A stretch of DNA of 45,048 bases, from the IMG/VR virus record IMGVR_UViG_3300045988_083207; one strand, written 5' to 3'. The stretch is from a virus. The translations under genes and the position numbers were made by a program. Under the pieces are notes generated by a model. The model had not been told where the DNA came from, did not search any database, and saw only the letters and a list, made by a program, of their open reading frames with translations. Of this stretch, positions 1 through 45,048 are shown piece after piece. Position 1 is the first letter of the stretch; the number at the start of each line of letters is the position of its first letter.

Positions 1-41
1 CGCTCGGCCTGTTCGGCGGCACGCAGGACGATAACGGTCAG
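1..41. repeat. Terminal direct repeat, copy 1 (identical to 45008..45048)
   Basis: 41/41 nt identical to the last 41 nt of the window. Confidence 0.95.
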
Positions 42-131
42 GTGTGGCTGCGGCCGCGCGCCGGCGCGACGCGCGCCGAGACCGCAGCGCTCCTGCAGCG
101 CATGTGCACCAACGTGCTCGGCATTGCCTGA
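1..131 (+). CDS. 3' end of an SLH-domain surface protein gene, 5'-truncated by the window edge
   Basis: Open frame from nt 3 gives LGLFGGTQDDNGQVWLRPRAGATRAETAALLQRMCTNVLGIA*. This is an SLH-like repeat and joins in frame with the ORF running off the window end. Confidence 0.7.
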   Translation, partial: LGLFGGTQDDNGQVWLRPRAGATRAETAALLQRMCTNVLGIA

Positions 132-160
132 GTAGAGCGAAAATCCCCACAGCATTTCAC

Positions 161-201
161 GGGCGTCCCGGATTATCCGGGACGCCTGTTTTTGTCGTTT
201 T
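161..201 (+). terminator. Rho-independent terminator after the SLH gene
   Basis: Stem ggcgtcccgg / ccgggacgcc with loop attat, followed by tgtttttgtcgttttt. Confidence 0.7.
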
Positions 202-290
202 TCTGCAAAAAAGCGGAAAAGCCCCTTGCGGCGGGGGCGCGTTTCCGGTATACTGGATACACCAACTTTTTGAAGAAAAGGAGAAATGGC

Positions 291-1718
291 ATGAAGAAGA
301 AACTTCTGAGCATCCTGCTCGTGCTGAGCCTGATGCTCGCGCTCGTCCCGGCGGCCTTCGCGGCGGACGCCGCCAGCGGCACCTGCGGCGCCGAGGGCGA
401 CGGCAGCAACGTCACCTGGACGCTGGACGAGTCCGGCACGCTGACCATCTCCGGCACCGGCGCGATGTGCGACTACGACGATGCCTGGAGCGGCAAGCCC
501 TGGGGAAGCAGCGACGCCGTTCAGGCCGTTGTCGTGCAGGAGGGCGTCACCCACATCGGCGCATACGCCTTCTTTCGCTACACGAATTGCAGGTCCGTCA
601 GTTTGCCGTCCTCGCTGGTCTCGATCGGTGAGAGCGCCTTCGCTATGAACGACGGTCTCCGGGAGCTCGATCTGCCGGAGGGCCTCCGGGAGCTGGGCAA
701 CATGGCGTTCCTGTCCTGCGACGCGCTCAAGCGGCTCACAGTTCCGAGCACGCTCGAGACGATCGGCGATAACACGTTCAACTCGTGCGAGGCGCTCAGC
801 GATGTGACGCTTTCCGAGGGCCTGACTACCGTCGGCAACCTTATGTTCTCCAATGCCAAACGGCTCAAGACCATCACGCTGCCGCAGAGCCTGACGACCA
901 TCGGCGTGGCCGCCTTCCAGTATACCGGGCTGCAGGAGCTGCACATCCCCGCAAGCGTCACGACGATCAATGCCAAGGCATTCCAGGGCGCGGCGCTCAC
1001 TTCGGTCGAGGTGCCCGGAACGGTCAAAACGCTCCTCGACGGCGCTTTTATGGGCTGCGATGACCTGCGCAGCTTCACACTGGGCGAGGGCTCCCGGAGC
1101 GTGCCGGGCGGTCTGCTGGCCCGCTGCCGCTCGCTCGAGCGCGTCACGCTGCCGCAGTCGCTCGAGACGATCGGTGATTCCGCATTTTATGAGTGCCCGC
1201 GTCTGGGCGAGATCAACATTCCGGACAGTGTGACTACCTTGGGCAACAGCTGCTTCAGCGGCACGAGCCTGCGCGAGCTTACGCTTCCGGCGGGCACGAC
1301 TACGATCGGCAACCGCGCGTTTGCCGAGATGCGCTATCTGCGCGAGCTGCACATCCCGGACACGGTCACGTCGCTTGGCATCGGCGTGTTTGCCGGCGAC
1401 AGCGCACTCACAACGGCCACGCTGCCGTCCGGCCTGACCGAGATCCCCCAGAGTACATTTTCCTTCTGCGAGAAGCTCACGTCCATTGAGATTCCCGACG
1501 GCGTTACGAGCATCGGCAAGGAGGCCTTTCAAAAATGCACGAGCCTGACGGCCGTCGACCTGCCGGATGCCGTCACGTCCATCGGCGATCGGGCATTTCT
1601 GAACTGCCAGTCGCTCACGGAGCTGCGGCTGCCCGCTGAGCTGGAGACACTCGGCGACCGTGCGCTTTGCGATGAAAAAGTCAAGGATAAATTACAAAAT
1701 ATCAAGAAAAATATTTGA
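291..1718 (+). CDS. BspA-like LRR surface protein, 5' portion. Host-encoded to 1672, then a 15-codon prophage-derived tail.
   Basis: RBS aaaaggaga 7 nt upstream of ATG 291. Signal peptide MKKKLLSILLVLSLMLALVPAAFA. About 22-residue LRR_5-type repeats (LxxVxIPxSVTxIGxxAFxxC). The repeat pattern breaks at LGDRALC, after which AT-rich DEKVKDKLQNIKKNI* follows. Confidence 0.85.
   Translation: MKKKLLSILLVLSLMLALVPAAFAADAASGTCGAEGDGSNVTWTLDESGTLTISGTGAMCDYDDAWSGKPWGSSDAVQAVVVQEGVTHIGAYAFFRYTNCRSVSLPSSLVSIGESAFAMNDGLRELDLPEGLRELGNMAFLSCDALKRLTVPSTLETIGDNTFNSCEALSDVTLSEGLTTVGNLMFSNAKRLKTITLPQSLTTIGVAAFQYTGLQELHIPASVTTINAKAFQGAALTSVEVPGTVKTLLDGAFMGCDDLRSFTLGEGSRSVPGGLLARCRSLERVTLPQSLETIGDSAFYECPRLGEINIPDSVTTLGNSCFSGTSLRELTLPAGTTTIGNRAFAEMRYLRELHIPDTVTSLGIGVFAGDSALTTATLPSGLTEIPQSTFSFCEKLTSIEIPDGVTSIGKEAFQKCTSLTAVDLPDAVTSIGDRAFLNCQSLTELRLPAELETLGDRALCDEKVKDKLQNIKKNI
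1658..1672. repeat. Left copy of the 15-bp junction direct repeat ccgtgcgctttgcga (attL core or target-site duplication)
   Basis: Identical 15-mer at 43893..43907. Flanks diverge sharply on both sides. Joining host flanks restores the LRR reading frame. Confidence 0.85.
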
Positions 1719-1733
1719 CGTGTGATATACTTG

Positions 1734-1768
1734 GGCCGCTCCAACGTAGTGGAGCGGCCTTTTTCTTC
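1734..1768 (+). terminator. Rho-independent terminator just inside the prophage left end
   Basis: Stem ggccgctcca / tggagcggcc with loop acgtag, followed by tttttcttc. Lies 16 nt after the stop of the truncated LRR ORF. Confidence 0.7.
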
Positions 1769-1850
1769 TGGTTCTTTCGATCCATGGGCGCAGAAAACCA
1801 CCGGCGGCCGAAACCCGGCCCCGGTCGCCCCGCTCCTGTTGTTCAGATTT

Positions 1851-2885
1851 TCAGGCGGCCACGTACTCCTCGAAAACTGCCCCGGCGGATCTCCACCCCA
1901 GGATCCGGCGTGGATAGTTGTTCATCCACTCCGCCGCCCGTTCCACCTCCGCCTCCGTCACCTGATCGAAGTTTGTTCCCTTTGGGAACCACCGCCGCAG
2001 GATCCGGTTCATGTTCTCGTTGCTCCCGCGCTCTTGCGGGGAATACGGGTGGCAGTAGTAAATTTTCGTTCGTGGTCCTTTCAGCCTGTACGATCTCTGG
2101 AGGCCGGCGCAGTCCATAAATTCGCTGCCGTTGTCCACGGTGATGGTGCGGAACACTTCCCGGAACCGCTTTCCCATTCGCCGCTCCAGCCTGTTCAGCG
2201 CCCGGACCACGCTTTCCGCCGTATGATCCGGGACCCGGATCACCAGTCCCCACCTCGTCAGCCGTTCGGTCAGCACCAGCAGGGCCGCCTTTGACCCCAC
2301 CGGCCCCATAATGCTGTCCATTTCCCAGTGGCCGAACGTATTTCGCGCCCGGACCTCCGGCGGTCTGTCCTCGATGGTTTCCCCTGGCGCCTCTTTCGCC
2401 CGTTCCCGCTGTTCATATTCCCGCCGGCGCTCCCCTTTATAAAGCAGGTGTTCTTCTGTCAATTCCAGAAACACGTCCCCCCGGTAAATATACGAATAAA
2501 GGGTGGTTTCGCAGATGTGGGTTTCAAACTCCAGGCCGGCCGCCTCGATGTAGGCCAGCACCGCCCCGGGGGAATAGTGTTCTTCTATGATCTTTCGCTC
2601 CACGAAGTTGGCAAAAGCATGATCCCGGCCCAGTTTGATCTCCGGCCCCTTTGCTCTCAAATTCTCCTGGTATTTCCGCTCCGCCACTTCCGCGCAGTAT
2701 TCCTCCCGGAATATGTACCCCTCTTTTTGCTGGAGGCATAGGCCCCGTTTAATCTCGTTGTAAATTGTCTTGACGCATACCCCCAGCATTTCCGCGATCT
2801 CCGCAGGCTTTCCCCCGGTTTTCAGCGCCCCCTCGATTTTCAGGCGGTCCTCCCACTTTAGGTGGTGATACCCTTTGTAGTTCAT
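1851..2885 (-). CDS. IS30-family DDE transposase (candidate phage integrase)
   Basis: 344 aa. N-terminal HTH (KPAEIAEMLGVCVKTIYNEIKRG). DDE triad contexts GHWEMD, TVDNGSEF and SPQERGSNENMN. RBS aaggggga. Confidence 0.85.
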   Translation of the reverse strand: MNYKGYHHLKWEDRLKIEGALKTGGKPAEIAEMLGVCVKTIYNEIKRGLCLQQKEGYIFREEYCAEVAERKYQENLRAKGPEIKLGRDHAFANFVERKIIEEHYSPGAVLAYIEAAGLEFETHICETTLYSYIYRGDVFLELTEEHLLYKGERRREYEQRERAKEAPGETIEDRPPEVRARNTFGHWEMDSIMGPVGSKAALLVLTERLTRWGLVIRVPDHTAESVVRALNRLERRMGKRFREVFRTITVDNGSEFMDCAGLQRSYRLKGPRTKIYYCHPYSPQERGSNENMNRILRRWFPKGTNFDQVTEAEVERAAEWMNNYPRRILGWRSAGAVFEEYVAA

Positions 2886-2903
2886 ATTTTCCCCCTTTGC
2901 GCG

Positions 2904-2936
2904 AAAAAACGGCCGGCGTGAAAATCACGCCGGCCG
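2904..2936 (-). terminator. Rho-independent terminator between the XRE gene and the transposase gene
   Basis: On the minus strand: stem cggccggcgtg / cacgccggccg, followed by tttttt. Confidence 0.7.
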
Positions 2937-2939
2937 CTC

Positions 2940-3182
2940 TCATTCTTTCCCTAATATCCATAGCACGGAAACGCCCAGGACCTCCGCTATTGTGACCACC
3001 TCATAATCCGTGACCAGGTGATCACCCATTTCCATCCGGCTGATCACGTCCCTCTCCATCGGGACGCCCTCCAGTTGGAGCAGGCGGGCCAGGTCCGTTT
3101 GTGACAGCCGTTTTTCCAGCCTCGCCATGCGTATGCGGTCCCCGCAGATATTCTTTTTCCCGTGATATAGAAATTTCTTCAC
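2940..3182 (-). CDS. XRE-family (Cro/CI-type) HTH regulator
   Basis: 80 aa. IRMARLEKRLSQTDLARLLQLEGVPMERDVISRMEMG. GTG start with GGAGG RBS. Confidence 0.8.
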   Translation of the reverse strand: MKKFLYHGKKNICGDRIRMARLEKRLSQTDLARLLQLEGVPMERDVISRMEMGDHLVTDYEVVTIAEVLGVSVLWILGKE

Positions 3183-3250
3183 CGCCGCGCCTCCGTGTGG
3201 GAATAATCGGACTTTTTCTTAACTTTAGCACGGGATCGCTTGAAAACCCG

Positions 3251-3266
3251 TGGTAATAGTCTGAAC
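3251..3266 (+). promoter_or_regulatory. GTGGTAATAGTCTGAA motif copy a (extended -10-like TGnTAATAG, or operator)
   Basis: 16/16 identical to 22566..22581. Lies between the RHH and XRE genes and points antisense into the RHH gene. Confidence 0.45.
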
Positions 3267-3332
3267 GAAGAAAAATTGATTATTCCAGCGGGGCGCCCTC
3301 GGGCGGCCCCTACACCGGCGCGTGTGGTGCCG

Positions 3333-3542
3333 TTACTCTTTCCCCAGGATTTCGTCCGCCAGTCGGTCCATGGCCATTTCCATGAACTCGTTAAGGCTAT
3401 GTCCTGCGGCGGCTGCGGCCGCTTTGTATCGGTCCTTTTTTCCTCGTTTTACATACGGGGAAAGTCGATCATAGTTCTTTTCGTTGAAAGCCCGCTTGTA
3501 GTCCGTGGCGCTCATTCCGCCCTCTTTTTTTGGTCTGCCCAT
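3333..3542 (-). CDS. Ribbon-helix-helix (Arc/CopG-like) DNA-binding protein
   Basis: MGRPKKEGG...YDRLSPYVKRGKKDRYKAAAAAAGHSLNEFMEMAMDRLADE. ATG 3542 has a GAGGTG RBS. Confidence 0.65.
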   Translation of the reverse strand: MGRPKKEGGMSATDYKRAFNEKNYDRLSPYVKRGKKDRYKAAAAAAGHSLNEFMEMAMDRLADEILGKE

Positions 3543-3560
3543 ACTTATCACCTCGCCCTC

Positions 3561-3572
3561 ATAATACCACGG
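3561..3572 (-). promoter_or_regulatory. Motif copy b, CCGTGGTATTAT (extended -10-like), directly upstream of the RHH gene
   Basis: Minus strand reads ccgTGgTATTATgagggcgaggtgataagtATG. Confidence 0.45.
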
Positions 3573-3584
3573 ATTTTCGTTTTT

Positions 3585-3660
3585 ATCTACTGTTAGATTT
3601 ATATAAATATCTCACGTTAGATTTGTATATTCCGCCCCTTGTTTTTATCTCCTGTTAGAT
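3585..3660. promoter_or_regulatory. Three 14-bp palindromic operator-like sites, ATCT(A/C)-N4-TAGAT
   Basis: Sites at 3585..3598 atctactgttagat, 3609..3622 atctcacgttagat and 3647..3660 atctcctgttagat. They lie in the AT-rich divergent region between the RHH gene and the plus-strand small ORFs. Confidence 0.65.
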
Positions 3661-3667
3661 GTATAAT
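3639..3667 (+). promoter_or_regulatory. Sigma-70-type promoter for the plus-strand small-ORF operon
   Basis: -35 TTGTTT (3639..3644), 17-nt spacer, -10 TATAAT (3662..3667). The third operator sits in the spacer. Confidence 0.55.
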
Positions 3668-3700
3668 CTAATCAGTTCAAGAGGAAAGGGGGTGGTTGAA

Positions 3701-3835
3701 ATGGGCAAGAAAAAACGCCGCAGGCGAAAGCCTACGGCGCAGCCCTCCAGAAAAGTTGACTTCCTGGCCGACATTCTGGCGGGCACGATCTCCGGCCTGA
3801 TAACAGCGGCAATTCTCAAATTGCTGGACTGGTAA
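3701..3835 (+). CDS. 44-aa small protein with a basic N-terminus and hydrophobic C-terminus
   Basis: RBS ggaaaggggg. MGKKKRRRRKPTAQPSRKVDFLADILAGTISGLITAAILKLLDW*. Below the ORF-track length cut-off. Confidence 0.45.
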   Translation: MGKKKRRRRKPTAQPSRKVDFLADILAGTISGLITAAILKLLDW

Positions 3836-3841
3836 AGGCCA

Positions 3842-3871
3842 GGGGTGCGGAGGCCCGAACCTCCGCACCCC
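3842..3871 (+). other. Perfect 12-bp GC-rich hairpin without a U-tract
   Basis: Stem ggggtgcggagg / cctccgcacccc with loop cccgaa. Confidence 0.6.
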
Positions 3872-3916
3872 AAATATAAAACAATTCGTCCGGTTTTGTC
3901 AATAGGAGGGCAGTTG

Positions 3917-4018
3917 ATGAAATTTATAATTTCTCTTGTGATCTTTGTGGCGGTGTTCGTCCCGCTCCGTCGGTTGTTCCGCAAAATTCTGAAAGGTGGT
4001 AAAGATCATGTTGATTAA
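3917..4018 (+). CDS. 33-aa small membrane peptide
   Basis: RBS aggagg. MKFIISLVIFVAVFVPLRRLFRKILKGGKDHVD*. Confidence 0.35.
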   Translation: MKFIISLVIFVAVFVPLRRLFRKILKGGKDHVD

Positions 4019-4229
4019 ACAGAATGGGAAATATGGGGCCATGGTCGGAAATATCCGGGTTTTTACCATGGAACGGGCCGTGGAGGTCTATAAGATGTTC
4101 GCCGCCCGGTGTTATGCGGACCTCACCATGGAGGCCAGCGTGGTTCTCTCCAATGTGGGTGACGATATGCACCGCCTTGGTTTCACTTGGGCTGAAATTG
4201 AAGATATGGAACTGGAGGCAATCGCGTGA
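4008..4229 (+). CDS. Hypothetical protein (73 aa)
   Basis: ATG 4008 after aaaggtgg. MLIKQNGKYGAMVGNIRVFTMERAVEVYKMF... Confidence 0.5.
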   Translation: MLIKQNGKYGAMVGNIRVFTMERAVEVYKMFAARCYADLTMEASVVLSNVGDDMHRLGFTWAEIEDMELEAIA

Positions 4230-4240
4230 TCGCAGATAAA

Positions 4241-4267
4241 CCCCCGGCACCTGCGCGGTGCCGGGGG
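4241..4267. terminator. Hairpin between convergent genes (bidirectional terminator)
   Basis: Stem cccccggcac / gtgccggggg, followed by ttctcttt. Confidence 0.6.
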
Positions 4268-4273
4268 TTCTCT

Positions 4274-4612
4274 TTACTCTGTTTTGCTTTTGTTCCAGTC
4301 GGTGATCTGTTCCAGGGCCTCCCGCAGTTTATCGAACCCGAACATGGCCGCGTATGCCACGAACAGGCCCAGGGCCACCGCGCCGGCCACCATGTACCAG
4401 GTGACGGCCCAGCCCATGATCTGGCACACCGCAAAGAACGCCACCAGGGTCACGGCCATGGATACCACCACGGCCAGGATATTGGTGGGGATCTTGTCCC
4501 AGGTTACTTTCTTTACCACCTGGGTGATGATGTTCGTGATCACGGTCAGGATCAGCGCCGCCAGCAGGATGGCGGACACCACCACGGGGATGTACTGCAT
4601 AATGTTTTCCAC
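4274..4612 (-). CDS. Holin-like membrane protein
   Basis: 112 aa with three hydrophobic segments and a charged C-terminus. Sits immediately downstream of the endolysin. Confidence 0.6.
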   Translation of the reverse strand: MENIMQYIPVVVSAILLAALILTVITNIITQVVKKVTWDKIPTNILAVVVSMAVTLVAFFAVCQIMGWAVTWYMVAGAVALGLFVAYAAMFGFDKLREALEQITDWNKSKTE

Positions 4613-4630
4613 TTTTATGTCCTCCTCTGA

Positions 4631-5614
4631 TTATTTCACAGCCCCGCCCAGCGCCTGCAGCAGCAGGTCCAGGGAAGGGAATGTGCCGTAAATGCTCCGC
4701 CAGTAGTCCGGGGAGTTGATCACGCCGGCGGCCGCCAGGGCGTCCACGCCCTCCTCCGGTGTGTTGGTGCGCGGTCCCGCTTTGGTGATGGCCTGCGCGG
4801 CCGCTTTCAGCAGCAGGTCCAGATATTTCACCTTTCCCGCCTCCGCCGCCTCCGCCCAGTAGTCCGGGGAGTTGATCACGCCCAGGGCCTCCAGTTTATC
4901 GGCGGCCGCCTGGGGGGTGTCCTGGAGCATAAGCACCTGGCCCACCCGGATCAGGTTCTTGTTTTTGATGGCGTTGATCTCCACCAGCGCGTCCACGGTG
5001 GTCCCGTATGTATTGGCAATTTTGGATAGTGTGTCGCCGGACTTCACCGTGTAGATGGTCGCTCCGCCGGCGGATCCATTCGCGGTGCCGCCGGTTTCGG
5101 TTGCTTTGCCCGCATAGTCCGGGGTGCCGAAACCGCGAATATACTTCCCGTTGATCTTCATGGTCCGGTATCCCACGGCGTTGCTCTTGTTCCCCTCGAT
5201 CACGGTAAAGGTGCTGCCGGACACCGCCGTGACGATACCCACATGGTCGGCGGAGGCCGTCAGGTCGGTGGTTGCGTAGTTCGCGCCGTCGTCCCAGTTG
5301 TAAAAAATGTAGTCGCCCGGCTCCGGCGTGTAGGCGTCATTTTCCTGCCAGGCCCCCAGTTTCTTGAACAGTTCAATGTGCTTTTCGCACCCGCACTCGG
5401 TGGGAATAATGTCGGTCATTCCCGCTTTGATGGCCACGGCGCTGGCAAATGTGCTGCACCATGCGTCCGTGTACTTCACCGCGTACCCCCGGGCCAGGGG
5501 CTTGTGGGAGTTGTAAACGTCGATGATCTTTTTGTGGCTCCCGTCGCTTTCTTTGCACCCCAGCCACGCCACGGCGGTGTCCACAATCTTTTGTCGCAGT
5601 TGCTGTTCTGTCAT
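4631..5614 (-). CDS. Endolysin: CHAP/NlpC-P60-type peptidase, LysM, and two C-terminal GVINSPDYW repeats
   Basis: Catalytic context [13 protein letters not shown] ... DHVGIV. LysM: [27 protein letters not shown]. Two repeats [11 protein letters not shown] / [11 protein letters not shown]. Confidence 0.8.
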
Positions 5615-5630
5615 TGGTAAACCCTCCTTG

Positions 5631-6044
5631 TTAAATCCCCACGTCTGGCGGTTCCTCCCGCTCCGTGGGCGGTTCTACCGGATCGGCCCTTCGGCCGCTC
5701 CCGCTCGTTCTGGCGGCCTCCGCCGCCTTGTCCTTGTTGGTCTTGATCCACCCCATGACGCCATTTTCCAGCCCACACACCCCGAACACACAGGCCGTCA
5801 GCGTTGCAGGTTCGCTCCCCGTGTGCCAGAACACGGCCAGGTCCGCCGCCGTGTAGATCACCAGCACAACGGCCTCCAGGATCAGAACCTTGTCCATAGT
5901 TCCCATTTTCTTTTCTGCCGCCTTTGCCAGTCGTGCAGCGGCCACCCTGTTTCCTCCGGCCAGCCGTGTGGCCACCCAGCACAATGCAAAGGCAAGCGCG
6001 GCCCCTCCCATCATGGCGGCCGCCGCAATAAATACCGTTTTCAT
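5631..6044 (-). CDS. Membrane protein of the lysis cassette (holin-like)
   Basis: Start [14 protein letters not shown] overlaps the upstream stop by 1 nt. Multiple TM segments. Confidence 0.5.
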
Positions 6045-6379
6045 CACGCCGCCACCGTCAGCAGGTAGACGATCCCGGCGAACGCGGCCGCCGCCAGGGC
6101 GCCCACCAGTCCCCCTATGAATTTGTCCACGATACCGTCCCACCGTTTCCCCGGTTTTCTCTCTATCGCGTCCACCTTCTTGTCCAGATCCGTCACGCTC
6201 TGCTTTATGTTCGACATGGCCTCCGTCTGGTATTTCTGCTCTGTCGCCATGACCTCCACAGCGGTGGCCAGCCGGTTCACGGCGTCGATTTCCTCCGCCA
6301 GTTCGTTGATCCGGTGGGTGTTCGATTTGCTCCGCTGCTCAACCTCTGCCAGTTTTACGGCCATTTCTTCCTGGTTCAA
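6044..6379 (-). CDS. xhlA: XhlA-like lysis-associated protein
   Basis: N-terminal coiled coil plus a single C-terminal TM (GGLVGALAAAAFAGIVYLL). Positioned ahead of the holin and endolysin as in PBSX. Confidence 0.55.
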   Translation of the reverse strand: MNQEEMAVKLAEVEQRSKSNTHRINELAEEIDAVNRLATAVEVMATEQKYQTEAMSNIKQSVTDLDKKVDAIERKPGKRWDGIVDKFIGGLVGALAAAAFAGIVYLLTVAA

Positions 6380-6558
6380 GGTCCCACCCCCTCACCGATG
6401 GCCACGGCATACTGCTGCCGGACGGCCGCGATCTCCTCCGCATGGGCTACCGCTCCATGCTGTGCCAGTTCCATGGCCTGCGCCTGAATGATCACGTTCA
6501 TGCGGTCAATGACGGCGCACAGGTCTGCGATCACCTTTGTGTGGTCCATTGGCGTCAC
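6376..6558 (-). CDS. Hypothetical protein (60 aa)
   Basis: ORF with overlapping stop/start coupling to its neighbours. Confidence 0.4.
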   Translation of the reverse strand: MTPMDHTKVIADLCAVIDRMNVIIQAQAMELAQHGAVAHAEEIAAVRQQYAVAIGEGVGP

Positions 6559-6959
6559 CCCCTTGCCCCGATCAGTCCCGCGATATGCCGCAGGTCCTCC
6601 ACCGGCGCCTCGAAAAATTCATGGCTCCACAAGAAATGATCCTCATGGTCTGCCCGCCTGTATTTCTGGCAGGTGGCGTCCTCCCACACCAGATCCCAGC
6701 GGTCTTGATGGCCTTTGTCCCGTTTCTCCAGTCTGGAGGTAATGGCCAGCGTCAGGGCGCCCCGCTCCCGGCCTTGTCCGTCGTCGTCCCTGGCGAAATA
6801 CAGGTGTGCTTTTCTGCTGGTCACGGCGCACACGGCCGCACCCTGGTGGATGATCAGGCCGTCCACGGCCTCCACTTCCGTGCCATAGGGGAGATTTACG
6901 CGGCCGGAGATCCCCGCCTCTCTCATGCGCTTTTTAACGATGTAGCGGACATTCCCCAT
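6555..6959 (-). CDS. Hypothetical protein (134 aa)
   Basis: Translationally coupled ORF. No motif recognised. Confidence 0.5.
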   Translation of the reverse strand: MGNVRYIVKKRMREAGISGRVNLPYGTEVEAVDGLIIHQGAAVCAVTSRKAHLYFARDDDGQGRERGALTLAITSRLEKRDKGHQDRWDLVWEDATCQKYRRADHEDHFLWSHEFFEAPVEDLRHIAGLIGARG

Positions 6960-6962
6960 TGG

Positions 6963-7592
6963 TTACACCTCCGCCGCGTCGTCTGCGGCCTCCGTCCATC
7001 CGTACACGCCAGGCTCCCAAACATTGGCCGCCACGTCACTGATCCAGTGTTTCCCGTTGTGGCTGACCTTTGCCCCCTGTTCGTATGCGTCATGGGCGCC
7101 CAGTGGCTGGGACCATTCCGGCCACTCCTCCGCAGGGTCGGAAATGCTCACCCACAGGCTCACCGCCGCGTCCGGCGTCCAGTCCGCTTGCGACGTGTGC
7201 GCCTGCAGGCATTTATACAGTTTCCCGTCCGTGTAGCGCCGGATCTGCCCGGCTGCGTAGTTGACGGGATAGGCCCATGGTGAAAACAGGTCCGCGTGTT
7301 CCGCCGCTGTCACGTCGTCGATGTTTCCGGCCTCCGCCATGGTGGTGAACACGATCCCGTTGGCCGTTGCCGTTTTCTCGATCTCCTGGCCCGCGTCCAC
7401 TTCCTCCATGACCACGCTTTCCGCGCCCTCCACGGCATCTCTGCCCAGGATGTGGTACACGGCCCCGCCGTATGCGATCCCCGTCGCCTCCGCCTCCTGG
7501 CAAAGGACAAAGCACCCGTTTCCCGCTTGCCTCACATAGGTGGGTGCCTCGGTCATGCCCAGGCTTGTCCCGTCCTTGATGATCTTAAACAT
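6963..7592 (-). CDS. Carbohydrate-binding protein with two CBM5/12-like modules
   Basis: YAAGQIRRYTDGKLYKCLQAHTSQADWTPDAAVSLW and YEQGAKVSHNGKHWISDVAANVWEPG. ATG 7592 has a GGAGGTG RBS. Confidence 0.6.
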   Translation of the reverse strand: MFKIIKDGTSLGMTEAPTYVRQAGNGCFVLCQEAEATGIAYGGAVYHILGRDAVEGAESVVMEEVDAGQEIEKTATANGIVFTTMAEAGNIDDVTAAEHADLFSPWAYPVNYAAGQIRRYTDGKLYKCLQAHTSQADWTPDAAVSLWVSISDPAEEWPEWSQPLGAHDAYEQGAKVSHNGKHWISDVAANVWEPGVYGWTEAADDAAEV

Positions 7593-8715
7593 GGTCTGCA
7601 CCTCCATAAATTGCATGAAATAGCCGGTTCAGTTTCAGGACCCGGCCGTGGTCGTTGTAGTTCTCAAAATAGGCGATCTGGCTTGTCAGCCATTCCCGCA
7701 CCTGGGTGACAGTCATTTCCCCGGCGTCCACCTTTGCCCTGAACGCCCGCAGTTTCCGCCGCGCCCGTTTCATCCCGTCCCGGTTCCCATGGGTGATCAC
7801 CTTCCCGGTTTGTGTCAGGTGGAATTTTACCTTGCAGAACCGGAACGGCTTTGACAGCGGCACGATCTTGGTTTTTCTGCGGCTCACCGTCAGCCCCATG
7901 GCCTCCATTTTCTCCGTTACCGCGTCCCGGAACGCCTCCGCCTGTTCTTTCGTTTCCGCGATCATGTGGTAGTCGTCCATATAGTGGGCCGGTGCCTCCG
8001 CCCGCAGTTGGCAGGCCGCCCAGTTGTCCACGGCGGACGGCAGGGACACCATTTCCATCTGTGACGGCTCCACGCCCAGCGGCATACCTGCGCCGCCAGG
8101 AACGGAGGCCACCACCATGTCCGCCACCGCCCGGATCTCATTGTCCAGGATCAGGCGCCGGTGGCGTTCGTAGATCTCCGCATGGGGCGCGGATGGAAAG
8201 AACTGCTTTAGGTCCATAAGGACCACGTACCCCTCCTGGCCATGTTTCCGGTAATGGTCCCGCAGGATCTTTTTCAGTTCCTCATGGTGGAAGTGCAGGC
8301 CCTTTCCTCGTTGGCTGGCTCCGTTTCGGTATATCATCCCCGGGGTGTATAGCGGCTCCAGCACTTCCTTGGTCAGGGTTTTGTGGATCTGTCTGTCGTT
8401 GATGTGCGGGGCGTCTATTGGCCGGATCTTTCCTCGCTCCCGGAGGAGGAAGTGGGCGCCCGGTTTCGGCCGCCATGTCCCGGAAATGACTTCCCGCCGC
8501 CGGCGGGCCGTCCCGGAAAACAGGTGCCGTTCAAAGTTCTGCGTGGACTGTTTCCACCTCACATTGTTGCAGCACTTCTTTCCCCATTTGAACATTTTCC
8601 GAAAACTGAACGCCTGGTCTATCCCGCCCAGGGCGTCGTTTCGGATCCGCCGCCGCTCCTCTCGGGCGGCTTTTCGTCTATGGTATCGCGCCTCGCGGCG
8701 CTCCTCACTGGTCAT
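7585..8715 (-). CDS. DGR reverse transcriptase
   Basis: 376 aa from ATG 8715. Motifs VVLMDLKQFFPS, GMPLGVEPSQ (the SQ typical of DGR RTs), HYMDDYHMI, SRRKTKIV. Lies next to the TR. Confidence 0.85.
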   Translation of the reverse strand: MTSEERREARYHRRKAAREERRRIRNDALGGIDQAFSFRKMFKWGKKCCNNVRWKQSTQNFERHLFSGTARRRREVISGTWRPKPGAHFLLRERGKIRPIDAPHINDRQIHKTLTKEVLEPLYTPGMIYRNGASQRGKGLHFHHEELKKILRDHYRKHGQEGYVVLMDLKQFFPSAPHAEIYERHRRLILDNEIRAVADMVVASVPGGAGMPLGVEPSQMEMVSLPSAVDNWAACQLRAEAPAHYMDDYHMIAETKEQAEAFRDAVTEKMEAMGLTVSRRKTKIVPLSKPFRFCKVKFHLTQTGKVITHGNRDGMKRARRKLRAFRAKVDAGEMTVTQVREWLTSQIAYFENYNDHGRVLKLNRLFHAIYGGADHV

Positions 8716-8941
8716 ATATTTTATTCGCGCCTCCGTGCGGTTTTGGTGTAGGTGTGCGGCTAAACCGCGTAGCCCCGGCACATGAAACGGGGTTAGCACA
8801 ATAGACCCGCCATGCAAGCAGCGTCCGTGCAAGGGCCACAAAGTGCGGTTTCGGGTTTTGCCCGGGAAGTATCTCTCCTTTCACAATGGGTCCGGTTCGT
8901 TTCCTACTGCATTTGACCCGCTCCCCCTTGCGGAGGTTGTG

Positions 8942-9067
8942 AAATCCGGGGGCCACGGCCCAGGAATTGTTCGCGTTGTTGTTGTTGGCGCTGCCGTTGG
9001 TGTTGACAAGGCAGAAATTGTTGGTGTTCGTCGCATTGACGGACCGGCACCACGCATTGGCCGCCGT
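8942..9067 (-). repeat. DGR template repeat (TR)
   Basis: 126 nt collinear, without indels, with 9678..9803 and 39518..39643. Its coding-sense strand is rich in AAC/AAT codons (NATNTNNFCLVNTNGSANNNNANNS). Confidence 0.85.
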
Positions 9068-9128
9068 CAAAGGGTCCGCCGCCCTGCCACTCGGCACGTT
9101 TTCAGAGATACACCCAATGGCCAGTGAT

Positions 9129-9587
9129 TTATTTTCTTTTTCGGTCGCTCTCCAGAACGGCCCGGATCAGTTCGTTTTCCCTGTCGATCTTTTCGGCCAG
9201 GTTTTGCGCCATATCATCCAGTTTTTTGGTGGCCTCCGCCGCCGGTATGCTTTTCCCGTCCGGCTTTGTAAAGCACCCCTGCGGGTTCAATGCCAGGATG
9301 GTATAACAATGCCCCAGGCGCACGTCCAGGGCCATGAGCGCGGCCCTGGCCTCCAGCAGGTGCCCTTTCCGCAGGCCCATGTTCGGCTCTCCCTTTGGAA
9401 AAATACTGTTCGCCTTTTCCGTCTGATCGATCACTTCCCCGGCCAGCGCGGCCACCGGCTCCGCCAGCAGGCGGGCATACCTTGCGGAAAGCCTGGTCAG
9501 AAATGCCACGGTTTCCACGTAGATCTCATTGGCCAGGTTTACGTACTCCGCCTTGCTGGTTGATCTCTTGCTTTTCAGTACGGACAC
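9129..9587 (-). CDS. avd: Avd-like accessory variability determinant (helical bundle)
   Basis: 152 aa, predicted helical. GTG start with AAAGGAGGGG RBS. Canonical position between the target gene and the TR. Confidence 0.55.
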   Translation of the reverse strand: MSVLKSKRSTSKAEYVNLANEIYVETVAFLTRLSARYARLLAEPVAALAGEVIDQTEKANSIFPKGEPNMGLRKGHLLEARAALMALDVRLGHCYTILALNPQGCFTKPDGKSIPAAEATKKLDDMAQNLAEKIDRENELIRAVLESDRKRK

Positions 9588-9622
9588 GGCCGCCCCTCCT
9601 TTCGGTTCTTTCTCGGTCGGAT

Positions 9623-9644
9623 CCCGCCCACTTCCGTGGGCGGG
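9623..9644 (-). other. Hairpin downstream of VR1 (9-bp GC stem, GGAA loop on the coding strand)
   Basis: Plus strand reads cccgcccac ttcc gtgggcggg. Lies about 25 nt after the fibre stop codon. Confidence 0.7.
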
Positions 9645-9668
9645 ATTTTCTCCGATTGCTCCGCCGGA

Positions 9669-12191
9669 TTAGGCGGCAAAGCCGGGGGCCACGGCCCAGG
9701 AAACGTCCGCGCCGCTGCTGCCGGCGCCGCCGTCGGTGTAGACACGGCAGAAAATGCCGGTGTACGCCGCACGGACGGACCGGCACCACGCATAGGCCGC
9801 CGTGCCGGTGGCGTCGTGCTTGTAATGCACCTTGCTGTTGCCCGCCTGGTAATAGGCGTACTGCTGCTGGTAGTTCTGTTCCGCGCTGTTGGCATAGGAC
9901 CGGGCGCCCTGCACCTCGAACTCCGAAAGCAAAGGCAGGTAGTCCGTGGTGCTGGTCACATAACTGGCCGTATTGCTCCCGCCGCCGGTGTTGTCGCTGT
10001 ACTTGGTGATCGGTTTCATTACAGCGCGGAGATCCGCCGGCAGGGCCGCCAGCAGGGTGTTTGCCCTCGGGCTGGTTGGGGTCGTGTCGGAACCCAGGAC
10101 CGTGGTTCTCATGTGGCTGCCAGCCCACCCGCCGCTGTTGGTGTTGCTGGTGTTCATGGTAAACTTTCCGCTTGTGCTGGTGGAACTCCCGTAACTGCTA
10201 TCGCAGAGGCCCACCTGGGTGCCGCCGATCTTCCCGATCTTGAAGTGGATCCGGTTGGAACCCTCCCGGCTGGCGTTGTGGTTGAACCCCAAAATAAAAA
10301 CATTGATTGACAGGTTGGAGAACGAAGTGGCGCCCACGGTCCCGTTGATGGTGATGGTCTTGGTGTCGCCCACGTCCCAGTAGTTGTCCCCCTGGCCCGC
10401 GTCGGAAACCGCCTTGATGGTGGCCCACGAATTGCTGTTTAAGGTGCTTGAGATCACGGTCACGGTGATGGCCTGGGTGGTCGTCTTGGTCACTCCGCCC
10501 TCCGAATAGGAAACGGTGATGGCCGTGGTCCCCTGCGAAAGGGCGCCGGTGGGGGAGTAGGTGTACCCGGTTACTGCCGCGCTGCTCCCGTCGTTATAGT
10601 GCGCCGTCACCACCATGCCCGCCGTGCTGAAAGTTTCCCCGGAGAAATAGGAGGTCCTGCTGGGCGGTGTGGTGATCTCAATGCTGGTCAGCACCTTGGA
10701 AACAGTGATGGCCTGGGTGGCCGTCTTGGTCACTCCGCCCTCCGAATAGGAAACGGTGATCGTGGTGCTGCTCATGTTCAGGGTGCCGGTGGGGGAGTAG
10801 GTGTACCCGGTCACGGCGCGGCTTGCGTCGTCCGTATAGTACGCCGTCACCACCATGCCCGCCGGGTTGAAGGTTTCCCCGTACTTGTACGCCGTCTTTG
10901 TGGGCGGCGTCGTTACCGCGATATGGTCCAGGACCCGCACGGCCACCGCCACCGTGGTGGTCTTTGTGATCCCCGCCCGGCTGTATGTCACAGTGACAGA
11001 CTGGGTTCCCTGTGCCATGACCTGGGGGGAAAATGTGCAGTCGTCCGTCACGTTTTCGGTGGTGTCGTCCTCAAAAGTCGCTGTCACCACCATGCCCGCC
11101 GGGCTGAAGTTCTCTCCGATGAAATAGGTGGTTTTTGTCGGCTGCGTGGTCACGGCGATCCCGCTCGTGATCATCAGGTCCACCTCATACAGCAGGCCGC
11201 CGCCCACCTCAACCTCCTGGGACACGCTTTCGCCGTTCAGGCTTGCCGTCACGGTCCAGGCGCCCACGTGCGGCAGTTCAAACTCCGTGGAACCCGTACC
11301 TTGCAGGGTGGTTTCTCCGCCGTCAGAACAGGTCACGGACGCGCCCGCACAGGTTGTCACGGAAATGGTGGGGCTTTGCACCCCGATGGCCTCTTTCAGC
11401 GCCTGCAGGGTTGCTCTCCGGTGCTGTCCCGTGGATACGTCATAGAAGGGAATAAAGTCCTGCGTGTTCATGCTGCTTTCCTGCGTCAGGGCGTTGGTGG
11501 GCGCCTGGTAGTCCGTGCCCGCCGTTGCCTTTTCCACGCTGTACTTGTCGCCCTCCTCGGTGGTTGTCTTTTTCCCTTTCAGCAGGCCCTCCACTTTGAT
11601 CTGGTCCTGTTTATTTGCCAGGGCGCCGCCGTGGGCGTCCGGGTCCTCGTTGTGGTCGTCGATCAGATCCTGCAGGCTCTCCTCCAGTTCCGGCTTGATC
11701 GTGTTGTTGAAATATTCCGCCACGTCCTCGGCGGTCATCCACGCCTCCGCAGGATACGCCACGTCAACCTGGGTTCCGGTCGTCACCGTGATGGATACCG
11801 GATACCGGCGCACGTCCGGCGCCGTGCCCGCTACGTATGCGCTCACGTACTGCTTGGCGTTGCCCAGGGAACCATACCCGATCAGGGTTTCCTCTCCGTT
11901 CCCCACCTTTCCGAAAATGCCAAATTCTCCGATCCAGAACCCTTCCTGCAGTCCTCCGTTCAGGTCGGATCTGTATTCCACGATCATGTTGACGTTGTTC
12001 CCGTCCACCGTGGGCGCGGTGCTTGTCGCCTCCGGCCCCGGTGCGATCAGGTCCGTTAATTCCCGCGCCGCGTCCGGGTTGTCTGCAGTTCCTTCACCCA
12101 CCACAGCCTTTGTGATGGTCAGGGTCTGCCCGGCCACCATGCTGGCCAGGAGCGCGTTTCCGCTCTCCGTGATTACAAATCCATAGAACAC
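9669..12191 (-). CDS. Tail fibre / DGR target 1: tail-collar N-terminus, three Ig-like repeats, C-terminal lectin-type variable domain
   Basis: 840 aa. N-terminus MFYGFVITESGNALLASMVAGQTLTITKAVVGEG is P2 H-like. Three roughly 80-aa repeats. C-terminus is AYAWCRSVRAAYTGIFCRVYTDGGAGSSGADVSWAVAPGFAA*. Confidence 0.85.
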   Translation of the reverse strand: MFYGFVITESGNALLASMVAGQTLTITKAVVGEGTADNPDAARELTDLIAPGPEATSTAPTVDGNNVNMIVEYRSDLNGGLQEGFWIGEFGIFGKVGNGEETLIGYGSLGNAKQYVSAYVAGTAPDVRRYPVSITVTTGTQVDVAYPAEAWMTAEDVAEYFNNTIKPELEESLQDLIDDHNEDPDAHGGALANKQDQIKVEGLLKGKKTTTEEGDKYSVEKATAGTDYQAPTNALTQESSMNTQDFIPFYDVSTGQHRRATLQALKEAIGVQSPTISVTTCAGASVTCSDGGETTLQGTGSTEFELPHVGAWTVTASLNGESVSQEVEVGGGLLYEVDLMITSGIAVTTQPTKTTYFIGENFSPAGMVVTATFEDDTTENVTDDCTFSPQVMAQGTQSVTVTYSRAGITKTTTVAVAVRVLDHIAVTTPPTKTAYKYGETFNPAGMVVTAYYTDDASRAVTGYTYSPTGTLNMSSTTITVSYSEGGVTKTATQAITVSKVLTSIEITTPPSRTSYFSGETFSTAGMVVTAHYNDGSSAAVTGYTYSPTGALSQGTTAITVSYSEGGVTKTTTQAITVTVISSTLNSNSWATIKAVSDAGQGDNYWDVGDTKTITINGTVGATSFSNLSINVFILGFNHNASREGSNRIHFKIGKIGGTQVGLCDSSYGSSTSTSGKFTMNTSNTNSGGWAGSHMRTTVLGSDTTPTSPRANTLLAALPADLRAVMKPITKYSDNTGGGSNTASYVTSTTDYLPLLSEFEVQGARSYANSAEQNYQQQYAYYQAGNSKVHYKHDATGTAAYAWCRSVRAAYTGIFCRVYTDGGAGSSGADVSWAVAPGFAA
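9678..9803 (-). repeat. DGR variable repeat 1 (VR1)
   Basis: Differs from the TR at 20 positions that are all adenines on the TR coding strand, plus one non-adenine site (9745). A flanking IMH-like stretch from 9665 is shared with VR2 but not with the TR. Confidence 0.85.
10463..11180 (-). repeat. Tandem repeat of about 240 bp, three copies, encoding Ig-like domains
   Basis: 10466..10520 versus 10706..10760 is nearly identical (period 240). The third copy is diverged. Confidence 0.8.
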
Positions 12192-12206
12192 TGGTTTACC
12201 TCCTGT

Positions 12207-12860
12207 TTATCCCGCCGCCGGTATGGCGGTTTGTGTTATTGTCCCGAACGCTCCGCCAGAATACAGGCTTTCGTTCAGGTTGTAGTCCACCGGGGCCTCC
12301 GGCAGCGGCGTGGATGTGTAGCCCTTTCCCATGGTCCCCGTGAATGTCACGAAATCGGGATCCATGGTCGTGATGGTGATAATATCATCCAGCCACGAAG
12401 AAAGGCGTTTTACAGAGGACAGGACGCGCCGGAACTCCTCCAGTTCCCCAGGCTCCACCTCTCCGCCGTCGCCTACGTATGCCCGGAAGTGGTGCGGATC
12501 TCCGTCGTACTCGTACCACTCCTCTATGTACCCTGTCTGGAAAATGGTTTCAATGATCCGGTTTACCGCCGCCGGCGTCCCCATCTGCGAATAGAACAGG
12601 AGGGACCCCTGGATCAGCGCCCGTTTTGTGTTCAGGGAATAGTTTTCATCATAGGAAGGGGTGCGAAGTTCCACGGCCATATAGTCCAGCAGCCATTCCG
12701 GCATTGTTGATATGGCCGCGTAGGTCCTGGCCGCGTCGGAGTAGGCGCACAGTTTTTCAATCTGCCTCCCCACCGCATAGGCAAAAGCCTGCGTTTCCAC
12801 TTGCCCGGCCAGGTTTTCCGGCATGATCTGCGTGAACCGGCTCCCGGAAAGTTTAATCAT
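12207..12860 (-). CDS. Baseplate/tail protein, P2 gpI-like
   Basis: 217 aa, directly after the baseplate J-like gene. QAFAYAVGRQIEKL...LDYMAVELRTPSYDE. Confidence 0.6.
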   Translation of the reverse strand: MIKLSGSRFTQIMPENLAGQVETQAFAYAVGRQIEKLCAYSDAARTYAAISTMPEWLLDYMAVELRTPSYDENYSLNTKRALIQGSLLFYSQMGTPAAVNRIIETIFQTGYIEEWYEYDGDPHHFRAYVGDGGEVEPGELEEFRRVLSSVKRLSSWLDDIITITTMDPDFVTFTGTMGKGYTSTPLPEAPVDYNLNESLYSGGAFGTITQTAIPAAG

Positions 12861-14010
12861 CCTCCAGCCCTCCGTATGTGACCACCGCGCTGCCCTGGAT
12901 CGCGGACACCTTTATGGCGTCCACGGTGGTGTACGTCGGCGCTGTCACGGTCACGCGCTTGGCTCCCGCCTCCATGACCATGGCCACCAGTTTGGAAGGG
13001 TTAATGTCCCGTCCTATCGCTCTTTGCCACGTCTGGTAATCTGCCACGGCCTGGGCCACCGCCGCCTGAATTGTCACGGCTTTGGCGCTATCGCTCCGGT
13101 TGATGTAATAGGTCAAGTTAATGGTGTACTGTACCTCTTGCGGCGCGGCCACCCTCACCAGGTCCGTCATGGGGCGGATCGTCTTTCCCTGCAGGTATCC
13201 CTCCAGGCCCTCGATCATTTCCTCCCCCGGGGTGCTGCCGTCTGCCATGATGAAAACAATGTCCACGGTCCCCGCCGCTTGGTCGCTTGTGGCCACCACG
13301 TCGCCTATGGCGGCGCTGTACGCCTTGGCATGGTACAGGTATCCGTCCTCCGGTCCTGCCGTAGAATAGGCCCCAGGGGCCAGGAAAACCCGTTCCGCCA
13401 GGTCGTCGTCGCTCTCGATCTCCGCGCCTCCCTCGGTTGCCGTTGTGTTTGTCACGCTGGCCACATAGGGGATCGGGTCCACGATGGTGGCCAGTTCTCC
13501 GGCCGCGAACCCGTTTCCGTCCGTTCCTGCCACCGTGCAGGTGGCGGGCACGTCCACTGTGGTGGAACCCGCCGGGATCTCCGCGTACACGTCCGTGGAG
13601 AAATATATGGAACCGGCCGTGGAAACGCGGGTCCCCTGGGGGATCCCGGTTGCCGTGTCCCGCTCCGCCGAAAGGGTAAAGCGCAAGGTGGTGGTGGCCG
13701 GCGTTGCCGGGTTTCTGGTCACGCCCTTAAAAATAGCCAGGTTGTCCAGAAAATCCGAATAGGAATATTTCAGGATACTTTGCTTTCCCTGCCGGTCAAT
13801 GTACTGCATGGCCTGGTAGATCTGCGCCGCCGCCGCGTACAGTTCCATGCGGTGTACGCTGGACCGCTCCGGGCTCACCGTCTGGCCCGTAGCCTCGGAG
13901 ATAAAACTTTCATAGTCTGCCACCATTTCCTGCCGCACCTGATCAATGGTCTTGTTTTCGATAAAAGAAATGTCCGGCAGGCTCTTGATCGCGTTCATTT
14001 CGTCAGGCAC
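12853..14010 (-). CDS. Baseplate J-like protein
   Basis: 385 aa. Position and general gpJ/gp47 architecture. Confidence 0.7.
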   Translation of the reverse strand: MPDEMNAIKSLPDISFIENKTIDQVRQEMVADYESFISEATGQTVSPERSSVHRMELYAAAAQIYQAMQYIDRQGKQSILKYSYSDFLDNLAIFKGVTRNPATPATTTLRFTLSAERDTATGIPQGTRVSTAGSIYFSTDVYAEIPAGSTTVDVPATCTVAGTDGNGFAAGELATIVDPIPYVASVTNTTATEGGAEIESDDDLAERVFLAPGAYSTAGPEDGYLYHAKAYSAAIGDVVATSDQAAGTVDIVFIMADGSTPGEEMIEGLEGYLQGKTIRPMTDLVRVAAPQEVQYTINLTYYINRSDSAKAVTIQAAVAQAVADYQTWQRAIGRDINPSKLVAMVMEAGAKRVTVTAPTYTTVDAIKVSAIQGSAVVTYGGLEDD

Positions 14011-14308
14011 TTGTGATCACCACCTTTGCAATTAAATTTCCTTGGCCTCCGCTGCTCCATTTGACTTCCTGAACCCGCACCGTTGGAATAAACTTGGCCA
14101 CTTTTTCCGTGACCTCCGCCGTGTATAGGCTTTTCGCTACCTCCGGCGGCATATCCACAAAGTCCATATTCAGGCCGAACTCCCGATCCAGGGGCATGGT
14201 GCCCTCCCGTGTGGACAGGAGCAGGGCCAGTTGTCGGTCCAGTTCCGCCATGTAGTCGCCGGCGAAGGTGTATTCCAGTTTGAAGTCGTAAACGCCGGTT
14301 TCGTTCAT
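14003..14308 (-). CDS. Baseplate wedge protein, GPW/gp25-like
   Basis: 101 aa. LLSTREGTMPLDREFGLNMDFVDMP. Confidence 0.65.
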   Translation of the reverse strand: MNETGVYDFKLEYTFAGDYMAELDRQLALLLSTREGTMPLDREFGLNMDFVDMPPEVAKSLYTAEVTEKVAKFIPTVRVQEVKWSSGGQGNLIAKVVITSA

Positions 14309-14700
14309 GTGTACTCCTCCAGGTTGATGGTCATGGAGGCCCTGACAAGTTCGCCCCGGTTATATACCACGGCCCAGGTTTCGCTCGATCCGGTCAGCCG
14401 GAACGGGTTGTTTCCCACGGGCCTGGTTCCGATCACCAGGCGCTCCGCCGTCCCGGTTTCCACCATGTTCTCGATCTCCTCCAGTACGTCCCTGGGTCGC
14501 ACCCCCAGGGTTGCGGAAACTGTGATCGTCAGGCTGGCCGCCTGCAGTCCTGCGCCCAAAAACTCCGGCTTTGGCTTTACGCCCTGGGGTTCGTGATTTG
14601 TCCACCGGCTCGTGATCTCCCGGGTCATTTCCGAAAAAGTAAAAACCTGGTCGTCGCTCACCGTAAAGACGATCTTTCTTCCCAGTGTTCCAATGGCCAT
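14305..14700 (-). CDS. Tail protein, P2 GpU-like
   Basis: 131 aa. SRWTNHEPQGVKPKPEFLGAGLQAASLTITVS pattern. Confidence 0.45.
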   Translation of the reverse strand: MAIGTLGRKIVFTVSDDQVFTFSEMTREITSRWTNHEPQGVKPKPEFLGAGLQAASLTITVSATLGVRPRDVLEEIENMVETGTAERLVIGTRPVGNNPFRLTGSSETWAVVYNRGELVRASMTINLEEYT

Positions 14701-14703
14701 TGT

Positions 14704-15042
14704 TTACCCTCCGATCCGCACGGTGGCGCTGCCTCCGGTGATAGTCCCGCTCCCGCTGTGTGGTGCCAGGGCGTCGCCGGTGCGGGCCGCCGCTTTTCCG
14801 TTGATCCTTACTGTTCCGCTGCCGGCCGCCACCGCTCCCTTGCTGGATCCACAGCACCCGTCCCGCTCGGTGGTTTCACTTCCCACCGTGGCGGCCGCCA
14901 GGCCGTTCACTCGCACGTCCCCGGAACAGGCCCCGGAGATCTCCCCGGTGAACTGTTCAGGGGAGTGTGGGGGCACGTGCCCCGAATGTTCCCCGGCGGT
15001 GGTCCCGTCCACCGCGTCCGTCAGTCTTGCCGCGTTTGGCAT
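14704..15042 (-). CDS. PAAR-domain spike-tip protein
   Basis: 112 aa from ATG 15042 (AAGGAGG RBS). MPNAARLTD...GSGTVRINGKAAARTGDALAPHSGSGTITGGSATVRIGG. Confidence 0.7.
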   Translation of the reverse strand: MPNAARLTDAVDGTTAGEHSGHVPPHSPEQFTGEISGACSGDVRVNGLAAATVGSETTERDGCCGSSKGAVAAGSGTVRINGKAAARTGDALAPHSGSGTITGGSATVRIGG

Positions 15043-15056
15043 GGCTCCCGCCTCCT

Positions 15057-15449
15057 TTAGTTCAGGTCGATGGTTGCACCGTTGATGGTGATGGCCCCGC
15101 CCGCCTCGATGTTGATCGCCCCCGTGCATTTGATGGTCAGGGTGCTTCCGTCGTACCGGATCATGGCGTCCCCAGGGTTTTGCCCCAGGTCTTTTCGGTA
15201 CAGGGCTGCCCCGCTCTCCGGTGGCTTGTGCTTTTCGCTCCACGGCCTGCCCAGGACCACGCCGGCCTCCGTCCCGTTGGATAGGTGGACCACAAGGACC
15301 TGGGACCCCACCGGGGGCATTTTGTACTCATGGGAAAGGAGGGGGATCAGGCGTGTCACGTCGTCGTCCTTTTCGTGATACACCACCCGGGCCATTCCCT
15401 TGGCGTAGTCGATGGACGATATTTTCCCCAGTCTAATTTCTGCGGCCAT
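15057..15449 (-). CDS. Baseplate spike protein, gpV-like
   Basis: 130 aa. GKISSIDYAKGMARVVY...PPVGSQVLVVHL. Confidence 0.6.
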   Translation of the reverse strand: MAAEIRLGKISSIDYAKGMARVVYHEKDDDVTRLIPLLSHEYKMPPVGSQVLVVHLSNGTEAGVVLGRPWSEKHKPPESGAALYRKDLGQNPGDAMIRYDGSTLTIKCTGAINIEAGGAITINGATIDLN

Positions 15450-15459
15450 TGGTTCCTCC

Positions 15460-16752
15460 TTACTCTGTCAGGGCGTTGGCCGCGCTGATCAGCAGCACGT
15501 CCAGCCACGCCAGGGCCGTGTACTTGCTGGCCCAGTAGTCCGGGGAGTTGATCACGCCGGTGCGCGTCAGCACGTCCAGGGCGTCCTCCACGGTCGTGAT
15601 GCTCTTTCCTCCCAGGTTTGTTTTGATCCTGGTGGCCATGTTCAGGATCAGGCCGTCCAGGTTCGCCACGTCCTTGTAGTGCTGCACCCAATATTCCGGG
15701 CTTGCCATGACGCCCACCGCCGCCAGGCGGTCCGTTGCGTCCTTGATCACTTCCTCTGTCATGGCCTCCACCAGGGACAGTTCCATATCCATGGTGTATC
15801 CTCCGCCCACCGTGTGGGTGATACTGTCGATAAAGTATTTACCGGACAGACGGCCGATCCCCACGACGGTGACGCATTGACTGGCCACCAGGTCCGGCCG
15901 TCCCATGATCGTCAGGGACAGTTTGGTGGCTCCGTGGTTGGCGTTGGCCACCGCCGCCGTGATCTTCCGTTCCGCGTCGGCCTTGTTGTCTGCTTTGCCG
16001 GATTGTTTCAGGATCCGTGTTCCCGTCCCCACCGTGACCTTTATTTCCTCCTCGGTGTTCGGGTCGGTGTAGGTGTATTCTCCGCCTGTATAGGTCCCGT
16101 CAAGCGTCGTTTCCCAGGAACCGCTTTCGATCTCGCTTTCCCGGATGGTGCCGGCCACCTCTTTTTCTTTGTACTGCTCCCGGTCGTACACCACGATTTT
16201 TTGGGCGTACACTTTCATGGAAAGGCCGTATTCCTCGCACAGGCTCATGTAAAATTCACAGTCCGTTTGCTCTGACTGCTCCACGCTTTCGACGGTGATC
16301 GGCTCTCCCTCAACGTCCCAAACCAGGGTAATGCCCGCCCTGGCCGCGATCTCTGTTCCTATGGCCTGCAGGGTTGCCTTTTCCCAGGTCTTTGTCCTCT
16401 GCGTCGCACGGAAAGCACTATCCGCCGGCACGGACACGGCCGAAATGGTCCCGGTCATTGGCCACCACGAAAAATTGTAGTTGTCCAGTATGAAAAATCC
16501 GCAGTCCAGTGTCCGGTTGTCCCCCTCGCCGTCCCAGTCGTACACCTTTATGGCGGCCGTCAGGGTGTCCCCGGTTTTCGGCATCCACGCCGTGGTCCAT
16601 TGGCGGTCCCTGTCGTTTATGTTGATCTCCAGGCTGTCCGCCTCTCCACTGGCCGCGTCGGTGTAGGTCACGGTGGCCTTGTAGCCCACCATTTTGCTGG
16701 TGACGGCCGCGCCGTTCCAGGTCAGGTCCGTTTCCGCTCTCCGTGTCCTCAT
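15460..16752 (-). CDS. Late control D-like baseplate hub with two C-terminal SP(D/E)YW repeats
   Basis: 430 aa. gpD-like body, then AAVGVMASPEYW and [11 protein letters not shown] modules shared with the endolysin. Confidence 0.7.
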   Translation of the reverse strand: MRTRRAETDLTWNGAAVTSKMVGYKATVTYTDAASGEADSLEININDRDRQWTTAWMPKTGDTLTAAIKVYDWDGEGDNRTLDCGFFILDNYNFSWWPMTGTISAVSVPADSAFRATQRTKTWEKATLQAIGTEIAARAGITLVWDVEGEPITVESVEQSEQTDCEFYMSLCEEYGLSMKVYAQKIVVYDREQYKEKEVAGTIRESEIESGSWETTLDGTYTGGEYTYTDPNTEEEIKVTVGTGTRILKQSGKADNKADAERKITAAVANANHGATKLSLTIMGRPDLVASQCVTVVGIGRLSGKYFIDSITHTVGGGYTMDMELSLVEAMTEEVIKDATDRLAAVGVMASPEYWVQHYKDVANLDGLILNMATRIKTNLGGKSITTVEDALDVLTRTGVINSPDYWASKYTALAWLDVLLISAANALTE

Positions 16753-16961
16753 GTGGTGGTCCTCCAGATCGGGGCGTTTGTCAGGTCGTCGTCCTCCGGC
16801 AGTTCCGGCGTCTGGAGGACCACCCCAGCGTCAAACACGAATGTGTCCAGGTGCGGGAAGTTCGCCTGCATGAGAAACCCGGTATATTTCACGTCGCCGT
16901 ACACCTCGAACGCGATAGCGTCCCAGGCGTCACCCTGTTTCGTTGTGTAGGTCTTTTCCAT
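16749..16961 (-). CDS. Tail protein X-like (LysM-like)
   Basis: 70 aa. YTTKQGDAWDAIAFEVYGD. Confidence 0.6.
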   Translation of the reverse strand: MEKTYTTKQGDAWDAIAFEVYGDVKYTGFLMQANFPHLDTFVFDAGVVLQTPELPEDDDLTNAPIWRTTT

Positions 16962-16971
16962 GGTGTCCTCC

Positions 16972-19269
16972 TTACCCCGTCACAGGTTCCGGCTTGAAGT
17001 TCTTCCGGCGTTCCTCCGCTTTCATGCGCTTATACAGGCGTTTGAACTCCTGGAAGGAGATCCGCATGGCCTCCTCCACGTCCTCGCGGTCTGCTTTTCC
17101 GTTGAAGTTCAGCACCGGGGCAAAAATTACGGTTTCCCCGTCGCCGTCCTCCACTTCTCCGCCTCCGCCGCTCGGTTTCGGCTTTCTGATCCATTCATCC
17201 AGCATGGCCGCCAGTTTGGACAGCGGCATGACGGCCTCCGGCTCTCCGCCCTCGCCAATTTCCGCCAGGGTGGGGGAAGTTGCTATGCCGCCCTCCGCCA
17301 GTTGCGGGATCGTCGGGATATTAAACCCCAGCGTAGTTCCGCCGACGCCCGGCACCCAGTCCGGGATTGTCACGGATATGCTGTTGATCTTTGAAAGCAC
17401 CCAGTTAATGGCAGAAATGACCCCGTTGATCGGCGCCTTTGCCAGATTTACGATCATTCCGAACAAATTTCCGAATATATTCACGATATTCTGCCATGCT
17501 GCGGACCAGTTGCCGGAAAACACGTTGCTGATAAAGTCGATGATATTTTGAAAAATCGCTTTGACGTTCTCGACGGCGGCCTGGATACTCTCCCACCACC
17601 CCTGCAGGTAGGCGCCCAGCAGGGGAAATTTTTCGCCTATGGCCGCGATAGCATTTCCCACCATGTTGGAAAAATTGGTCCAGATCTGGTTCACGGTGTT
17701 GCCGAAGTTCACCAGCCACGCCTTTACCGTGTCCCAATTTTTATACAGCAGGGCTATGGCGGCCGCCACCGCTATGATGATACCCAACGGCCCCATGAGC
17801 GCGGATCCGAACGCCTTAAATGCTCCGGTGATCTGTGTGATCTTCCCGGATTGCTGCAGCAGGGCCACAAACCCCTTGGCCTTTGAGTACATACTCATGG
17901 CCGTGGTCACGGCTCCGATGGCCGGCCCCAGCACCCGGAGGGCTGCGGCCACGGCCAGCACCGTACCCTTGTGTTCCCACAGGAAAGAGAGGAAGGGCTG
18001 GGCCTTGTCGTATGCCTTGCCCGCCCAGTCTGCGAAGTCCTTGATCCCGTCCACCAGGACCGGCAGGCCGTCCGAAATGGCCCCGCCCGCCCAGTCTGCG
18101 AAGTCCTCCGCGATCTCTGCGATCACCGGGGAAACCTCCTCCATGGCCTCCGTGATCTCCGGCATACTGTCCATGAGTGACTGATACACGGCGTCCGCCG
18201 CCGGCAGCAGGGATACTTCCATTTGACGCCCGATCCCCTGCAGGGCGCTGTCCAGGTCGTTGTACCTTACCTGGTTGATCTGCTCCAGGGCGCCCTCGGT
18301 GTCGTATGCGGCCTGCGACGCGCCCGCCATGGCCTCCATGGCCTCCACGCCCAGGTCCTCCCACATTGTTCCGAATAGCGCGACGCCCAGGGCGTCCCGT
18401 TTCACCTGGTCGTCCACGTCCAGCAGGGTGTTGATCACGTCGAAAAACGCCTCGTTTGCCCCCTCGCCGCCGGCGGCAAAGGTGGCCATGATCTCCTCCG
18501 CGTTGTATCCCAGGTCTTTGAACGCCGCCACCGTTGTGTCGCTCCCGTCAATGGCGCGGATCGAAAATTCCTTGATGGCGTCGCCCACCTTGTCCAGGTT
18601 CCACGCCGTGCTGTCCGCTCCAGACTGGAGGAGATTAAACATACCGTCCGCCGTGAAACCCAGTTTTGAGAACTGGCTGGAATATTCATTGATGGTGTCG
18701 ATCAGTTCCCCGGAGTAGTCCAGGCCGTTTTGTGCGCCCGCCGCAATCAGGCTGAACGCCTCCTCTGCAGAGGATCCGAAGTTCTTACGGATTGCCTCCG
18801 CCGCCCGTGTGCTTTCCGCCACGTCGTACTCGAAAGCGTCCCGAAGGGCCAGGGCGCCCTCGGTCGCGTTTGTCAGTCCGTTTTTATCCAGGTTCGCCAT
18901 GTTCCGGTCCACCAGGGCCACGGCGTCGGCCACGTCGGCCACGTCCTCCCCGAAGTTATCCGCGTACACGTTTTCCATAACGTCCCGCAGGTTCTCCAGT
19001 TCCTCGCCGGCCGCGCCGGTCGCGGAGGCCATTTGATTGGTGGCCGTCTGCCACTCTCCGCCCAGGTCTGCCAGGTACTTGGTGGCGGCGATGGCCCCTG
19101 TTCCCATCGCCGCCAGCCCGGCCGTCATAACGGTGGATGCTTTGTTGGCGGCCTTTTGAATGGTCGCCAGTTGCTTGTTGGCCGCCTTGGTACTGGTCCC
19201 CAGGGATTTATCTACCTTTCCAGCGATTTTTATGGCCAGTTCCATGACCTTGCTTTTTGCCAATTTCAA
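16972..19269 (-). CDS. Tape measure protein
   Basis: 765 aa, Ala/Gly-rich and helical, with internal hydrophobic segments. Downstream of the chaperone pair. Confidence 0.85.
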   Translation of the reverse strand: MKLAKSKVMELAIKIAGKVDKSLGTSTKAANKQLATIQKAANKASTVMTAGLAAMGTGAIAATKYLADLGGEWQTATNQMASATGAAGEELENLRDVMENVYADNFGEDVADVADAVALVDRNMANLDKNGLTNATEGALALRDAFEYDVAESTRAAEAIRKNFGSSAEEAFSLIAAGAQNGLDYSGELIDTINEYSSQFSKLGFTADGMFNLLQSGADSTAWNLDKVGDAIKEFSIRAIDGSDTTVAAFKDLGYNAEEIMATFAAGGEGANEAFFDVINTLLDVDDQVKRDALGVALFGTMWEDLGVEAMEAMAGASQAAYDTEGALEQINQVRYNDLDSALQGIGRQMEVSLLPAADAVYQSLMDSMPEITEAMEEVSPVIAEIAEDFADWAGGAISDGLPVLVDGIKDFADWAGKAYDKAQPFLSFLWEHKGTVLAVAAALRVLGPAIGAVTTAMSMYSKAKGFVALLQQSGKITQITGAFKAFGSALMGPLGIIIAVAAAIALLYKNWDTVKAWLVNFGNTVNQIWTNFSNMVGNAIAAIGEKFPLLGAYLQGWWESIQAAVENVKAIFQNIIDFISNVFSGNWSAAWQNIVNIFGNLFGMIVNLAKAPINGVISAINWVLSKINSISVTIPDWVPGVGGTTLGFNIPTIPQLAEGGIATSPTLAEIGEGGEPEAVMPLSKLAAMLDEWIRKPKPSGGGGEVEDGDGETVIFAPVLNFNGKADREDVEEAMRISFQEFKRLYKRMKAEERRKNFKPEPVTG

Positions 19270-19737
19270 GCACCACCTTTGCCATTTCGTTCAGGTCGTC
19301 CAGCGGCAGTCCCAGGAAGTAGTCCACGCCGCTATGTAGTTGGAGAGATAGGCCGATACAGCCCTTTTTTATATCCGGCGGGTTTATTCCTCTCCATCCC
19401 CGCCGTACAGAAAACCCGTGACCATGTTTTTCAACTTCATGGCCTCCACCGGGGGCAGTCCCTTGAAGAACTCCACGGGCTTGCGGCTTGCTCTGGCCGC
19501 CATATACATGGCATAGGGCAGGGTCATTTCCGGGATCGGGGTCACGCCCAGGTCCCGGTTGGCCAGTTTGCCCACGGCGCACAGGTCGCCGGCCGTCATG
19601 TCCTCCATGCCGGACAGGTCCACCTCGGTGTATTCCTGGCCCTCGAACTTGTAGGGCTTGCGAAATTTCAGGACCAGGCTTTCCTCCTCGGTTTCCTCCT
19701 CCGCCGTCACGGGCTGGATCTTCTCAATGTCGCTCAT
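19208..19737 (-). CDS. Tail assembly chaperone, -1 frameshift product (E+E'-like)
   Basis: Frame 0 is 19737..19384. A G_GGU_UUU slip at 19417..19411 opens the -1 frame, which runs to 19208 (…INPPDIKKGCIGLSLQLHSGVDYFLGLPLDDLNEMAKVV…). Confidence 0.6.
19384..19737 (-). CDS. Tail assembly chaperone (short form)
   Basis: 117 aa, acidic, between the tube and tape measure genes. Confidence 0.7.
   Translation of the reverse strand: MSDIEKIQPVTAEEETEEESLVLKFRKPYKFEGQEYTEVDLSGMEDMTAGDLCAVGKLANRDLGVTPIPEMTLPYAMYMAARASRKPVEFFKGLPPVEAMKLKNMVTGFLYGGDGEE
19411..19417 (-). promoter_or_regulatory. Slippery heptamer GGGTTTT for programmed -1 frameshifting
   Basis: X_XXY_YYZ in the correct phase (acG GGU UUU), 9 codons before the frame-0 stop. 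Confidence 0.55.
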
Positions 19738-20258
19738 TAGATCATTTCCCTCACTTTCTGCAGAATGTCCACGCCGCGCACCTTAAAGGTGGGGTTCAGT
19801 TTATCCAGTTCGATCAGGCTCTCTCCGCCCACTTCCACCAGGATATAGGACAGGTTCAGGGTCACGCTGCTTTCCATGGCGCTGCCGCTCTTTACGCTGC
19901 CCAGGGCAAGGGTGGCGCTCTTTCCGCGCACCACCACGCGCATGGATCTGAACTCCGTGTTTCCTTCCACGGTCAACGTCTGCTGGGCCGCCCGGAGGGT
20001 CAACTGCACCGCTTTGGTCATGTCCATCATGTCCGCCGCCTCCTGGTCGATCACCCGGAAGGGGATCTCCATTTCCATGTTGGAGAAGTGGCCCACGGTG
20101 GGGTCGTCCAGTTCGCCCAGGATACCGGCGCCGGAAATGGTGTCTGCCAGGGCCTCGAAGTCCGGCAGGGGGACTTCATCACCCACGCCGATCAGGCGAT
20201 CCGCCACGTTGTAGACGTTGTAATTATTGATTTTGCTGGGAATAGCAGGAATGGCCAT
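19737..20258 (-). CDS. Major tail tube protein
   Basis: 173 aa, immediately after the sheath gene. FII-like. Confidence 0.7.
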   Translation of the reverse strand: MAIPAIPSKINNYNVYNVADRLIGVGDEVPLPDFEALADTISGAGILGELDDPTVGHFSNMEMEIPFRVIDQEAADMMDMTKAVQLTLRAAQQTLTVEGNTEFRSMRVVVRGKSATLALGSVKSGSAMESSVTLNLSYILVEVGGESLIELDKLNPTFKVRGVDILQKVREMI

Positions 20259-20260
20259 TT

Positions 20261-21733
20261 TTATTCACCTCCACCAGTCAGGGCCGCCTCCAGGGCCGCC
20301 GTGTCGTATTCGCGGATATTCTCGATTTCCTCCGCCGGGATATAGGGCGCCAGGTAGGTGTGGACAGTCAGGTGGCCGTCCAGCAGGTTGGTGATCGGGT
20401 TTTCGTCGGATCTGAACTCCGTCCGGTATCCGGCGCAGTAGTCCCGGGCTACGTACCCGTTGCCGATGATGTTCTGGCTGTCCACGATGGACTGGATCAG
20501 GCGGGTGTTGCCCGGCTTGTCCACCTTCTGGAAGTACGTCAAAATAAAGTTGTTGCCGTCCCAGTCGAAGAAACGGCGCACCGCCAGCCACCGATCCTTG
20601 GGATCGGAGGTGGAAGGATAGGCCGCCGTGTTGTTGCCCCAGGCTTTGTACCCGTTTGCATTGATGGCGGTGATCACGCCGTTGGCGTTCAGCAGGTCGT
20701 TGGCCTGCTGCTGATCCAGCAGCACCTCCGTGCCGTCTTTCAGCACGGTTTTGGTGATCTTCAAATCCTTGTTGGACGGGCTTTCATAGGGCACGTCGCT
20801 GTTGTTGGCGTCCGTGTAGGCCGTCAGGGCGGCAAACATGGCGGACAGGTAATAGATCTTGTCGCCCACCGCGCCCATGGGCCACAGGGCCGCCGCGTGG
20901 GGGGAGGTGGCCCCCAGGGCCTCCTTGGCGGTTTTCACGTCGGTGTAAACGTCCGCGCCGCCCTCCTCCTTGTCGGTGGAAATATCCAGGTAGGTCACGC
21001 AGTCGAAATTCCCGTTGATCGCCTCGGTCTTTGCCTGGAGCGCCGCCGCCACGGTGGGGTTGTGGCTCCATCCGGGGGCCAGCAGGATCCCGGCCGTCAT
21101 GCCGAAACGGGGGTAGATCTGGCGCACCAGTTCCAGGCCGGTTTCCTTCCCGGTCAGGGCGTCCACGCCGCCCACAATATCCGCAGGCGTCACGCCGTCC
21201 GGTTTCAGGCTGGTGCTTGCCACTTTCAGGGTTTCCGCCTCCTTGGCCGCCTCGGACAGAATGGTGATCGTCACCGTCCCGTCCTCCGCATGAGTGGCCA
21301 CGTAGTCGCTGCCAGCCACCAGGGTGGCGTCCGCGTTCTTGACCACGATGGTGTCCAGGAGGACAAACTGCTTTCCGTATGCCACGGCACCGTCCGACAC
21401 GGCGCAGTCCTCCTCCTCGTTTTCCGTGGTGTGGCTTTCCTTGCTGGGATCCAGCACGTTCACCAGAATAATGGGCGCCACGTTGAAAACTCGGAAACAG
21501 GCGTCCATGCTCTGGCAAAGGGTGAAGTTCTCGAAGTCGTCCGAATAGCCCATGGCCTGCTGGCACTCCGCGAAGGAATAGCACACCACGGGCTTGTTTA
21601 CGGCCGCCGCCGGGTCCGCCGCCATGTGGATCGGGGCAGTTCCGAAGATAACCTGCAGGCCCGCCGTCCCCTGGATCGGTGTGGTCAGGCTGGTTTCCTG
21701 CTCCTGGTTGTAAACGCCGTGATTATAAGCCAT
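20261..21733 (-). CDS. Contractile tail sheath protein
   Basis: 490 aa. Size, position and FI-like composition. Confidence 0.8.
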   Translation of the reverse strand: MAYNHGVYNQEQETSLTTPIQGTAGLQVIFGTAPIHMAADPAAAVNKPVVCYSFAECQQAMGYSDDFENFTLCQSMDACFRVFNVAPIILVNVLDPSKESHTTENEEEDCAVSDGAVAYGKQFVLLDTIVVKNADATLVAGSDYVATHAEDGTVTITILSEAAKEAETLKVASTSLKPDGVTPADIVGGVDALTGKETGLELVRQIYPRFGMTAGILLAPGWSHNPTVAAALQAKTEAINGNFDCVTYLDISTDKEEGGADVYTDVKTAKEALGATSPHAAALWPMGAVGDKIYYLSAMFAALTAYTDANNSDVPYESPSNKDLKITKTVLKDGTEVLLDQQQANDLLNANGVITAINANGYKAWGNNTAAYPSTSDPKDRWLAVRRFFDWDGNNFILTYFQKVDKPGNTRLIQSIVDSQNIIGNGYVARDYCAGYRTEFRSDENPITNLLDGHLTVHTYLAPYIPAEEIENIREYDTAALEAALTGGGE

Positions 21734-21749
21734 TGTTCAGTCCCTCCCT

Positions 21750-22007
21750 TTAGGTCTTTCCCTGTACGGCCTTATACAGGGTATAAATGCGGCCGGATTT
21801 CTGGCGCAACTGGCGCATGGCCTCCGGCAGATCCTCCAGGGGCACGATCAGGGCGCTCAGGACTTTGTTTTTCTCGGTCGCCGCTTTCAGCCCTTCCGGG
21901 ATCCCGTTGTTGTAGGCGGTGAACTGCCTGGCCACGCCCTTGATGGGCGGGCCGCAGTACACCACCGTGCCGGCGGCCTCCGCCGCCTTTCTGGTTCTCT
22001 TGGTCAT
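21750..22007 (-). CDS. Hypothetical protein (85 aa)
   Basis: ORF coupled to its upstream neighbour. Confidence 0.45.
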   Translation of the reverse strand: MTKRTRKAAEAAGTVVYCGPPIKGVARQFTAYNNGIPEGLKAATEKNKVLSALIVPLEDLPEAMRQLRQKSGRIYTLYKAVQGKT

Positions 22008-22630
22008 GTATATGGCACCTCCTGGCGCACCGCTGGCGCCTCAAATTTCAGCGACATGGCCCCGAAATAGTAGGGGTGTGTGTCGTCCTGCTGTGTGACC
22101 CATTTGATCGGATACATGATGGACCACGGGCCGCCTACCGCGCCCCCGCTGTCCGGTTTGATCCTCACTACGGGATTTTTGGCGTATCGCCCGCAAATCT
22201 CCTGGATGATGTGCAGCACGTCCCGGTATCCCTGCCGGTTCGGGTTTTTGTCGTAGACGCACACCACCAGGATCATGTCGATTTCCTGGGGGCTGTTGGC
22301 GTCCTGTATGTTCCCCTCGTTGGTCCGCACGATGATGTACGGTTCCGGGATCTCCTCGGTCCGGTCCTCGGTTTCGTCCATTCCCTCGATGATCGGGAGG
22401 TCCTGGGGGTAAACCCGGATCGGCCGCTTGTCGCCGGCGGAACTCTGGAGGGTCTGCCCCTCGAACAGGTCCGCCAGGTCCGCCACAATGGCGTCCTGCA
22501 AAAATTCCGGTGTCGTGGTGTTCGCCTCCTTGACTTTTCGCCGCTTTTCGTGGTAAATTCTTGTTGTGGTAATAGTCTGAAAATCGTGGTAATACACGGC
22601 ACGAAAGGGTGTGTTAAAATGCCGGTACAA
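22004..22630 (-). CDS. Putative neck/tail-completion protein (start uncertain)
   Basis: The C-terminal roughly 160 aa look protein-like. No convincing RBS/start was found, and the 5' 60 nt overlap promoter-like motifs of the opposite strand. Confidence 0.4.
   Translation of the reverse strand: MYRHFNTPFRAVYYHDFQTITTTRIYHEKRRKVKEANTTTPEFLQDAIVADLADLFEGQTLQSSAGDKRPIRVYPQDLPIIEGMDETEDRTEEIPEPYIIVRTNEGNIQDANSPQEIDMILVVCVYDKNPNRQGYRDVLHIIQEICGRYAKNPVVRIKPDSGGAVGGPWSIMYPIKWVTQQDDTHPYYFGAMSLKFEAPAVRQEVPYT
22566..22581 (+). promoter_or_regulatory. GTGGTAATAGTCTGAA motif copy c
   Basis: Identical 16-mer to 3251..3266. Upstream of the plus-strand island. Confidence 0.45.
22585..22595 (+). promoter_or_regulatory. 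Motif copy d, CGTGGTAATAC (extended -10-like), 24 nt before ATG 22619
   Basis: TGgTAATAC, followed by gaaaggg RBS and ATG. Confidence 0.45.
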
Positions 22631-23494
22631 CTCGATCTTTGGTCCATTTCTCCTCCCGTTTCTTCCCGCCCCGCTGGCAGCGCGAACGATCCAGACGCTT
22701 TTGGGTGCTGTTCTCGGTATCGTTCCTGTTCCGCTGCCGGGAAGTGCTTAATTCCTGGCCTTGACTATTCCGCCCATTGTTCTTATCGAAAGAACCTGGA
22801 GGCCGGCCGGATTTTCTACGGGAAAAACTCTTGTGGGTTCTCTGCGGACCGCTATTTTTCGCTATGCTCTGCCGTCGGCGCTCTGCCGGACGGTGCCCGG
22901 CTGGCGCTTGACGGCCTGGTGATTGACTTCTGCGAATACCGGCGCGGTGCCTCCTCGGTCGTCGTCCGCTCCGTATTCCTTTCTGATCTGGCAGGGCTTT
23001 CTCTTTTCGATTTTTCCCCGCTTGGCCCCATGTTTCCGCGTCTGTGCGGCTATCGGCAGTTGCTTTCCTCCGTGATGGAAAACCCCTCCTATGGCCCAAT
23101 GTTTCGCCGTGCGCAGGAGGCCGGGTCCGGCTCAAAACCCGGCCCGAAAACGAAAGAATTTCTGTCCGATTGGTTGAACCGTGCCGGTGTTTCCTTGCGG
23201 GATGAACTTTCTGCACCGTATCTCTTGGCGTCCATACGGTCGGATGCTCTTTCATATCTGGAAGAACTGTACCATGATACTTTGGCCGCGTCCTACGATG
23301 GCCGCATATACGCTCGTTCTCCTCTTGCGGAGGATGGTTTTTTGTCCAGCGCGGACTACGAAAGGGAGGAGCTGCGCCGGATCTCTCTTTCCCGTGGGTA
23401 TTCCCCGGAGGAAAAGGCCAGCCTTTCCGCCCCGCTCCTGGAGGCCCAGGCCGCCCGATCCCGCTCCGCAAATAAGGGGGGTGGTTCTGTATGA
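22619..23494 (+). CDS. Uncharacterised Cys-rich protein (plus-strand island gene 1)
   Basis: 292 aa from ATG 22619. N-terminal DAFGCCSRYRSCSAAGKCLIPGLDYSAHCSYRKNLEAGRIFYGK. The long ORF upstream of 22619 is antisense overlap. Confidence 0.55.
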   Translation: MPVQLDLWSISPPVSSRPAGSANDPDAFGCCSRYRSCSAAGKCLIPGLDYSAHCSYRKNLEAGRIFYGKNSCGFSADRYFSLCSAVGALPDGARLALDGLVIDFCEYRRGASSVVVRSVFLSDLAGLSLFDFSPLGPMFPRLCGYRQLLSSVMENPSYGPMFRRAQEAGSGSKPGPKTKEFLSDWLNRAGVSLRDELSAPYLLASIRSDALSYLEELYHDTLAASYDGRIYARSPLAEDGFLSSADYEREELRRISLSRGYSPEEKASLSAPLLEAQAARSRSANKGGGSV

Positions 23495-23928
23495 CCTTTG
23501 GGCCTTTTGAGATCCCGGAGGAGGAACTGCTGGAGGCTTGCAAGCGCCTGGAACGCGCCCAGGCGATTTCCCCGGAGGCCGTCCTTTCTTTCGATGTTTC
23601 GGCCCGCTCGATGGCTATTCAGGGGTCAGACGGGTTCCCTTATCACGTCCGCCTTGGTGGGTGCGAATGTGTAGACTACGAACGCCGGAAACTTCCGTGC
23701 AAGCATATTTACCGCCTGGCTCTTGAACTTGGCTGTGAATTTCCAGAGGCCCCGGCGTTTGATCCTTACCTTGCGGCCGAATACGATATTTCGGAGGACT
23801 TGGACCGTTTGCGTCTGCGCTGGGTTTCCGGCCAACTTACCCTGGCGGCATACTCGAAATGTGTTGACGCGCTCCGCAGTTCCGCCGCAAAGGCAAAGCG
23901 CCGGCGCGGCCGCCCCAAAAAACAATGA
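23491..23928 (+). CDS. SWIM zinc-finger protein (plus-strand island gene 2)
   Basis: 145 aa. CxC-x10-CxH motif: LGGCECVDYERRKLPCKHIYRL. ATGA overlap with gene 1. Basic C-terminal tail. Confidence 0.7.
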   Translation: MTFGPFEIPEEELLEACKRLERAQAISPEAVLSFDVSARSMAIQGSDGFPYHVRLGGCECVDYERRKLPCKHIYRLALELGCEFPEAPAFDPYLAAEYDISEDLDRLRLRWVSGQLTLAAYSKCVDALRSSAAKAKRRRGRPKKQ

Positions 23929-23929
23929 T

Positions 23930-24577
23930 TTACGCGCTTTGTCGGATTGCCTTGGCGATCCGCTTGTCGATCTCCTGGTCCAGGACCATGTAAAGCATGG
24001 CCCTGGCCTTTTCTTGTACCTCCTCGTTTGACATCATACTGGGGACGGAAGGGCCGGTCAGAACCTTGATCCTGGTCATATCCGGCCATTGGCCACGGTG
24101 CGGCATACCGTACTTTTTTACGCGGTCCGCCGCGCCGCCTACCGTGTAAGACTGCCCCACCATGCGCTGCACAATCGCCTTGTGGGTGCTGCTGAACTGC
24201 GCCGCAAACGCAGGCGCCCCTCCGCGCTCCAGTAGTTTCATTCCGCCAGACTGCAGGACTTTGGCTTTCACGCCTTGGTCCGTCTGGTTTGTCAGGAAGT
24301 CGATCAGATCATTTACCGGGCCTTTGGACCGGATCACCGCCTCGATGTTCCCCGGCTTTGCGGTCTGCAACCTCGGCGCGCCCTTGCTTTTGTCTTTCAG
24401 CACGTCGTCCTTGATGGTGTAGGTTCCTGCCACGTCTTTGGTGATCTGCTTTCGGACCTTCCGGGCCGCCGCATTGATGGACAGTCGGAGAACGTCCGGG
24501 GCCTGGAGCGCCAGGCGTTCCAGGCGTTGGCCGATCCGTAGGATTTCGGCCTGGGTGTCAACTTCAATGTGGATCAT
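23930..24577 (-). CDS. Putative head-tail connector/tail-completion protein
   Basis: 215 aa in head-tail joining position. Confidence 0.4.
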   Translation of the reverse strand: MIHIEVDTQAEILRIGQRLERLALQAPDVLRLSINAAARKVRKQITKDVAGTYTIKDDVLKDKSKGAPRLQTAKPGNIEAVIRSKGPVNDLIDFLTNQTDQGVKAKVLQSGGMKLLERGGAPAFAAQFSSTHKAIVQRMVGQSYTVGGAADRVKKYGMPHRGQWPDMTRIKVLTGPSVPSMMSNEEVQEKARAMLYMVLDQEIDKRIAKAIRQSA

Positions 24578-24909
24578 GTGCGGATCGCCTCGATTTCGAT
24601 TGACAGGACGCCGGCGGCCTCGTCCGCCTGTACTACGCGATACTCCCGGCCGTCCAGGTTCAGGGCCTTGCCAGACATAGGCCGCCCGCCGTAGTCCGAT
24701 TTACTCACATACAGCAGTCGCCGCGTCCTGTACGTCCCATCTGTGTGGACGCCGCCCCTGGCCGCGTCCCGCTCCAGCAGCGCGTCGTCGTCCACCACCG
24801 CGTCCATTTTCCGGCCGTCGATTGTGTGGGCGTCTGCAAATTCCTGGGCGTTCAGGAATACGCCGTGAATGTCCGCCGCCACGCAGTCCTTGAAAGAGGG
24901 GGCGCCCAT
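24574..24909 (-). CDS. Putative head-tail adaptor
   Basis: 111 aa, translationally coupled. Confidence 0.4.
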   Translation of the reverse strand: MGAPSFKDCVAADIHGVFLNAQEFADAHTIDGRKMDAVVDDDALLERDAARGGVHTDGTYRTRRLLYVSKSDYGGRPMSGKALNLDGREYRVVQADEAAGVLSIEIEAIRT

Positions 24910-25415
24910 TACTGGGCACCCCCGTTTTCATTCTTTGCGGGGGCGTAGACCTCCGCCGCCGTGATCACAGCGATCAGGTCCGCCTTTGTCTTTGCCTTGG
25001 AGATCTCCAGCCCCATGTCGGTGGCCATTCTCTCCAGGTCGGCCTTTTTCAGGTCCTCCAGGTCCTTGGGGTCCAGGTGCCCAGCGATCATCCCTCCGTC
25101 CTGGGTGCCCTGGGTGTTCTGTGCGCCGTCCTGGTCGCCCTTGGCACCGTCCTGGCCGTCCTGGGTGTTCTGTGTGCCGTCCTGGTCGCCCTTGGCACCG
25201 TCCTGGCCGTCCTGGTCGCCCTTGGCACCGTCCTGGCCGTCCTGGGTGTTCTTGGCTACGTCCGGCGCGTTGTCCTGGCTCTCTCCGCACCGTTCCGCGC
25301 TGTCATTCTCCAGCCATGCGTCCACCATTCTGGCGTCGTCGCCGGGCAGGTTGTCCCCGGCCTGATACATACGGCCCCGGTATAGGATCGGCCGCTTTGC
25401 AATCAGTCCTTTCAT
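24909..25415 (-). CDS. Repeat-containing protein with a C-terminal HeH/Rho-N-like motif
   Basis: 168 aa. (QDGQDGAKGD)n low-complexity core. LEDLKKADLERMATDMGLEISKAKTKADLIAVI. Confidence 0.55.
   Translation of the reverse strand: MKGLIAKRPILYRGRMYQAGDNLPGDDARMVDAWLENDSAERCGESQDNAPDVAKNTQDGQDGAKGDQDGQDGAKGDQDGTQNTQDGQDGAKGDQDGAQNTQGTQDGGMIAGHLDPKDLEDLKKADLERMATDMGLEISKAKTKADLIAVITAAEVYAPAKNENGGAQ
25128..25238. repeat. Exact 30-bp unit gtcctggtcgcccttggcaccgtcctggcc, three copies
   Basis: Copies at 25128..25157, 25179..25208 and 25209..25238. Confidence 0.9.
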
Positions 25416-25428
25416 GTCTGGCCCTCCT

Positions 25429-25761
25429 TTAGCCCAGCAGTTTCACCAGCACGGTGGCGTCGTTTGCTCCCGCCGCCGCCACGGCCCACCCTGCCGGGGT
25501 GTTGGTCGAACCGCTCCCGGCCGTTGTGGTGATGTTCTCCGCCGTCTTGTCCCAGTAAAGGGCCTGGCCCACCGTGATGGCGCCGGTTGCCTTGGGGATC
25601 TCGAACACACCCACGACATGGACGGCCCCGGTTTCATTGGCCGCAATATCGTTCCCCGCCACGCCGATCCGGGTGGCAAGGTCCACCACGTCGCCGTTGC
25701 TCACGGCCTCGGTGGCGGTATAGTCGATGGTTTCGCCTCTCTGCCAGTATTTCGCGCTCAT
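25429..25761 (-). CDS. DUF2190-like head decoration/cement protein
   Basis: 110 aa, directly after the capsid gene. GDVVDLATRIGVAGNDIAANETGAVHVVGVFE. Confidence 0.55.
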   Translation of the reverse strand: MSAKYWQRGETIDYTATEAVSNGDVVDLATRIGVAGNDIAANETGAVHVVGVFEIPKATGAITVGQALYWDKTAENITTTAGSGSTNTPAGWAVAAAGANDATVLVKLLG

Positions 25762-25784
25762 TTCTGCTTTACCTCCTTACTGCC

Positions 25785-27329
25785 TTACAGCGTGATGGTG
25801 GTTCCGGGGTTCTTGGCGATACCACGGAAGTCCACTGCGGTGATGCCCCAGTCCAGCCAAATGTCCCACACATAGCCCAACTGGCCGGCCACCTCCATAC
25901 GGCGAATGGTCGGGGTTTCCTGGCCGTTCAGGTAGTCCACCTGGATGGAACGGGCATAGGACGGATCGCCTGCGACAAACCAGGGCACCGCGTTGGTGCC
26001 GGCCAGGGCGTTCAGGGTGCCCTCCTCGATCACCTGCAGGCGGTTCCGGTACTGATACAGGGCGTTTGCGGTGTGGCTGCCGATCCCGTCCACGTCGATC
26101 TGCGCGGTTTCCAGGATCTGCGACATAAGGAACCCGTAGCCCACGGGCACGATGATGTATCTGGGCTGTACCATGATGCTGTCACCAAAAGGATCTTTCT
26201 GGTTCAGCAGTTTCAGCATGATGGCCTGCAGGGTGTCAATGGACGGGGCCGCGCCGGTGGTGATCAGGTTGTTGTGGGCGGAGTTGAACAGGGCCACTCC
26301 GTCAAAGATCGTGGGGTTGTTGAACAGGATGGAATACACCTGCTTGTTGATCGTGCGCTTTGCGGAGGCCGCGTACATACCGGGCACCTGGGTGATAAAT
26401 CCCACGTCGTCGTTGATAAACGCCTCCCGGGTCATGGAGAACTGGCGGCCGTAGGTTGCCACCTGGCGCTGGGGGAGAAGTTCGGTCTGCGGGGTGTCGT
26501 GTTTCAGTTCGCCGTTTTCGCCCACGCGCAGGAACTCGCCGGCGCCGCCCGCCAGGTACTCGTGATCCTTGGTGGGCTTGAAGTCGGTCACGCTGCCCTT
26601 GGTGGTCCATACCTGGAAGGTGGTGGGCACAGCCTGGTATCTCTGCACGATGGCCTTTCGGATCGTGTTGTCCAGGATCGCGGGAAATGCCGCCGTGGGA
26701 TTGAAGAACTGGCGGCAGGCCATGTTCCACAGGTCGTCCTTGGACATACGGAGAAGGGAGGCCGTAGTCCCCAGGCCCTCCCGGGCCATACACTCAATGG
26801 CCAGATCCCGCAGGGACAGGCCGCGCATCTGCTCCGCGTTCTCGCTGGGGCGTTCCACCTCCATGCCACTACGCAGCAGCAGGCCGTCCACGGCCGCCTG
26901 TCGGAAGTTGTCCTGCTCCCGGCTGTTGTCGGACATTCTGGCGCCCACAGGGCCGTTGTGCTGGATCAGGAAGTCCACGGCCGCCGCCCGCACGGTGTCC
27001 ATGCTGGCGCCGCTGCGGATATGCTCCTCCGGGTCCATGCCGGTCTGGCGGCAAAGCGCCATAATGTCGGCGGTGCGCTGGCGCTCCGCCTGGATCGCTC
27101 TCTGCGTGTCTGCCACGCTTGCCTGGGCGCCCTGGCCGCCGTTCTCCTCGCCGCGCTCACCTCCGGCGGGCTGTCCGCCAGCCTCTCCGCCCTCGTTGCC
27201 TGCGGCGTCGATCACGGCCTGGCAGCGGTTAAACTCCGCCTGCTCCTCGGCGGTCAGGTCCCGGCCCTCGTTGCGGGCCAGGGTCACAAGTTCCTGCTGG
27301 CGGGCAAGGGCTTTCTGCAGTTCGTTCAT
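25785..27329 (-). CDS. Major capsid protein with an N-terminal scaffold/delta-like region
   Basis: 514 aa after the prohead protease. Coiled, acidic N-terminal roughly 130 aa. Confidence 0.75.
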   Translation of the reverse strand: MNELQKALARQQELVTLARNEGRDLTAEEQAEFNRCQAVIDAAGNEGGEAGGQPAGGERGEENGGQGAQASVADTQRAIQAERQRTADIMALCRQTGMDPEEHIRSGASMDTVRAAAVDFLIQHNGPVGARMSDNSREQDNFRQAAVDGLLLRSGMEVERPSENAEQMRGLSLRDLAIECMAREGLGTTASLLRMSKDDLWNMACRQFFNPTAAFPAILDNTIRKAIVQRYQAVPTTFQVWTTKGSVTDFKPTKDHEYLAGGAGEFLRVGENGELKHDTPQTELLPQRQVATYGRQFSMTREAFINDDVGFITQVPGMYAASAKRTINKQVYSILFNNPTIFDGVALFNSAHNNLITTGAAPSIDTLQAIMLKLLNQKDPFGDSIMVQPRYIIVPVGYGFLMSQILETAQIDVDGIGSHTANALYQYRNRLQVIEEGTLNALAGTNAVPWFVAGDPSYARSIQVDYLNGQETPTIRRMEVAGQLGYVWDIWLDWGITAVDFRGIAKNPGTTITL

Positions 27330-27337
27330 GGTTTTTC

Positions 27338-27895
27338 TTACCTCCTGTTGTCAATCAAATTTTTGTTTGCCTGGATCTGTCGCTCGTACACGGAGAGGGG
27401 GGCGCACGTCTGGCCCGTTTCGGATCTTCCCACGCCCACGGTCGGGTCCGCAGGCACAGATACCACGGACACCTCCAGCGGCGTCCACTTCCGGGCGATC
27501 TGGCAAGGGCCGGTAAATCGCCCATCTGCAGACTGTTTCCCGGCCACCACTTCCTCCCATGCGTCCACGCTGTACCGCACGGACGTGGTTTTCAGTGTGC
27601 CGGACCGGACTTTTCCGAAAATCTTTTCGGCGTCGTCGTCCGTGTCGAACTCCACTTCTGCCATGCCCCGGTGGTTCTCCACCCAGGCCCGGATCACCTT
27701 TCCCACCACCTTGTCGGTGTTGTGGTTGAACAGGAGAACGCCCACACTGTTCAGGCGCTCCAGATCCACCGCGTTCTCCCCATGGTCCAGGATCTCCATA
27801 CCGAACCAGCGCCGGTATGGCTCCTCGGAGGAAAAACTGATCGTCCTGCGCCTTGTTTCCTGGTTCCCGTCCTCTCTTGCCATGACCTGGCCCAT
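27338..27895 (-). CDS. Prohead protease (HK97/S78-like)
   Basis: ISFSSEEPYRRWFGMEILDH...LLFNHN... Lies between the portal and capsid genes. Start is 27895 or 27883. Confidence 0.65.
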   Translation of the reverse strand: MGQVMAREDGNQETRRRTISFSSEEPYRRWFGMEILDHGENAVDLERLNSVGVLLFNHNTDKVVGKVIRAWVENHRGMAEVEFDTDDDAEKIFGKVRSGTLKTTSVRYSVDAWEEVVAGKQSADGRFTGPCQIARKWTPLEVSVVSVPADPTVGVGRSETGQTCAPLSVYERQIQANKNLIDNRR

Positions 27896-27914
27896 GGATC
27901 TTGTCCCGTGGTCC

Positions 27915-29411
27915 TTATCCCTGGGGCGGTTGGCCTCCGGTGTTCTGCTGTGCTGCTGCCGTTCCATTTCCAAAAATTACACCTCCCATCTCAATGCCTT
28001 TTTCGCGGCCGTACTCCAGGACCTCGGCCGTTTCGTCGATGGCCTGGCGCCAGTCCTTGCCCCGCTCGGCGCAGATCTCTTGATAGGTCTTTTGCCCGCT
28101 CTGCAGGGCGGTTTTGTCGGCGGTGCTTTCCTTGGCCGGGTCAATCCACTTTTTCGGTGATTTCACCCAGTCGTGTGCCATGTACTCCGCCTTTTTATCC
28201 CAAAACCCGGGGAATGTAATTGCCCCGGAGAGATAACACGAAATAATAAATTGCTCGTACACCTCGGACATGAACTCCATCAGCAGTTCCGTGTCCTCCG
28301 CGTATGTGTCCTCGTCCTCGATGGCGTTCTGGCGTGCGGAGGAGTAGGTGGACCCGCTCATGTCGCGGGATACCGCCTCATAACTCAATCCCTGGCCCGC
28401 TCCGATCAAACCCTGCTGGACTTTCAGGAACGCGGTGGCGTCGGTAGCAGCCCCCTTTGGATCCACCACCTGGGCCTCGTCACCGGCGCCCATTTCCATG
28501 ATCATGCCCGGCCCCAGTTTCTTGCCGGAGTAGTCCACGCGGCCGTCCGGCCCACGTATCCCGGACCGCCCCAGGCTTGTCCCTGTTGGTATGGTCTTTT
28601 TGATCAGCACCGCCAGGCAGGCCGCGATCCGCTCCTTGACGGATACCGCGTTTATAAACTCGTTCACGTCCCGGATCCTTGTGATCGTGTGGGACATATC
28701 CGACATTTCCCGGATCTGGCTGGGGCGGTGCTTTGCCTTGATGAAATAGGCGTCCTTTGCGTCGATGTAGATCGGCTCCAGCAGGCGCCACCCCTCCAGG
28801 TCGTATTGCTGGATCCAGTAGCCCACCGGGCGCCTCCATGAGTTGTACTCAATCCCGCCCACGACGCGGTTTCCCTGTCTGTGTGGTGCGCTCCGTGTAA
28901 TGTCCAGTTCGTCCACTTCAATGGCCTGCAGTTTGAGCGGCACCAGGCCGCCGGCCGTGTGCCGGAACAGGAACAGGATCCCGCCGTCCACCTTCTTGCG
29001 CTCCACGGCCATGCGTAGGATCTCGGTGAACGATTGTTCCCCGGTCACGTCGCAGTTTCTTGCCTTGCACCATTGGCGCCACAGTTTTTCGATCTGGCGG
29101 TTCAGGTCGTCGTCCCCGGTTCTTGCCCGGAGGGTGAAACCCTTTCCCACCACGTTGCGCTTGTACGCCAGGACTACGGCCTGGAGAATGTCGCTGTTCC
29201 GCTCCAGGTCCCGGGCGCGGGCGCGTACCACGTCCCGGCTGTATCGGTCCGTGATCTCCGCGCTTTCGTTGTGCGCCCTCCACCCGGAGTTGATCCGGCC
29301 GAACCCGGCCGCGTCATATCCGCGCATGGCCTCCAGCCCTTGGCGCCACGCCTCGCGTTCATACGCTCTTTTCGGGGACACGGCCGCGATCACATTGTCA
29401 ATAAACCCCAC
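27915..29411 (-). CDS. Portal protein (lambda-type)
   Basis: GTG 29411 after GGGGAGG. 498 aa. Follows the gpW-like gene. Confidence 0.8.
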   Translation of the reverse strand: MGFIDNVIAAVSPKRAYEREAWRQGLEAMRGYDAAGFGRINSGWRAHNESAEITDRYSRDVVRARARDLERNSDILQAVVLAYKRNVVGKGFTLRARTGDDDLNRQIEKLWRQWCKARNCDVTGEQSFTEILRMAVERKKVDGGILFLFRHTAGGLVPLKLQAIEVDELDITRSAPHRQGNRVVGGIEYNSWRRPVGYWIQQYDLEGWRLLEPIYIDAKDAYFIKAKHRPSQIREMSDMSHTITRIRDVNEFINAVSVKERIAACLAVLIKKTIPTGTSLGRSGIRGPDGRVDYSGKKLGPGMIMEMGAGDEAQVVDPKGAATDATAFLKVQQGLIGAGQGLSYEAVSRDMSGSTYSSARQNAIEDEDTYAEDTELLMEFMSEVYEQFIISCYLSGAITFPGFWDKKAEYMAHDWVKSPKKWIDPAKESTADKTALQSGQKTYQEICAERGKDWRQAIDETAEVLEYGREKGIEMGGVIFGNGTAAAQQNTGGQPPQG

Positions 29412-29415
29412 CGTA

Positions 29416-29649
29416 TTACCTCCCCTCAAAAAATGCCACATAGGTGCGCCCCAGCAGCGGGCCACTTTCATCTGCTGCCAGTTGTGCCTCCAGGTCGTCC
29501 CGGAGTGTTTTCAACATGGCCAGGTCCGCCCGCGTCAGGGAACGGCTCCCGATTTTGTAGGACTGCCCGCCCACCAGCACGGTGGTGATCGCCTTGTTGA
29601 CCTGTTCCAGCAGTTCGGCCGGGGTCGCTGTTGTGTTGTCCAGTTCCAT
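29416..29649 (-). CDS. Head-tail joining protein, lambda gpW-like
   Basis: 77 aa between TerL and portal. LLEQVNKAITTVLVGGQSYKIGSRSLTRADLAMLKTLRDDLEAQL. Confidence 0.6.
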   Translation of the reverse strand: MELDNTTATPAELLEQVNKAITTVLVGGQSYKIGSRSLTRADLAMLKTLRDDLEAQLAADESGPLLGRTYVAFFEGR

Positions 29650-29661
29650 GGTGTCCTCCTA

Positions 29662-31503
29662 TCAAGCCCAGTTTTCATTCTGCTGGATCCAGTTTTCCTC
29701 CGGTGCCGGTGCCGTCTTTGGCGGCGTCTGTTTTGGCGTCTGCTCCTCCGCCCGGTCCTGGTTTTTCAGGAACAGGGATCGGACCTCCATCACGTCGGCG
29801 GCGGCCGCCGCGTACACCTCGCAGTCCAGATAGTGGTTGTCCGCGTGGGATGTTTTAGGCACCCATTTTTGAATTTCTCGCCCTCCGGCCCGCTCGGTGA
29901 TCTTATGCTCCGCCGTGACCTGTTCCGCATATTCCAGATCGCAGTCCTTGTGAACCATCCATGAACCGCTCCCGTTTGGCCTCCTCATGCGGCTTGCGAT
30001 CATGTCTTTGTACTTCCCGCCGTCCACATGGATCAGTTGCATACCGTTGGCCCGGCTCCCCGCTTTGTCCACGGTCGATATTTTGTAATATCCCTGGAGT
30101 GACTTTGTTGATCCTTTGCACGGTTTCACCCAGTCCATGTTCATAATGCAGAAGTCGTACACGTCGTCTGTTTGGTCGCCGCTATCTATCAGGGCAAGTT
30201 CCACCATGGCCTTTCCGCCGTCCGGCGCTAAAAACTCGGTATTCATAACCCGTTCCACTTCCGCCATGGAAAGCGCCTGGCCATGGGCCACATTTTGGGA
30301 GGTCATAAAGTCGCCCCAGGCCCTGATCACCCAGTACACGCAATTTTCCTGTACGTCGATCCCGCCTGTCAGCAGTTTGGTCCACGTCGGGAGTGACCAG
30401 GCCGGAACCTCCGTCTGCCGCTCCATGACCATATCGGCGTTTGTTTTCAGTTTCGTGTCCTCCCACGGTTCCGCCAGCCACGAATTGACGAAGTTGTGCA
30501 ACAGTTCCGGGTCGTCCTTTGCCCGCATGAACTCTCTGGCTATATCGGAAAACCTGGTAAAGGGGGAGTACAGGGTATTCATCCAGTAGGCCACGCTTTT
30601 GGGCGTCGCCGTGGTCTGTCGTACCATCTGCCACCGGCCCGCCTGGAGCATGGCCGCCTTGTCCCGGTCCGTGATAATGCACCCACACGCCTGGCAGACG
30701 TAGGTGGCCATTTCGGCCCGCTCCGTCTGATCCGGTACGTCGTCTTTGCTTGGCCACTTGATATGAGCGAATTGCAGTTCGATGAACTCCCCACAATGTG
30801 GGCACGGCACAAAGTAGTGTTTTTCCGCGTCCGCCTCCTCCTTGGCTTTCCAGATCGGCCCGGTTTTCAGGGTCGGCGTGGAGGCCATAAAGATCTTGCG
30901 GTTGAAAAACGTCTTTGTTCGCTCGATGGCCAGGGATACGGGGCCGGCCTCTTTTTTGGTCGCCCCAGGGAACTTGTCCACCTCATCCAGGAACAGGTAT
31001 CGGATCGGGGTGGAGGCCAGGCTGGCCGGGCTGTTGGCTCCGGTCAGGTAGACGATCATATCCCGGAACTTTAGGGCCAGGCGCTTGCTGTCGTTCTCCC
31101 GGTACTTCTCCGCCAGGGCCTTACACTGTCGGATCATCGGTTCCAGTTTCGCCTCCACCGTGCGCTCCGCCAGTTCGTCCGAAGGGTACACGAACATGGT
31201 CGGCGCCGGGTCCTGGTCGATCAGGCTCCCCAGGGCGTTCTCCATGGCGGAGGTTCCGCCCACCTGGGTGGGCTTGACAAAGACGATCTTTTCCGTGGTT
31301 TCATCGGAAAATGCGTCCATGATCTCCACCAGGTACGGGGTGACGTTGTTCCGCCACGGTCCTGGTATGGCGTTTCCGTTTGGCAGGATCCTGTTCTGCT
31401 CCGCCCATGCGGACGTGCTTACCCGCTCCCGTGGCCGCAGGATCTCAATGGCCGGCACCATCCACCTGGGCACCTTGTAGGGCTTTACTCGGTACTTCCT
31501 CAC
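29662..31503 (-). CDS. Terminase large subunit (GpA family)
   Basis: 613 aa. Walker A-like VKPTQVGGTS. Cys cluster CPHCGEF...CQACG. Confidence 0.85.
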   Translation of the reverse strand: MRKYRVKPYKVPRWMVPAIEILRPRERVSTSAWAEQNRILPNGNAIPGPWRNNVTPYLVEIMDAFSDETTEKIVFVKPTQVGGTSAMENALGSLIDQDPAPTMFVYPSDELAERTVEAKLEPMIRQCKALAEKYRENDSKRLALKFRDMIVYLTGANSPASLASTPIRYLFLDEVDKFPGATKKEAGPVSLAIERTKTFFNRKIFMASTPTLKTGPIWKAKEEADAEKHYFVPCPHCGEFIELQFAHIKWPSKDDVPDQTERAEMATYVCQACGCIITDRDKAAMLQAGRWQMVRQTTATPKSVAYWMNTLYSPFTRFSDIAREFMRAKDDPELLHNFVNSWLAEPWEDTKLKTNADMVMERQTEVPAWSLPTWTKLLTGGIDVQENCVYWVIRAWGDFMTSQNVAHGQALSMAEVERVMNTEFLAPDGGKAMVELALIDSGDQTDDVYDFCIMNMDWVKPCKGSTKSLQGYYKISTVDKAGSRANGMQLIHVDGGKYKDMIASRMRRPNGSGSWMVHKDCDLEYAEQVTAEHKITERAGGREIQKWVPKTSHADNHYLDCEVYAAAAADVMEVRSLFLKNQDRAEEQTPKQTPPKTAPAPEENWIQQNENWA

Positions 31504-32111
31504 GGCGCGCCCTCCGGCGGATCCTCCGCCTGCATGGCGTCCACGTAGGCCGTCAGCATGGTTTCCAGTTCCTTGCGGATGGCTTTTTGTGCGTTTCGGA
31601 TCGTGATGGCGTCCGCATACCCCGCCATGGCTCCAGCCATGCGGGCCGGTATCGTCATGGCGAACTTTTGAAAGGCTGCCATAAACTCCGCCAGTTCCTC
31701 GGTGGCCTGCTCCGCCGGTATGTATTTCCCCTCTGCTATGGCGGTTTTCAGGCGGTGGAGGCTGCCCTGGCTTTCTTTCAGCGCCACCTCCGCCTCCAGT
31801 TTTTTCAGGTTCAGTTCCGCCAGGCGTCCGCCCTCTCCAACCTCCTGGGCCTTTTGTTCCACATGGGCGATATATCGCTGGATTGTTTCACAGGTCCGGT
31901 ACTTCCTGGCTCCGCCGCCCGGCGGGACCTCGGTTTCCAGGATCCCGTCCTGGGTCAACTGCTGGATCCGCCGCGTGGTTTTCCCCAGCAGTTGGGCGAT
32001 TGCCGTTGAATTTGCCCATTCCGGCACCGTTCCGGTCAGCACCGCCGGCGTGGTCGCTTTCTTTGGCGCTGCCGGTTTTTTGGGTGCCGCTTTTTTTGTT
32101 GCTCCCGCCAC
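31500..32111 (-). CDS. Terminase small subunit (HTH)
   Basis: GTG 32111 after AAAGGGGG. EWANSTAIAQLLGKTTRRIQQLTQDGIL. Overlaps the TerL start. Confidence 0.6.
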   Translation of the reverse strand: MAGATKKAAPKKPAAPKKATTPAVLTGTVPEWANSTAIAQLLGKTTRRIQQLTQDGILETEVPPGGGARKYRTCETIQRYIAHVEQKAQEVGEGGRLAELNLKKLEAEVALKESQGSLHRLKTAIAEGKYIPAEQATEELAEFMAAFQKFAMTIPARMAGAMAGYADAITIRNAQKAIRKELETMLTAYVDAMQAEDPPEGAP

Positions 32112-32482
32112 CTGCAGCACCCCCTTTTCATGTGCCGCCGGCTCTTTTTCCCGCTCCGCCCAGCGCCGCCCTACGTCTTGGCCCGCGTCGGAACGTAGGC
32201 TTTCGGGCGGCGCAGGCGGTTGGCTTTGCCGGTTTCGTTTTCCGCTTTGTGGTGGATTTCGCTTTTTTGACCTCGTTTCCTCTGGTTTTTTTCTTCCCTC
32301 ACCCCCTAAAGGGGGTGCGTTCCTCCTGATTGCTCCAGCCGCCGTTCCAATGCGTAACGTAACGGCCCATTTTTCAGGGATTTTCTTGGAGAAAAATGCC
32401 GGGCCTTCCGCGCCCCGCACGGTCGCCAGCCCCCGGAAGGACCCAAACAGGTGGGCGCCTCTCGCCTTTTGATAGGGGGAGG

Positions 32483-32512
32483 CCCAGGGGCGCCTTTGTC
32501 GGTGCCCCTGGG
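32483..32512. other. 12-bp-stem hairpin in the non-coding region upstream of the terminase genes
   Basis: cccaggggcgcc tttgtc ggtgcccctggg (one G-T pair). Confidence 0.6.
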
Positions 32513-32600
32513 CGGTTTGTTGCCGGACTGCGCCCGTTCTGGACGCTACGGGGTGAAAGGAGGAAAGCCCCCGCGCCTACGCTCCGCCCGGCCAGGGTGC

Positions 32601-32639
32601 AAAAGGGGAGGGCGCCAGGTGTTTCCCTGGTGCCCTCCC
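32601..32639 (-). terminator. Probable terminator after the late-regulator gene
   Basis: 14-bp stem gggagggcgccagg / cctggtgccctccc. The minus strand is followed by cttttg. Confidence 0.5.
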
Positions 32640-32692
32640 GATTTCCACGCTATCACTATACCACGTCCAATAGTCCGATGGCGTCCGATCTT

Positions 32693-33211
32693 TTATCCTC
32701 GCTTTCTTTTTTCCTTTTCTGCCGTGTAGTCCCCCAGCAGTTTCTCCGTTCTCTTGTAGGTCAGCAGGGTGTCCAGGGCGGCGTTGTAGTAGTCAAACAC
32801 GCGGGACCGGCTCATGTGTACGGCCTGGGCGATCTTTTCCCATGGCTTGCAGTCTATGTGCCGCATTTCCACCACGGTGCGTTCCGTGGAATTTTGGGGG
32901 AGTAGGTCTATCATGTCCATAACGTGCAGAACGGCCTTGGCCATGGCGTCCCGCTGCTGGCTGATCCTGTCCTCCACTTCCGCGATCCGGTAGACAAGGG
33001 ACACGGCCCCGCCCTCTCTGGCCTGCCTTTTGGAGGTCGGCATGGTCTTAAACGCAGATCCCACGCCCGGGTCCCGTAGGTCTGCGGATAGGGTGCGGTG
33101 GCGCTCCTCCAGTATCTGCTTTTTTTCTTTGGCGTCATGGTACTGCTGCAGGTACTCTTTGACGGCCTCCCGCTCGGGGTTTTTCCCCCTTGTCTGCTTG
33201 CTCATTCTCAC
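32693..33211 (-). CDS. Sigma-70 region 4-like late transcription regulator (DUF1492/ArpU-like)
   Basis: 172 aa. VVEMRHIDCKPWEKIAQAVHMSRSRVFDYYNAALDTL. Confidence 0.6.
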   Translation of the reverse strand: MRMSKQTRGKNPEREAVKEYLQQYHDAKEKKQILEERHRTLSADLRDPGVGSAFKTMPTSKRQAREGGAVSLVYRIAEVEDRISQQRDAMAKAVLHVMDMIDLLPQNSTERTVVEMRHIDCKPWEKIAQAVHMSRSRVFDYYNAALDTLLTYKRTEKLLGDYTAEKEKRKRG

Positions 33212-33684
33212 ACCTCGGTTATGTCCAGTCCAAAACGGTCCTTTAGCAACTTCTTTTTCATGGCGTAGTCCCTGGTCCTTGTGGCGCGGCTCTTTACGTC
33301 CTCCACCACCTTCGCCCCCTGGGTGCCCTCGTAGTATGTAAAATCTGCCCTGTACCGGATGGCCCGCACCCGGCGGCCCTCCGTGTCCGTGTACGCCTCC
33401 TGGAGTGTAAAGTCAACCTGCAGGCGTAGTTCCCGGATCTCCCCGCGCCTCTCGCGCTCGATCAGCCAGTCAAACCTCCTGGCCTCTTTCATGCTGTCAA
33501 ACCGGAGGATTGCCCCGGAGGGTGTCACCCTTGTGGTCGGGGTGTTCCTGTACTTGTTCACCTTCCCGGTTTCCTGCACAGCGGCGGCGGAGGGCACAAA
33601 CCCCCGCCGCGCCTGCTGTTCCATGTATTTTTTCACGGCCTGGGCCTGGTATTTCGGCGGCAGGTCGGAAATGTTAATGGCCAT
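33208..33684 (-). CDS. DUF1064-like protein (putative Holliday-junction resolvase)
   Basis: KYRNTPTTRVTPSGAILRFDSMKEARRFDWL...YRADFTYYE...VVEDVKS. Confidence 0.6.
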   Translation of the reverse strand: MAINISDLPPKYQAQAVKKYMEQQARRGFVPSAAAVQETGKVNKYRNTPTTRVTPSGAILRFDSMKEARRFDWLIERERRGEIRELRLQVDFTLQEAYTDTEGRRVRAIRYRADFTYYEGTQGAKVVEDVKSRATRTRDYAMKKKLLKDRFGLDITEV

Positions 33685-33685
33685 T

Positions 33686-34087
33686 TTATTGATCCTCTCC
33701 GGTTTCCCGGTTCTTTTTCGCTCCTCCGCGCTTTGCGGCCCTGTCCCGCTCGTTTTTCAATGCCTCCACGGTCAGGACGTAGAACGGCTGCAGGCGCCGC
33801 CACTCCTCCGGCGGCATTTCATACCGTTGCTTGGCCATAATTGCCTCCCACAGTTGGATCGCCTTTTCTATGGCCTCTTTCCTTGCGCCCTGGCGCCTCC
33901 GCTCCCGGTGTGCCTTGACGGCCCCGGCCACCAGCGCGATCCCCAGGGTTGCGGTCGCCGTTTCTCCTCGTGTCAGCCCAAAAAGCGCGGCCGCCACCAG
34001 ATACCCGTACCACACCACGCCCGTGGCAAAAAGCACCGCCACAATGGCGATTATCACGGCTCCCACCGCCCGCAGGTATTCTTTCAT
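33686..34087 (-). CDS. Membrane protein, hypothetical
   Basis: Two N-terminal TM segments and a basic C-terminus. Confidence 0.5.
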   Translation of the reverse strand: MKEYLRAVGAVIIAIVAVLFATGVVWYGYLVAAALFGLTRGETATATLGIALVAGAVKAHRERRRQGARKEAIEKAIQLWEAIMAKQRYEMPPEEWRRLQPFYVLTVEALKNERDRAAKRGGAKKNRETGEDQ

Positions 34088-34090
34088 GCC

Positions 34091-34492
34091 TCATTCCTCC
34101 GTTTCTGGTATCTCAATATACTGCCATGACATGGGCGGGTGTTTCAGCCCAAACTCCGCCAGCGGTCTTGGTTCATCGAATTTTTCCGGGTTTTCCACGA
34201 TCCAGGCGCACACGCTTTTCCCCGGTCCTCCGGCGTAGTCTACCAGATCTCCCATTGGTATGCAGGCCCTCCTTTGCAGTCCGGCCAGCAGGTTGGTTTT
34301 TACGTATCCTGGACAGCGGAATTTCCCCTGCACCCCTCCGGTCCCGCTTACATACACCAATACCAGCACAGGCCACGGCTCCGGCTCTCCCGCTCCGCCC
34401 TGCGGCGCCGTCTTTCTGATCTCCATGTCCTTTTCTCCGGTCAGGATCTTCTCCCACCATTCCGGTTTCAGGCTCAAAAGCACGGCTTTCAT
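34091..34492 (-). CDS. ASCH-domain protein
   Basis: MKAVLLSLKPEWWEKILTGEKDMEIRK. ATGA overlap with the upstream gene. Confidence 0.6.
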   Translation of the reverse strand: MKAVLLSLKPEWWEKILTGEKDMEIRKTAPQGGAGEPEPWPVLVLVYVSGTGGVQGKFRCPGYVKTNLLAGLQRRACIPMGDLVDYAGGPGKSVCAWIVENPEKFDEPRPLAEFGLKHPPMSWQYIEIPETEE

Positions 34493-34746
34493 TTTTCCTG
34501 CCCTCCCGGCACCGCGATAAAACGGCATTTATCCGTGGCGAACTCCGCCACATAGTTCAGGGCCAGCGCGGCCAGGGAAATGTCCGCCATGAGATCGTCC
34601 GCGTCCTCTTTACCTCTCCCGTCCCTGTTTTGTGCCAGCAGGTTGCGGGCCAGCACATTTCCCAGGTCGGTCAAATTTCTGGCCGCTTCTTGCCACCGCT
34701 CTTTCGGCAGGGATTGTCCGATTTCCACGTTGATGATCTTTCCCAT
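34489..34746 (-). CDS. Hypothetical protein (85 aa)
   Basis: Coupled ORF. Confidence 0.45.
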   Translation of the reverse strand: MGKIINVEIGQSLPKERWQEAARNLTDLGNVLARNLLAQNRDGRGKEDADDLMADISLAALALNYVAEFATDKCRFIAVPGGQEK

Positions 34747-34749
34747 GGC

Positions 34750-35490
34750 TCACACCTCCCAGGGGGACGCGGAGGGCGGGAGATCCTGGAAGTGCGCCCG
34801 CAGGTTGTCTTTGTAGAAAACCGGGATCTCGTTCTCCGCGCAAAATTCCGCGATCTGGTCCACCCACTCCCTGCGCGGCGTCACCTTGTCCGGCCGGCTC
34901 CCGGTTTCCGCCCCCAGGATCACCCACTGGGGCAGGCCCTCCGCCGCGCTCATATCCACCGGCCCCAGCAGCGGTTCCATGCTCCAAAACGTGTTGATAT
35001 TCACCCACGGCATGGGGTACATGGCCGCCGCGTCCTCATTGGCCACCGTTGACCCATACCAGAAATTTTCCGCGTGGGGGAGGAGCGCCACCTGATCCAG
35101 TTCCAGGTATCGAGCGGGGTTTTTCGTCAAAAACAGGTATCGGTGCTGCGGCGCCCTCTGGCAGGCGTCCAGAACGTCCCGGATCCATTCCGTCGGCACC
35201 CAGCGTCCGAACAGGTCCGCCATGCTGCACACAAAGACGGTTCGCCCCTCTTTCTTCCGCTCCGGCTGGTTCAGCCGGTAGCGGTGCAGGGTAGGCTCGA
35301 ACCCATAGGGGTACGGCGTGGCCTTGATCTTGCTCTCCAGGACGTGGAGGCCGCCCACGGTTCCCTTGTCCTCCAGGCCCGCGTCAAATCGGTGCGCGGT
35401 CCGTCTGGCGTAGCAGTACGGGCACCCATGGCGGCACCCCGTGACGGGGTTCCATGACATTTCCGCCCAGTCAATTTTCGTTTCGTTCAT
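34750..35490 (-). CDS. Phage Gp37/Gp68 (DUF5131) family protein
   Basis: IDWAEMSWNPVTGCRHGCPYCYA (CX3CX2C) ... VFVCSMADLF. Confidence 0.7.
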   Translation of the reverse strand: MNETKIDWAEMSWNPVTGCRHGCPYCYARRTAHRFDAGLEDKGTVGGLHVLESKIKATPYPYGFEPTLHRYRLNQPERKKEGRTVFVCSMADLFGRWVPTEWIRDVLDACQRAPQHRYLFLTKNPARYLELDQVALLPHAENFWYGSTVANEDAAAMYPMPWVNINTFWSMEPLLGPVDMSAAEGLPQWVILGAETGSRPDKVTPRREWVDQIAEFCAENEIPVFYKDNLRAHFQDLPPSASPWEV

Positions 35491-35674
35491 GGCGCTTTCC
35501 TCCGTTCATCATCAGCAGTCTATCCCTTACAAGGTCGTCAATCACACGGCCCCGCTCCCGGTATCCCATTTCTTTGGCCAGCCTTTCCAGGTTGTAGTCC
35601 GTTTGCGCCGTTACTACCTCGGAGATCCGGCGCAGGTTCTTTTTGTTCCATTTCCCGGCCTGCCTGTTTTTCAT
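35471..35674 (-). CDS. Small hypothetical protein (67 aa)
   Basis: ATG 35674 overlaps the methylase stop (ATGA). Confidence 0.45.
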   Translation of the reverse strand: MKNRQAGKWNKKNLRRISEVVTAQTDYNLERLAKEMGYRERGRVIDDLVRDRLLMMNGGKRHERNEN

Positions 35675-37596
35675 ACCGCCACCGCCTTTTCCAGTTCCTC
35701 CATGGTGCTGATCTCCTGGCTGCACCACTCCGGCAGGTTTGCCCGCACCAGGGCGGTGGCGAACGGCGGCGGGACCGCATTTCCGCACCTGGCCACCTGC
35801 TTGGTTTTTGGGTACACCGTCCCGGTATAGTCCCGCTCGATCTTGTAGTCCACCGGGAACCCGTTGGCCATATACAATTCCCTGGGGGTCAGCATACGCA
35901 GGCCAATGTCTGCCAGGAAATAGGCCGCGCCGTCGATTTCAAACAGGATCACGTCCTCCGGCCCCAGTTTATACCCGCAGTAGGTGTTCAGCAGGTCCCG
36001 GATCTCCGGCCAGTGTCCCAGTTCCGCGCCCGGCTCCGCCCTTGCCACCACGGTGGTGACGACGCCGAAGTGTCCGCCGCCGGCCGTGATGGTCTGCACC
36101 GGCTCCGACATGGGGCCGCCCAGGTTTGTCCCCTTCATTTTGACCATGTGCGTGGCCACAAGGCCCTGGTGGTCGTTCCCCAGTGTCGTGGCCGCAGGCT
36201 CTCCGGCCCTTGTCCCAATGCTGGCGCCGTGGTACTCCGTTATGTGTGCCGCCAGGACGGCCTCCCGGTCTTTCGCCGTCACCGTATGGAGCGGATCCCC
36301 AATTCCTTGGCCGTGTTGGTCGCTCCCGTAGTATTTGACCAGGCTGGCCGCCGCCAGTCCGTAGCGGTTGGAGGCATCAATGGTCATAAGCGGGTCCGCC
36401 ACGCCCTGGCCCCGTACCCTCTCCGTCTGCTCCGTGTGGTATTGGATCAGCGCCGGCGCCACCACGCACTCCTCCGCCTTGGAAACTTGGGTGTGCGTCG
36501 GCTCCGTGATTTTCCGCCCCCGCTCACCGCCGCCGGTTTGCCCTATGGCCGCCAGCGTCGGGGTGATCACCATTTGATGGCCGCCCGCTCCGCTGCTTGT
36601 GATCGTGTTCACCGGCTCCGTGATCCCTGTCCCGGTCGCGTTCTCGTTGTTGTGCATGGTCAGCGGCGCCATGACGGGGGAGGCGACGCCATACCCATGC
36701 TTTGCTGTCACCGTCTGGAGCGGCGCGGCGGCGTCCTGCCCCCGGAAGTCGCCCGCGTGGTTTACCACCACCAGGAACGGCTCCGGGTTCTTTATGGCGA
36801 ACTTGTCCACGCCCCTGATCACCCGCCGCATGGTGTTGGGCCGGAGTGGCCGCTTGGCGGAAAGGCCGTATTTCTCCCGGATCTGCTCCCGCGTGTCAAA
36901 AATGGAGGGGCAGGGGAGGGACCAGTCTATGATTTCCGCCGCGCTCCGCCACGGCTTTTTCCTGCCCTCCAGCGCCTCCAGGCTGTCCGCCGGCGCGTGT
37001 GTCGACTCCGTCCACACAATGGGCGCACCGTCGCACCTGGCCACCAGGAAGAACCTTTTTCGCGTTGTGGGCGCTCCGTAGTCCGCCGCCACCAGTTCCC
37101 GCCATTCTACGGCATACCCCAGGGCCTGCAGTTGGGAAAGCCACTTGTGGAAGGTCTGTCCGGCTTTTGATTTCACGGGTCGCCCCCGGCGCACCGGCCC
37201 CCATGTCTGGAACTCCTCCACGTTCTCCAGGATGATCACCCGGGGCCGCACGGTTCCGGCCCACCGCAGTACGATCCAGGCCAGGCCCCTTATGTTCTTG
37301 TCCACCGGCTTTCCGCCCTTTGCTTTGGAAAAATGTTTGCAGTCGGGAGAGAACCACGCCAGCCCCACCGGGCGCCCCTTTGCCACCTCGCACGGGTCCA
37401 CGTCCCACACGCTTGCCTGGTAATGCTCCGTAAACGGGTGGTTCGTCTTGTGCATGAGTATGGCGTCCGGGTCGTGGTTGATGGCTATGGTCACAGGCCG
37501 CCCCGTCGCCAGTTCGATCCCCGTAGACGCCCCGCCGCCGCCGGCGAAGTTGTCCACGATGATCTCCTCCAGGAGGTTGATCTGCGCCCCGCTCAT
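35671..37596 (-). CDS. DNA (cytosine-5) methyltransferase with seven tandem TRD-like modules
   Basis: 641 aa. Motif I DNFAGGGG, IV SPDCKHFS, VI ENVEEF, VIII APTTRKRFF, IX RMLTPRELYMANGFP, X CGNAVPP. Repeats lie at aa 289-520. Confidence 0.85.
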   Translation of the reverse strand: MSGAQINLLEEIIVDNFAGGGGASTGIELATGRPVTIAINHDPDAILMHKTNHPFTEHYQASVWDVDPCEVAKGRPVGLAWFSPDCKHFSKAKGGKPVDKNIRGLAWIVLRWAGTVRPRVIILENVEEFQTWGPVRRGRPVKSKAGQTFHKWLSQLQALGYAVEWRELVAADYGAPTTRKRFFLVARCDGAPIVWTESTHAPADSLEALEGRKKPWRSAAEIIDWSLPCPSIFDTREQIREKYGLSAKRPLRPNTMRRVIRGVDKFAIKNPEPFLVVVNHAGDFRGQDAAAPLQTVTAKHGYGVASPVMAPLTMHNNENATGTGITEPVNTITSSGAGGHQMVITPTLAAIGQTGGGERGRKITEPTHTQVSKAEECVVAPALIQYHTEQTERVRGQGVADPLMTIDASNRYGLAAASLVKYYGSDQHGQGIGDPLHTVTAKDREAVLAAHITEYHGASIGTRAGEPAATTLGNDHQGLVATHMVKMKGTNLGGPMSEPVQTITAGGGHFGVVTTVVARAEPGAELGHWPEIRDLLNTYCGYKLGPEDVILFEIDGAAYFLADIGLRMLTPRELYMANGFPVDYKIERDYTGTVYPKTKQVARCGNAVPPPFATALVRANLPEWCSQEISTMEELEKAVAV

Positions 37597-37967
37597 TCCC
37601 TCGCCGCCTCTCTTAATGCGTTCACATACTTTTCCGCGTTTTCCTTTGCCCTGCAGTACGGGCAATTCGCGCCCCATTCTCTGCGGAAAACGCCCCCACA
37701 TTTTCCACACACCAGGGTGTCGTCCACTTCTCTGGCCAATCGTTCCATGAACCCCCGCAGTTCCATGGCCCAGTCTATGTATAACTCCCTGGCGTAAATG
37801 TTGGTTGCCAGTTCCTCCGCCATTTCCATGGCCTCCCGTCGCGGGACCAGGATCGCGTGGTTTTCTGTTGTCCGTTTTCCCGGTTCCACCCATCCGGCCC
37901 GCTTGGCTCTCATGTATTCCCGCGCTTTTGCGCGGGCCTCTTTGTAGCCTTTCAAAAAGTCTTTCAC
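37593..37967 (-). CDS. Hypothetical protein with a C-terminal zinc ribbon
   Basis: GTG 37967 after GGGAGGG. CGKCGG...CPYC. Confidence 0.45.
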   Translation of the reverse strand: MKDFLKGYKEARAKAREYMRAKRAGWVEPGKRTTENHAILVPRREAMEMAEELATNIYARELYIDWAMELRGFMERLAREVDDTLVCGKCGGVFRREWGANCPYCRAKENAEKYVNALREAARE

Positions 37968-38266
37968 CGCGTTTTCCCTCCCATCATGTCCAGGTACAGG
38001 GCGCAGTCTTTTCCAATCCTCTGGCAGTACGTCCATTCCACCATGGCGCCCCGGCTCTCCCGGTAGTCCGGCAGGAACACGGCCAGATCCGCCGCGTCCA
38101 CCATGGCCATGCAGATCCGCATATAGTCCGCATCGGCCAGGCCGTCCGGCAGCGTGGCCGGGTTCAGGACCACGTGGCCCGCCTCCTCCAGGGCCTTGGC
38201 GGCCTCCCGGAACTTTGCCCTATACCGCCGATCCCCGGTGATCTTTCCGGCTATGTAAACTTTCAT
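37964..38266 (-). CDS. DUF4406 / nucleoside 2-deoxyribosyltransferase-like protein
   Basis: MKVYIAGKITGDRRYRAKFREAAKALEEAGHVVLNPA. AGGAGG RBS. Confidence 0.6.
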   Translation of the reverse strand: MKVYIAGKITGDRRYRAKFREAAKALEEAGHVVLNPATLPDGLADADYMRICMAMVDAADLAVFLPDYRESRGAMVEWTYCQRIGKDCALYLDMMGGKTR

Positions 38267-38277
38267 CGGCTTGCCTC

Positions 38278-39027
38278 CTATTCGTTGAAAACCTCGAAAT
38301 ATTCCTGGTACGGGTAGCCCGTCATTTCGTGCCACCCGGCCCTGCAGGTTGCCCCGTCGTCGAACTTATACAGCACCGCGCCCTTTCGCGCTTTCGGCTC
38401 CTTCCTCCAGGAGGAGGAGGAAACCACCTTGTAGGTGATCACCGGCTTGTCCATGTTTTGTGTCTTGCTGTACCGCTTTCCCCGTTTCCCGATCTCCCGG
38501 TACTTCTCCATGGTGGACCGGCTTTCCTTCATCAGGTAGGCCGCCAGTTTGGCGTGGTTCCCCCGGCGGTCCAGCGGCTTGAAACTGATACCCCCGCCGC
38601 CCCTGGGGACTTCCTCCCAGGCGTCCCCGATGATCTCCGGGTCCATCCGGCTTATGATCACGTGAATGTGAGGGTTCGTCATGCGCTTGGTTTCTATCAC
38701 CACCACGGCCTTGTACTTGATCCCCTTTTTCCTGCAGGCTTTCCGCAGGTTGGCCAGGAATGTGGCCTTGTCCTCCAGGATCTCCTCAAAGGTCGTGTCC
38801 TTGGCGTAGTAGTGCAGGACGGCGTGGAGATCCCGGCGGTCAAAGTTGGCGTTCAGATCCCAGCGCAGGTGTTCCTCCGCCACCCGCTCGTTGATCCGGG
38901 CTTGCTTTTCCGTGGTCGTCCCTTTGTTGGGGCCGCGCTGGACCCCCTTGGTGTGGACCCGGAAGGATTGCATTTTCCTATGTTCGACGGTCCGGCCAGC
39001 CTGCACCATCCTGTGTACGTATGGCAT
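38278..39027 (-). CDS. Putative HUH-type rolling-circle replication initiator
   Basis: 249 aa. YKAVVVIETKRMTNPHIHVIISR (HUH-like). AAGGAGGGG RBS at ATG 39027. Confidence 0.4.
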   Translation of the reverse strand: MPYVHRMVQAGRTVEHRKMQSFRVHTKGVQRGPNKGTTTEKQARINERVAEEHLRWDLNANFDRRDLHAVLHYYAKDTTFEEILEDKATFLANLRKACRKKGIKYKAVVVIETKRMTNPHIHVIISRMDPEIIGDAWEEVPRGGGGISFKPLDRRGNHAKLAAYLMKESRSTMEKYREIGKRGKRYSKTQNMDKPVITYKVVSSSSWRKEPKARKGAVLYKFDDGATCRAGWHEMTGYPYQEYFEVFNE

Positions 39028-39113
39028 GGTGCCCCCTCCTTTTCGGGTGCTGGTCACTTTACTAATGCCTCTTACCGGCGCTTACGGGGCCATGGCCCCG
39101 CTGATTTTTCCCG

Positions 39114-39142
39114 TTGCGAACCGCCCGGAGAACTGATATAAT
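39114..39142 (+). promoter_or_regulatory. Predicted strong plus-strand promoter
   Basis: -35 TTGCGA (39114..39119), 17-nt spacer, extended -10 TGaTATAAT (39134..39142). Confidence 0.5.
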
Positions 39143-39148
39143 ATAGGT

Positions 39149-39225
39149 ATCCCGGACGGTTTTTCCGTCGCTTATATTGCCACCTGCGCCGTGTTGTCAG
39201 CACCAGGCGCAGGTGGCTTTCTTTT
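39149..39225 (+). ncRNA. Candidate antisense small RNA of about 75 nt, opposite the leader of the Rep-like gene
   Basis: The promoter above is followed by hairpin gacgg-ttttt-ccgtc. A 12-bp terminator stem gccacctgcgcc / ggcgcaggtggc and tttctttt then follow. There is no plus-strand ORF here. Confidence 0.35.
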
Positions 39226-39457
39226 ATGATAGAAAATCCTTGGCCAGTTCCAGCAGTTCCGCCGCGTGTTCCTGGTCCACGATCTTGACCTTTCCGGGCC
39301 GTTTCGGGTCTGCCTCTATGGCCCAGCAGGCTTTATTTGCCAGCATTTCCCATTTCCTGCTCCATGCGTCCATTTCCGATCTGTAATGGCTCTTGTCTTT
39401 TCTCCAGGCCATGAACTCCTGGAACTCCTCCGCCGTCATGGTCACGGTCACGTCCAT
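39224..39457 (-). CDS. Hypothetical protein (77 aa)
   Basis: GGAAGGAGG RBS. Confidence 0.5.
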   Translation of the reverse strand: MDVTVTMTAEEFQEFMAWRKDKSHYRSEMDAWSRKWEMLANKACWAIEADPKRPGKVKIVDQEHAAELLELAKDFLS

Positions 39458-39469
39458 GGTTTCCTCCTT

Positions 39470-39489
39470 CCCGCCGCTTTCGCGGCCGG
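39470..39489 (-). other. Hairpin downstream of VR2 (GAAA loop on the coding strand)
   Basis: Plus strand reads ccc gccgc tttc gcggc cgg. Lies about 20 nt after the stop of target 2. Confidence 0.55.
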
Positions 39490-39508
39490 ATAATTTCGGA
39501 TTTTCGGA

Positions 39509-39808
39509 TTAGATGTCAAAGCCGGGGGCCACGGCCCAGGAATAGCTCGCGTTGCTGTCGCTGGCGCTGCCGTCGGTGTAGACACGGCAGAAATGGTAGG
39601 TGTCCGTCGCATAGACGGACCGGCACCACGCACAGGCCGCCGCGTTCATAATCGCCGCCAGGTTTGATATGTGCGGCACTACGACGGATCCGTGGTCCGG
39701 GTGCGTGACCCTTGATTTCCCCGGGACGTTCCACCGATGGAACCGCGCCCGCTCCTCTGCGCTGCGTCTTGCCTGGTTCGGTCCGTCGGTGAAGTTAAAC
39801 GGCCTCAA
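39509..39808 (-). CDS. DGR target 2: small ORF ending in a lectin-type variable region
   Basis: Ends AACAWCRSVYATDTYHFCRVYTDGSASDSNASYSWAVAPGFDI*. The likely TTG start overlaps the upstream stop (TTGA). ATG 39886 is an alternative start. Confidence 0.55.
   Translation of the reverse strand: MRPFNFTDGPNQARRSAEERARFHRWNVPGKSRVTHPDHGSVVVPHISNLAAIMNAAACAWCRSVYATDTYHFCRVYTDGSASDSNASYSWAVAPGFDI
39518..39643 (-). repeat. DGR variable repeat 2 (VR2)
   Basis: Collinear with the TR. 14 differences at TR-adenine sites, plus the same single non-adenine site (39585) seen in VR1. An IMH-like flank from 39505 is shared with VR1. Confidence 0.8.
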
Positions 39809-40707
39809 CCCACCACCGCCTCCCAGCGGGCCATGGCCTCCATGACCTTCTCGCTGTGTTCGGTGGATGTTACGCCATTCTCCCACGCCCGTTCCGCTCC
39901 GGCGTTCCCCATGTTGTAGGCCATGACGGCCTTTTCCGTGTCGCCATAATTGACCAGGTGGGCGCCCAGGAGGTACACGCCGCAGACGATATTCCCGGCC
40001 GGTGTCGTCGGGTCCTGGTTCGTTTCCGCCTCCAGGTTGATCCAGTATGTATTCTCCGGTCCTGGATTTAACTGCATGATCCCAACCTCTCCGGCGGAAC
40101 CCACGGCGTCCATGTCAAAATGGCTTTCTACCTCCGCCACGGCCAGCGCCAGGGGATAGGGGCACCCGTATTCCTCGCAGGCTGTTCTCATAATGTCCTG
40201 CAGGTCGTAGGAAAGGGGAACGGCGTCTGAAAGGTATCCCTGGGCCAGCAGGGCCTCCTCGATCTTTTCCGCCTCCATGGGATCCTCTCCGATGGTCGGC
40301 GTCACGAACACGACGGGATCCACGGCCGTGGCCTCTTTCCCCGGTTCATTCTCTTGCGCCGTGCAGGCCGTTGCGATTGCCCACACGATGGCAAGCAGCA
40401 GGACGGCCGCGCAGGCCAGGGTGATGATCCGGCGCCTGGCCAACTCCCGCCGGCGGCGCTCATTCCTCTTGTGGCGCTCCACTTTCTTCTGCTCCTCCGC
40501 CGCCCTCTCTGCGGCCGCGTTCTCCGCCTGCAGGTTCGCCCACATTCTCGCGGCCTCCCGGCGCTTTTTTGCCTCCGCCGCCAGATCCTCCCGGCGGTGT
40601 CTGGCCTCCATGGCTCCGATCCGGCGTTTCAGGTCGTCCACGTCCTCCACCACGCCCTTGTACTGGTCCATGGCCCGGCGGTACTCTTTCGCTTTCCTCT
40701 GGCTCAC
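39805..40707 (-). CDS. Membrane-anchored lytic transglycosylase (SLT domain)
   Basis: GTG 40707 (GTGA overlap, GGGAGGAGG RBS). Coiled coil, TM segment IITLACAAVLLLAIVWAIA, then LALAVAEVESHFDMDAVGSAGEVGIMQLNP ... AYNMG. Confidence 0.75.
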   Translation of the reverse strand: MSQRKAKEYRRAMDQYKGVVEDVDDLKRRIGAMEARHRREDLAAEAKKRREAARMWANLQAENAAAERAAEEQKKVERHKRNERRRRELARRRIITLACAAVLLLAIVWAIATACTAQENEPGKEATAVDPVVFVTPTIGEDPMEAEKIEEALLAQGYLSDAVPLSYDLQDIMRTACEEYGCPYPLALAVAEVESHFDMDAVGSAGEVGIMQLNPGPENTYWINLEAETNQDPTTPAGNIVCGVYLLGAHLVNYGDTEKAVMAYNMGNAGAERAWENGVTSTEHSEKVMEAMARWEAVVG

Positions 40708-40883
40708 TTCTTTGCGCCTCCTCCCGTGAAAAACTTCCGCTTGACCTCGTAGGGCAGGCCGAACCGCCGGCGGCCGCACTTGTCGCAGGTGATCTTCTCG
40801 GACCGGCCCGGCAACTGCTTGACCTCCCGATCCCGCCGGGCGGCGGTCGCCACCGCGCACGGCTTGCAAAGGTTCTTTTTCAT
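40704..40883 (-). CDS. Small zinc-ribbon protein (59 aa)
   Basis: CKPC...CDKC. Confidence 0.5.
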   Translation of the reverse strand: MKKNLCKPCAVATAARRDREVKQLPGRSEKITCDKCGRRRFGLPYEVKRKFFTGGGAKK

Positions 40884-41497
40884 TCCTCCGGCTCCTCCCG
40901 CTCGTCCACGAAGGTGGCGCACATATCCGCCTGCTGGAGGCGCCACACCCACGGCGACATTTCCATGGCCGCGCCCATGTCCCTGGCGCCGCCCTTCACC
41001 GCGCTGTCATAGGCTCCCATGTGCCAGCGGATGGCCAGCGCCTCCTCCGGTTCCAGATCCATGTGCCGCTGGATCAGGTACAGGCTCTTTTCTCCGTGCC
41101 CCAGCGGGAGAGGATCCCGGAACACATACGCCTGGTAGTCCTCCCAAAACCCGGTGGCCTGGTTCTTCCGCCGTTTGGTTTCGGTGTGGTACACGCCCAC
41201 CTTGCAAACGTCGTGCAACAGTCCCAGGATCGCCACCGTTTCCTCCACGCCCTCCGCCAGTTCGGGCGCCAGGGTGGTCCCGTAGGTTTCCAGGACGGTG
41301 ATCTGCCGCAGTCGGCGGTACACGTTCAGGGAGTGTTCTACCAGCCCGCCGGGGTGCGCCCCGTGGTGCTTGGTGGAGGCCGGCGCCTCGAAAAAGTCCG
41401 TTTCCCGCTCCAACCACTCCAGCATGGCGTCCGCATAGTCCCTCTGGACCCGCTCGGTCCAGATCTGCATAAATTCCGCTTTTGCTCTTTCGTTCAT
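40880..41497 (-). CDS. HD-domain phosphohydrolase
   Basis: STKHHGAHPGGLVEHS...LLHDVCK. Confidence 0.7.
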   Translation of the reverse strand: MNERAKAEFMQIWTERVQRDYADAMLEWLERETDFFEAPASTKHHGAHPGGLVEHSLNVYRRLRQITVLETYGTTLAPELAEGVEETVAILGLLHDVCKVGVYHTETKRRKNQATGFWEDYQAYVFRDPLPLGHGEKSLYLIQRHMDLEPEEALAIRWHMGAYDSAVKGGARDMGAAMEMSPWVWRLQQADMCATFVDEREEPEE

Positions 41498-41709
41498 ACT
41501 GCTACCCCCTGAAAACTTTCTTTGATGATCTTCCCGCGCACCTCAAAGGCCACGGTGTGGAAATTCCCACGCGGGTGGATGTACTCGACTATCCCCCGCA
41601 TGGGGCGGTGTATGTTCTTCCCGCCGTCGTCCGTTCCGTAGATCGTCTGCGGCGTTCTGACTACCTCCATACCCACCCGCAGGCGGGTGGTCCGTTTCTT
41701 TTGTGCCAC
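41494..41709 (-). CDS. Hypothetical protein (71 aa)
   Basis: Coupled ORF. Confidence 0.45.
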   Translation of the reverse strand: MAQKKRTTRLRVGMEVVRTPQTIYGTDDGGKNIHRPMRGIVEYIHPRGNFHTVAFEVRGKIIKESFQGVAV

Positions 41710-41718
41710 GTCGTCCTC

Positions 41719-42299
41719 CTATTCCTCCGGGGCCTCATTTCCCCAGGCGTCCCACCCCTGGGCGCGGTCCCGGGCGAACATTTCCAGCCGGGGAACGTCC
41801 CCCAGCAGTTCCACGATCCGCCGGCGCGTTTCGGATGGCTTTTTGCTGTGCCCCTCAAAAGGGGCCTCGATCACCTGGTGGACCCGGTGGCTGCGGATCT
41901 GGTCTTTTGCTCGGAACCCAGGAGAAACGCCCAGCAGGCACACCTCCGCGTTTGCGCGGGTGTATGCGCCCATTCCCCAAAAGTTCCCGCCGCTCCGGCG
42001 GTTCTTCTTGATCCACACGAAAGCGGCCGTTTTGTAGGTGAACCCCCACGCCTCCATGACCTTGACGGCCTCGGTGATGTTTGGGAAAGTTGCCCACATG
42101 AAACAGGCTGCCCCCCCCCGCAGATTTTCTTCACCGGCAATTTGCATATATCCTCGGTGGTCATGGTGGGGTAATGGGCCTTTGCCGTTCCTCTGCTGCC
42201 CTTTGCTCCTCCGCTCTGGCGGTACTCCCACGGTGGATCCGCGTAAATCACCGTGTACTGCCGATCAGGTAGCGGGAGAAAGTCCGCCATTGTCGCCAC
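41719..42299 (-). pseudogene. MT-A70-family N6-adenine DNA methyltransferase split by a frameshift in a G9 tract
   Basis: The N-terminal frame has VIYADPPWEYRQ...HYPTMTTEDICKLPVKKI. The C-terminal frame has FMWATFPNITEAVKVMEAWGFTYKTAAFVWIKK... The frames meet at the C9/G9 run 42111..42119. G10 or G7 would restore a single ORF. Confidence 0.8.
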
Positions 42300-42630
42300 C
42301 CCTTTCCAGCCTCCGGCGTTCCGCCGCCGTCACGAACTCCTCCACCATGCCGCGCTCCCGGAGATCCTGCGGGTCCAGGTCGTAGACTTTCCGGCTCACC
42401 GTTTTCCCGGTTTCCCCGTCCTTGATTTCGATGGACAGGAGGGCGTGACCCATGCAGGTGGAGAAAAAAGCGTGTCCCGTGTCCCACTCCGGTGTGATCC
42501 AGTCCATGGCGTAGTCCGGCCTGCGCGGATACTTGATGAACTGCGTCCCGCTCCGCATGGGCGGGAGGTTGTCCACGTACTCCGCCACCAGCCTGTAAAG
42601 GCTGGTTTTCGTCGCTTTCAGCCTCACCAT
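42265..42630 (-). CDS. Hypothetical protein (121 aa)
   Basis: ATG 42630 overlaps the upstream stop. Confidence 0.5.
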   Translation of the reverse strand: MVRLKATKTSLYRLVAEYVDNLPPMRSGTQFIKYPRRPDYAMDWITPEWDTGHAFFSTCMGHALLSIEIKDGETGKTVSRKVYDLDPQDLRERGMVEEFVTAAERRRLERGGDNGGLSPAT

Positions 42631-43067
42631 TTCCACAGCACCTCCTCCCGATACCAGGCCAGGATCTTCTTTTCGTACTTCTTGCGGGTCCTCTTTTTCT
42701 TGGTGTGCCGGTATCGGTTGAACGCCGGCCGGTAGTAGCACGACGCCCAGCGCATGGCGGTTTCCAGTTCGTGCTTTGCCTCAATCTGTGCCGCCACGGC
42801 CGTGATCCACTTGGCGAACACTCCCGACGCCGCGCATATATTCTCATAAAGTTCCTGCCAAAAGGATTTAATGGCCTCCGCCTCTTGCACGATCATTTTC
42901 TCGGTGCGGTTTCTGATCTCCTCTATGACTTCCCCTTCCAGGTAAACGCCCGGCCGCTCCTCCCCCGGGTAGATCTCCCGGATCTCCCCGTCCATGATCC
43001 CAACCAGCGGCCCGTCCGGCTCCTCATAAATGGCAATTTTGCCGGCGTTCATTTCGTCAGGTCCCAT
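42624..43067 (-). CDS. Hypothetical protein (147 aa)
   Basis: ORF with a basic C-terminus. Confidence 0.5.
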   Translation of the reverse strand: MGPDEMNAGKIAIYEEPDGPLVGIMDGEIREIYPGEERPGVYLEGEVIEEIRNRTEKMIVQEAEAIKSFWQELYENICAASGVFAKWITAVAAQIEAKHELETAMRWASCYYRPAFNRYRHTKKKRTRKKYEKKILAWYREEVLWKW

Positions 43068-43518
43068 CCGGCCAGCCCTCCCCCCGGTGGTAGCCCATAA
43101 GGATCTGGTGTCCCATCTCCCCCAGGGCGTGGCGCAAAACCTCCAGTTCCAGCAGGTCGGTGTACTTCATCCCGTACCCCTCCAGCATGGCGGCCAGCCT
43201 CTTGGCCTTTTCCGTGGTCTTTCTCACGGCCTCCCGTTCCTTGGCCATGTCCTCCGCGTCGAACTGTGCCTGCAGGTCCTCCAGGTCGATCTCTCCGGCC
43301 GCAATCTGCTGGCAGAACTCCACGGCCTCCTCCCAGGTAAATTCCCGGTATCCTGCCGTGCTGATCTCTCTCCCGGTTCCTCTTGTGTCGTAGCAACTTA
43401 CGGTGTGGCCCTGTTCCGGTGCGTCCCACGGGCGGAAGATCCGAAAAATGATCCCGTCCTGTCGTCCGGTCATGGTGCCGCGCCCTTCCCGCCGCCACTT
43501 AATTTCCTTTCGTTTCAT
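43057..43518 (-). CDS. Hypothetical protein (153 aa)
   Basis: ATG 43518 after aaagga. Confidence 0.5.
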   Translation of the reverse strand: MKRKEIKWRREGRGTMTGRQDGIIFRIFRPWDAPEQGHTVSCYDTRGTGREISTAGYREFTWEEAVEFCQQIAAGEIDLEDLQAQFDAEDMAKEREAVRKTTEKAKRLAAMLEGYGMKYTDLLELEVLRHALGEMGHQILMGYHRGEGWPDGT

Positions 43519-43538
43519 GGCGTATCCTTTCCGGCGGC

Positions 43539-43814
43539 TCACTGTTTCGCCGCCTGTTCGCTGGCGGTGGGCTTACGGGCTTTTCTGCCCCGCCGCTCCA
43601 GGGACTGCTGCACCTTCCGCTGGGCCAGTTCTGCGCTATACCGCAGGCGCTGGTCCGGCAGTCTGGATCCGTCCCGCCCCCGGGAAAGTTCGGTGTAAAC
43701 CACGTCCAGGGATTTCCCGGTTTCTCCGGCGATCTCTTTCGGGGACAGCCCGCTTTCCCACATTCTCTGAATTTCCATCCGGTCCCCGATGGTTCTAAAA
43801 GCATAGTCGGCCAT
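43539..43814 (-). CDS. HTH protein resembling the N-terminal DNA-binding domain of IS30 transposases
   Basis: 91 aa. RMEIQRMWESGLSPKEIAGETGKSLDVVYTELSRGR. GGAGGTGAGG RBS. It is the first gene of the long minus-strand operon, next to the right junction. Confidence 0.6.
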   Translation of the reverse strand: MADYAFRTIGDRMEIQRMWESGLSPKEIAGETGKSLDVVYTELSRGRDGSRLPDQRLRYSAELAQRKVQQSLERRGRKARKPTASEQAAKQ

Positions 43815-43843
43815 GTCCTCACCTCCAAACGGCCAAAAAAATT

Positions 43844-43876
43844 AGGTCACACTCGGTCGTTGACCTTGTGTAACCT
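43844..43876. repeat. 33-bp imperfect palindrome between the first early gene and the right junction
   Basis: aggtcacactcggtcgttgaccttgtgtaacct. 12 of 16 arm pairs are complementary, with an inner ggtc-N3-gacc. Confidence 0.7.
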
Positions 43877-43892
43877 AATCTTAATGGCTGCC

Positions 43893-43907
43893 CCGTGCGC
43901 TTTGCGA
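43893..43907. repeat. Right copy of the 15-bp junction direct repeat
   Basis: ccgtgcgctttgcga, identical to 1658..1672. Confidence 0.85.
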
Positions 43908-45048
43908 CTGCATGGGCCTAACCTCGCTCACTGTCCCGGACGGTGTGCGCGAGCTGCCGGACTTGGTGTTCAGCGGCTGCGTGAGTCTCACCTCCCTCAC
44001 ACTGCCCGCCGGCCTGACTTCGATCGGCAGGGGCGCGTTTTGTTCCTGCAGATCGCTGACGGAGGTCACGATCCCCGACAGCGTGCAGTTCATCGGCGAG
44101 ACGGCGTTTGCCGATATGCCGTGTCTGCAGACCATCCATGTCGGCGCGGACAACAGCGCCTACAAGACGGTGGACGGTGTGCTTCTGACAAAGGCGGGCG
44201 ATGTGCTGCTCGCCTATCCCACGACGCGCCCCGGCATCCGCTACGATGTGCCGGACGGTGTCACCCGCATCGGCGAGCTGGCTTTTTATGGCAGCGGCCT
44301 GATGATCGTCCGCTTCCCGCAGAGCCTGCGCACGGTCGGCGACGAAGCGTTTGAAGACAGCACGCTTCTCGTCGCGCTCGAGTTTCCTGCCGGTACGGAG
44401 GAGATCGGCTGGGATGCTTTTGAAAACGACAGCAATATCAGCGATGTGTTCTTTGGCGGCACAGAGAATGCGTGGTATCAGCTCGTCAAGCATGAGGCAT
44501 ATAAGTTCCCGCTCGAGACGCAGATCCATTATCAGTCGCGCATGTTCATCCCGGAGCCGGCCGACCTGTTCACGGATGTGGACGCGGACAACTGGGCGTA
44601 CATCAGCATCGATTTTTGTGTGCTGGTGGGCCTCATGTCCGGCATGAGCGAGACGACCTTCTCGCCCAACACGGTGACGACGCGCGCGCAGCTCGTGCAG
44701 GTGCTGTATAATTTCGTGGGTCAGCCGGATGTGACCGGCGTGACCACGCCGTTTACGGACACCCCGGCCGACTGGTATCAGGCTGCGATCGCCTGGGCGT
44801 ATGAGACCGGCGTCGTGGACGGCACGTCGCCCACCACGTTTGCGCCCAACGAGAGCGTGACGCGCGAGCAGATTGCCGTCCTCCTCACGCGTTTTCTGAC
44901 CAACGTCTGCGGCGTGGAGCGCACGTGGACGCCGGATGATCTGTCCGGCTTTGCCGACGGCGTCAGCGTCTCCGGCTGGGCGCGCGCCGGCATGGCCGAC
45001 GCCGTGGCGCTCGGCCTGTTCGGCGGCACGCAGGACGATAACGGTCAG
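43908..45048 (+). pseudogene. 3' portion of the disrupted LRR-SLH surface protein gene (runs off the window end)
   Basis: Frame is open from 43885. CMGLTSLTVPDGVRELPDLVFSGCVSLTSLTLPAGLTSIGRGAF... are LRR units, followed by SLH-like repeats (FTDVDADNWAYISIDFCVLVGLMSG; FTDTPADWYQAAIAWAYETGVVDG; FADGVSVSGWARAGMADAVALGLFGG). No RBS or signal peptide of its own. Confidence 0.8.
45008..45048. repeat. Terminal direct repeat, copy 2
   Basis: Identical to 1..41. Confidence 0.95.

Follow-up and report, generated by a model that had tools for sequence, protein, structure and literature searches.

Our analysis indicates that a gut-bacterial prophage as a whole acts as a single, very large IS30-type transposable unit and is not a prophage with a passenger insertion sequence (IS); we put the probability of this reading at about 0.85. 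The window (the whole stretch of DNA analysed here, 45,048 nucleotides) holds a complete temperate myovirus whose terminase and portal are of the lambda type and which has a contractile tail and a diversity-generating retroelement (DGR). The phage is of the Lagaffe / "IScream" kind and interrupts a surface-protein gene. Phage and host DNA are arranged as follows.

291..1672, plus strand: interrupted host gene, 5' part, with signal peptide and BspA-type leucine-rich repeats
1658..1672, no strand: left copy of the 15-bp target-site duplication, CCGTGCGCTTTGCGA, absent from circle junctions
1673..43892, minus strand for nearly all genes: the mobile unit, that is, the prophage, 42,220 bp, ends set by relatives and circles
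43893..43907, no strand: right copy of the 15-bp target-site duplication, the second copy of CCGTGCGCTTTGCGA
43908..45048, plus strand: interrupted host gene, 3' part, with leucine-rich repeats and an SLH-type C-terminus, running off the window

Homology with relatives breaks off exactly at 1673 and 43892, and circular forms link these two positions. When both window ends were compared by BLAST with 80 related viral loci, matches stopped at 1673 and 43891/2. The exact boundaries of the mobile unit are the outcome of comparing many copies. Within them lie genes for terminase gpA, a lambda-family portal, capsid, sheath/tube, baseplate, tape measure, endolysin and the DGR, together with a replication-initiator-like protein (REP_ORF2-G2P, PHROG 3584); no MuB-like ATPase was seen in the phage gene set. 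In the window CCGTGCGCTTTGCGA occurs only at 1658..1672 and 43893..43907, and removal of 1673..43907 leaves one open reading frame in which the 23-residue leucine-rich-repeat period is kept. In L100, a Pfam SLH match was found in the next host gene past the window's left edge.

The left end of the unit carries the transposase gene and its neighbours.

1733..1768, plus strand: terminator-like hairpin, 11-pair stem with 8 G-C pairs, then a T-run
1851..2885, minus strand: IS30-family DDE transposase, the presumed integrase, 344 aa, outward-reading at the left end
2903..2936, minus strand: terminator-like hairpin in the gap between the XRE gene and the transposase gene, from an inverted-repeat scan and the sequence
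2940..3182, minus strand: XRE-type HTH regulator (repressor-like), with Pfam HTH_31 and HTH_3 and PHROG transcriptional repressor families

The first-pass annotation had described the gene nearest the left end as an intact IS30-type DDE transposase, and it is one: the protein matches NCBIfam NF033563 ("IS30 family transposase") with 231.9 bits (cut-off 80 bits) over model positions 2-267 of 267, contains the Pfam domains HTH_38 (residues 6-48) and rve (residues 184-269), and is matched end to end by PHROG 4646 ("transposase", 408 bits). D190, D251 and E285 are invariant across nine aligned homologues (46-100% identity), with spacings of 60 and 33 residues; E285 is presumably the catalytic glutamate in preference to the equally invariant E290, a choice for which we assumed the DD(33)E spacing of the IS30 family. 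The gene is read from the minus strand, and 178 bp separate its stop codon at 1851 from the left tip (1673). Its best matches are phage-borne (FP_Lagaffe, Clostridium phage Saumur, gut viral contigs and PHROG 4646), and its position and orientation are kept in phage lineages down to 46% identity, including FP_Lagaffe. The XRE gene stands directly upstream, with the same synteny in 8 of 8 places among those listed. The hairpin between the two genes has a perfect 12-bp stem (2910..2921 with 2925..2936), followed by a T-run on the minus strand. The hairpin at 1733..1768 lies just inside the left tip and opposes transcription arriving from the host gene.

The IS30-family transposase is the only recombinase of the element. 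Pfam scans of the tiling minus-strand ORFs, and likewise of ten selected other ORFs, found no Phage_integrase, Resolvase or Recombinase domain, and the 92 remaining stop-to-stop ORFs of at least 140 aa (other frames and strand) contained no recombinase, the sole Pfam match among them being one SWIM finger. These scans of all ORF sets uphold the earlier statement that the element has no tyrosine or serine recombinase. The accompanying suggestion that the IS30 transposase serves as integrase gains support from the same scans and from the varied insertion sites and two-base circle junctions described below; by exclusion and by analogy, it is this enzyme that would move the element.

Eleven insertions could be read on both sides. 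Their duplications measure 15 bp in eight cases, 14 bp in two and 16 bp in one, and the duplicated sequences all differ. Phages with identical or near-identical transposases adjoin 59 distinct host flanks (22 right, 37 left), and the identical 344-aa protein lies in six or more distinct host contexts, the phage genes upstream of it being the same each time. The compared copies indicate that there is no common att sequence and that integration duplicates 14-16 bp of target, usually 15. Because the eleven paired duplications all differ, the 15-bp repeat is a target duplication and not an att core, a possibility that the first-pass annotation had raised together with the comparison of insertion sites in related prophages that now bears it out.

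Contigs of the circular form read left tip, two variable bases, right tip, and lack the 15-mer. Among more than 30 distinct junction contigs from four lineages the variable bases number exactly two, with the one exception of L032 (59 nt). Spacers in the window's lineage include AA, AT, CT, TG, GC, TC and CG; a lineage whose transposase is 66% identical has GC, CC and CG, and another (52% identical) shows 12 different dinucleotides. Some 100 ends were examined, and in all of them it was an outermost tip that met the other tip or host DNA. Such contigs point to a free form in which the tips are abutted via two variable bases, the hallmark of IS30, although they could stem from tandem copies instead of free circles. 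A search for circular junctions with one or zero copies of the 15-mer had been proposed at the outset; the answer is zero copies, with two variable bases in their place.

The tips and the first gene past the right tip have the following layout.

1673..1705, no strand: left terminal region, with tip TGAAAA, AGTCAA at 1679..1684, then the sub-terminal inverted repeat 1681..1705
43539..43814, minus strand: 91-aa HTH protein, inward-reading, first gene past the right tip, HTH domain only
43835..43880, minus strand: leader hairpin (13 + 4 bp), then U7, between the -10 hexamer and the ribosome-binding site of the HTH gene
43860..43892, no strand: right terminal region, with the sub-terminal inverted repeat 43860..43884, the -10 hexamer and the tip

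On the minus strand, AGTCAA at 1679..1684 is the -35 hexamer TTGACT. The right tip, also read on the minus strand, is GGCAGCCAT and contains the -10 hexamer TAAGAT at 43878..43883. An imperfect inverted repeat of the tips had been reported in the first annotation, and 1681..1705 indeed matches the reverse complement of 43860..43884 at 17 of 25 positions, in register at positions 9-33 (shuffling p ~2e-5). This register is the best of all tried, yet other registers reach 16 of 25, and by itself the tip repeat would be weak evidence. Elements of the IS30 type typically have terminal inverted repeats of 20-30 bp; in lineage 2 the tips, as read, show a 14/16 inverted match at positions 16-31. Over their outermost 8 nt the two tips are not inverted repeats of each other, and terminal dinucleotides are not conserved between lineages.

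The right-end gene had been likened to the N-terminal HTH of IS30 transposases, and this likeness stands. Its product shares 34% identity with residues 13-80 of the transposase (E = 2e-9), has matches in PHROG 11420 and at the N-terminal end of PHROG 4646, and scores 27.0 bits with HTH_38, exactly the cut-off; on these alignments it is a paralogue of the N-terminal DNA-binding domain of the transposase. A role as directionality factor would be a guess. The start codon lies 78 bp from the right tip, and the exact 91-aa protein is listed in 3,469 blocks of the assembly collection. The leader hairpin in front of the gene has a free energy of -26.9 kcal/mol (z = -5.2); in other lineages, judged by eye, a hairpin and T-run of different sequence occupy the equivalent place.

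When the tips are joined, the two hexamers come to lie at promoter distance. In circle L095 the promoter scanner finds TTGACT-17-TAAGAT spanning the junction; at the integrated right end it finds no promoter. The layout (-35, 6 nt, 2-nt spacer, 9 nt, -10) recurs in lineages with different tip sequences, and three lineages as well as FP_Lagaffe keep the -35 half at 6 nt from the tip. In the cultured phage FP_Lagaffe the -35 position and the 2-nt gap are unchanged, and the best -10, as read, is TAATAT, which lies 8 nt into the right tip (16-nt spacing). The junction promoter of the window's lineage scores just 9 of 12. Conservation of the motifs suggests that the junction functions as a promoter; the leader hairpin and U-run downstream could terminate its transcripts.

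In two lineages, a host sigma-70-type promoter directed away from the phage is present in about 80% of the right-end flanks. In lineage 1, 14 of 22 right flanks have a promoter scoring at least 9 of 12 with its -35 box 25-27 nt from the tip, and five more of lower score have the -35 at exactly 26 nt (19/22 with these weaker boxes). Of the left flanks, 4 of 37 are similar (-35 box 25-29 nt from the tip), and 3.8% of shuffled flanks reach a promoter score of at least 9 with any distance allowed. Lineage 2 gives 16/20 right flanks: 14 reach a score of 9 or more, and the other two fall below it with the -35 at exactly 26 nt. In L112 the promoter 26 nt from the tip receives 12 of 12 from the scanner. 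Among the right-end places listed, the nearest host gene is directed away from the phage in 10/10, with its start codon some 90-165 bp from the tip in 9/10. These flanks indicate that in most insertions of the two lineages the duplication lies about 11 to 25 bp upstream of a host -35 box, and that the tip facing the host promoter is the right one, the early-gene tip. The window's own insertion, inside a leucine-rich-repeat gene with no promoter near, is among the few exceptions; targeting is therefore a strong and oriented preference, but not a rule.

From these patterns we infer the following cycle. The transposase would bind the sub-terminal inverted repeats, cut the 3' ends at both circle tips, with the 2-bp spacer being discarded, and transfer the cut ends to target phosphates with a 15-bp stagger. 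Upon induction the junction would be re-formed via the IS30 copy-out route, and two flanking bases would be picked up. The re-formed junction would build a promoter from the left-tip TTGACT, a 17-bp gap that includes the spacer, and the right-tip TAAGAT; this promoter would serve the HTH gene and the early operon, and would do so only while the phage is circular or in virion form; its splitting by integration would help silence the prophage. The 91-aa HTH paralogue probably binds the same sub-terminal repeats as a regulator. Taken as a package, and for IScream / Lagaffe-like phages in general as single giant IS30-like units, oriented integration into the UP-element zone with a duplication of about 15 bp, a spacer derived from the last site and a split early promoter have somewhat better than even odds in our judgement; the same odds hold for the idea that the UP-element zone is a safe haven on which these phages and the unrelated TnGBS/ISLre2 transposases have converged. 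Within the package, the sequence patterns of target choice are much firmer than the function of the junction promoter.

Four other explanations were weighed against the single-unit reading. The gene at 1851..2885 might belong to an ordinary IS30-family IS of 1.1-1.5 kb near the prophage end, the integration function of the phage being elsewhere, lost or unrecognised. Passenger elements of this family are known from phage records (the phiPV83 attP region, IS983 in bIL311), and weak GC-rich inverted pairs occur at 1815-1834 / 3287-3306. The first annotation had seen no IS-sized inverted repeats around the gene, however, and our scan found none that are credible: the best pair (20 nt, 80% complementary, GC-rich) is one of 58 chance-grade pairs. 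No short duplication brackets the gene alone. A solo IS of 1.1-1.3 kb, which the first-pass annotation had named as the opposing case, is likewise not what the places listed contain; phage genes accompany the transposase gene in all eight, and the identical protein never stands solo, with the same phage genes upstream. The conserved position and orientation of the gene, a moving unit that ends at 1673 and 43892, and the lack of another recombinase in the element also speak against a passenger, so that this reading is largely refuted and very improbable. Somewhat less remote, though unlikely, is a composite transposon in which an intact and a decayed IS30, each with its own ends, bracket and mobilise the phage. 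The paralogy between the right-end gene and the transposase N-terminus would fit such a structure, and a composite-transposon analogy has been drawn for IScream phages (PMC12823448). Against it, the inverted-repeat scan, which covered the left end, revealed no inner IS boundaries there, the transposase-like gene at the right end is just 276 bp long, the outer tips alone are joined or host-flanked, and one promoter is divided between the two tips, a design that suits one IS30/IS911-type unit and not two ISs. The phage may conceivably have arisen from a composite long ago.

The perfect 15-bp direct repeat around the prophage has the classic look of attL and attR, as expected if a tyrosine or serine recombinase that escaped recognition had integrated the phage site-specifically at a 15-bp core. 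Such a core should persist in the circles, where two variable bases stand in place of CCGTGCGCTTTGCGA, and should recur between insertions, where the 59 flanks and the eleven paired duplications differ; moreover, no recombinase domain was found in any frame. The att-core reading is refuted by these observations and has next to no probability left. Mu-like replicative transposition with headful packaging from integrated copies would agree with a DDE transposase as sole recombinase and with the many insertion sites. It is nevertheless very doubtful, given that the terminase is of the gpA (lambda cos) type and the portal of the lambda family, that the relative Lagaffe has a mapped cos site (PMC5883640), that a replication-initiator-like protein is present without a MuB-like ATPase being seen, and that free-form contigs have abutted tips and not variable host DNA at both ends.

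Integration of tailed temperate phages by IS30 transposases is already published, and the window is one more member. The first-pass annotation recognised no tailed temperate phage that relies on such an enzyme; on this point it is superseded by two precedents. A 2018 description of Faecalibacterium phage Lagaffe presents a virion-producing myovirus that has a cos site and encodes a reverse transcriptase and an IS30-family integrase (PMC5883640). The defining traits of "IScream" phages (Wirbel, Hickey et al., Nature 2025) are a full-length IS30 transposase that reads outward at one end and a truncated IS30 gene at the opposite end; 1,780 candidates were reported, and circles and virions were shown experimentally in Blautia hansenii (PMC12823448). 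The present phage resembles them in having no classical integrase, complete structural modules, gut Clostridia hosts, the same phage in many host contexts, an outward full-length IS30 transposase less than 1 kb from one end and an inward, short and catalytically empty IS30-derived gene opposite, and we found no difference in kind. In a term search of PMC12823448, inverted repeats, direct repeats and target sites were not mentioned and "duplication" appeared solely as a structural-variant type; the 2-bp junction, 15-bp duplication, promoter targeting and split promoter therefore add to the IScream account. These four features were not found in the literature searched, and they argue for a single IS-like unit over a composite transposon for IScream phages.

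FP_Lagaffe (Lagaffevirus; Cornuault et al. 2018, PMC5883640; MG711461) is likewise a myovirus with a reverse transcriptase (DGR). Its "integrase, IS30 transposase family" is 49.6% identical to the window's transposase and is followed by an HTH gene; its junction reads TTGACT, 6 nt, 2 nt and a right tip with -10 box, then hairpin and T-run; and direct repeats flank the prophage in its host. It differs in belonging to another lineage, with a 48-kb genome, other tip sequences and a much shorter intergenic region between transposase and HTH gene.

With IS30 itself the phage shares the transposase family, the DD(33)E spacing and the 2-bp circular junction. The IS30 junction also creates a promoter; here it is aimed at the early operon and not, as in IS30, at the transposase gene. 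IS30 measures 1.2 kb against 42 kb here and inserts into palindromic hot spots or IS30 ends, whereas the phage prefers a zone upstream of promoters, and unlike in IS30 the outermost 8 nt of its tips are not inverted repeats. ICE6013 of Staphylococcus aureus is a large element with an IS30-like transposase, as is the phage, but is conjugative and not viral; it makes 3-bp duplications and prefers AT-rich palindromic targets. Mu and Mu-like phages, such as Faecalibacterium phage Mushu, have in common with the present one that a DDE transposase with an rve-type core integrates a tailed temperate phage. In Mu, transposition is the mode of replication, headful packaging leaves host DNA on either side, duplications are 5 bp long and MuB is required; the present phage has a cos-type terminase, a circular form with abutted tips and 15-bp duplications. 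A duplication of 15 bp is far from the 2 bp of IS30 or the 3 bp of ICE6013, so the geometry of target capture must differ from the prototype. In IS30 circles the inverted repeats are abutted via a 2-bp spacing in a copy-out-paste-in route, and the target duplication is 2 bp (family short, 2-3 bp), as against 14-16 bp here (PMC9333248 for IS30). In a synthetic phage, lambda integrase could be exchanged for an IS30 transposase (Kiss et al. 2003, as cited in PMC12823448 and PMC5883640).

If true, the splitting of the junction promoter would amount to a physical switch from one state to the other, free or integrated. Targeting, if enzymatic, would explain how very abundant gut phages enter many hosts without wrecking genes, and it would suggest a simple prediction of insertion sites and base-exact annotation of boundaries. 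It would also be a second, independent case of promoter-targeted DDE transposition. The elements TnGBS and ISLre2 / ISKra4, described in a paper that also names ICE6013, use Mutator-like DDE transposases and a circular intermediate and insert in an oriented manner 15-17 bp upstream of sigma-A -35 boxes (PMC3942029). TnGBS is, like the phage, a large element in which a DDE transposase replaces the integrase and which inserts at a fixed short distance upstream of a -35 box; TnGBS, ISLre2 and ISKra4 are Mutator-like conjugative elements or ISs, not IS30-type phages. Promoter-proximal insertion is accordingly a shared behaviour and not family membership, since the transposases are unrelated, and a resemblance that is behavioural only suggests convergence.

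The 15-mer CCGTGCGCTTTGCGA occurs only twice in the window, at 1658..1672 and 43893..43907. Once 1673..43907 is deleted, 291..1672 joins 43908 onwards as a single open frame, whose product is a secreted host protein with BspA-type leucine-rich repeats and an SLH-type C-terminus; the 23-residue repeat period of the host gene is continuous over the restored join. Because the deletion restores both frame and repeat period, the 42,220 bp between the 15-mer copies are an insertion. Nearly all of the prophage genes lie on the minus strand. Those identified by Pfam and PHROG searches include:

4631..5614, CHAP-LysM endolysin
7585..8841, minus strand, reverse transcriptase of a diversity-generating retroelement (DGR)
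9669..12191, tail fibre with Ig-like domains
16972..19269, tape measure
25785..27329, major capsid protein
27915..29471, lambda-family portal
29662..31503, gpA-type large terminase
38278..39057, replication-initiator-like protein

The set also comprises P2-type baseplate proteins, tube, sheath, two DNA methyltransferases, an SLT lytic transglycosylase and an HD protein, and with this gene content the element is a complete temperate phage of the cos type with a contractile tail. The DGR has two targets and lies within 7585..9802 and 39505..39886, its other parts being:

8707..8921, minus strand, Rfam RT-2 RNA
8929..9066, template repeat
9129..9587, Avd-like ORF
9665..9802, variable repeat 1, at the 3' end of the tail-fibre gene
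39505..39642, variable repeat 2, at the 3' end of a 125-aa ORF in the early region

Repeat mismatches fall at template adenines in 25/32 and 16/23 cases. An Rfam DUF3800-VIII RNA motif (32155..32220, minus strand; 44.6 bits, gathering score 40.2) sits within an unannotated 306-aa ORF upstream of the large terminase gene. About 1.25 kb of the late operon (22650..23930) shows no third-position GC periodicity on either strand and could represent non-coding DNA or an inserted moron; a hidden recombinase was rejected here, the sole content being a SWIM zinc finger ORF (23491..23928, plus strand). Nucleotides 1..41 and 45008..45048 of the window are identical, as a circular contig would look. A circular replicon was nevertheless ruled out, since the independent assembly L100 continues into a tandem paralogue (85% identical) upstream; the identity is thus a repeat between adjacent host genes, and probably the point where the assembler stopped.

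The first-pass annotation had proposed an IS30-type transposase as the only recombinase of this phage, perhaps acting as its integrase. The product of ORF 1851..2885 (minus strand) is indeed an IS30-family transposase of full length: it scores 231.9 bits with NF033563 (cut-off 80), has the Pfam domains rve and HTH_38 and matches PHROG 4646 end to end. A PDB sequence search gave no match at E up to 0.01, so the catalytic residues were taken from conservation: D190, D251 and E285 are invariant among homologues down to 46% identity. Pfam scans covered the tiling minus-strand ORFs of the element, ten selected other ORFs and, one by one, the remaining 92 stop-to-stop ORFs of at least 140 aa; none held a tyrosine or serine recombinase domain, which bears out the claim of a single recombinase. 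Equally, an inverted-repeat scan returned no IS-sized pair bracketing the gene, as had been stated; weak GC-rich inverted pairs nearby were rejected as IS ends. One metagenome contig has a tyrosine integrase gene (L101, 5693..6904) in host sequence some 1.5 kb outside the left tip. It belongs to a neighbouring element, not to the phage, and could mislead automatic annotation.

To define the ends, 80 viral loci encoding relatives were compared and both window ends were aligned to each. Homology stops precisely at 1673 and 43891/2. Several contigs carry the ends joined head to tail, reading ...CTTGACTTTTTCA + NN + GGCAGCCATTAAG... in the direction of the transposase, where NN are two variable bases: AA, AT, CT, TG, GC, TC and CG are among those of the window's own lineage, GC, CC and CG occur in a lineage with a 66% identical transposase, and 12 different dinucleotides in a lineage with a 52% identical one. 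The 15-mer was never present in the circle junctions examined, the two variable bases standing in its place. Abutment of two ends through 2 bp characterises the copy-out-paste-in intermediate of IS30 (PMC9333248), and the junction of the phage circles is the same. Two junctions are irregular and may be aberrant transposition products or assembly artefacts: in L032 the tips, about 70 nt downstream of the transposase, are 59 nt apart, not 2, and in L087 (676..700) the right tip is partly duplicated in tandem.

The exact 344-aa transposase adjoins at least six different host contexts, preceded in each by the same phage genes; one of these, from another sample, is the window's own insertion, identical over 3 kb. 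The exact 91-aa protein of the right end is listed in 3,469 blocks of the assembly collection, and the ten places listed are ten different host loci. A degenerate pattern matching both tips had 9 matches in species-representative genomes, where no contig carried both tips, and 51 in metagenomes. Among the genomes, the hosts belonged to Flavonifractor, Pseudoflavonifractor, Dysosmobacter, Agathobaculum and other Oscillospiraceae; Flavonifractor sp. An100 has a left tip. With the loci retrieved before, these matches gave 59 distinct insertion flanks. Flanks were paired across contigs of one MAG or sample, with one 48-kb metagenome contig in addition, yielding 11 paired insertions with duplications of 15 bp (8), 14 bp (2) or 16 bp (1), all different in sequence; two 8-nt "duplications" were discarded as chance A-run matches. 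Relatives thus occupy many sites with variable duplications, as for transposition. Since their duplications span 14-16 bp and each differs, the 15-bp repeat of the window is a target-site duplication rather than an att core, an option that the first-pass annotation had raised. IS30, in contrast, duplicates 2 bp.

The insertion sites have a further property in common. In most flanks, the 15-bp duplication at the right tip is followed outward by about 11 nt and then by a host promoter directed away from the phage, its TTGACA-like and TATAAT-like boxes 17 nt apart. In the window's lineage, 14 of 22 right flanks have a -35 box at 25-27 nt with a promoter score of at least 9/12, and five weaker ones lie at exactly 26 nt; on the left the corresponding number (25-29 nt) is 4/37, and shuffled flanks reach the score in 3.8% at any distance. 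The lineage with the 52% identical transposase, whose tips are different, gives 16/20 right flanks, of which 14 score at least 9 and the other two, which score lower, have the box at exactly 26 nt. Loci with promoters 25-27 nt from the right tip are L103-L112, L114, L118, L119, L158, L159 and L170; L174-L214. For L112 a promoter scanner independently gives a 12/12 promoter 26 nt from the tip. One right flank (L142) lacks the promoter and its left side (L161) has one, which identifies an inverted insertion. Among the ten right-end places listed, the host neighbour gene is directed away from the phage in all ten, with its start codon about 90-165 bp from the tip in nine. Such constancy of distance and orientation argues that the integration machinery itself targets promoter-proximal sites, and against selection among insertions once made. 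The window's own insertion, within an ORF, has no such promoter on its left or right flank and is an exception to the preference.

A second promoter is predicted at the circle junction itself. There, the left tip contributes TTGACT, 6 nt short of its end, and the right tip contributes TAAGAT after its first 9 nt; counting the 2-bp spacer, the two hexamers are 17 nt apart. The promoter scanner detects the junction promoter in circle L095 and no promoter at the integrated right end of the window. The geometry recurs in lineages with different tips (TTGACT-TTTGCG-NN-TGTTGAGAG-TATCAT and TTGACT-TTTAGC-NN-GGCAACCAC-TAAGAT), and in the Faecalibacterium phage FP_Lagaffe the -35 position and the 2-nt gap are unchanged, the best -10 box read by eye being TAATAT at 16-nt spacing. 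The predicted promoter is directed into the right-end HTH gene and a long co-directional gene array. Because its halves lie in opposite tips, integration would part the -35 box from the -10 box; the different halves also account for the lack of inverted repetition in the outermost 8 nt of each tip. In L112 (2909..2937) a -35-like TTTACA within the host flank is correctly spaced from the phage TAAGAT, so some insertion sites could partly rebuild the split promoter. Directly downstream of the junction promoter, between right tip and first phage gene, lies a hairpin followed by U7 (43835..43880, minus strand; -26.9 kcal/mol, z = -5.2), the 5' arm of which is overlapped by the -10 box. Other lineages have a counterpart at the equivalent place, with structure but not sequence kept as judged by eye. 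On one reading the hairpin would block read-through from outside, while transcripts begun at the junction would lack part of its 5' arm; attenuation and protein binding are equally possible roles.

The first-pass annotation had likened the right-end gene to the N-terminal HTH of IS30 transposases, and ORF 43539..43814 (minus strand) proves to encode this 91-aa HTH-only protein, paralogous to residues 13-80 of the transposase (34% identity, E = 2e-9). The imperfect inverted repeat described at the tips is likewise real (17/25 positions in register, shuffle p ~2e-5); other registers reach 16/25, so the repeat alone is weak evidence. Every element of that earlier sequence observation was therefore confirmed. 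At the left end an XRE-type regulator (2940..3182) lies directly upstream of the transposase gene, and a perfect 12-bp hairpin with a T-run separates the two; since this hairpin precedes the gene, transposase expression probably needs read-through. A terminator-like hairpin on the plus strand (1733..1760) would face transcription arriving from the host gene.

Taken together, these data support, at the sequence level, the interpretation of the IS30-type transposase as the integrase of the phage. That the gene is merely a passenger IS in a prophage is contradicted by the missing IS ends, the lack of solo copies among the places listed for the identical protein and the conserved synteny. A literal composite transposon of two ISs would have inner ends, which the repeat scan at the left end did not find, and is also contradicted by tips designed as two halves of a single promoter; composite ancestry is possible. 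Site-specific att recombination is contradicted by both the circle junctions and the diversity of insertion sites. The circle junctions also contradict Mu-like replicative transposition, as do the cos-type packaging genes and the 15-bp duplication.

The first-pass annotation recognised no tailed temperate phage relying on an IS30-type enzyme. This statement fails, because such phages have been published. A translated search of GenBank phages returned FP_Lagaffe with a 49.6% identical transposase, annotated as "integrase, IS30 transposase family"; relatives also occur in Clostridium phage Saumur and many gut viral contigs. In the description of Lagaffe by Cornuault et al. (2018), the phage is a myovirus that has a cos site, encodes a reverse transcriptase and an IS30-family integrase, and is bounded by direct repeats (PMC5883640). 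In the IScream phages of Wirbel, Hickey et al. (2025), one end carries a full-length IS30 gene that reads outward, and the opposite end a truncated IS30 gene that is non-catalytic and reads inward; 1,780 candidates were counted in a gut virus catalogue, and circles and particles were demonstrated for a Blautia hansenii example (PMC12823448). The term "IScream" is in routine use in a 2026 preprint. The phenomenon is thus already published and our element adds another member. In the literature searched we found no description of the base-level mechanics or of the oriented, promoter-proximal targeting, and both merit experimental test. The targeting parallels that of TnGBS and ISLre2, whose Mutator-like transposases place the element in a set orientation, 15-17 bp upstream of the -35 box of sigma-A promoters (PMC3942029), although the transposases are unrelated. 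In its anatomy, at both ends, the element is exactly what defines the IScream phages.

Follow-up and report, generated by a model that had tools for sequence, protein, structure and literature searches.

Phages of gut Oscillospiraceae and Faecalibacterium are known to be rich in diversity-generating retroelements (DGRs). The prototype of these elements, that of Bordetella phage BPP-1, has the order mtd-avd-TR-brt, with a template repeat (TR) from which sequence is transferred to a variable repeat (VR) in the target gene. The Faecalibacterium phages FP_Taranis, Pioen and Roos (Taranisvirus; PMC5883640, PMC11792537) carry the same order of target, 459-nt accessory gene, TR, RT-2 RNA and reverse transcriptase (RT) as the element considered here; read-level activity has been shown for the DGRs of Roos and Pioen (PMC5883640, PMC11792537), and the Taranis RefSeq record includes a gene annotated as "DGR target". 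In the two-target phage DGRs of Lelie and CP11 (PMC11792537) and of nd4 and nd12 (PMC10743442), one TR goes with two DUF6273 proteins, of which the large one is structural and the small one stands alone.

The window, that is, the whole 45,048-nt stretch of DNA that was analysed, is the circular genome (the contig ends overlap by 41 nt) of a 45-kb myovirus-type phage of the human gut, and a related prophage is carried by an Oscillospiraceae MAG. The best explanation of the whole is a complete, active DGR in this 45-kb gut phage whose second target was lost by deletion, most economically through one aberrant homing event; we put the probability of this overall reading at about 0.93. The minus strand carries, in order, the tail fibre, a 152-aa accessory gene, the TR, a structured spacer RNA and the RT:

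9669..12191, minus strand: target gene 1, the tail fibre, 840 aa, GTG start
9678..9803, minus strand: VR1, final 42 codons of the tail-fibre gene
9129..9587, minus strand: accessory gene, 152 aa, pI 9.1, predicted four-helix bundle
8942..9067, minus strand: TR, 126 nt, 32 adenines
9009, minus strand: TR position 59 (T59), a T that is G at VR1 9745 and VR2 39585; recurrent non-adenine change
8707..8921, minus strand: structured spacer RNA, Rfam RF03077 "RT-2 RNA", full length, 139 bits against a gathering score of 40
7585..8715, minus strand: DGR RT, 376 aa, ATG at 8715, stop at 7585
8059..8079, minus strand: RT motif LGVEPSQ, in the RT ORF
7972..7983, minus strand: RT motif YMDD, in the RT ORF

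All of these ORFs lie where the first-pass annotation had placed them, and its target-avd-TR-RT order holds in the positional sense, the accessory gene having no Avd sequence match. Its confinement of the element to 7585..12191 has to be given up, because a second VR, 30 kb away, is also served.

TR and VR1 were recovered in a repeat search as a gap-free 126-nt pair with 83% identity, in keeping with the alignment without indels described before. When the 22 mismatches were tabulated by TR base, the predicted adenine specificity was found: 21 are at adenines of the TR and the remaining one is at T59 (hypergeometric p = 6e-15, with 32 A in the 126 bases of the TR). The adenine changes comprise 14 A>G, 5 A>T and 2 A>C, and the T>G change at TR position 59 turns CTT (Leu) into CGT (Arg). 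AAC or AAT in the TR underlies 12 of the variable codons of VR1, which bears out the emphasis placed earlier on these codons, and ACG and AGC vary too. The earlier count of 20 internal adenine differences and one exception was essentially right; the total rises to 22 with an additional adenine mismatch, A123>C (GGATTT to GGCTTT), in the 3' end element. Since all TRs of the family have A at position 123 and all VRs have C, this mismatch is regarded as a directional difference between TR and VR and not as a product of mutagenesis.

The 3' end of VR1 and its flank contain two further features:

9682..9697, minus strand: GC-rich 16-nt element GGGCCGTGGCCCCCGG at the VR1 3' end, identical in the TR (8946..8961) and in VR2 (39522..39537)
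9622..9645, minus strand: VR1 hairpin, GC-rich stem of 10 bp closed by a GGAA loop of the GRNA type, lying 32 nt downstream of VR1

After the GC-rich element, position 123 is C in the VRs against A in the TR, and VR and TR then diverge; the flanks of VR1 and VR2 have GGCTTTGnCnnCTAATCCG in common, whereas the TR is without it. Judged by sequence, the 16-nt element, position 123 and the diverging flank match the IMH/IMH* arrangement. The VR1 hairpin (DNA fold z = -4.6) is kept in Dulem virus 34 with a GAAA loop and fits the DGR target hairpin consensus of PMC3240598; its interpretation as a plain terminator is unlikely, as no T run follows and the loop obeys the GRNA rule. The hairpins of both VRs, the IMH-type block and the 3'-end location of the VRs thus appear to agree with the target criteria of PMC3240598.

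The RT is encoded by an intact ORF of 376 aa in which both motifs reported on the first pass, YMDD and the LGxxPSQ type, are present (Pfam RVT_1, 1e-15; phrog_1423, 2e-71). BLASTP against Brt gave 24% identity over 305 aa (E 4e-17), with LGVEPSQ/IGSLTSQ and YMDD aligned. The best solved relative in a PDB sequence search is the BPP-1 DGR RT, bRT (8ub7, E 3e-11), ahead of the group II intron RTs (E 5e-5 for GsI-IIC RT, then 3e-4), so that the protein does not appear to be nearer to group II intron or retron RTs; with [LIV]GxxxSQ in motif 4 and YxDD, it would be classed as an RT of the DGR type. The RT-2 RNA occupies exactly the stretch between TR and RT, both in this genome and in six related ones, namely Taranis, Dulem virus 34 and four from metagenomes. 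The family Phage_DGR (RF03022), which matches the spacer of BPP-1, gave no match in this spacer, where RF03077 is found instead; the RT-2 RNA may be considered a DGR spacer RNA by position, not by family, with a presumed role in priming.

The accessory protein matches phrog_30516 (unknown function, 2e-69) and belongs to a family of more than 1,100 members with no Pfam entry. Its AlphaFold model (pLDDT 89) consists of four long helices; Foldseek gave 2gsc as the best PDB match (TM 0.82 on target, E 0.02), and in BFVD ranks 2–5 and 10 are "Avd-like" phage proteins (E 0.016–0.2), with bAvd itself (4dwl) outside the best 50 fold matches. Fold E-values as weak as these (0.02–0.2) are usual for helical bundles. 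By sequence, no Avd match was found with Pfam PF22296 or PF05635, even at E = 10, or in NCBIfam, and alignment to bAvd by hhalign had a probability below 1%. The family profile found no match among PDB sequences, its best 150 matches in 1.8 billion proteins all belonged to the same family, and Pfam searches at E = 10 on 27 and on 38 members gave no link to Avd. The earlier designation "Avd-like gene" is therefore kept for position, size, charge and predicted four-helix-bundle fold, and not for sequence similarity (PF22296, PF05635 and hhalign below 1%); the protein may be analogous to Avd in function or only very distantly homologous to it.

In the tail fibre, a tail-fibre domain at the N terminus and a DUF6273-type domain at the C terminus, which carries VR1, are accompanied by three Ig-like repeats of the Big_3 family; a P2 gpI-like baseplate gene lies upstream. 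In Pfam, Big_3 is matched at 8e-20, and Phage_tail_fib and DUF6273 weakly; in PHROG, the matches are tail fiber (2e-43) and phrog_37900 (3e-118). The AlphaFold model of the C-terminal domain is of low confidence (pLDDT 37), and neither a profile search against the PDB nor hhalign to Mtd gave a match for this domain; the lectin-fold scaffold proposed for it is taken from the DUF6273 literature (PMC10743442).

The second VR was missed by the first-pass annotation and lies in an unusual setting:

39518..39643, minus strand: VR2, second variable repeat, 30.5 kb from the TR
39470..39489, minus strand: VR2 hairpin, GCCGC-GAAA-GCGGC with three further pairs outside and a GRNA loop, lying 28 nt downstream of VR2
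39509..39808, minus strand: chimeric ORF, 99 aa, 57 codons of a conserved 89-aa ORF fused in frame to VR2
39624..39636, minus strand: 13-nt filler CCTGTGCGTGGTG at the deletion join, equal to TR positions 8–20 (CCAATGCGTGGTG) with both adenines changed (AA to TG)

VR2 differs from the TR at 16 sites, 15 of them adenines and the other the same T59>G. VR1 and VR2 differ from each other at 20 sites, all at TR-adenine positions; their shared ancestry in this genome was considered and rejected, as five of nine co-substituted sites are shared against about four expected by chance. The VR2 hairpin is kept downstream of the VR2 of the Dulem virus and is weaker than the VR1 hairpin (z = -0.6, whole 86 nt). 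In nine close relatives, an intact, free-standing DUF6273 protein of 221 aa, encoded among the replication genes, ends with VR2. Compared with these intact relatives, 2,356 bp are absent here, with flanks identical at 478/478 positions on the left and at 99.4–99.7% on the right. The chimeric ORF begins as the conserved 89-aa ORF, which is next after the lytic transglycosylase gene, lacks the DUF6273 scaffold that the second target, of 221 aa, normally has, and appears in the ENA gene call as 99 aa. No other full-length match to it was found among 5.8 billion proteins, and the join was found in this one genome only, with no other occurrence in viral contigs, species-representative genomes or the same 5.8 billion proteins. 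To judge from these alignments, the second target is destroyed by the 2,356-bp deletion, and the orphan VR2 keeps all target-site signals.

The filler occurs in neither parental sequence at the VR2 locus. The left parent ends with CGGCGG, equal to TR positions 2–7 (6-nt microhomology). At the place of the filler, the nine intact same-species relatives, as well as more distant ones, read GGCACCACGCCCTGGTCCCT, against the TR-like CGGCGGCCTGTGCGTGGTG of the window. Because the VR2 of intact relatives matches the TR from position 21 only, a full-length cDNA would have a 20-nt non-homologous end at VR2.

Heterogeneity was measured between samples, on assembled contigs. In ten other samples of the same phage, the TR is identical (126/126); VR1 differs at 14–22 of its 126 sites in nine of them and equals that of the window in the tenth, and the 2,333 nt flanking VR1 show 0 differences in seven of the ten. 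Across samples, 28 of the 29 variable positions of VR1 and 26 of the 27 of VR2 are TR adenines. The variation expected to be confined to TR-adenine positions is therefore found between samples in extreme form, at all but one variable site per VR. Near-identical genomes with an invariant TR contain eight distinct VR1 and eight distinct VR2 sequences, and the surroundings of VR2 have at least 99.4% identity among the genomes with eight distinct VR2s. From this between-sample comparison the DGR is apparently active in the phage, with diversification that would be ongoing and restricted to the VRs. Mismatch bases, RT affinity and heterogeneity, all named beforehand as observations by which the annotation of a DGR might fail, came out against refutation, heterogeneity in the comparison between samples.

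The one recurrent non-adenine change concerns T59 (context GCCUUGUC), which reads G in about half of the VRs (four of eight distinct VR1s and five of eight distinct VR2s). Within a single genome, its occurrences in VR1 and VR2 are independent, and the functionless VR2 stub has it too. At other non-adenine sites, no change was seen in approximately 1,400 site-observations, and the TR is invariant. Its origin as a recent TR mutation was rejected, since T is present in every TR (more than 20, three clades) and VR1 and VR2 of single genomes differ there; G59 as an old state retained by descent was rejected too, as VRs with G59 have unrelated upstream adenine-site patterns. The independent occurrence in VR1 and VR2, the invariant TR, the lack of change at any other non-adenine site and the presence in the stub may point to a context-dependent RT error, for example, a two-base UGU slip re-using G61, rather than selection alone.

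One alternative for the whole locus is a fossil element, in which diverged paralogous repeats lie beside an RT that is no longer active or is unrelated (from a group II intron, a retron or a defence system) and the adenine bias records past activity only. The top NCBIfam match of the RT is indeed a group II intron RT/maturase model, although its 72 bits stay far under the cut-off of 300; Drt and retron models are matched weakly as well, and the comparison is between samples only. However, the RT ORF is intact, with YMDD and a DGR-type LGxxxSQ and with bRT as its best solved relative; an Rfam scan of the whole window at gathering thresholds found no group II intron or retron RNA, its matches being DUF3800-VIII and RT-2 only, the latter in the DGR spacer position; and eight distinct VR1s and eight distinct VR2s beside an invariant TR in near-identical genomes already contradict a relic, which we consider extremely improbable.

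The deletion at VR2 leaves more room for debate. Because the join carries 13 TR-copied nucleotides with both adenines changed, it suggests, as the most economical reading, a mis-integrated cDNA from one aberrant homing event. A full-length, adenine-mutagenised cDNA would have started at VR2 and joined at its far end not to the VR2 5' boundary but to the cryptic upstream 6-nt microhomology 2.36 kb away, with the result that four genes' worth of DNA would be deleted and an orphan VR left. Cryptic 5' integration at short identities has been shown experimentally for BPP-1 (PMC3240598), although the 6 nt available here are fewer than the 8 or more reported sufficient for BPP-1, which counts against this origin. 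An ordinary microhomology-mediated (slipped-strand or illegitimate) deletion, or gene conversion from VR1, could instead have produced the stub without DGR cDNA. In the relative L072, 8-nt direct repeats (CGCGGCGG) bound an unrelated deletion of approximately 1 kb that has no filler and lies at exactly this left site, so that the left breakpoint is deletion-prone by itself; 15 copies of CGGCGG are present in 3 kb here, the region being GC-rich; and VR1 reads CCTATGCGTGGTG at the place of the filler, a single base off, which makes VR1 DNA a conceivable donor. A two-parent event, however, cannot make the 13-nt filler, because intact relatives have GGCACCACGCCCTGGTCCCT there, and a plain repeat-mediated deletion would need an intact parent with CGGCGGCCNNTGCGTGGTG upstream of position 21, where all nine have GGCACCACGCCCTGGTCCCT. 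VR1 as a donor would require both a separate conversion and an illegitimate join, and the two differences of the filler from the TR are both at adenines; an origin without DGR cDNA is thus rated as unlikely, if well short of negligible. That the join is an assembly artefact caused by three 126-nt repeats is very improbable: the window is a metagenomic contig (ENA ERZ1310128 NODE_451), and repeats confuse assemblers, but the two sides share only 6 nt, far under any assembly k-mer, the filler is an exact match to neither the TR nor the VR1 of this genome, and the contig is indexed in two samples and closes on itself with the 41-nt overlap. Taken jointly, a natural footprint of mis-placed cDNA integration and a site-specific non-adenine change at T59 are proposed tentatively, at somewhat less than even odds. 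If mis-placed cDNA integration did occur, collateral deletions and gene fusions are among the effects that a DGR can have on the genome that carries it.

By analogy with the BPP-1 paradigm, the RT and the basic four-helix-bundle accessory protein would bind the RNA of the TR and RT-2 spacer, which would be reverse-transcribed with misincorporation at template adenines. To go by the sequences, the cDNA then replaces VRs marked by the TR-identical GC-rich end element, the VR-specific flank and the downstream GC hairpin with a GRNA loop. In the cross-sample comparison, such replacement is seen to recur in nature, both in the tail fibre, at its C-terminal DUF6273 domain (VR1), and in the 221-aa DUF6273 protein of the relatives (VR2), and the purpose may be to vary receptor- or ligand-binding specificity.

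The DGR itself is ordinary, a further example of a described gut-phage type for which the DGRs of relatives are published; the value of the data set lies in one invariant TR set against 16 distinct natural VRs in otherwise identical genomes. This variant class ties the uncharacterised Rfam RT-2 RNA and the 152-aa four-helix family to the DGR spacer and Avd roles. The candidate DGR-caused deletion would be a natural example of self-damage through cryptic 5' cDNA integration, and, as this case shows, an assembled circular phage genome can lack both the small second target and an adjacent methyltransferase. T59 is a reproducible non-adenine hotspot that is open to high-throughput DGR assays.

Compared with BPP-1, the gene order, the adenine-specific TR-to-VR transfer, the GC-rich IMH-type element, the GRNA-loop hairpin after the VR, IGxxxSQ and YMDD (24% identity) and a structured TR-RT RNA are alike. 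Unlike BPP-1, the accessory protein is outside the bAvd family PF22296, Rfam RT-2 (222 nt) takes the place of Phage_DGR RF03022 (127 nt) as the spacer RNA, the target has a DUF6273 domain in which no Mtd fold is detected by sequence, and one TR goes with two VRs. The cassette has approximately 66% nucleotide identity with that of Taranisvirus, and both have a DUF6273-type target, an RT-2 spacer and no Avd recognisable by sequence. In contrast, the present phage has a genome of 45 kb, is a myovirus with a P2-like baseplate and comes nearest to Dulem virus 34 and MT835543 (71–75% identity); its target is fused to a tail fibre with three Big_3 repeats, and it has a second, remote VR. Taranis, for its part, has an extra Arc-like gene between target and accessory gene. 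In the DGR literature searched, neither an orphaned VR of this kind nor a deletion join with TR-templated filler is described. The two-target arrangement of Lelie, CP11, nd4 and nd12 is that of the intact relatives of this phage, whereas here the small target is reduced to its VR and fused to an unrelated 57-codon N-terminus.

The three open reading frames that the first-pass annotation had placed on the minus strand were all recovered as claimed, in the following arrangement with the template repeat (TR) and the variable repeat of the tail fibre (VR1):

12191..9669, minus strand, tail-fibre gene (840 aa), ending in VR1 (9803..9678)
9587..9129, minus strand, accessory gene (152 aa)
9067..8942, minus strand, TR (126 nt)
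8715..7585, minus strand, reverse transcriptase (RT) ORF (376 aa), ATG at 8715 and end at 7585

A repeat search of the window returned TR 8942-9067 and VR1 9678-9803 as a gap-free 126-nt pair, which bore out the indel-free alignment. When the 22 mismatches were tabulated by TR base, 21 fell on TR adenines and one on T59; adenines make up 32 of the 126 nt of the TR (hypergeometric p = 6e-15 for their excess among the mismatches). Because the A123>C mismatch within the 3' end element is a fixed difference, with A in every TR and C in every VR, the earlier count of 20 internal differences plus one exception was accurate, as was the statement that the changes lie mostly in AAC/AAT codons (12 of the codons changed in VR1 read AAC or AAT in the TR). 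The observation itself was confirmed, and its interpretation as a diversity-generating retroelement (DGR) is supported with three corrections. The cassette does lie at 7585-12191, but the element reaches further, to a second variable repeat, VR2, at 39643..39518; the accessory protein is Avd-like in a narrower sense than had been proposed; and the lectin fold of the target is putative.

[quoted passage not shown] Of all solved structures, bRT (8ub7, E 3e-11) matched it best and group II intron RTs came behind (GsI-IIC, 5e-5; a maturase, 3e-4), and its scores against the NCBIfam group II, retron and defence RT models were all far under the cut-offs. Directly downstream, overlapping the RT stop, a 217-aa protein with two CBM_5_12 carbohydrate-binding modules (1.5e-12) is encoded at 6963..7616 (minus strand). 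The next product is a conserved 134-aa protein to which no function is assigned (phrog_29409), and Dulem virus 34 carries ORFs of like size in both positions.

The 152-aa accessory protein is not Avd by sequence and is Avd-like in predicted fold only. It had no match in Pfam (where bAvd is PF22296) or NCBIfam, relaxed-threshold scans of 27 and 38 members of its family gave no Avd match, the family profile found nothing among all PDB sequences, and hhalign detected nothing between the family and bAvd. Cornuault et al. likewise reported no Avd in phage Taranis (PMC5883640). Many proteins belong to the family, one search giving 1,168 clusters and a second 553 representatives at 50% identity, and a precomputed Pfam domain was present in three of the 120 clusters listed, all three longer and probably fused products. 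The AlphaFold model (pLDDT 89) consists of four long helices; its best solved match was 2gsc (TM 0.82 on target, E 0.02), with 2rld lower, and among predicted viral structures its best named matches were five phage proteins labelled "Avd-like" or "bAvd-like" (E 0.016-0.2). The protein is basic, with a pI of 9.1 against 9.55 for bAvd. It very probably performs the role of Avd.

The target is of tail-fibre type at its N-terminus, has three Big_3 repeats and carries a DUF6273-type domain at its C-terminus; a P2 gpI-like baseplate gene precedes its gene. The Big_3 domains are encoded by three tandem repeats of ~240 nt, 72-77% identical (10462..11150, minus strand); the tail fibre of one relative, L066, has 760 aa against 840 aa, which suggests that the number of repeats varies. 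The AlphaFold model of the C-terminal domain was too poor to use (pLDDT 37), and no sequence or profile link was found to Mtd, the BPP-1 target, or to solved structures. Its putative C-type-lectin fold rests on the report that DUF6273 domains of DGR targets are C-lec-like with a stabilising disulfide (PMC10743442), which the two cysteines of the AWC...FC motif would fit.

The 226 nt that separate the TR from the RT are occupied by a full-length Rfam RF03077 "RT-2 RNA" (139 bits; gathering score 40), which was also found in the corresponding gap of FP_Taranis, Dulem virus 34 and four metagenomic relatives, whereas the BPP-1 gap matches RF03022 "Phage_DGR". Of the RT motifs, Weinberg et al. assigned RT-10 alone to a DGR, with the conjecture that others were DGR-linked as well (PMC5737381); RT-2 is evidently one of those that belong to DGRs. 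Another motif of the same 2017 study, DUF3800-VIII RNA (RF03075), of unknown function, maps to 32155..32220 (minus strand; 44.6 bits, gathering score 40.2), within the phage's early or replication region.

The target-site signals were also recovered. A 16-nt GC block, GGGCCGTGGCCCCCGG, is identical in TR, VR1 and VR2, and the flank that follows it, GGCTTTGnCnnCTAATCCG, is common to both VRs and absent from the TR. GC-rich hairpins with four-base GRNA loops stand 32 nt 3' of VR1 (GGAA) and 28 nt 3' of VR2 (GAAA), and both are kept in Dulem virus 34. This architecture of GC block, VR-specific flank and hairpin is the one established experimentally for BPP-1 (PMC3240598). In two related loci, L007 and L039, the GC block differs at TR position 118, reading GGCCGCCGG instead of GGCCCCCGG; the VR of L007 retains CCCCC and that of L039 has likewise turned GCC, so base changes within the "IMH" GC block can pass to the VR.

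Contigs with the exact 152-aa protein occur in many samples, and ten were fetched for TR/VR comparison. The TR was identical to that of the window in all ten (126/126), and the 2,333 nt around VR1 showed zero differences in seven; in nine, VR1 itself departed from that of the window at 14-22 of its 126 positions, and the window's exact VR1 recurred in one. Variable positions coincided with TR adenines at 28 of 29 sites across eight distinct VR1s and at 26 of 27 across eight distinct VR2s. This between-sample comparison points to ongoing mutagenic homing as strongly as non-experimental evidence gets.

Position 59 (window 9009) is the sole varying non-adenine position. It is T in every TR examined (more than 20, across three clades) and G in both window VRs (9745 in VR1, 39585 in VR2); G59 was present in 4 of 8 distinct VR1s and 5 of 8 distinct VR2s of the window phage (window and loci L050-L069) and was found in more distant clades too. 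In three genomes with TR, VR1 and VR2 known, the TR has T and the two VRs differ from each other at this position; the change occurs independently in VR1 and VR2 of one genome. The change is always T>G, converting Leu CTT to Arg CGT in FC[L/R]V. Since the DNA flanking the VRs is essentially without point mutations, ordinary mutation cannot supply T59>G, and on these comparisons it must be either a product of DGR action or the outcome of very strong selection on rare RT errors. The occurrence of G59 in the functionless VR2 stub mildly favours an RT-level cause. The corresponding codon reads AAT in L041, a related DGR, which makes a place on the binding surface probable for its residue. In the slippage model for bRT, a template base already copied is re-used (PMC12875486); adapting it, one may speculate that a two-base slip on U60-G61-U62 produces T59>G. 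A specialist might wish to follow up this hotspot.

VR2 differs from the TR at 15 adenines and T59 and from VR1 at 20 positions, all TR adenines. In Dulem virus 34, and in nine near-identical genomes assembled from other samples, an intact 221-aa DUF6273 protein ends in VR2, and the genes of the intact locus are ordered as follows:

1, lytic transglycosylase
2, 89-aa ORF
3, 192-aa ORF
4, 130-aa ORF
5, N6/N4 methyltransferase
6, 221-aa target
7, 77-aa ORF
8, Rep

Relative to these genomes 2,356 bp are absent from the window, which has instead:

39808..39509, minus strand, chimeric 99-aa ORF directly after the transglycosylase gene, made of codons 1-57 of the 89-aa ORF and, in frame with them, VR2

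The left flank of the deletion is identical to the intact relatives over 478/478 nt, to window base 39637, and the right flank, running downwards from base 39623, shows 99.4-99.7% identity. The 13 nt between them, CCTGTGCGTGGTG, come from neither parent and correspond to TR positions 8-20 (CCAATGCGTGGTG) with both adenines altered. The left parent terminates in CGGCGG, equal to TR positions 2-7, and in every intact relative the match of VR2 to the TR starts only at position 21, preceded by GGCACCACGCCCTGGTCCCT. If VR2 primed a cDNA that copied the entire TR, its final 20 nt would have had no partner at VR2, and its end would have joined the 6-nt microhomology 2.36 kb upstream instead. One such aberrant cDNA homing event would explain the filler, the microhomology and the deletion together. 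Cryptic 5' integration is known from BPP-1, where short identity of 8 bp or more suffices (PMC3240598), whereas the microhomology at this join is 6 nt.

The filler could also have been donated by VR1 DNA, from which it differs by one base. The left site is also fragile by itself: in the relative L072 (Logan ERR6618678, positions 830..890), an independent, plain in-frame deletion of ~1 kb starts at this very point of the 89-aa ORF, which makes the site a deletion hotspot; the L072 deletion lies between 8-nt direct repeats, CGCGGCGG, and has no filler. No other genome with the chimeric join was found among viral contigs, species-representative genomes and 5.8 billion proteins. An assembly artefact is unlikely, given that the two sides of the join share just 6 nt and that the contig is indexed in two samples. 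The TR-templated filler at this 2.36-kb deletion is a further point that a specialist might follow up.

The window closes on itself (nt 1..41 equal 45008..45048 exactly), giving a circular genome of 45,007 unique bp, and a comparison of 6,234 nt with ENA ERZ1310128 NODE_451_length_45027 gave 100% identity. Its products include terminase, portal, capsid, tape measure and baseplate proteins. A 344-aa protein at 1851..2885 (minus strand) combines HTH_38 with an rve integrase core, an architecture typical of IS30-family transposases, and could be the phage integration enzyme or an inserted IS element. Close to where the contig closes, the strand opposite to that of nearly all other genes encodes a 508-aa BspA-type leucine-rich-repeat protein (192..1718, plus strand; LRR_5, 1e-114); it is possibly cargo or a "moron", and its ORF may run on over the circular junction.

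The records closest to the window are those of Dulem virus 34 and MT835543 (71-75% identity), followed by the Faecalibacterium phages Taranis, Pioen and Roos (~66% across the cassette), and an Oscillospiraceae MAG contains a TR whose 3' part is identical over 42 nt. In the Taranis RefSeq record the DUF6273 protein is already annotated as "DGR target". Reads have demonstrated that the DGRs of Roos and Pioen are active, and phages Lelie and CP11 pair a large with a small DUF6273 protein, as do the intact relatives of the window phage (PMC11792537). With relatives carrying known DGRs, the window element is a further member of an already described lineage.

What the first reader, a model, noticed from the sequence alone, without database searches (positions are those of the whole stretch)
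22619..23928. Opposite-strand two-gene island (Cys-rich protein plus SWIM zinc finger) between the neck and head genes
These two translationally coupled plus-strand genes sit in an otherwise uninterrupted 40-kb minus-strand transcription unit. They lie exactly between the tail-completion and head-tail connector genes, with their own promoter-like motifs. This is classic moron architecture.

Gene 1 (292 aa) has an N-terminal cysteine cluster (GCCSRYRSCSAAGKC...HC) that I cannot assign to a named family. Gene 2 is a 145-aa SWIM zinc-finger protein with a basic tail. Such cargo is often a lysogen-expressed defence, exclusion or anti-defence function. I do not know this pairing as a described system.
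Basis: inference. Interest (0 to 1): 0.65.

Follow-up and report, generated by a model that had tools for sequence, protein, structure and literature searches.

The report
Prophage cargo pair: Cys-rich plus SWIM
Two real, co-evolving genes of unknown function sit backwards in a swappable cargo slot of a gut-Clostridia prophage; they belong to a large undescribed family that other prophages carry between repressor and integrase, so they are probably a lysogen-expressed DNA-directed immunity module, though this is untested.

Summary
Two overlapping plus-strand genes (291 aa and 145 aa) lie inside the minus-strand neck module of a contractile-tail prophage.

The moron reading is supported:
- Sister phages with 90-97% identical structural proteins carry other cargo in the same slot, under the same conserved promoter. 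One alternative is a different SWIM protein, the other a lipoprotein.
- The island's GC3 is 0.60, against 0.75-0.85 in its neighbours.

The two genes form one unit. Nine lineages keep a SWIM gene next to the gene 1 homologue, and at least 12 proteins fuse the two. A BRCT domain can replace SWIM.

Gene 1 starts with an undescribed 45-residue five-cysteine module, found in about 960 protein clusters. In most relatives this module pairs with a DEDDh exonuclease-BRCT gene, and 18 of 26 viral loci have an integrase just downstream, 12 with a repressor-like gene upstream. The window version has no nuclease.

No Pfam, PHROG, NCBIfam, PADLOC, PDB or BFVD match explains gene 1, although its structure model is confident.

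My best reading is a lysogen-expressed, metal-dependent, DNA-directed immunity module (confidence about 0.45). The function is inferred, not shown.

The parts
22530..22559 (+). Sigma-A-type promoter: -35 TTGACT (22530-22535), 18-nt spacer, TG-extended -10 TAAATT (22554-22559)
   Evidence: Consensus scan. The -35 box CTTGACTT is invariant in six loci whose proteins are 38-47% identical. The region is conserved upstream of three different cargoes. Function is not shown experimentally.
22550..22593 (+). Three direct GTGGTAAW repeats (22550, 22566, 22586). The middle one is part of the 16-mer GTGGTAATAGTCTGAA (22566-22581), around the predicted transcription start.
   Evidence: The window has 7 GTGGTAAW matches against 1.4 expected by chance. 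The 16-mer occurs exactly twice in the window, against 0.05 expected.
3250..3265 (+). Second, identical copy of the 16-mer GTGGTAATAGTCTGAA, about 70 nt upstream of the 80-aa HTH repressor gene (2940-3182, minus strand)
   Evidence: This site is conserved in relatives L118 and L119 although the bases next to it vary. The repressor assignment comes from PHROG repressor families at about 1e-7.
22603..22609 (+). Ribosome-binding site GAAAGGG, upstream of the gene 1 ATG
   Evidence: Read from the sequence. A purine-rich AGG block is conserved in the alignment.
22619..23494 (+). Gene 1: a 291-aa soluble protein made of a disordered leader, a five-cysteine module, an all-new mainly helical body and a long C-terminal helix
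   Evidence: pLDDT 88.7, pTM 0.80. dN/dS is 0.16. There is no transmembrane segment.
22694..22828 (+). Five-cysteine module (residues 26-70): FGCC-x5-CS-x4-C-x10-C-YRKNLEAGRIFYGKN, a probable Zn or Fe-S site
   Evidence: C30, C31, C37, S38, C43, C54, Y56, R57, L60, F66 and G68 are invariant in 34 sequences. This is the only region shared with the short protein family (hhalign probability 99.8, E 1.7e-27). Metal binding is inferred.
23491..23928 (+). Gene 2: a 145-aa SWIM zinc-finger protein, overlapping gene 1 as ATGA
   Evidence: pLDDT 86.6.
23662..23730 (+). SWIM zinc finger, C58-x-C60-x9-C70-x-H72
   Evidence: Pfam PF04434, residues 58-80, 21.3 bits against a cut-off of 19.6. The four ligand residues are invariant.
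23899..23925 (+). Basic tail RRRGRPKKQ with an AT-hook-like GRP core
   Evidence: Read from the sequence. GRP[KRP]K is kept in most close homologues. No profile hit, so the assignment is tentative.
24095..24114 (+). Terminator-like hairpin followed by a T-run, 170 nt past the gene 2 stop and inside the antisense Neck1 gene. It is a possible end of the island transcript.
   Evidence: Pattern scan only. The local fold is not exceptional (z = -1.6). Weak.
22004..22534 (-). Flanking neck/virion structural gene (phrog_2581), which bounds the slot on the tail side
   Evidence: It is 89-96% identical in most sister phages (80% in L084) whatever the cargo.
23930..24577 (-). Flanking tail-completion/Neck1 gene (phrog_27), which bounds the slot on the head side
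   Evidence: It is 71-99% identical in sister phages.

Best explanation
The island is an exchangeable cargo cassette (a moron) in the neck module of a temperate contractile-tail phage of gut Clostridia. It is transcribed from its own host-type promoter, against the late operon.

The two products work as one cytoplasmic, metal-dependent, nucleic-acid-directed unit.
- Gene 1 contributes a terminal five-cysteine module (Zn or Fe-S) and a novel helical body.
- Gene 2 contributes a SWIM zinc finger and an AT-hook-like tail. It acts as the targeting or adaptor subunit, a role filled by a BRCT domain in other versions.

The pair is the nuclease-free branch of a wider family. In most members of that family the same cysteine module is partnered with a DEDDh 3'-5' exonuclease-BRCT protein.

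I propose that the pair is made in the lysogen and protects it from incoming or replicating foreign DNA. The proposed mechanism is binding to that DNA and blocking it, or marking it for a host nuclease, rather than cutting it.

Shown:
- the genes are real;
- the slot is variable;
- the promoter is conserved;
- the pair is linked and sometimes fused;
- the domain network is as described;
- relatives sit in lysogeny modules.

Inferred:
- metal binding;
- DNA binding;
- physical complex formation;
- expression in the lysogen of this phage;
- the immunity function.
For: Cassette status:
- The same slot holds three different cargoes in sister phages.
- The slot promoter is conserved whatever the cargo.
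- GC3 is 0.60, against 0.75-0.85 in the neighbours.
- L003 has an 11/12 consensus promoter and a canonical terminator around the pair.
- One alternative cargo under the same promoter is a lipoprotein (hydropathy 2.16, lipobox LSAC). That is the class of the lysogen-expressed exclusion protein Ltp (PMC3952083).

One functional unit:
- A SWIM gene lies next to the gene 1 homologue in 9 separate lineages, down to 27-31% identity: window/L079, L001, L003, L012, L022, L023, L090, L091 and L092.
- Eight SWIM-gene 1 fusions were found and four in the gene 1-SWIM order.
- One SWIM-DEDDh-Cys fusion was found (L072).
- BRCT replaces SWIM in P0018/L015 and in P0188.

Link to DNA:
- 35 of 51 genome loci have a DEDDh-BRCT gene directly next to the Cys-module gene on the same strand.
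- DEDDh-BRCT-Cys fusions exist.
- Gene 2 has an AT-hook-like tail.
- The gene 1 profile gives a weak match to a POU-type HTH (E 0.015).

Expression in lysogens, in relatives:
- In 18 of 26 IMG/VR loci an integrase follows on the same strand, and in 12 an HTH gene precedes.
- The gap after the CI-like gene is 15-55 nt in six loci (L001, L010, L092, L099, L109, L111), so co-transcription is likely.
- L001's repressor has HTH_3 plus Peptidase_S24.

The bstA gene downstream of cI, transcribed from the cI promoter, is a precedent (PMC7067206). Prophage DEDDh exonucleases with auxiliary domains do defend against phage (bioRxiv 10.64898/2026.06.30.735675).
Against:
- No experiment or homologue with a known function supports any activity.
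- There are no PADLOC hits.
- The window pair has no nuclease, and the window encodes no DEDDh homologue. The analogy with the exonuclease versions may therefore not carry over.
- The 16-mer shared with the repressor's control region sits at about +1 to +16 of the island promoter. If the phage repressor binds there, the island could be off in lysogens.
- One relative (L089) has gene 1 alone, with neither SWIM nor BRCT.
- One member of the module family lies in a conjugative element (L007), where anti-defence genes are also common.
Confidence: 0.45

Rival explanations
1. The pair is an accessory regulator of the lysis-lysogeny decision or of host genes. In this reading it is a DNA-binding complex whose cysteine cluster senses redox state or metal, and which feeds into the repressor's control region.
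For: - Gene 2 has an AT-hook-like tail and gene 1 gives a weak HTH-like match.
- Gene 1 has five invariant cysteines, in strict anaerobes.
- Family members lie next to repressor genes.
- An identical 16-mer lies in the island promoter and upstream of the repressor gene, and both sites are conserved in relatives.
Against: - Sister phages replace the pair with a lipoprotein under the same promoter and keep similar GTGGTAAT-type repeats (the 16-mer itself is not exact there). The binder is therefore unlikely to be the cargo, and the pair is not needed for the switch.
- Most of the family is coupled to a 3'-5' exonuclease, which a transcription factor does not need.
- The family also occurs in a conjugative element.
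Confidence: 0.2
2. The pair is an early-expressed counter-defence or DNA-protection factor. In this reading it is made on infection or induction and shields phage DNA, or blocks a host nuclease or repair pathway.
For: - The possible operator lies over the transcription start, which could keep the island off in lysogens.
- SWIM and BRCT are protein-binding and DNA-end-binding domains in repair pathways (general knowledge, from memory).
- A family member sits in a conjugative element near a RadC gene.
Against: - In many prophages the homologues lie directly downstream of the CI-like repressor on its strand, with gaps of 15-55 nt, and upstream of the integrase. That is the lysogenic transcription unit.
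- The alternative cargo in the same slot is a lipoprotein of the exclusion type.
Confidence: 0.15
3. The pair is an accessory factor for integration or excision that works with the phage recombinase.
For: An integrase or recombinase follows on the same strand in 18 of 26 IMG/VR loci. SWIM domains also occur in MuDR-type transposases (general knowledge, from memory).
Against: - The neighbouring recombinases belong to three unrelated classes: tyrosine, serine and DDE/rve.
- In the window the pair is 20 kb from the rve integrase.
- Sister phages lack the pair.
- The exonuclease partnership is not explained.
Confidence: 0.07
4. The pair is a virion or assembly component, or a chance ORF pair with no function.
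For: Only its position inside the structural module supports this.
Against: - The pair is on the opposite strand and is replaced by unrelated cargo in sister phages.
- Homologues lie mostly in lysogeny modules.
- Purifying selection, deep conservation and confident fold models rule out chance ORFs.
Confidence: 0.02

Closest known systems
Morons of lambdoid and HK97-like phages (Juhala et al. 2000; from memory) and antisense accessory loci of Salmonella prophages (PMC7067206)
   Same: A self-contained transcription unit inserted between conserved late genes, antisense to them. It has its own host-type promoter and a composition different from its neighbours, and it is variable between sister phages.
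   Different: Here the promoter belongs to the slot and is kept while the cargo ORFs are exchanged. The window copy has no intergenic terminator. Expression in the lysogen has not been measured.
Superinfection-exclusion genes in the lysogeny modules of Firmicutes phages (Ltp of TP-J34, PMC3952083; Sie2009 of lactococcal phages, from memory)
   Same: Most relatives of the pair occupy the position between the repressor and integrase genes on the lysogenic strand. The lipoprotein that replaces the pair in sister phages is of the Ltp class.
   Different: Ltp and Sie2009 are membrane or surface proteins that block DNA injection. The pair is soluble and cytoplasmic (no transmembrane segment), so any exclusion must act after DNA entry.
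BstA, the prophage abortive-infection protein encoded downstream of cI (position and transcription: PMC7067206; function: Owen et al. 2021, from memory)
   Same: It is encoded next to the repressor and co-transcribed with it. It has no enzymatic domain and acts on phage DNA replication through DNA binding.
   Different: There is no sequence or domain relationship. BstA is a single protein with a KilA-N domain, whereas this unit has two proteins with cysteine-module and SWIM domains.
Prophage DEDDh exonuclease defence proteins with auxiliary domains (TONDOs, bioRxiv 10.64898/2026.06.30.735675) and the PADLOC candidate PDC-S48
   Same: Most carriers of the five-cysteine module are fused or adjacent to a DEDDh exonuclease in prophages. 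P0077 matches the PADLOC DEDDh model (4e-37) and PDC-S48 (7e-22) through that domain.
   Different: The window pair has no exonuclease. The cysteine module, the gene 1 body and the SWIM partner are not part of those described systems.
SWIM zinc-finger family PF04434 (SNF2 ATPases, MuDR transposases, Shu2/SWS1; Makarova et al. 2002, from memory)
   Same: Gene 2 has the CxCxnCxH signature and passes the Pfam cut-off.
   Different: It is a small stand-alone prophage protein with a conserved N-terminal FGPW[DE] region and an AT-hook-like tail. It is partnered with an undescribed cysteine-module protein. None of the known SWIM contexts applies.

Membership tests
Moron (phage accessory transcription unit) | Present or absent, or replaced, between genes that are conserved in related phages | tested here: met
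   Nine IMG/VR relatives carry three different cargoes between the same Neck1 and phrog_2581 genes. No relative with an empty slot was seen.
Moron (phage accessory transcription unit) | Own promoter, independent of the late operon | tested here: met
   TTGACT-18-TAAATT with a TG extension. The -35 box is invariant in distant relatives. L003 matches the consensus at 11 of 12 positions. This is a computational result only.
Moron (phage accessory transcription unit) | Own terminator | tested here: inconclusive
   L003 has a canonical terminator straight after the SWIM gene. In the window there is only a weak hairpin 170 nt downstream, inside Neck1.
Moron (phage accessory transcription unit) | Base composition different from the surrounding genes | tested here: met
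   GC3 is 0.60 and 0.61, against 0.75-0.85 in six flanking structural genes.
Moron (phage accessory transcription unit) | Expressed in the lysogen | not testable with these tools
The only support is indirect: relatives are operonic with CI-like repressors.
SWIM zinc finger (PF04434) | CxCxnCxH signature and a profile score above the gathering threshold | tested here: met
   21.3 bits against 19.6. C58, C60, C70 and H72 are invariant.
Known anti-phage defence systems (PADLOC-DB v2) | Profile match to a component of a catalogued system | tested here: not met
   No hits for either protein at E <= 1.
Ltp/Sie-type exclusion proteins | Signal peptide with lipobox, or a membrane anchor | tested here: not met
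   The maximum 19-residue Kyte-Doolittle hydropathy is 1.47 for gene 1 and 0.88 for gene 2. The lipoprotein cargo of L085 scores 2.16.
DEDDh exonuclease defence proteins (TONDO / PDC-S48) | DEDDh exonuclease domain | tested here: not met
   No RNase_T hit in either protein. The window has no DEDDh-BRCT homologue anywhere. The domain is present only in other carriers of the cysteine module.
AT-hook DNA-binding motif | R-G-R-P core flanked by basic residues | tested here: inconclusive
   RRRGRPKKQ is at the C-terminus, and GRP[KRP]K is kept in most close homologues. Pfam reported no AT_hook hit.
Fe-S or zinc-binding domain (five-cysteine module) | Bound metal coordinated by the invariant cysteines | not testable with these tools
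   Five cysteines are invariant in 34 and in 27 sequences. Model coordinates cannot be inspected, and there is no sequence match to a solved structure.
PD-(D/E)XK / FAN1-like nuclease | Significant fold match and a catalytic alpha-beta core | tested here: not met
   The best Foldseek hits are to FAN1 but are weak (E 0.1-0.8, TM 0.22-0.28). The model is almost all helical, with three short strands.

The most novel reading that the evidence does not exclude
The five-cysteine module defines a large, undescribed family of immunity systems on mobile elements of Clostridia, with about 960 clusters at 50% identity. The module, possibly an Fe-S cluster, would act as a sensor or docking domain. SWIM or BRCT would serve as interchangeable targeting adaptors. 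The effector would be either a DEDDh exonuclease or, as in this window, a nuclease-free novel-fold protein that blocks foreign DNA by binding it. The shared 16-mer would tie expression of the slot to the phage's own lysogeny switch.
Probability: 0.3. Interest if true: 0.78.

Novelty: new variant of a known kind. Interest (0 to 1): 0.6.

Why it matters
Prophages of strictly anaerobic gut Clostridia are abundant, but their accessory genes are almost unstudied. This window gives a clean entry point: a fixed promoter slot whose cargo changes between near-identical phages.

One of those cargoes belongs to a family of roughly a thousand protein clusters that no domain, defence or structure database describes. 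If the family is an immunity system, three things follow:
- It would add a new sensor or adaptor logic, with a cysteine module plus either SWIM or BRCT, and with or without an exonuclease.
- It would assign a first bacterial function to small SWIM proteins.
- It would help explain phage-host dynamics in the gut.

The result is useful even if the function turns out to be different. The conserved five-cysteine module and the confident but unmatched fold of gene 1 are worth a structure and a metal analysis.

Tried and rejected
Searches that found nothing:
- Pfam, PHROGs, NCBIfam and PADLOC gave nothing for gene 1, and only SWIM for gene 2.
- Foldseek of both confident models against PDB, and of gene 1 against BFVD, gave no hit at E <= 0.001. 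The FAN1 hits for gene 1 (E 0.1-0.8, TM about 0.25) were rejected as too weak and at odds with the all-helical model.
- Profile searches of PDB sequences gave only a weak POU/Pit-1 match for gene 1 (E 0.015), which I keep as a lead and nothing more. The SWIM protein and the short cysteine-module family gave nothing.
- tblastn of gene 1 and of the cysteine module against GenBank phages and PLSDB plasmids found no match.
- Five literature searches on SWIM or DEDDh/BRCT and phage defence or prophages, and on morons, found no description of this pair.

Ideas considered and rejected:
- The minus-strand ORF 22614-23543 (309 aa) overlaps the island. I rejected it as a gene because it is an Arg/Gly/Pro-rich antisense artefact, and all conservation lies in the plus-strand frames.
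- The plus-strand ORF 8967-9563 could have been a second island. I rejected it because the overlapping minus-strand ORF has a strong PHROG hit.
- I checked whether the 356-aa SWIM cargo of sister phages is a fusion of the pair. It is not. Only the SWIM-family N-terminal region is shared.
- I checked whether the window hides a DEDDh partner elsewhere. It does not.
Full report
**Observation.** Gene 1 runs from 22619 to 23494 and encodes 291 aa. It starts with ATG and has a GAAAGGG ribosome-binding site 10 nt upstream. Gene 2 runs from 23491 to 23928 and encodes 145 aa. The two overlap as ATGA.

The flanking genes are on the minus strand. On the tail side is a phrog_2581 virion structural gene, whose real start is probably the GTG at 22534. 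On the head side is a phrog_27 tail-completion/Neck1 gene. Sheath, tube, capsid, portal and terminase genes lie around them. Codon-position GC mapping and a PHROG check found no other supported plus-strand gene between about 4.3 and 43.8 kb.

The left end of the window carries an 80-aa HTH repressor and an IS30-like rve integrase, both on the minus strand. Beyond them lies a BspA-type LRR gene. The window is therefore a prophage of a contractile-tail phage.

**Are they genes?** Yes, on four grounds.
- Gene 1 has 165 homologues and gene 2 has 36 in the large protein collection.
- A full HMMER pass over 1.84 billion representative proteins found 964 clusters at E <= 0.001 and 53 at E <= 1e-30 for gene 1.
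- dN/dS for gene 1 against a 95% identical relative is 0.16.
- The AlphaFold2 models are confident, with pLDDT 88.7 and pTM 0.80 for gene 1, and pLDDT 86.6 for gene 2.

Neither protein has a membrane segment.

**Moron test.** I used the Neck1 protein to fetch sister phages from IMG/VR. Their sheath, capsid and slot-flanking proteins are mostly 90-97% identical to those of the window. The space between Neck1 and the phrog_2581 gene holds three different cargoes, always on the opposite strand:
- the same pair, in L079;
- a single 356-aa protein that shares only the SWIM-family N-terminal region, in L080-L083;
- a 242-254-aa lipoprotein with a signal peptide, a lipobox and an internal duplication, in L084-L086.

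More distant phages, with gene 1 proteins 38-47% identical, keep gene 1 at the same opposite-strand site. It is accompanied by SWIM in L003-L006, fused to BRCT in L015, and alone in L089.

GC3 of the two island genes is 0.60 and 0.61, against 0.75-0.85 for six neighbouring structural genes.

**Signals.** A promoter-like site lies 60 nt upstream of gene 1. It reads TTGACT, 18 nt, then TG-extended TAAATT, at 22530-22559. The -35 box CTTGACTT is invariant in six loci whose proteins are only 38-47% identical. L003 has TTGACT-17-TATAAT and a canonical GC-rich terminator straight after its SWIM gene. In the sister phages the whole region of about 100 nt is conserved whatever the cargo. The promoter therefore belongs to the slot, and the ORFs are exchanged behind it.

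In the window the stop codons of gene 2 and Neck1 are 1 nt apart. The only terminator-like hairpin lies 170 nt further on, inside Neck1, and it is weak.

**An unexpected regulatory feature.** The promoter region contains three direct GTGGTAAW repeats. The window has 7 matches to this pattern against 1.4 expected. The 16-mer GTGGTAATAGTCTGAA occurs exactly twice in the window. One copy lies around the predicted transcription start of the island. The other lies about 70 nt upstream of the repressor gene, at 3250-3265. Both sites are conserved in relatives, although the bases next to the repressor-side copy vary.

This suggests that the slot and the lysogeny switch share a regulator or a promoter element. 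I cannot tell which protein binds, or whether the effect is activation or repression.

**Anatomy of the family.** Gene 1 begins with a module of about 45 residues, FGCC-x5-CS-x4-C-x10-C-YRKNLEAGRIFYGKN, with five invariant cysteines. This module is the only part shared with a large set of other proteins (hhalign probability 99.8). In those proteins it almost always sits at the extreme C-terminus. The architectures seen are:
- a domain of about 120 aa plus the module, giving proteins of 165-200 aa;
- DEDDh exonuclease, BRCT, that domain, then the module;
- the same parts in permuted order;
- SWIM, DEDDh, that domain, then the module (L072).

In 35 of 51 genome loci a DEDDh-BRCT gene lies directly next to the module gene on the same strand. 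All 57 genome hits are from Clostridia or other Bacillota, apart from two short MAG contigs labelled otherwise.

**The pair is one unit.** A SWIM gene lies next to the gene 1 homologue in nine separate lineages, down to 27-31% identity and in either gene order. Eight N-terminally extended homologues are SWIM-gene 1 fusions. Four further proteins are fused in the gene 1-SWIM order. Where SWIM is missing, a BRCT domain is fused instead, as in P0018/L015 and P0188. One locus has neither (L089).

SWIM and BRCT are therefore interchangeable in two independent architectures. This points to an equivalent adaptor or targeting role.

**Where relatives live.** Most homologues lie in lysogeny modules.
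- L001: CI-like repressor (HTH_3 plus Peptidase_S24), gene 1, SWIM, tyrosine integrase, then host mutS.
- L012: HTH/ImmA, gene 1, SWIM-like gene, integrase.
- L010: CI-like HTH, DEDDh-module fusion, integrase.
- L019: CI-like HTH, lipoprotein, double SWIM, serine recombinase.

In 18 of 26 IMG/VR loci a recombinase follows on the same strand, and in 12 an HTH gene precedes. The gap after the repressor gene is only 15-55 nt in six loci, which suggests co-transcription with the repressor.

This is the slot in which Firmicutes phages carry lysogen-expressed exclusion genes such as ltp (PMC3952083). It also resembles bstA, which lies downstream of cI (PMC7067206). One member of the module family lies in a conjugative element (L007).

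**Structure and remote homology.** Neither model has a significant neighbour in PDB, and the gene 1 model has none in BFVD either. The FAN1 hits for gene 1 are weak. A profile search of PDB sequences gave only a weak POU-specific/Pit-1 match for gene 1 residues 118-203 (E 0.015). That is a lead for an HTH-like element, nothing more.

Gene 2 has the canonical CxC-x9-CxH SWIM signature and a C-terminal RRRGRPKKQ that reads as an AT-hook. Apart from the cysteines, the most conserved gene 1 residues are acidic: D239 is invariant, and E216 and D220 are conserved in at least 90% of sequences.

**Mechanism.** The following points are shown:
- the island is an exchangeable cassette with a conserved host-type promoter;
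- the two genes form one co-inherited and sometimes fused unit;
- the unit belongs to a domain network built around DNA enzymes and DNA-end or protein adaptors;
- relatives sit in the lysogenic transcription unit.

The rest is inferred. I propose that the proteins form a cytoplasmic complex. The cysteine module would bind Zn or an Fe-S cluster. SWIM plus the AT-hook-like tail would target DNA or a DNA-bound host factor. The lysogen would use the complex to interfere with incoming or replicating foreign DNA. Because this version and this phage have no nuclease, I propose blocking or marking rather than cutting.

My confidence that this is accessory cargo is about 0.9. My confidence that the two proteins act together is about 0.85. 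My confidence in the immunity function as stated is about 0.45.

**Rivals.**
- A lysis-lysogeny or host-gene regulator (0.2) fits the DNA-binding hints, the cysteines and the shared 16-mer. It does not fit the replaceability by a lipoprotein under the same promoter, or the exonuclease partnership.
- An early counter-defence factor (0.15) fits the position of the 16-mer over the transcription start and the conjugative-element case. It does not fit the operonic link to repressors.
- A recombination accessory factor (0.07) fits the integrase adjacency. It does not fit the three unrelated recombinase classes, or the 20-kb separation in the window.
- A virion component or a chance ORF pair (0.02) is excluded as far as sequence data can exclude it.

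**Comparison and novelty.** The architecture is a textbook moron, with the twist of a fixed promoter slot. The cargo is not in any catalogue I could search, and its closest analogues are functional, not homologous: BstA, Ltp/Sie and prophage DEDDh defence proteins. I rate it a new variant of a known kind. It is a prophage accessory and candidate immunity module built from an undescribed five-cysteine domain, a fold with no structural match, and a small SWIM adaptor.

**Limits.** I have no expression data, no multimer model and no access to model coordinates. The context counts come from metagenomic contigs that are partly redundant.

Noticed in passing
window 3250-3265 and 22566-22581; also L118, L119, L116, L122-L124: The 16-mer GTGGTAATAGTCTGAA occurs exactly twice in the window. 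One copy is in the island's 5' region and one is upstream of the 80-aa HTH repressor gene. Both sites are conserved in relatives. It may be a shared operator or promoter element that links the slot to the lysogeny switch. The direction of any effect is unknown.
   Followed up: partly
window 22550-22593: Three direct GTGGTAAW repeats, spaced 16 and 20 nt apart, overlap the -10 box and the start of the island transcript. Similar copies are kept in sister phages with other cargo.
   Followed up: partly
L084 3275-4003 (-); L085 5678-6442 (-): The alternative cargo in the same slot is a lipoprotein of 242-254 aa. It has a signal peptide, the lipobox LSAC/LAAC and two internal repeats of about 80 aa (NYTAG.DFPAG.Y.IVAVSGGGNVSSSN). 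It has no Pfam family. It is a candidate surface exclusion protein.
   Followed up: partly
L080 5649-6719 (-), and the same in L081-L083: A third cargo in the slot is a 356-aa protein. Its N-terminal region belongs to the same SWIM family (FGPWD...CxC...CxH), and its C-terminal 230 aa are unrelated and unannotated.
   Followed up: partly
window 1851-3182 (-): The lysogeny genes are an 80-aa XRE-type HTH repressor and an IS30-like DDE integrase (HTH_38 plus rve), not a tyrosine or serine recombinase. Related rve genes lie next to solo SWIM proteins in L016-L018.
   Followed up: partly
window 3320-3543 (-): A small minus-strand ORF (MGRPKKEGG..., about 74 aa) with a good ribosome-binding site lies upstream of the repressor. 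It also starts with a GRPKK motif. A GC-rich hairpin follows it at 3293-3313. It was read by eye from the sequence, and its coordinates were not checked by translation.
   Followed up: no
window 192-1718 (+): A BspA-type leucine-rich-repeat protein (PF13306, E 1e-114) lies at the left edge, next to the integrase. It could be a host gene or further prophage cargo.
   Followed up: no
window 24909-25415 (-): A 168-aa head-module protein has tandem acidic repeats (QDGQDGAKGDQDG...) between the decoration/cement-like gene and the head-tail attachment gene.
   Followed up: no
L015 3611-4347 (+): A second opposite-strand two-ORF island (189 and 56 aa) lies between the tape-measure and tail-assembly-chaperone genes of a related phage. 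It may be another cargo slot.
   Followed up: no
L046 262-1389; also L037, L058, L063: The DEDDh-BRCT partner proteins carry a helical insert with repeated 'DG[IV]L..EE...L' motifs between the exonuclease and BRCT domains. From memory this resembles TerB-like repeats. It was not tested.
   Followed up: no
L016/L017 474-3241: A reverse transcriptase (RVT_1) followed by a DUF6273 protein lies next to the lysis genes of the prophage that carries a solo 252-aa SWIM protein. The arrangement looks like a diversity-generating retroelement.
   Followed up: no
L114 3594-3609: The same 16-mer lies about 25 nt upstream of a ribosome-binding site and start codon in an apparently unrelated 96-kb viral contig. 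This suggests it could be a more general promoter or leader element in these hosts.
   Followed up: no
window 35671-37893 (-), 38278-39057 (-): The early region holds a large (740-aa) C5 cytosine methyltransferase and a rolling-circle Rep-like protein (PF23343).
   Followed up: no

Follow-up and report, generated by a model that had tools for sequence, protein, structure and literature searches.

The virus contig analyzed here (IMG/VR record IMGVR_UViG_3300045988_083207, 45,048 nucleotides; the whole stretch is called the window) carries at positions 39505-39643, on the minus strand, a bona fide remote variable repeat (VR2) of the phage's single DGR. The repeat is real, and the small open reading frame (ORF) that hosts it is the orphaned variable repeat of a known kind of small DUF6273 target. 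The explanation that best accounts for the observations as a whole, and that we hold with high confidence, is that VR2 is genuine while its host ORF is a chimera left by a very recent deletion of 2,355 nt.

A repeat search of the window reported a single three-copy family of direct repeats, at 8929-9066, 9665-9802 and 39505-39642. Since the genes lie on the minus strand and the copy at 8929-9066 is the one that has the adenines when read in this direction, it was identified as the template repeat (TR; 8929..9070, minus strand, core 8945-9066). The second copy, which includes its IMH-type flank, is VR1 (9665..9802, minus strand), located at the 3' end of a tail-fibre-like target, and the third is VR2. 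An ungapped core of 122 nt aligned TR 8945-9066, VR1 9681-9802 and VR2 39521-39642. The TR core contains 31 adenines, of which 14 are changed in VR2 and 21 in VR1. When VR2 was compared with the TR, 14 of the 15 mismatches fell on adenines (P = 4e-9, hypergeometric, 122 nt), and all of the 19 differences between VR1 and VR2 were also found at TR-adenine positions. This three-way alignment bears out the initial annotation, which had described a second, remote VR of the same DGR with a set of adenine changes unlike that of VR1. Both VRs lie at the 3' end of their ORFs, with the same TAA stop and in the same frame, which is that of the AAC/AAT codons of the TR. The TR was identical in the window and ten further contigs (11 in total; 100% identity in L071-L080), while VR1 varied among contigs with identical flanks.

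Each VR presented one non-adenine mismatch to the TR, located at the same site, where a T in the TR (9009) is replaced by G. The CGT common to both VRs (CTT in the TR), together with TAC/GAC, were considered as a sign that VR2 was copied from VR1, an idea rejected on account of the recurrence of the T-to-G change. This change was present in 11 of 39 distinct VRs, whereas 13 of 13 TRs had T, and the T or G state differed between the VR1 and the VR2 of the same contig.

The target that ends in VR1 (9669-12191, minus strand) encodes 840 aa, with matches to Big_3 and Phage_tail_fib and a weak match to DUF6273. Between this target and the TR there is a gene of 152 aa (9129..9587, minus strand), which occupies the accessory (Avd) slot by position only; no Avd signature was detected in it, as it had no Pfam match and corresponded to PHROG 30516, which is without known function. 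The DGR reverse transcriptase (RT) gene is located directly downstream of the TR (7585..8715, minus strand). It encodes 376 aa from an ATG at 8715, in an ORF that is open to 8841, it matched RVT_1 (E = 1e-15) and 1,115 homologues were found at E <= 1e-60. By every cis and trans feature that can be tested in sequence, the accessory protein excepted, the system is an ordinary DGR.

The flank CTTTGnCnnCTAATCCG is common to VR1 and VR2, and the TR carries ATTTCACAACCTCCG instead. In VR2, the IMH-type, VR-specific 3' flank is CTTTGACATCTAATCCG (39505..39521, minus strand); it contains the stop codon and was 100% identical in L061-L070. The GC-rich element GGCCGTGGCCCCCGG was observed in all three copies, that of VR2 at 39522-39536, and this element together with a VR flank that differs from the TR (IMH vs. 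IMH*) makes up a putative homing signal. Downstream of VR1, a predicted stem-loop TCCCGCCCAC-GGAA-GTGGGCGGGA (9622..9645, minus strand) was found in the fold of a 91-nt stretch (z = -3.9), with the core CCCGCCCAC-GGAA-GTGGGCGGG at 9623-9644 and a GRNA loop. The stem-loop downstream of VR2, TCCGGCCGC-GAAA-GCGGCGGGA (39469..39490, minus strand), lies just upstream of the RBS of a 77-aa gene. Its inner stem, GCCGC-GAAA-GCGGC, is at 39473-39486, the loop fits GRNA, and the stem is kept in the relatives with either GAAA or GCAA as the loop. The 91-nt fold downstream of VR2, taken as a whole, did not exceed shuffled sequence in stability (z = -0.03). An IMH-type flank followed by a small downstream hairpin had been proposed from the outset, and this was recovered as the VR-specific CTTTGnCnnCTAATCCG and the GRNA-loop stem-loops after VR1 and VR2; the earlier description of the repeat, flank, hairpin and start codon was correct in every detail that could be checked.

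The ORF that hosts VR2 encodes 99 aa, from a TTG start to a TAA stop at 39509-39511 (39509..39808, minus strand), and exactly the same protein (P0147) was found on five contigs. Upstream of it lies the gene of an SLT lytic transglycosylase (39805..40869, minus strand; 300 aa from the GTG at 40707 in the relatives), the stop of which overlaps the TTG start as TTGA. The same start is called for the orthologous gene in more than 20 relatives. Directly downstream of VR2 is the 77-aa gene (39224..39457, minus strand), the exact protein of which was used as the query for relatives with an intact second target. A homologue search with the 99-aa ORF, run on 5.8 billion protein clusters, gave a family of 22 proteins (P0001-P0022), each about 89 aa long. 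Residues 1-57 (MRPFNFTDGP...NLAAIMNAA) are common to these proteins and the ORF, identical or nearly so, and the tail is different; the VR tail was absent from all 22. Residues 1-57 of the ORF are identical to those of P0001, and a full-length match to the 88/89-aa protein was not obtained. The segment 39637..39808 (minus strand) thus represents codons 1-57 of a conserved 88/89-aa gene that follows the SLT gene, with L066 identical up to 39637, and the VR takes the place of the last 32 residues of the native protein (EVWGCDWxxILDAEVWAVDPSEPxAEMPxxYx). All similarity of the ORF to the fibre falls within 41 VR residues. The N-terminal part of the ORF, which had been singled out for a homologue search, therefore belongs to a conserved family of about 89 aa without a VR, and not to a mini-target.

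Two other interpretations of this gene pair were discarded. The native tail of the 89-aa protein could be read as a decayed VR (AAEVWGC vs. AANAWC, WAVDP vs. WAVAP), but its local alignment to the TR scored 20, a value that 57 of 500 codon shuffles and 68 of 270 genome windows also reached. The fusion with the upstream SLT protein that had been proposed, considered here as a product of frameshifting, was not upheld either: the sole fused protein in the database, P0023, carries extra frameshifts within the 89-aa part and seems to stem from an error-prone assembly, and the window has an ordinary TTGA overlap.

The origin of the ORF became clear from nucleotide comparisons, in which the blastn matches break at window position 39623. 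From 41000 to 39623, the match comprises the SLT gene and the 5' part of the 88-aa gene. From 39623 to 39457, the window corresponds to positions 12496-12663 of the relative L004, that is, the last 115 nt of a DUF6273 gene and its 3' flank. According to blastn against L004 and the alignments, VR2 is orthologous over 39522..39623 (minus strand), from CCGGTCCGTC to the GC-rich GGCCGTGGCCCCCGG, to the VR of the relatives' 221-aa DUF6273 gene. In L066 the locus is intact, and the identity of this contig to the window was 100% on both sides of the junction, for 1757 nt on the left and for 2018 nt on the right. Where L066 has 2,355 nt between these two blocks (2480-4834), the window has 13 nt. The missing sequence contains the tail of the 89-aa gene, two ORFs, a methyltransferase gene and the first 551 nt of the DUF6273 gene, and it extends from codon 58 of the 89-aa gene through codon 184 of the DUF6273 gene. 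The intact order, found in L066 and eight close relatives, is SLT, 89-aa, 192-aa, 130-aa, N6/N4 DNA methyltransferase, 221-aa DUF6273, 77-aa and Rep. Contigs that encode homologues of the 88/89-aa protein have this order too, but the 77-aa gene is present in only some of them.

The split blastn matches and the intact locus of L066 identify the 99-aa ORF as an in-frame deletion fusion. The initial annotation had taken the ORF for an evolved mini-protein target; instead, residues 1-57 come from a protein unrelated to the DGR and residues 58-99 from the VR of the 221-aa DUF6273 protein. The absence of flank divergence from L066 indicates that the deletion is very recent. This result comes close to the condition under which the initial annotation would have given up its reading, a decayed remnant of a target gene, but the reading frame has stayed open. 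In the four distinct contigs that were compared, the VR2 of the chimera was identical at the nucleotide level and VR1 was identical too. As VR1 is common to all of them, these contigs represent one clone and are silent on diversification after the deletion. The five contigs came from look-ups by exact protein, which by design miss variants of the chimera with a different VR2. The 90% protein cluster of the chimera had two members, the 99-aa protein and a 46-aa version called from the same sequence. A search with the junction pattern ATGAACGCGGCGGCCNNTGCGTGGTGCCGG gave no match in IMG/VR or JGI metagenome contigs.

The relatives showed what the second target looks like when intact. Nine contigs with an identical 77-aa protein, and with a VR2 3' flank 100% identical to that of the window, had nine different VR2s. 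In seven of the nine, VR2 fits a TR of the window type, with the differences located at TR-adenine sites and at the T/G site 9009. The VR2s of the other two, L062 and L068, showed further non-adenine differences from the window TR, and the TRs of these two phages presumably differ from that of the window. In Dulem virus 34 (PP511788.1), the TR (21402-21525), the VR1 of the fibre and the VR2 of the 221-aa gene also differ only at TR adenines. The variation of VR2 and VR1 while the TR and flanks are identical indicates that the DGR is active on both targets in the phage population. The suggestion that the two repeats have diversified independently thus holds for the family, in which the intact VR2 varies, but the VR2 of the window is explicable by a single writing event.

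The 221-aa family comprised 274 clusters at E <= 1e-5, and the number of sequences in some of these exceeded 1,000. In assemblies of Pseudoflavonifractor and Oscillibacter the family goes by the name of DUF6273 protein, and the intact 221-aa relatives matched PF19789 (E = 3e-10). Of 71 IMG/VR loci with Rep, only about 6 had a detectable second target, and many of the 71 do not extend over that stretch; the 221-aa gene is accessory, not universal. Among the relatives, the gene content of the slot from the 130-aa gene to Rep is highly variable. The 192-aa and 130-aa genes were present in nearly all of the IMG/VR relatives whose contig covers the stretch; the deletion cost the window phage both of these genes, and its lineage may be impaired. 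A different allele was observed in L005, where the methyltransferase is fused in frame to VR2 with no filler and with the ancestral TTPWSLRSV kept, and in L006 VR2 is absent. The filler-free allele of L005 indicates that plain microhomology deletions also occur in this region.

The junction of the window reads AACGCGGCGG / CCTGTGCGTGGTG / CCGGTCCGTC. Its left block is the native 89-aa gene to 39637 and its right block is ancestral VR2 from 39623. The 13-nt filler between them, CCTGTGCGTGGTG (39624..39636, minus strand), is absent from both parents. At the left junction of the deletion there is a CGGCGG microhomology (39637..39642, minus strand), which occurs both in the 89-aa gene and at the TR 5' end. 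The filler is equal to CCAATGCGTGGTG of the TR with AA changed to TG, so that both adenines are changed, and the VR1 equivalent, CCTATGCGTGGTG, is one base from the filler. All of the 14 distinct intact VR2s of close relatives start with GGCACCACGCCCTGGTCCCTCCG(G/T)TCCGTC or depart from it by one or two bases. These starts encode GTTPWSLRSV or GTTPWALRSV, and homology to the TR begins only at CCG(G/T)TCCGTC. In the fusion of L005, the intact-type VR2 start is preserved from ACCACG onward. By contrast, the window has the TR-type GCGGCGGCC-TGT-GCGTGGTG where the intact VR2 copies differ. The resemblance of the filler to the TR and VR1, and not to its parents, points to an event templated by another DGR repeat or its cDNA.

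Such a template could have acted in two ways. The one that we favor, while keeping it tentative, is that retrohoming itself made the deletion. An adenine-mutagenised cDNA would have been anchored in the usual way, at the end of VR2 that carries the IMH and the GC-rich element, and its far end would have reached 24 nt past the normal boundary of VR2/TR homology. This end would then have joined the cryptic CGGCGG site 2.36 kb upstream rather than CCGGTCCGTC, with the 2.36 kb looped out. The differences between filler and TR fall exactly on two adenines, which was counted in favor of this account. Several observations were counted against it: the microhomology of 6 nt (7 nt if an A-to-G change is allowed) is shorter than the 8 bp reported to suffice in BPP-1, the filler is one base from the present VR1, so that a DNA template (VR1 or TR) may have served instead, and the deletion allele of L005 has no filler. 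In BPP-1, homing does not depend on sequences upstream of the VR, and a 5'-truncated VR still homed via cryptic 5' integration sites; moreover, identity of at least 8 bp suffices for homing, the consensus of the hairpin loop is GRNA, and the IMH and hairpin are enough to target a foreign gene (PMC3240598). By analogy with these experiments, each element of the retrohoming account is possible. Its full form, in which retrohoming strayed to a cryptic site of 6 nt, removed four and a half genes and placed a fully competent VR, with its IMH and hairpin, in frame on an unrelated gene, is offered with still more reserve. Retrohoming is also the simplest single-step account of the junction.

The second way is a serious contender, though we would not call it probable. 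The chimera would be real, but its junction would result from DNA-templated repair or template switching from the TR or VR1, with re-annealing at CGGCGG and no participation of cDNA in the deletion. A break or a stalled fork between the 89-aa gene and VR2 would have been the starting point, and the adenine changes would come from ordinary homing before or after. The closeness of the VR1 sequence CCTATGCGTGGTG to the filler fits this scenario, as do the plain microhomology deletions of the region (the filler-free in-frame fusion of L005 and the loss of VR2 in L006) and the high variability of the slot from the 130-aa gene to Rep. However, it requires two template switches and at least one later mutagenic event for the TGT, whereas a filler that differs from the TR exactly at both adenines is expected of a DGR cDNA in one step.

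A plain two-ended deletion without any such template was considered improbable. It would require an unsampled ancestor in which VR2 already had full-length homology to the TR (AAxAWCRSV), so that the 13 nt would be ancestral. In more distant members of the small DUF6273 family this stretch reads TTPYWCRSV or TTPYYCRSV, and the 5' part of the VR thus varies in the family. Nevertheless, the 14 intact VR2 copies all read TTPWSLRSV or TTPWALRSV, L005 keeps TTPWSLRSV, and none has AAxAWC; for six of those relatives, each of the two flanks is identical to that of the window at 99.85% or more. Furthermore, zero substitutions in 3.8 kb of flank with respect to L066 leave little time for an intermediate.

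The capacity of the chimeric protein was compared with that of the intact one. The AF2 model of the 99-aa chimera gave a pLDDT of 49.2 and a pTM of 0.21, whereas the intact 221-aa protein was modeled with a pLDDT of 92.1 and a pTM of 0.89, its last 40 residues forming four strands packed on the domain. Foldseek related the intact model to phage DUF6273, receptor-binding and tail-collar fibre proteins, with E values down to 5e-14; against the PDB, Mtd and TvpA were not returned, and C-type lectins appeared at non-significant E values only. No complete DUF6273 domain (profile of about 172 positions) was detected in the chimera, which had no Pfam match and of which only the last 42 residues align with the family. 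Since about 180 residues of the DUF6273 scaffold are gone, the 99-aa product is probably not a functional variable binding protein, and the VR strands by themselves do not make a lectin-like binding protein. The repeat itself is a different matter. Its GC-rich element, IMH flank, stop, hairpin and downstream RBS are identical to those of the relatives with a hypervariable VR2. Given the IMH flank and GRNA hairpin shared with these relatives, and the homology to the TR that is now full length, we regard it as an even question whether the chimeric repeat is still a competent substrate for mutagenic homing.

These data leave very little room for the idea that the 99-aa (or 125-aa) ORF is an evolved mini-protein and a dedicated second DGR target in the early region. 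Its open frame, the VR at the 3' end with the TAA, IMH-type flank and hairpin, and the persistence of the allele in several assemblies would agree with such a role. Nonetheless, the architecture is unique to one clone among the 5.8 billion protein clusters, the N-terminal 57 residues are those of an unrelated conserved protein minus its own tail, and a relative with identical flanks keeps the intact ancestral locus. With the DUF6273 scaffold gone and no match in Pfam, the structure prediction suggested in the initial annotation yielded no confident fold (pLDDT 49, pTM 0.21). Finally, although repeats of about 120 nt at 77-84% identity can mislead assemblers, a collapse or mis-joining of TR, VR1 and VR2 is the least credible explanation of all, because the left junction has only 6 nt in common with the repeats and the same junction was recovered by different assemblers and analyses (NODE_451, NODE_708, k127_10465, LIJU14-1 scaffold_506 and the window).

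For annotation, these results recommend that relatives be checked before a VR in a tiny ORF is called a mini-target of a new class. In this case the actual second target is the 221-aa DUF6273 protein, which is common in gut Oscillospiraceae-type phages (274 clusters), and the clone described here provides a dated, base-resolved case of DGR target loss. If aberrant homing is confirmed, the junction would show in nature the 5' integration step by short homology known from the BPP-1 experiments, and would hint at how VR modules come to be carried by new genes. If the deletion was caused by stray retrohoming, DGRs would be able to cause deletions and to capture new host ORFs as targets. The orphaned VR could also act as a control, as a repeat whose protein probably escapes selection now.

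The initial annotation recognized no precedent for a phage DGR with these two targets, but comparable systems have been described. The Faecalibacterium phages Lelie and CP11 each diversify two DUF6273 proteins with one RT and TR, one of them large and tail-fibre-like, the other small and stand-alone (PMC11792537), and DGRs with two targets are also known from PMC10743442. As in the present system, the variable region of Lelie and CP11 is at the C-terminus of the DUF6273 domain in both targets. Their small targets are not close in sequence to the 221-aa family, and the small target of the window, unlike theirs, is cut to its VR and fused to another gene. When the 221-aa protein was compared with GenBank phages by tblastn, only Dulem virus 34 and one weak match were found.

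The nd4/nd12 "tentaclin" phages also have two DGR targets, with a VR2 that is shorter than VR1 and differs from it within the genome; 39 of 54 nd4-like genomes keep both targets, and non-adenine substitutions were noted (PMC10743442). In these phages both targets are in the cassette and the VR of target1 is near its 5' end, whereas in the window the second target is about 30 kb from the cassette (about 14.5 kb if the contig is circular), in a replication/accessory region. Neither a fusion nor a filler junction is reported in that paper (PMC10743442). BPP-1 (mtd) resembles the window in that a GC-rich element and a VR-specific IMH precede a hairpin whose loop is of the GRNA type (PMC3240598). 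It has a single target, its cryptic integration was observed in engineered VR truncations and within the VR, not as a natural 2.36-kb deletion, and its IMH is followed by a spacer of 4 bp, far shorter than the 33-38 nt that separate the GC-rich element from the hairpin in the window.

Among deposited complete genomes the closest is that of Dulem virus 34, which has the same gene order and the same two-target DGR. Its fibre gene (18094-20796) contains VR1 and its intact 221-aa gene (35648-36313) contains VR2, the homology of which to the TR begins 18 nt later than that of VR1. Its DNA is about 74% identical to that of the window, and its second target is intact. In this record the second target is annotated as a hypothetical protein, and the RT gene (21744-22877) likewise. 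What is specific to the phage described here is the distant second target among replication and methylase genes, its deletion fusion and the TR-templated filler at the junction.

The first 41 nt of the window are identical to its last 41 (1-41 and 45008-45048), which shows that the assembly closes into a circle of about 45,007 bp. On this circle the distance from VR2, the remote variable repeat, to the template repeat (TR) is about 14.5 kb when measured the other way round. Two plus-strand genes, at 192-1718 and at about 43860-45048, wrap round the ends; their products are a leucine-rich-repeat (LRR_5) and SLH cell-wall-anchor type of protein. Both genes are located between the rve-type integrase gene (1851-2885) and the HTH_38 gene, on the strand opposite to the remaining genome, and are absent from relatives of the L004/L049 type. 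This gene pair looks like a moron insertion. In the structural module, nested direct repeats (25074-25263) with copy starts 9, 12 or 21 nt apart were observed inside a small ORF, where their minus-strand translation resembles collagen-like Gly-X-Y repeats.

The interval between the 130-aa gene and Rep was found to be a hotspot of variable content among the IMG/VR relatives L083-L151, in which it is occupied by the methyltransferase alone, by the methyltransferase and DUF6273, by the 77-aa gene alone or by other genes spanning 1-3 kb. Almost all of the relatives whose contigs cover the 192-aa and 130-aa genes, both lost from the window, were found to have them. The 88/89-aa gene carries a G homopolymer, five or six bases long, whose length sets which of two open frames encodes the C-terminal 30 residues, EVWGCDWVKILD... 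or EVWGVRLGEDPGRRG.... The homopolymer was located at about 2480-2492 in L061/L066 by comparison with the 88-aa gene of L002, L004 and L006, in sequence that the window has lost. The two products are nearly equal in length, and each form was present in several unrelated contigs.

Further deletion alleles were detected at VR2. In the relative L005 (11238-11969; compare 11238-12610 in L004), the N6/N4 methyltransferase is fused in frame to VR2, reading QQHT/TPWSLRSV...GVAPGFDI to the stop codon, with the slash at the joint. The phage carrying this fusion is 99.9% identical to a phage with the intact gene, and the joint has no TR-type filler. It is a second in-frame fusion, independent of the 99-aa chimera of the window. 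In another relative (L006, 3828-3864), VR2 is wholly missing and the hairpin is retained.

A single-site, non-adenine change was also seen repeatedly among the variable repeats, at window positions 9009 (TR, codon CTT), 9745 (VR1, in the tail-fibre-like target) and 39585 (VR2), and in contigs L017, L026, L037, L049, L065, L066, L069, L071 and L075. The base in the TR was T in 13 of the 13 distinct TRs compared; G (CGT, Arg) was present in 11 of 39 distinct variable repeats, and A or C in none. VR1 and VR2 of one contig can disagree at this site, with T still in the TR. Misincorporation by the reverse transcriptase, survival of a resident G through heteroduplex repair, and selection are all possible causes.

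The small target occurs in another natural fusion, since DUF6273 is joined in some relatives to DUF4406, a nucleoside deoxyribosyltransferase-like domain, in proteins of 326-333 aa (P0255, P0260, P0261 and P0264). In this family, a stand-alone DUF4406 gene directly follows Rep. When the model of the intact 221-aa protein (mca3908334541) was compared with the PDB, the sole near-significant match was 9qa6, the IgA peptidase of Thomasclavelia ramosa (E = 4e-3, with a TM-score of 0.57 relative to the query, the 221-aa model). This predicted structural likeness suggests that a DUF6273-like domain may be present in this protease of a gut bacterium.
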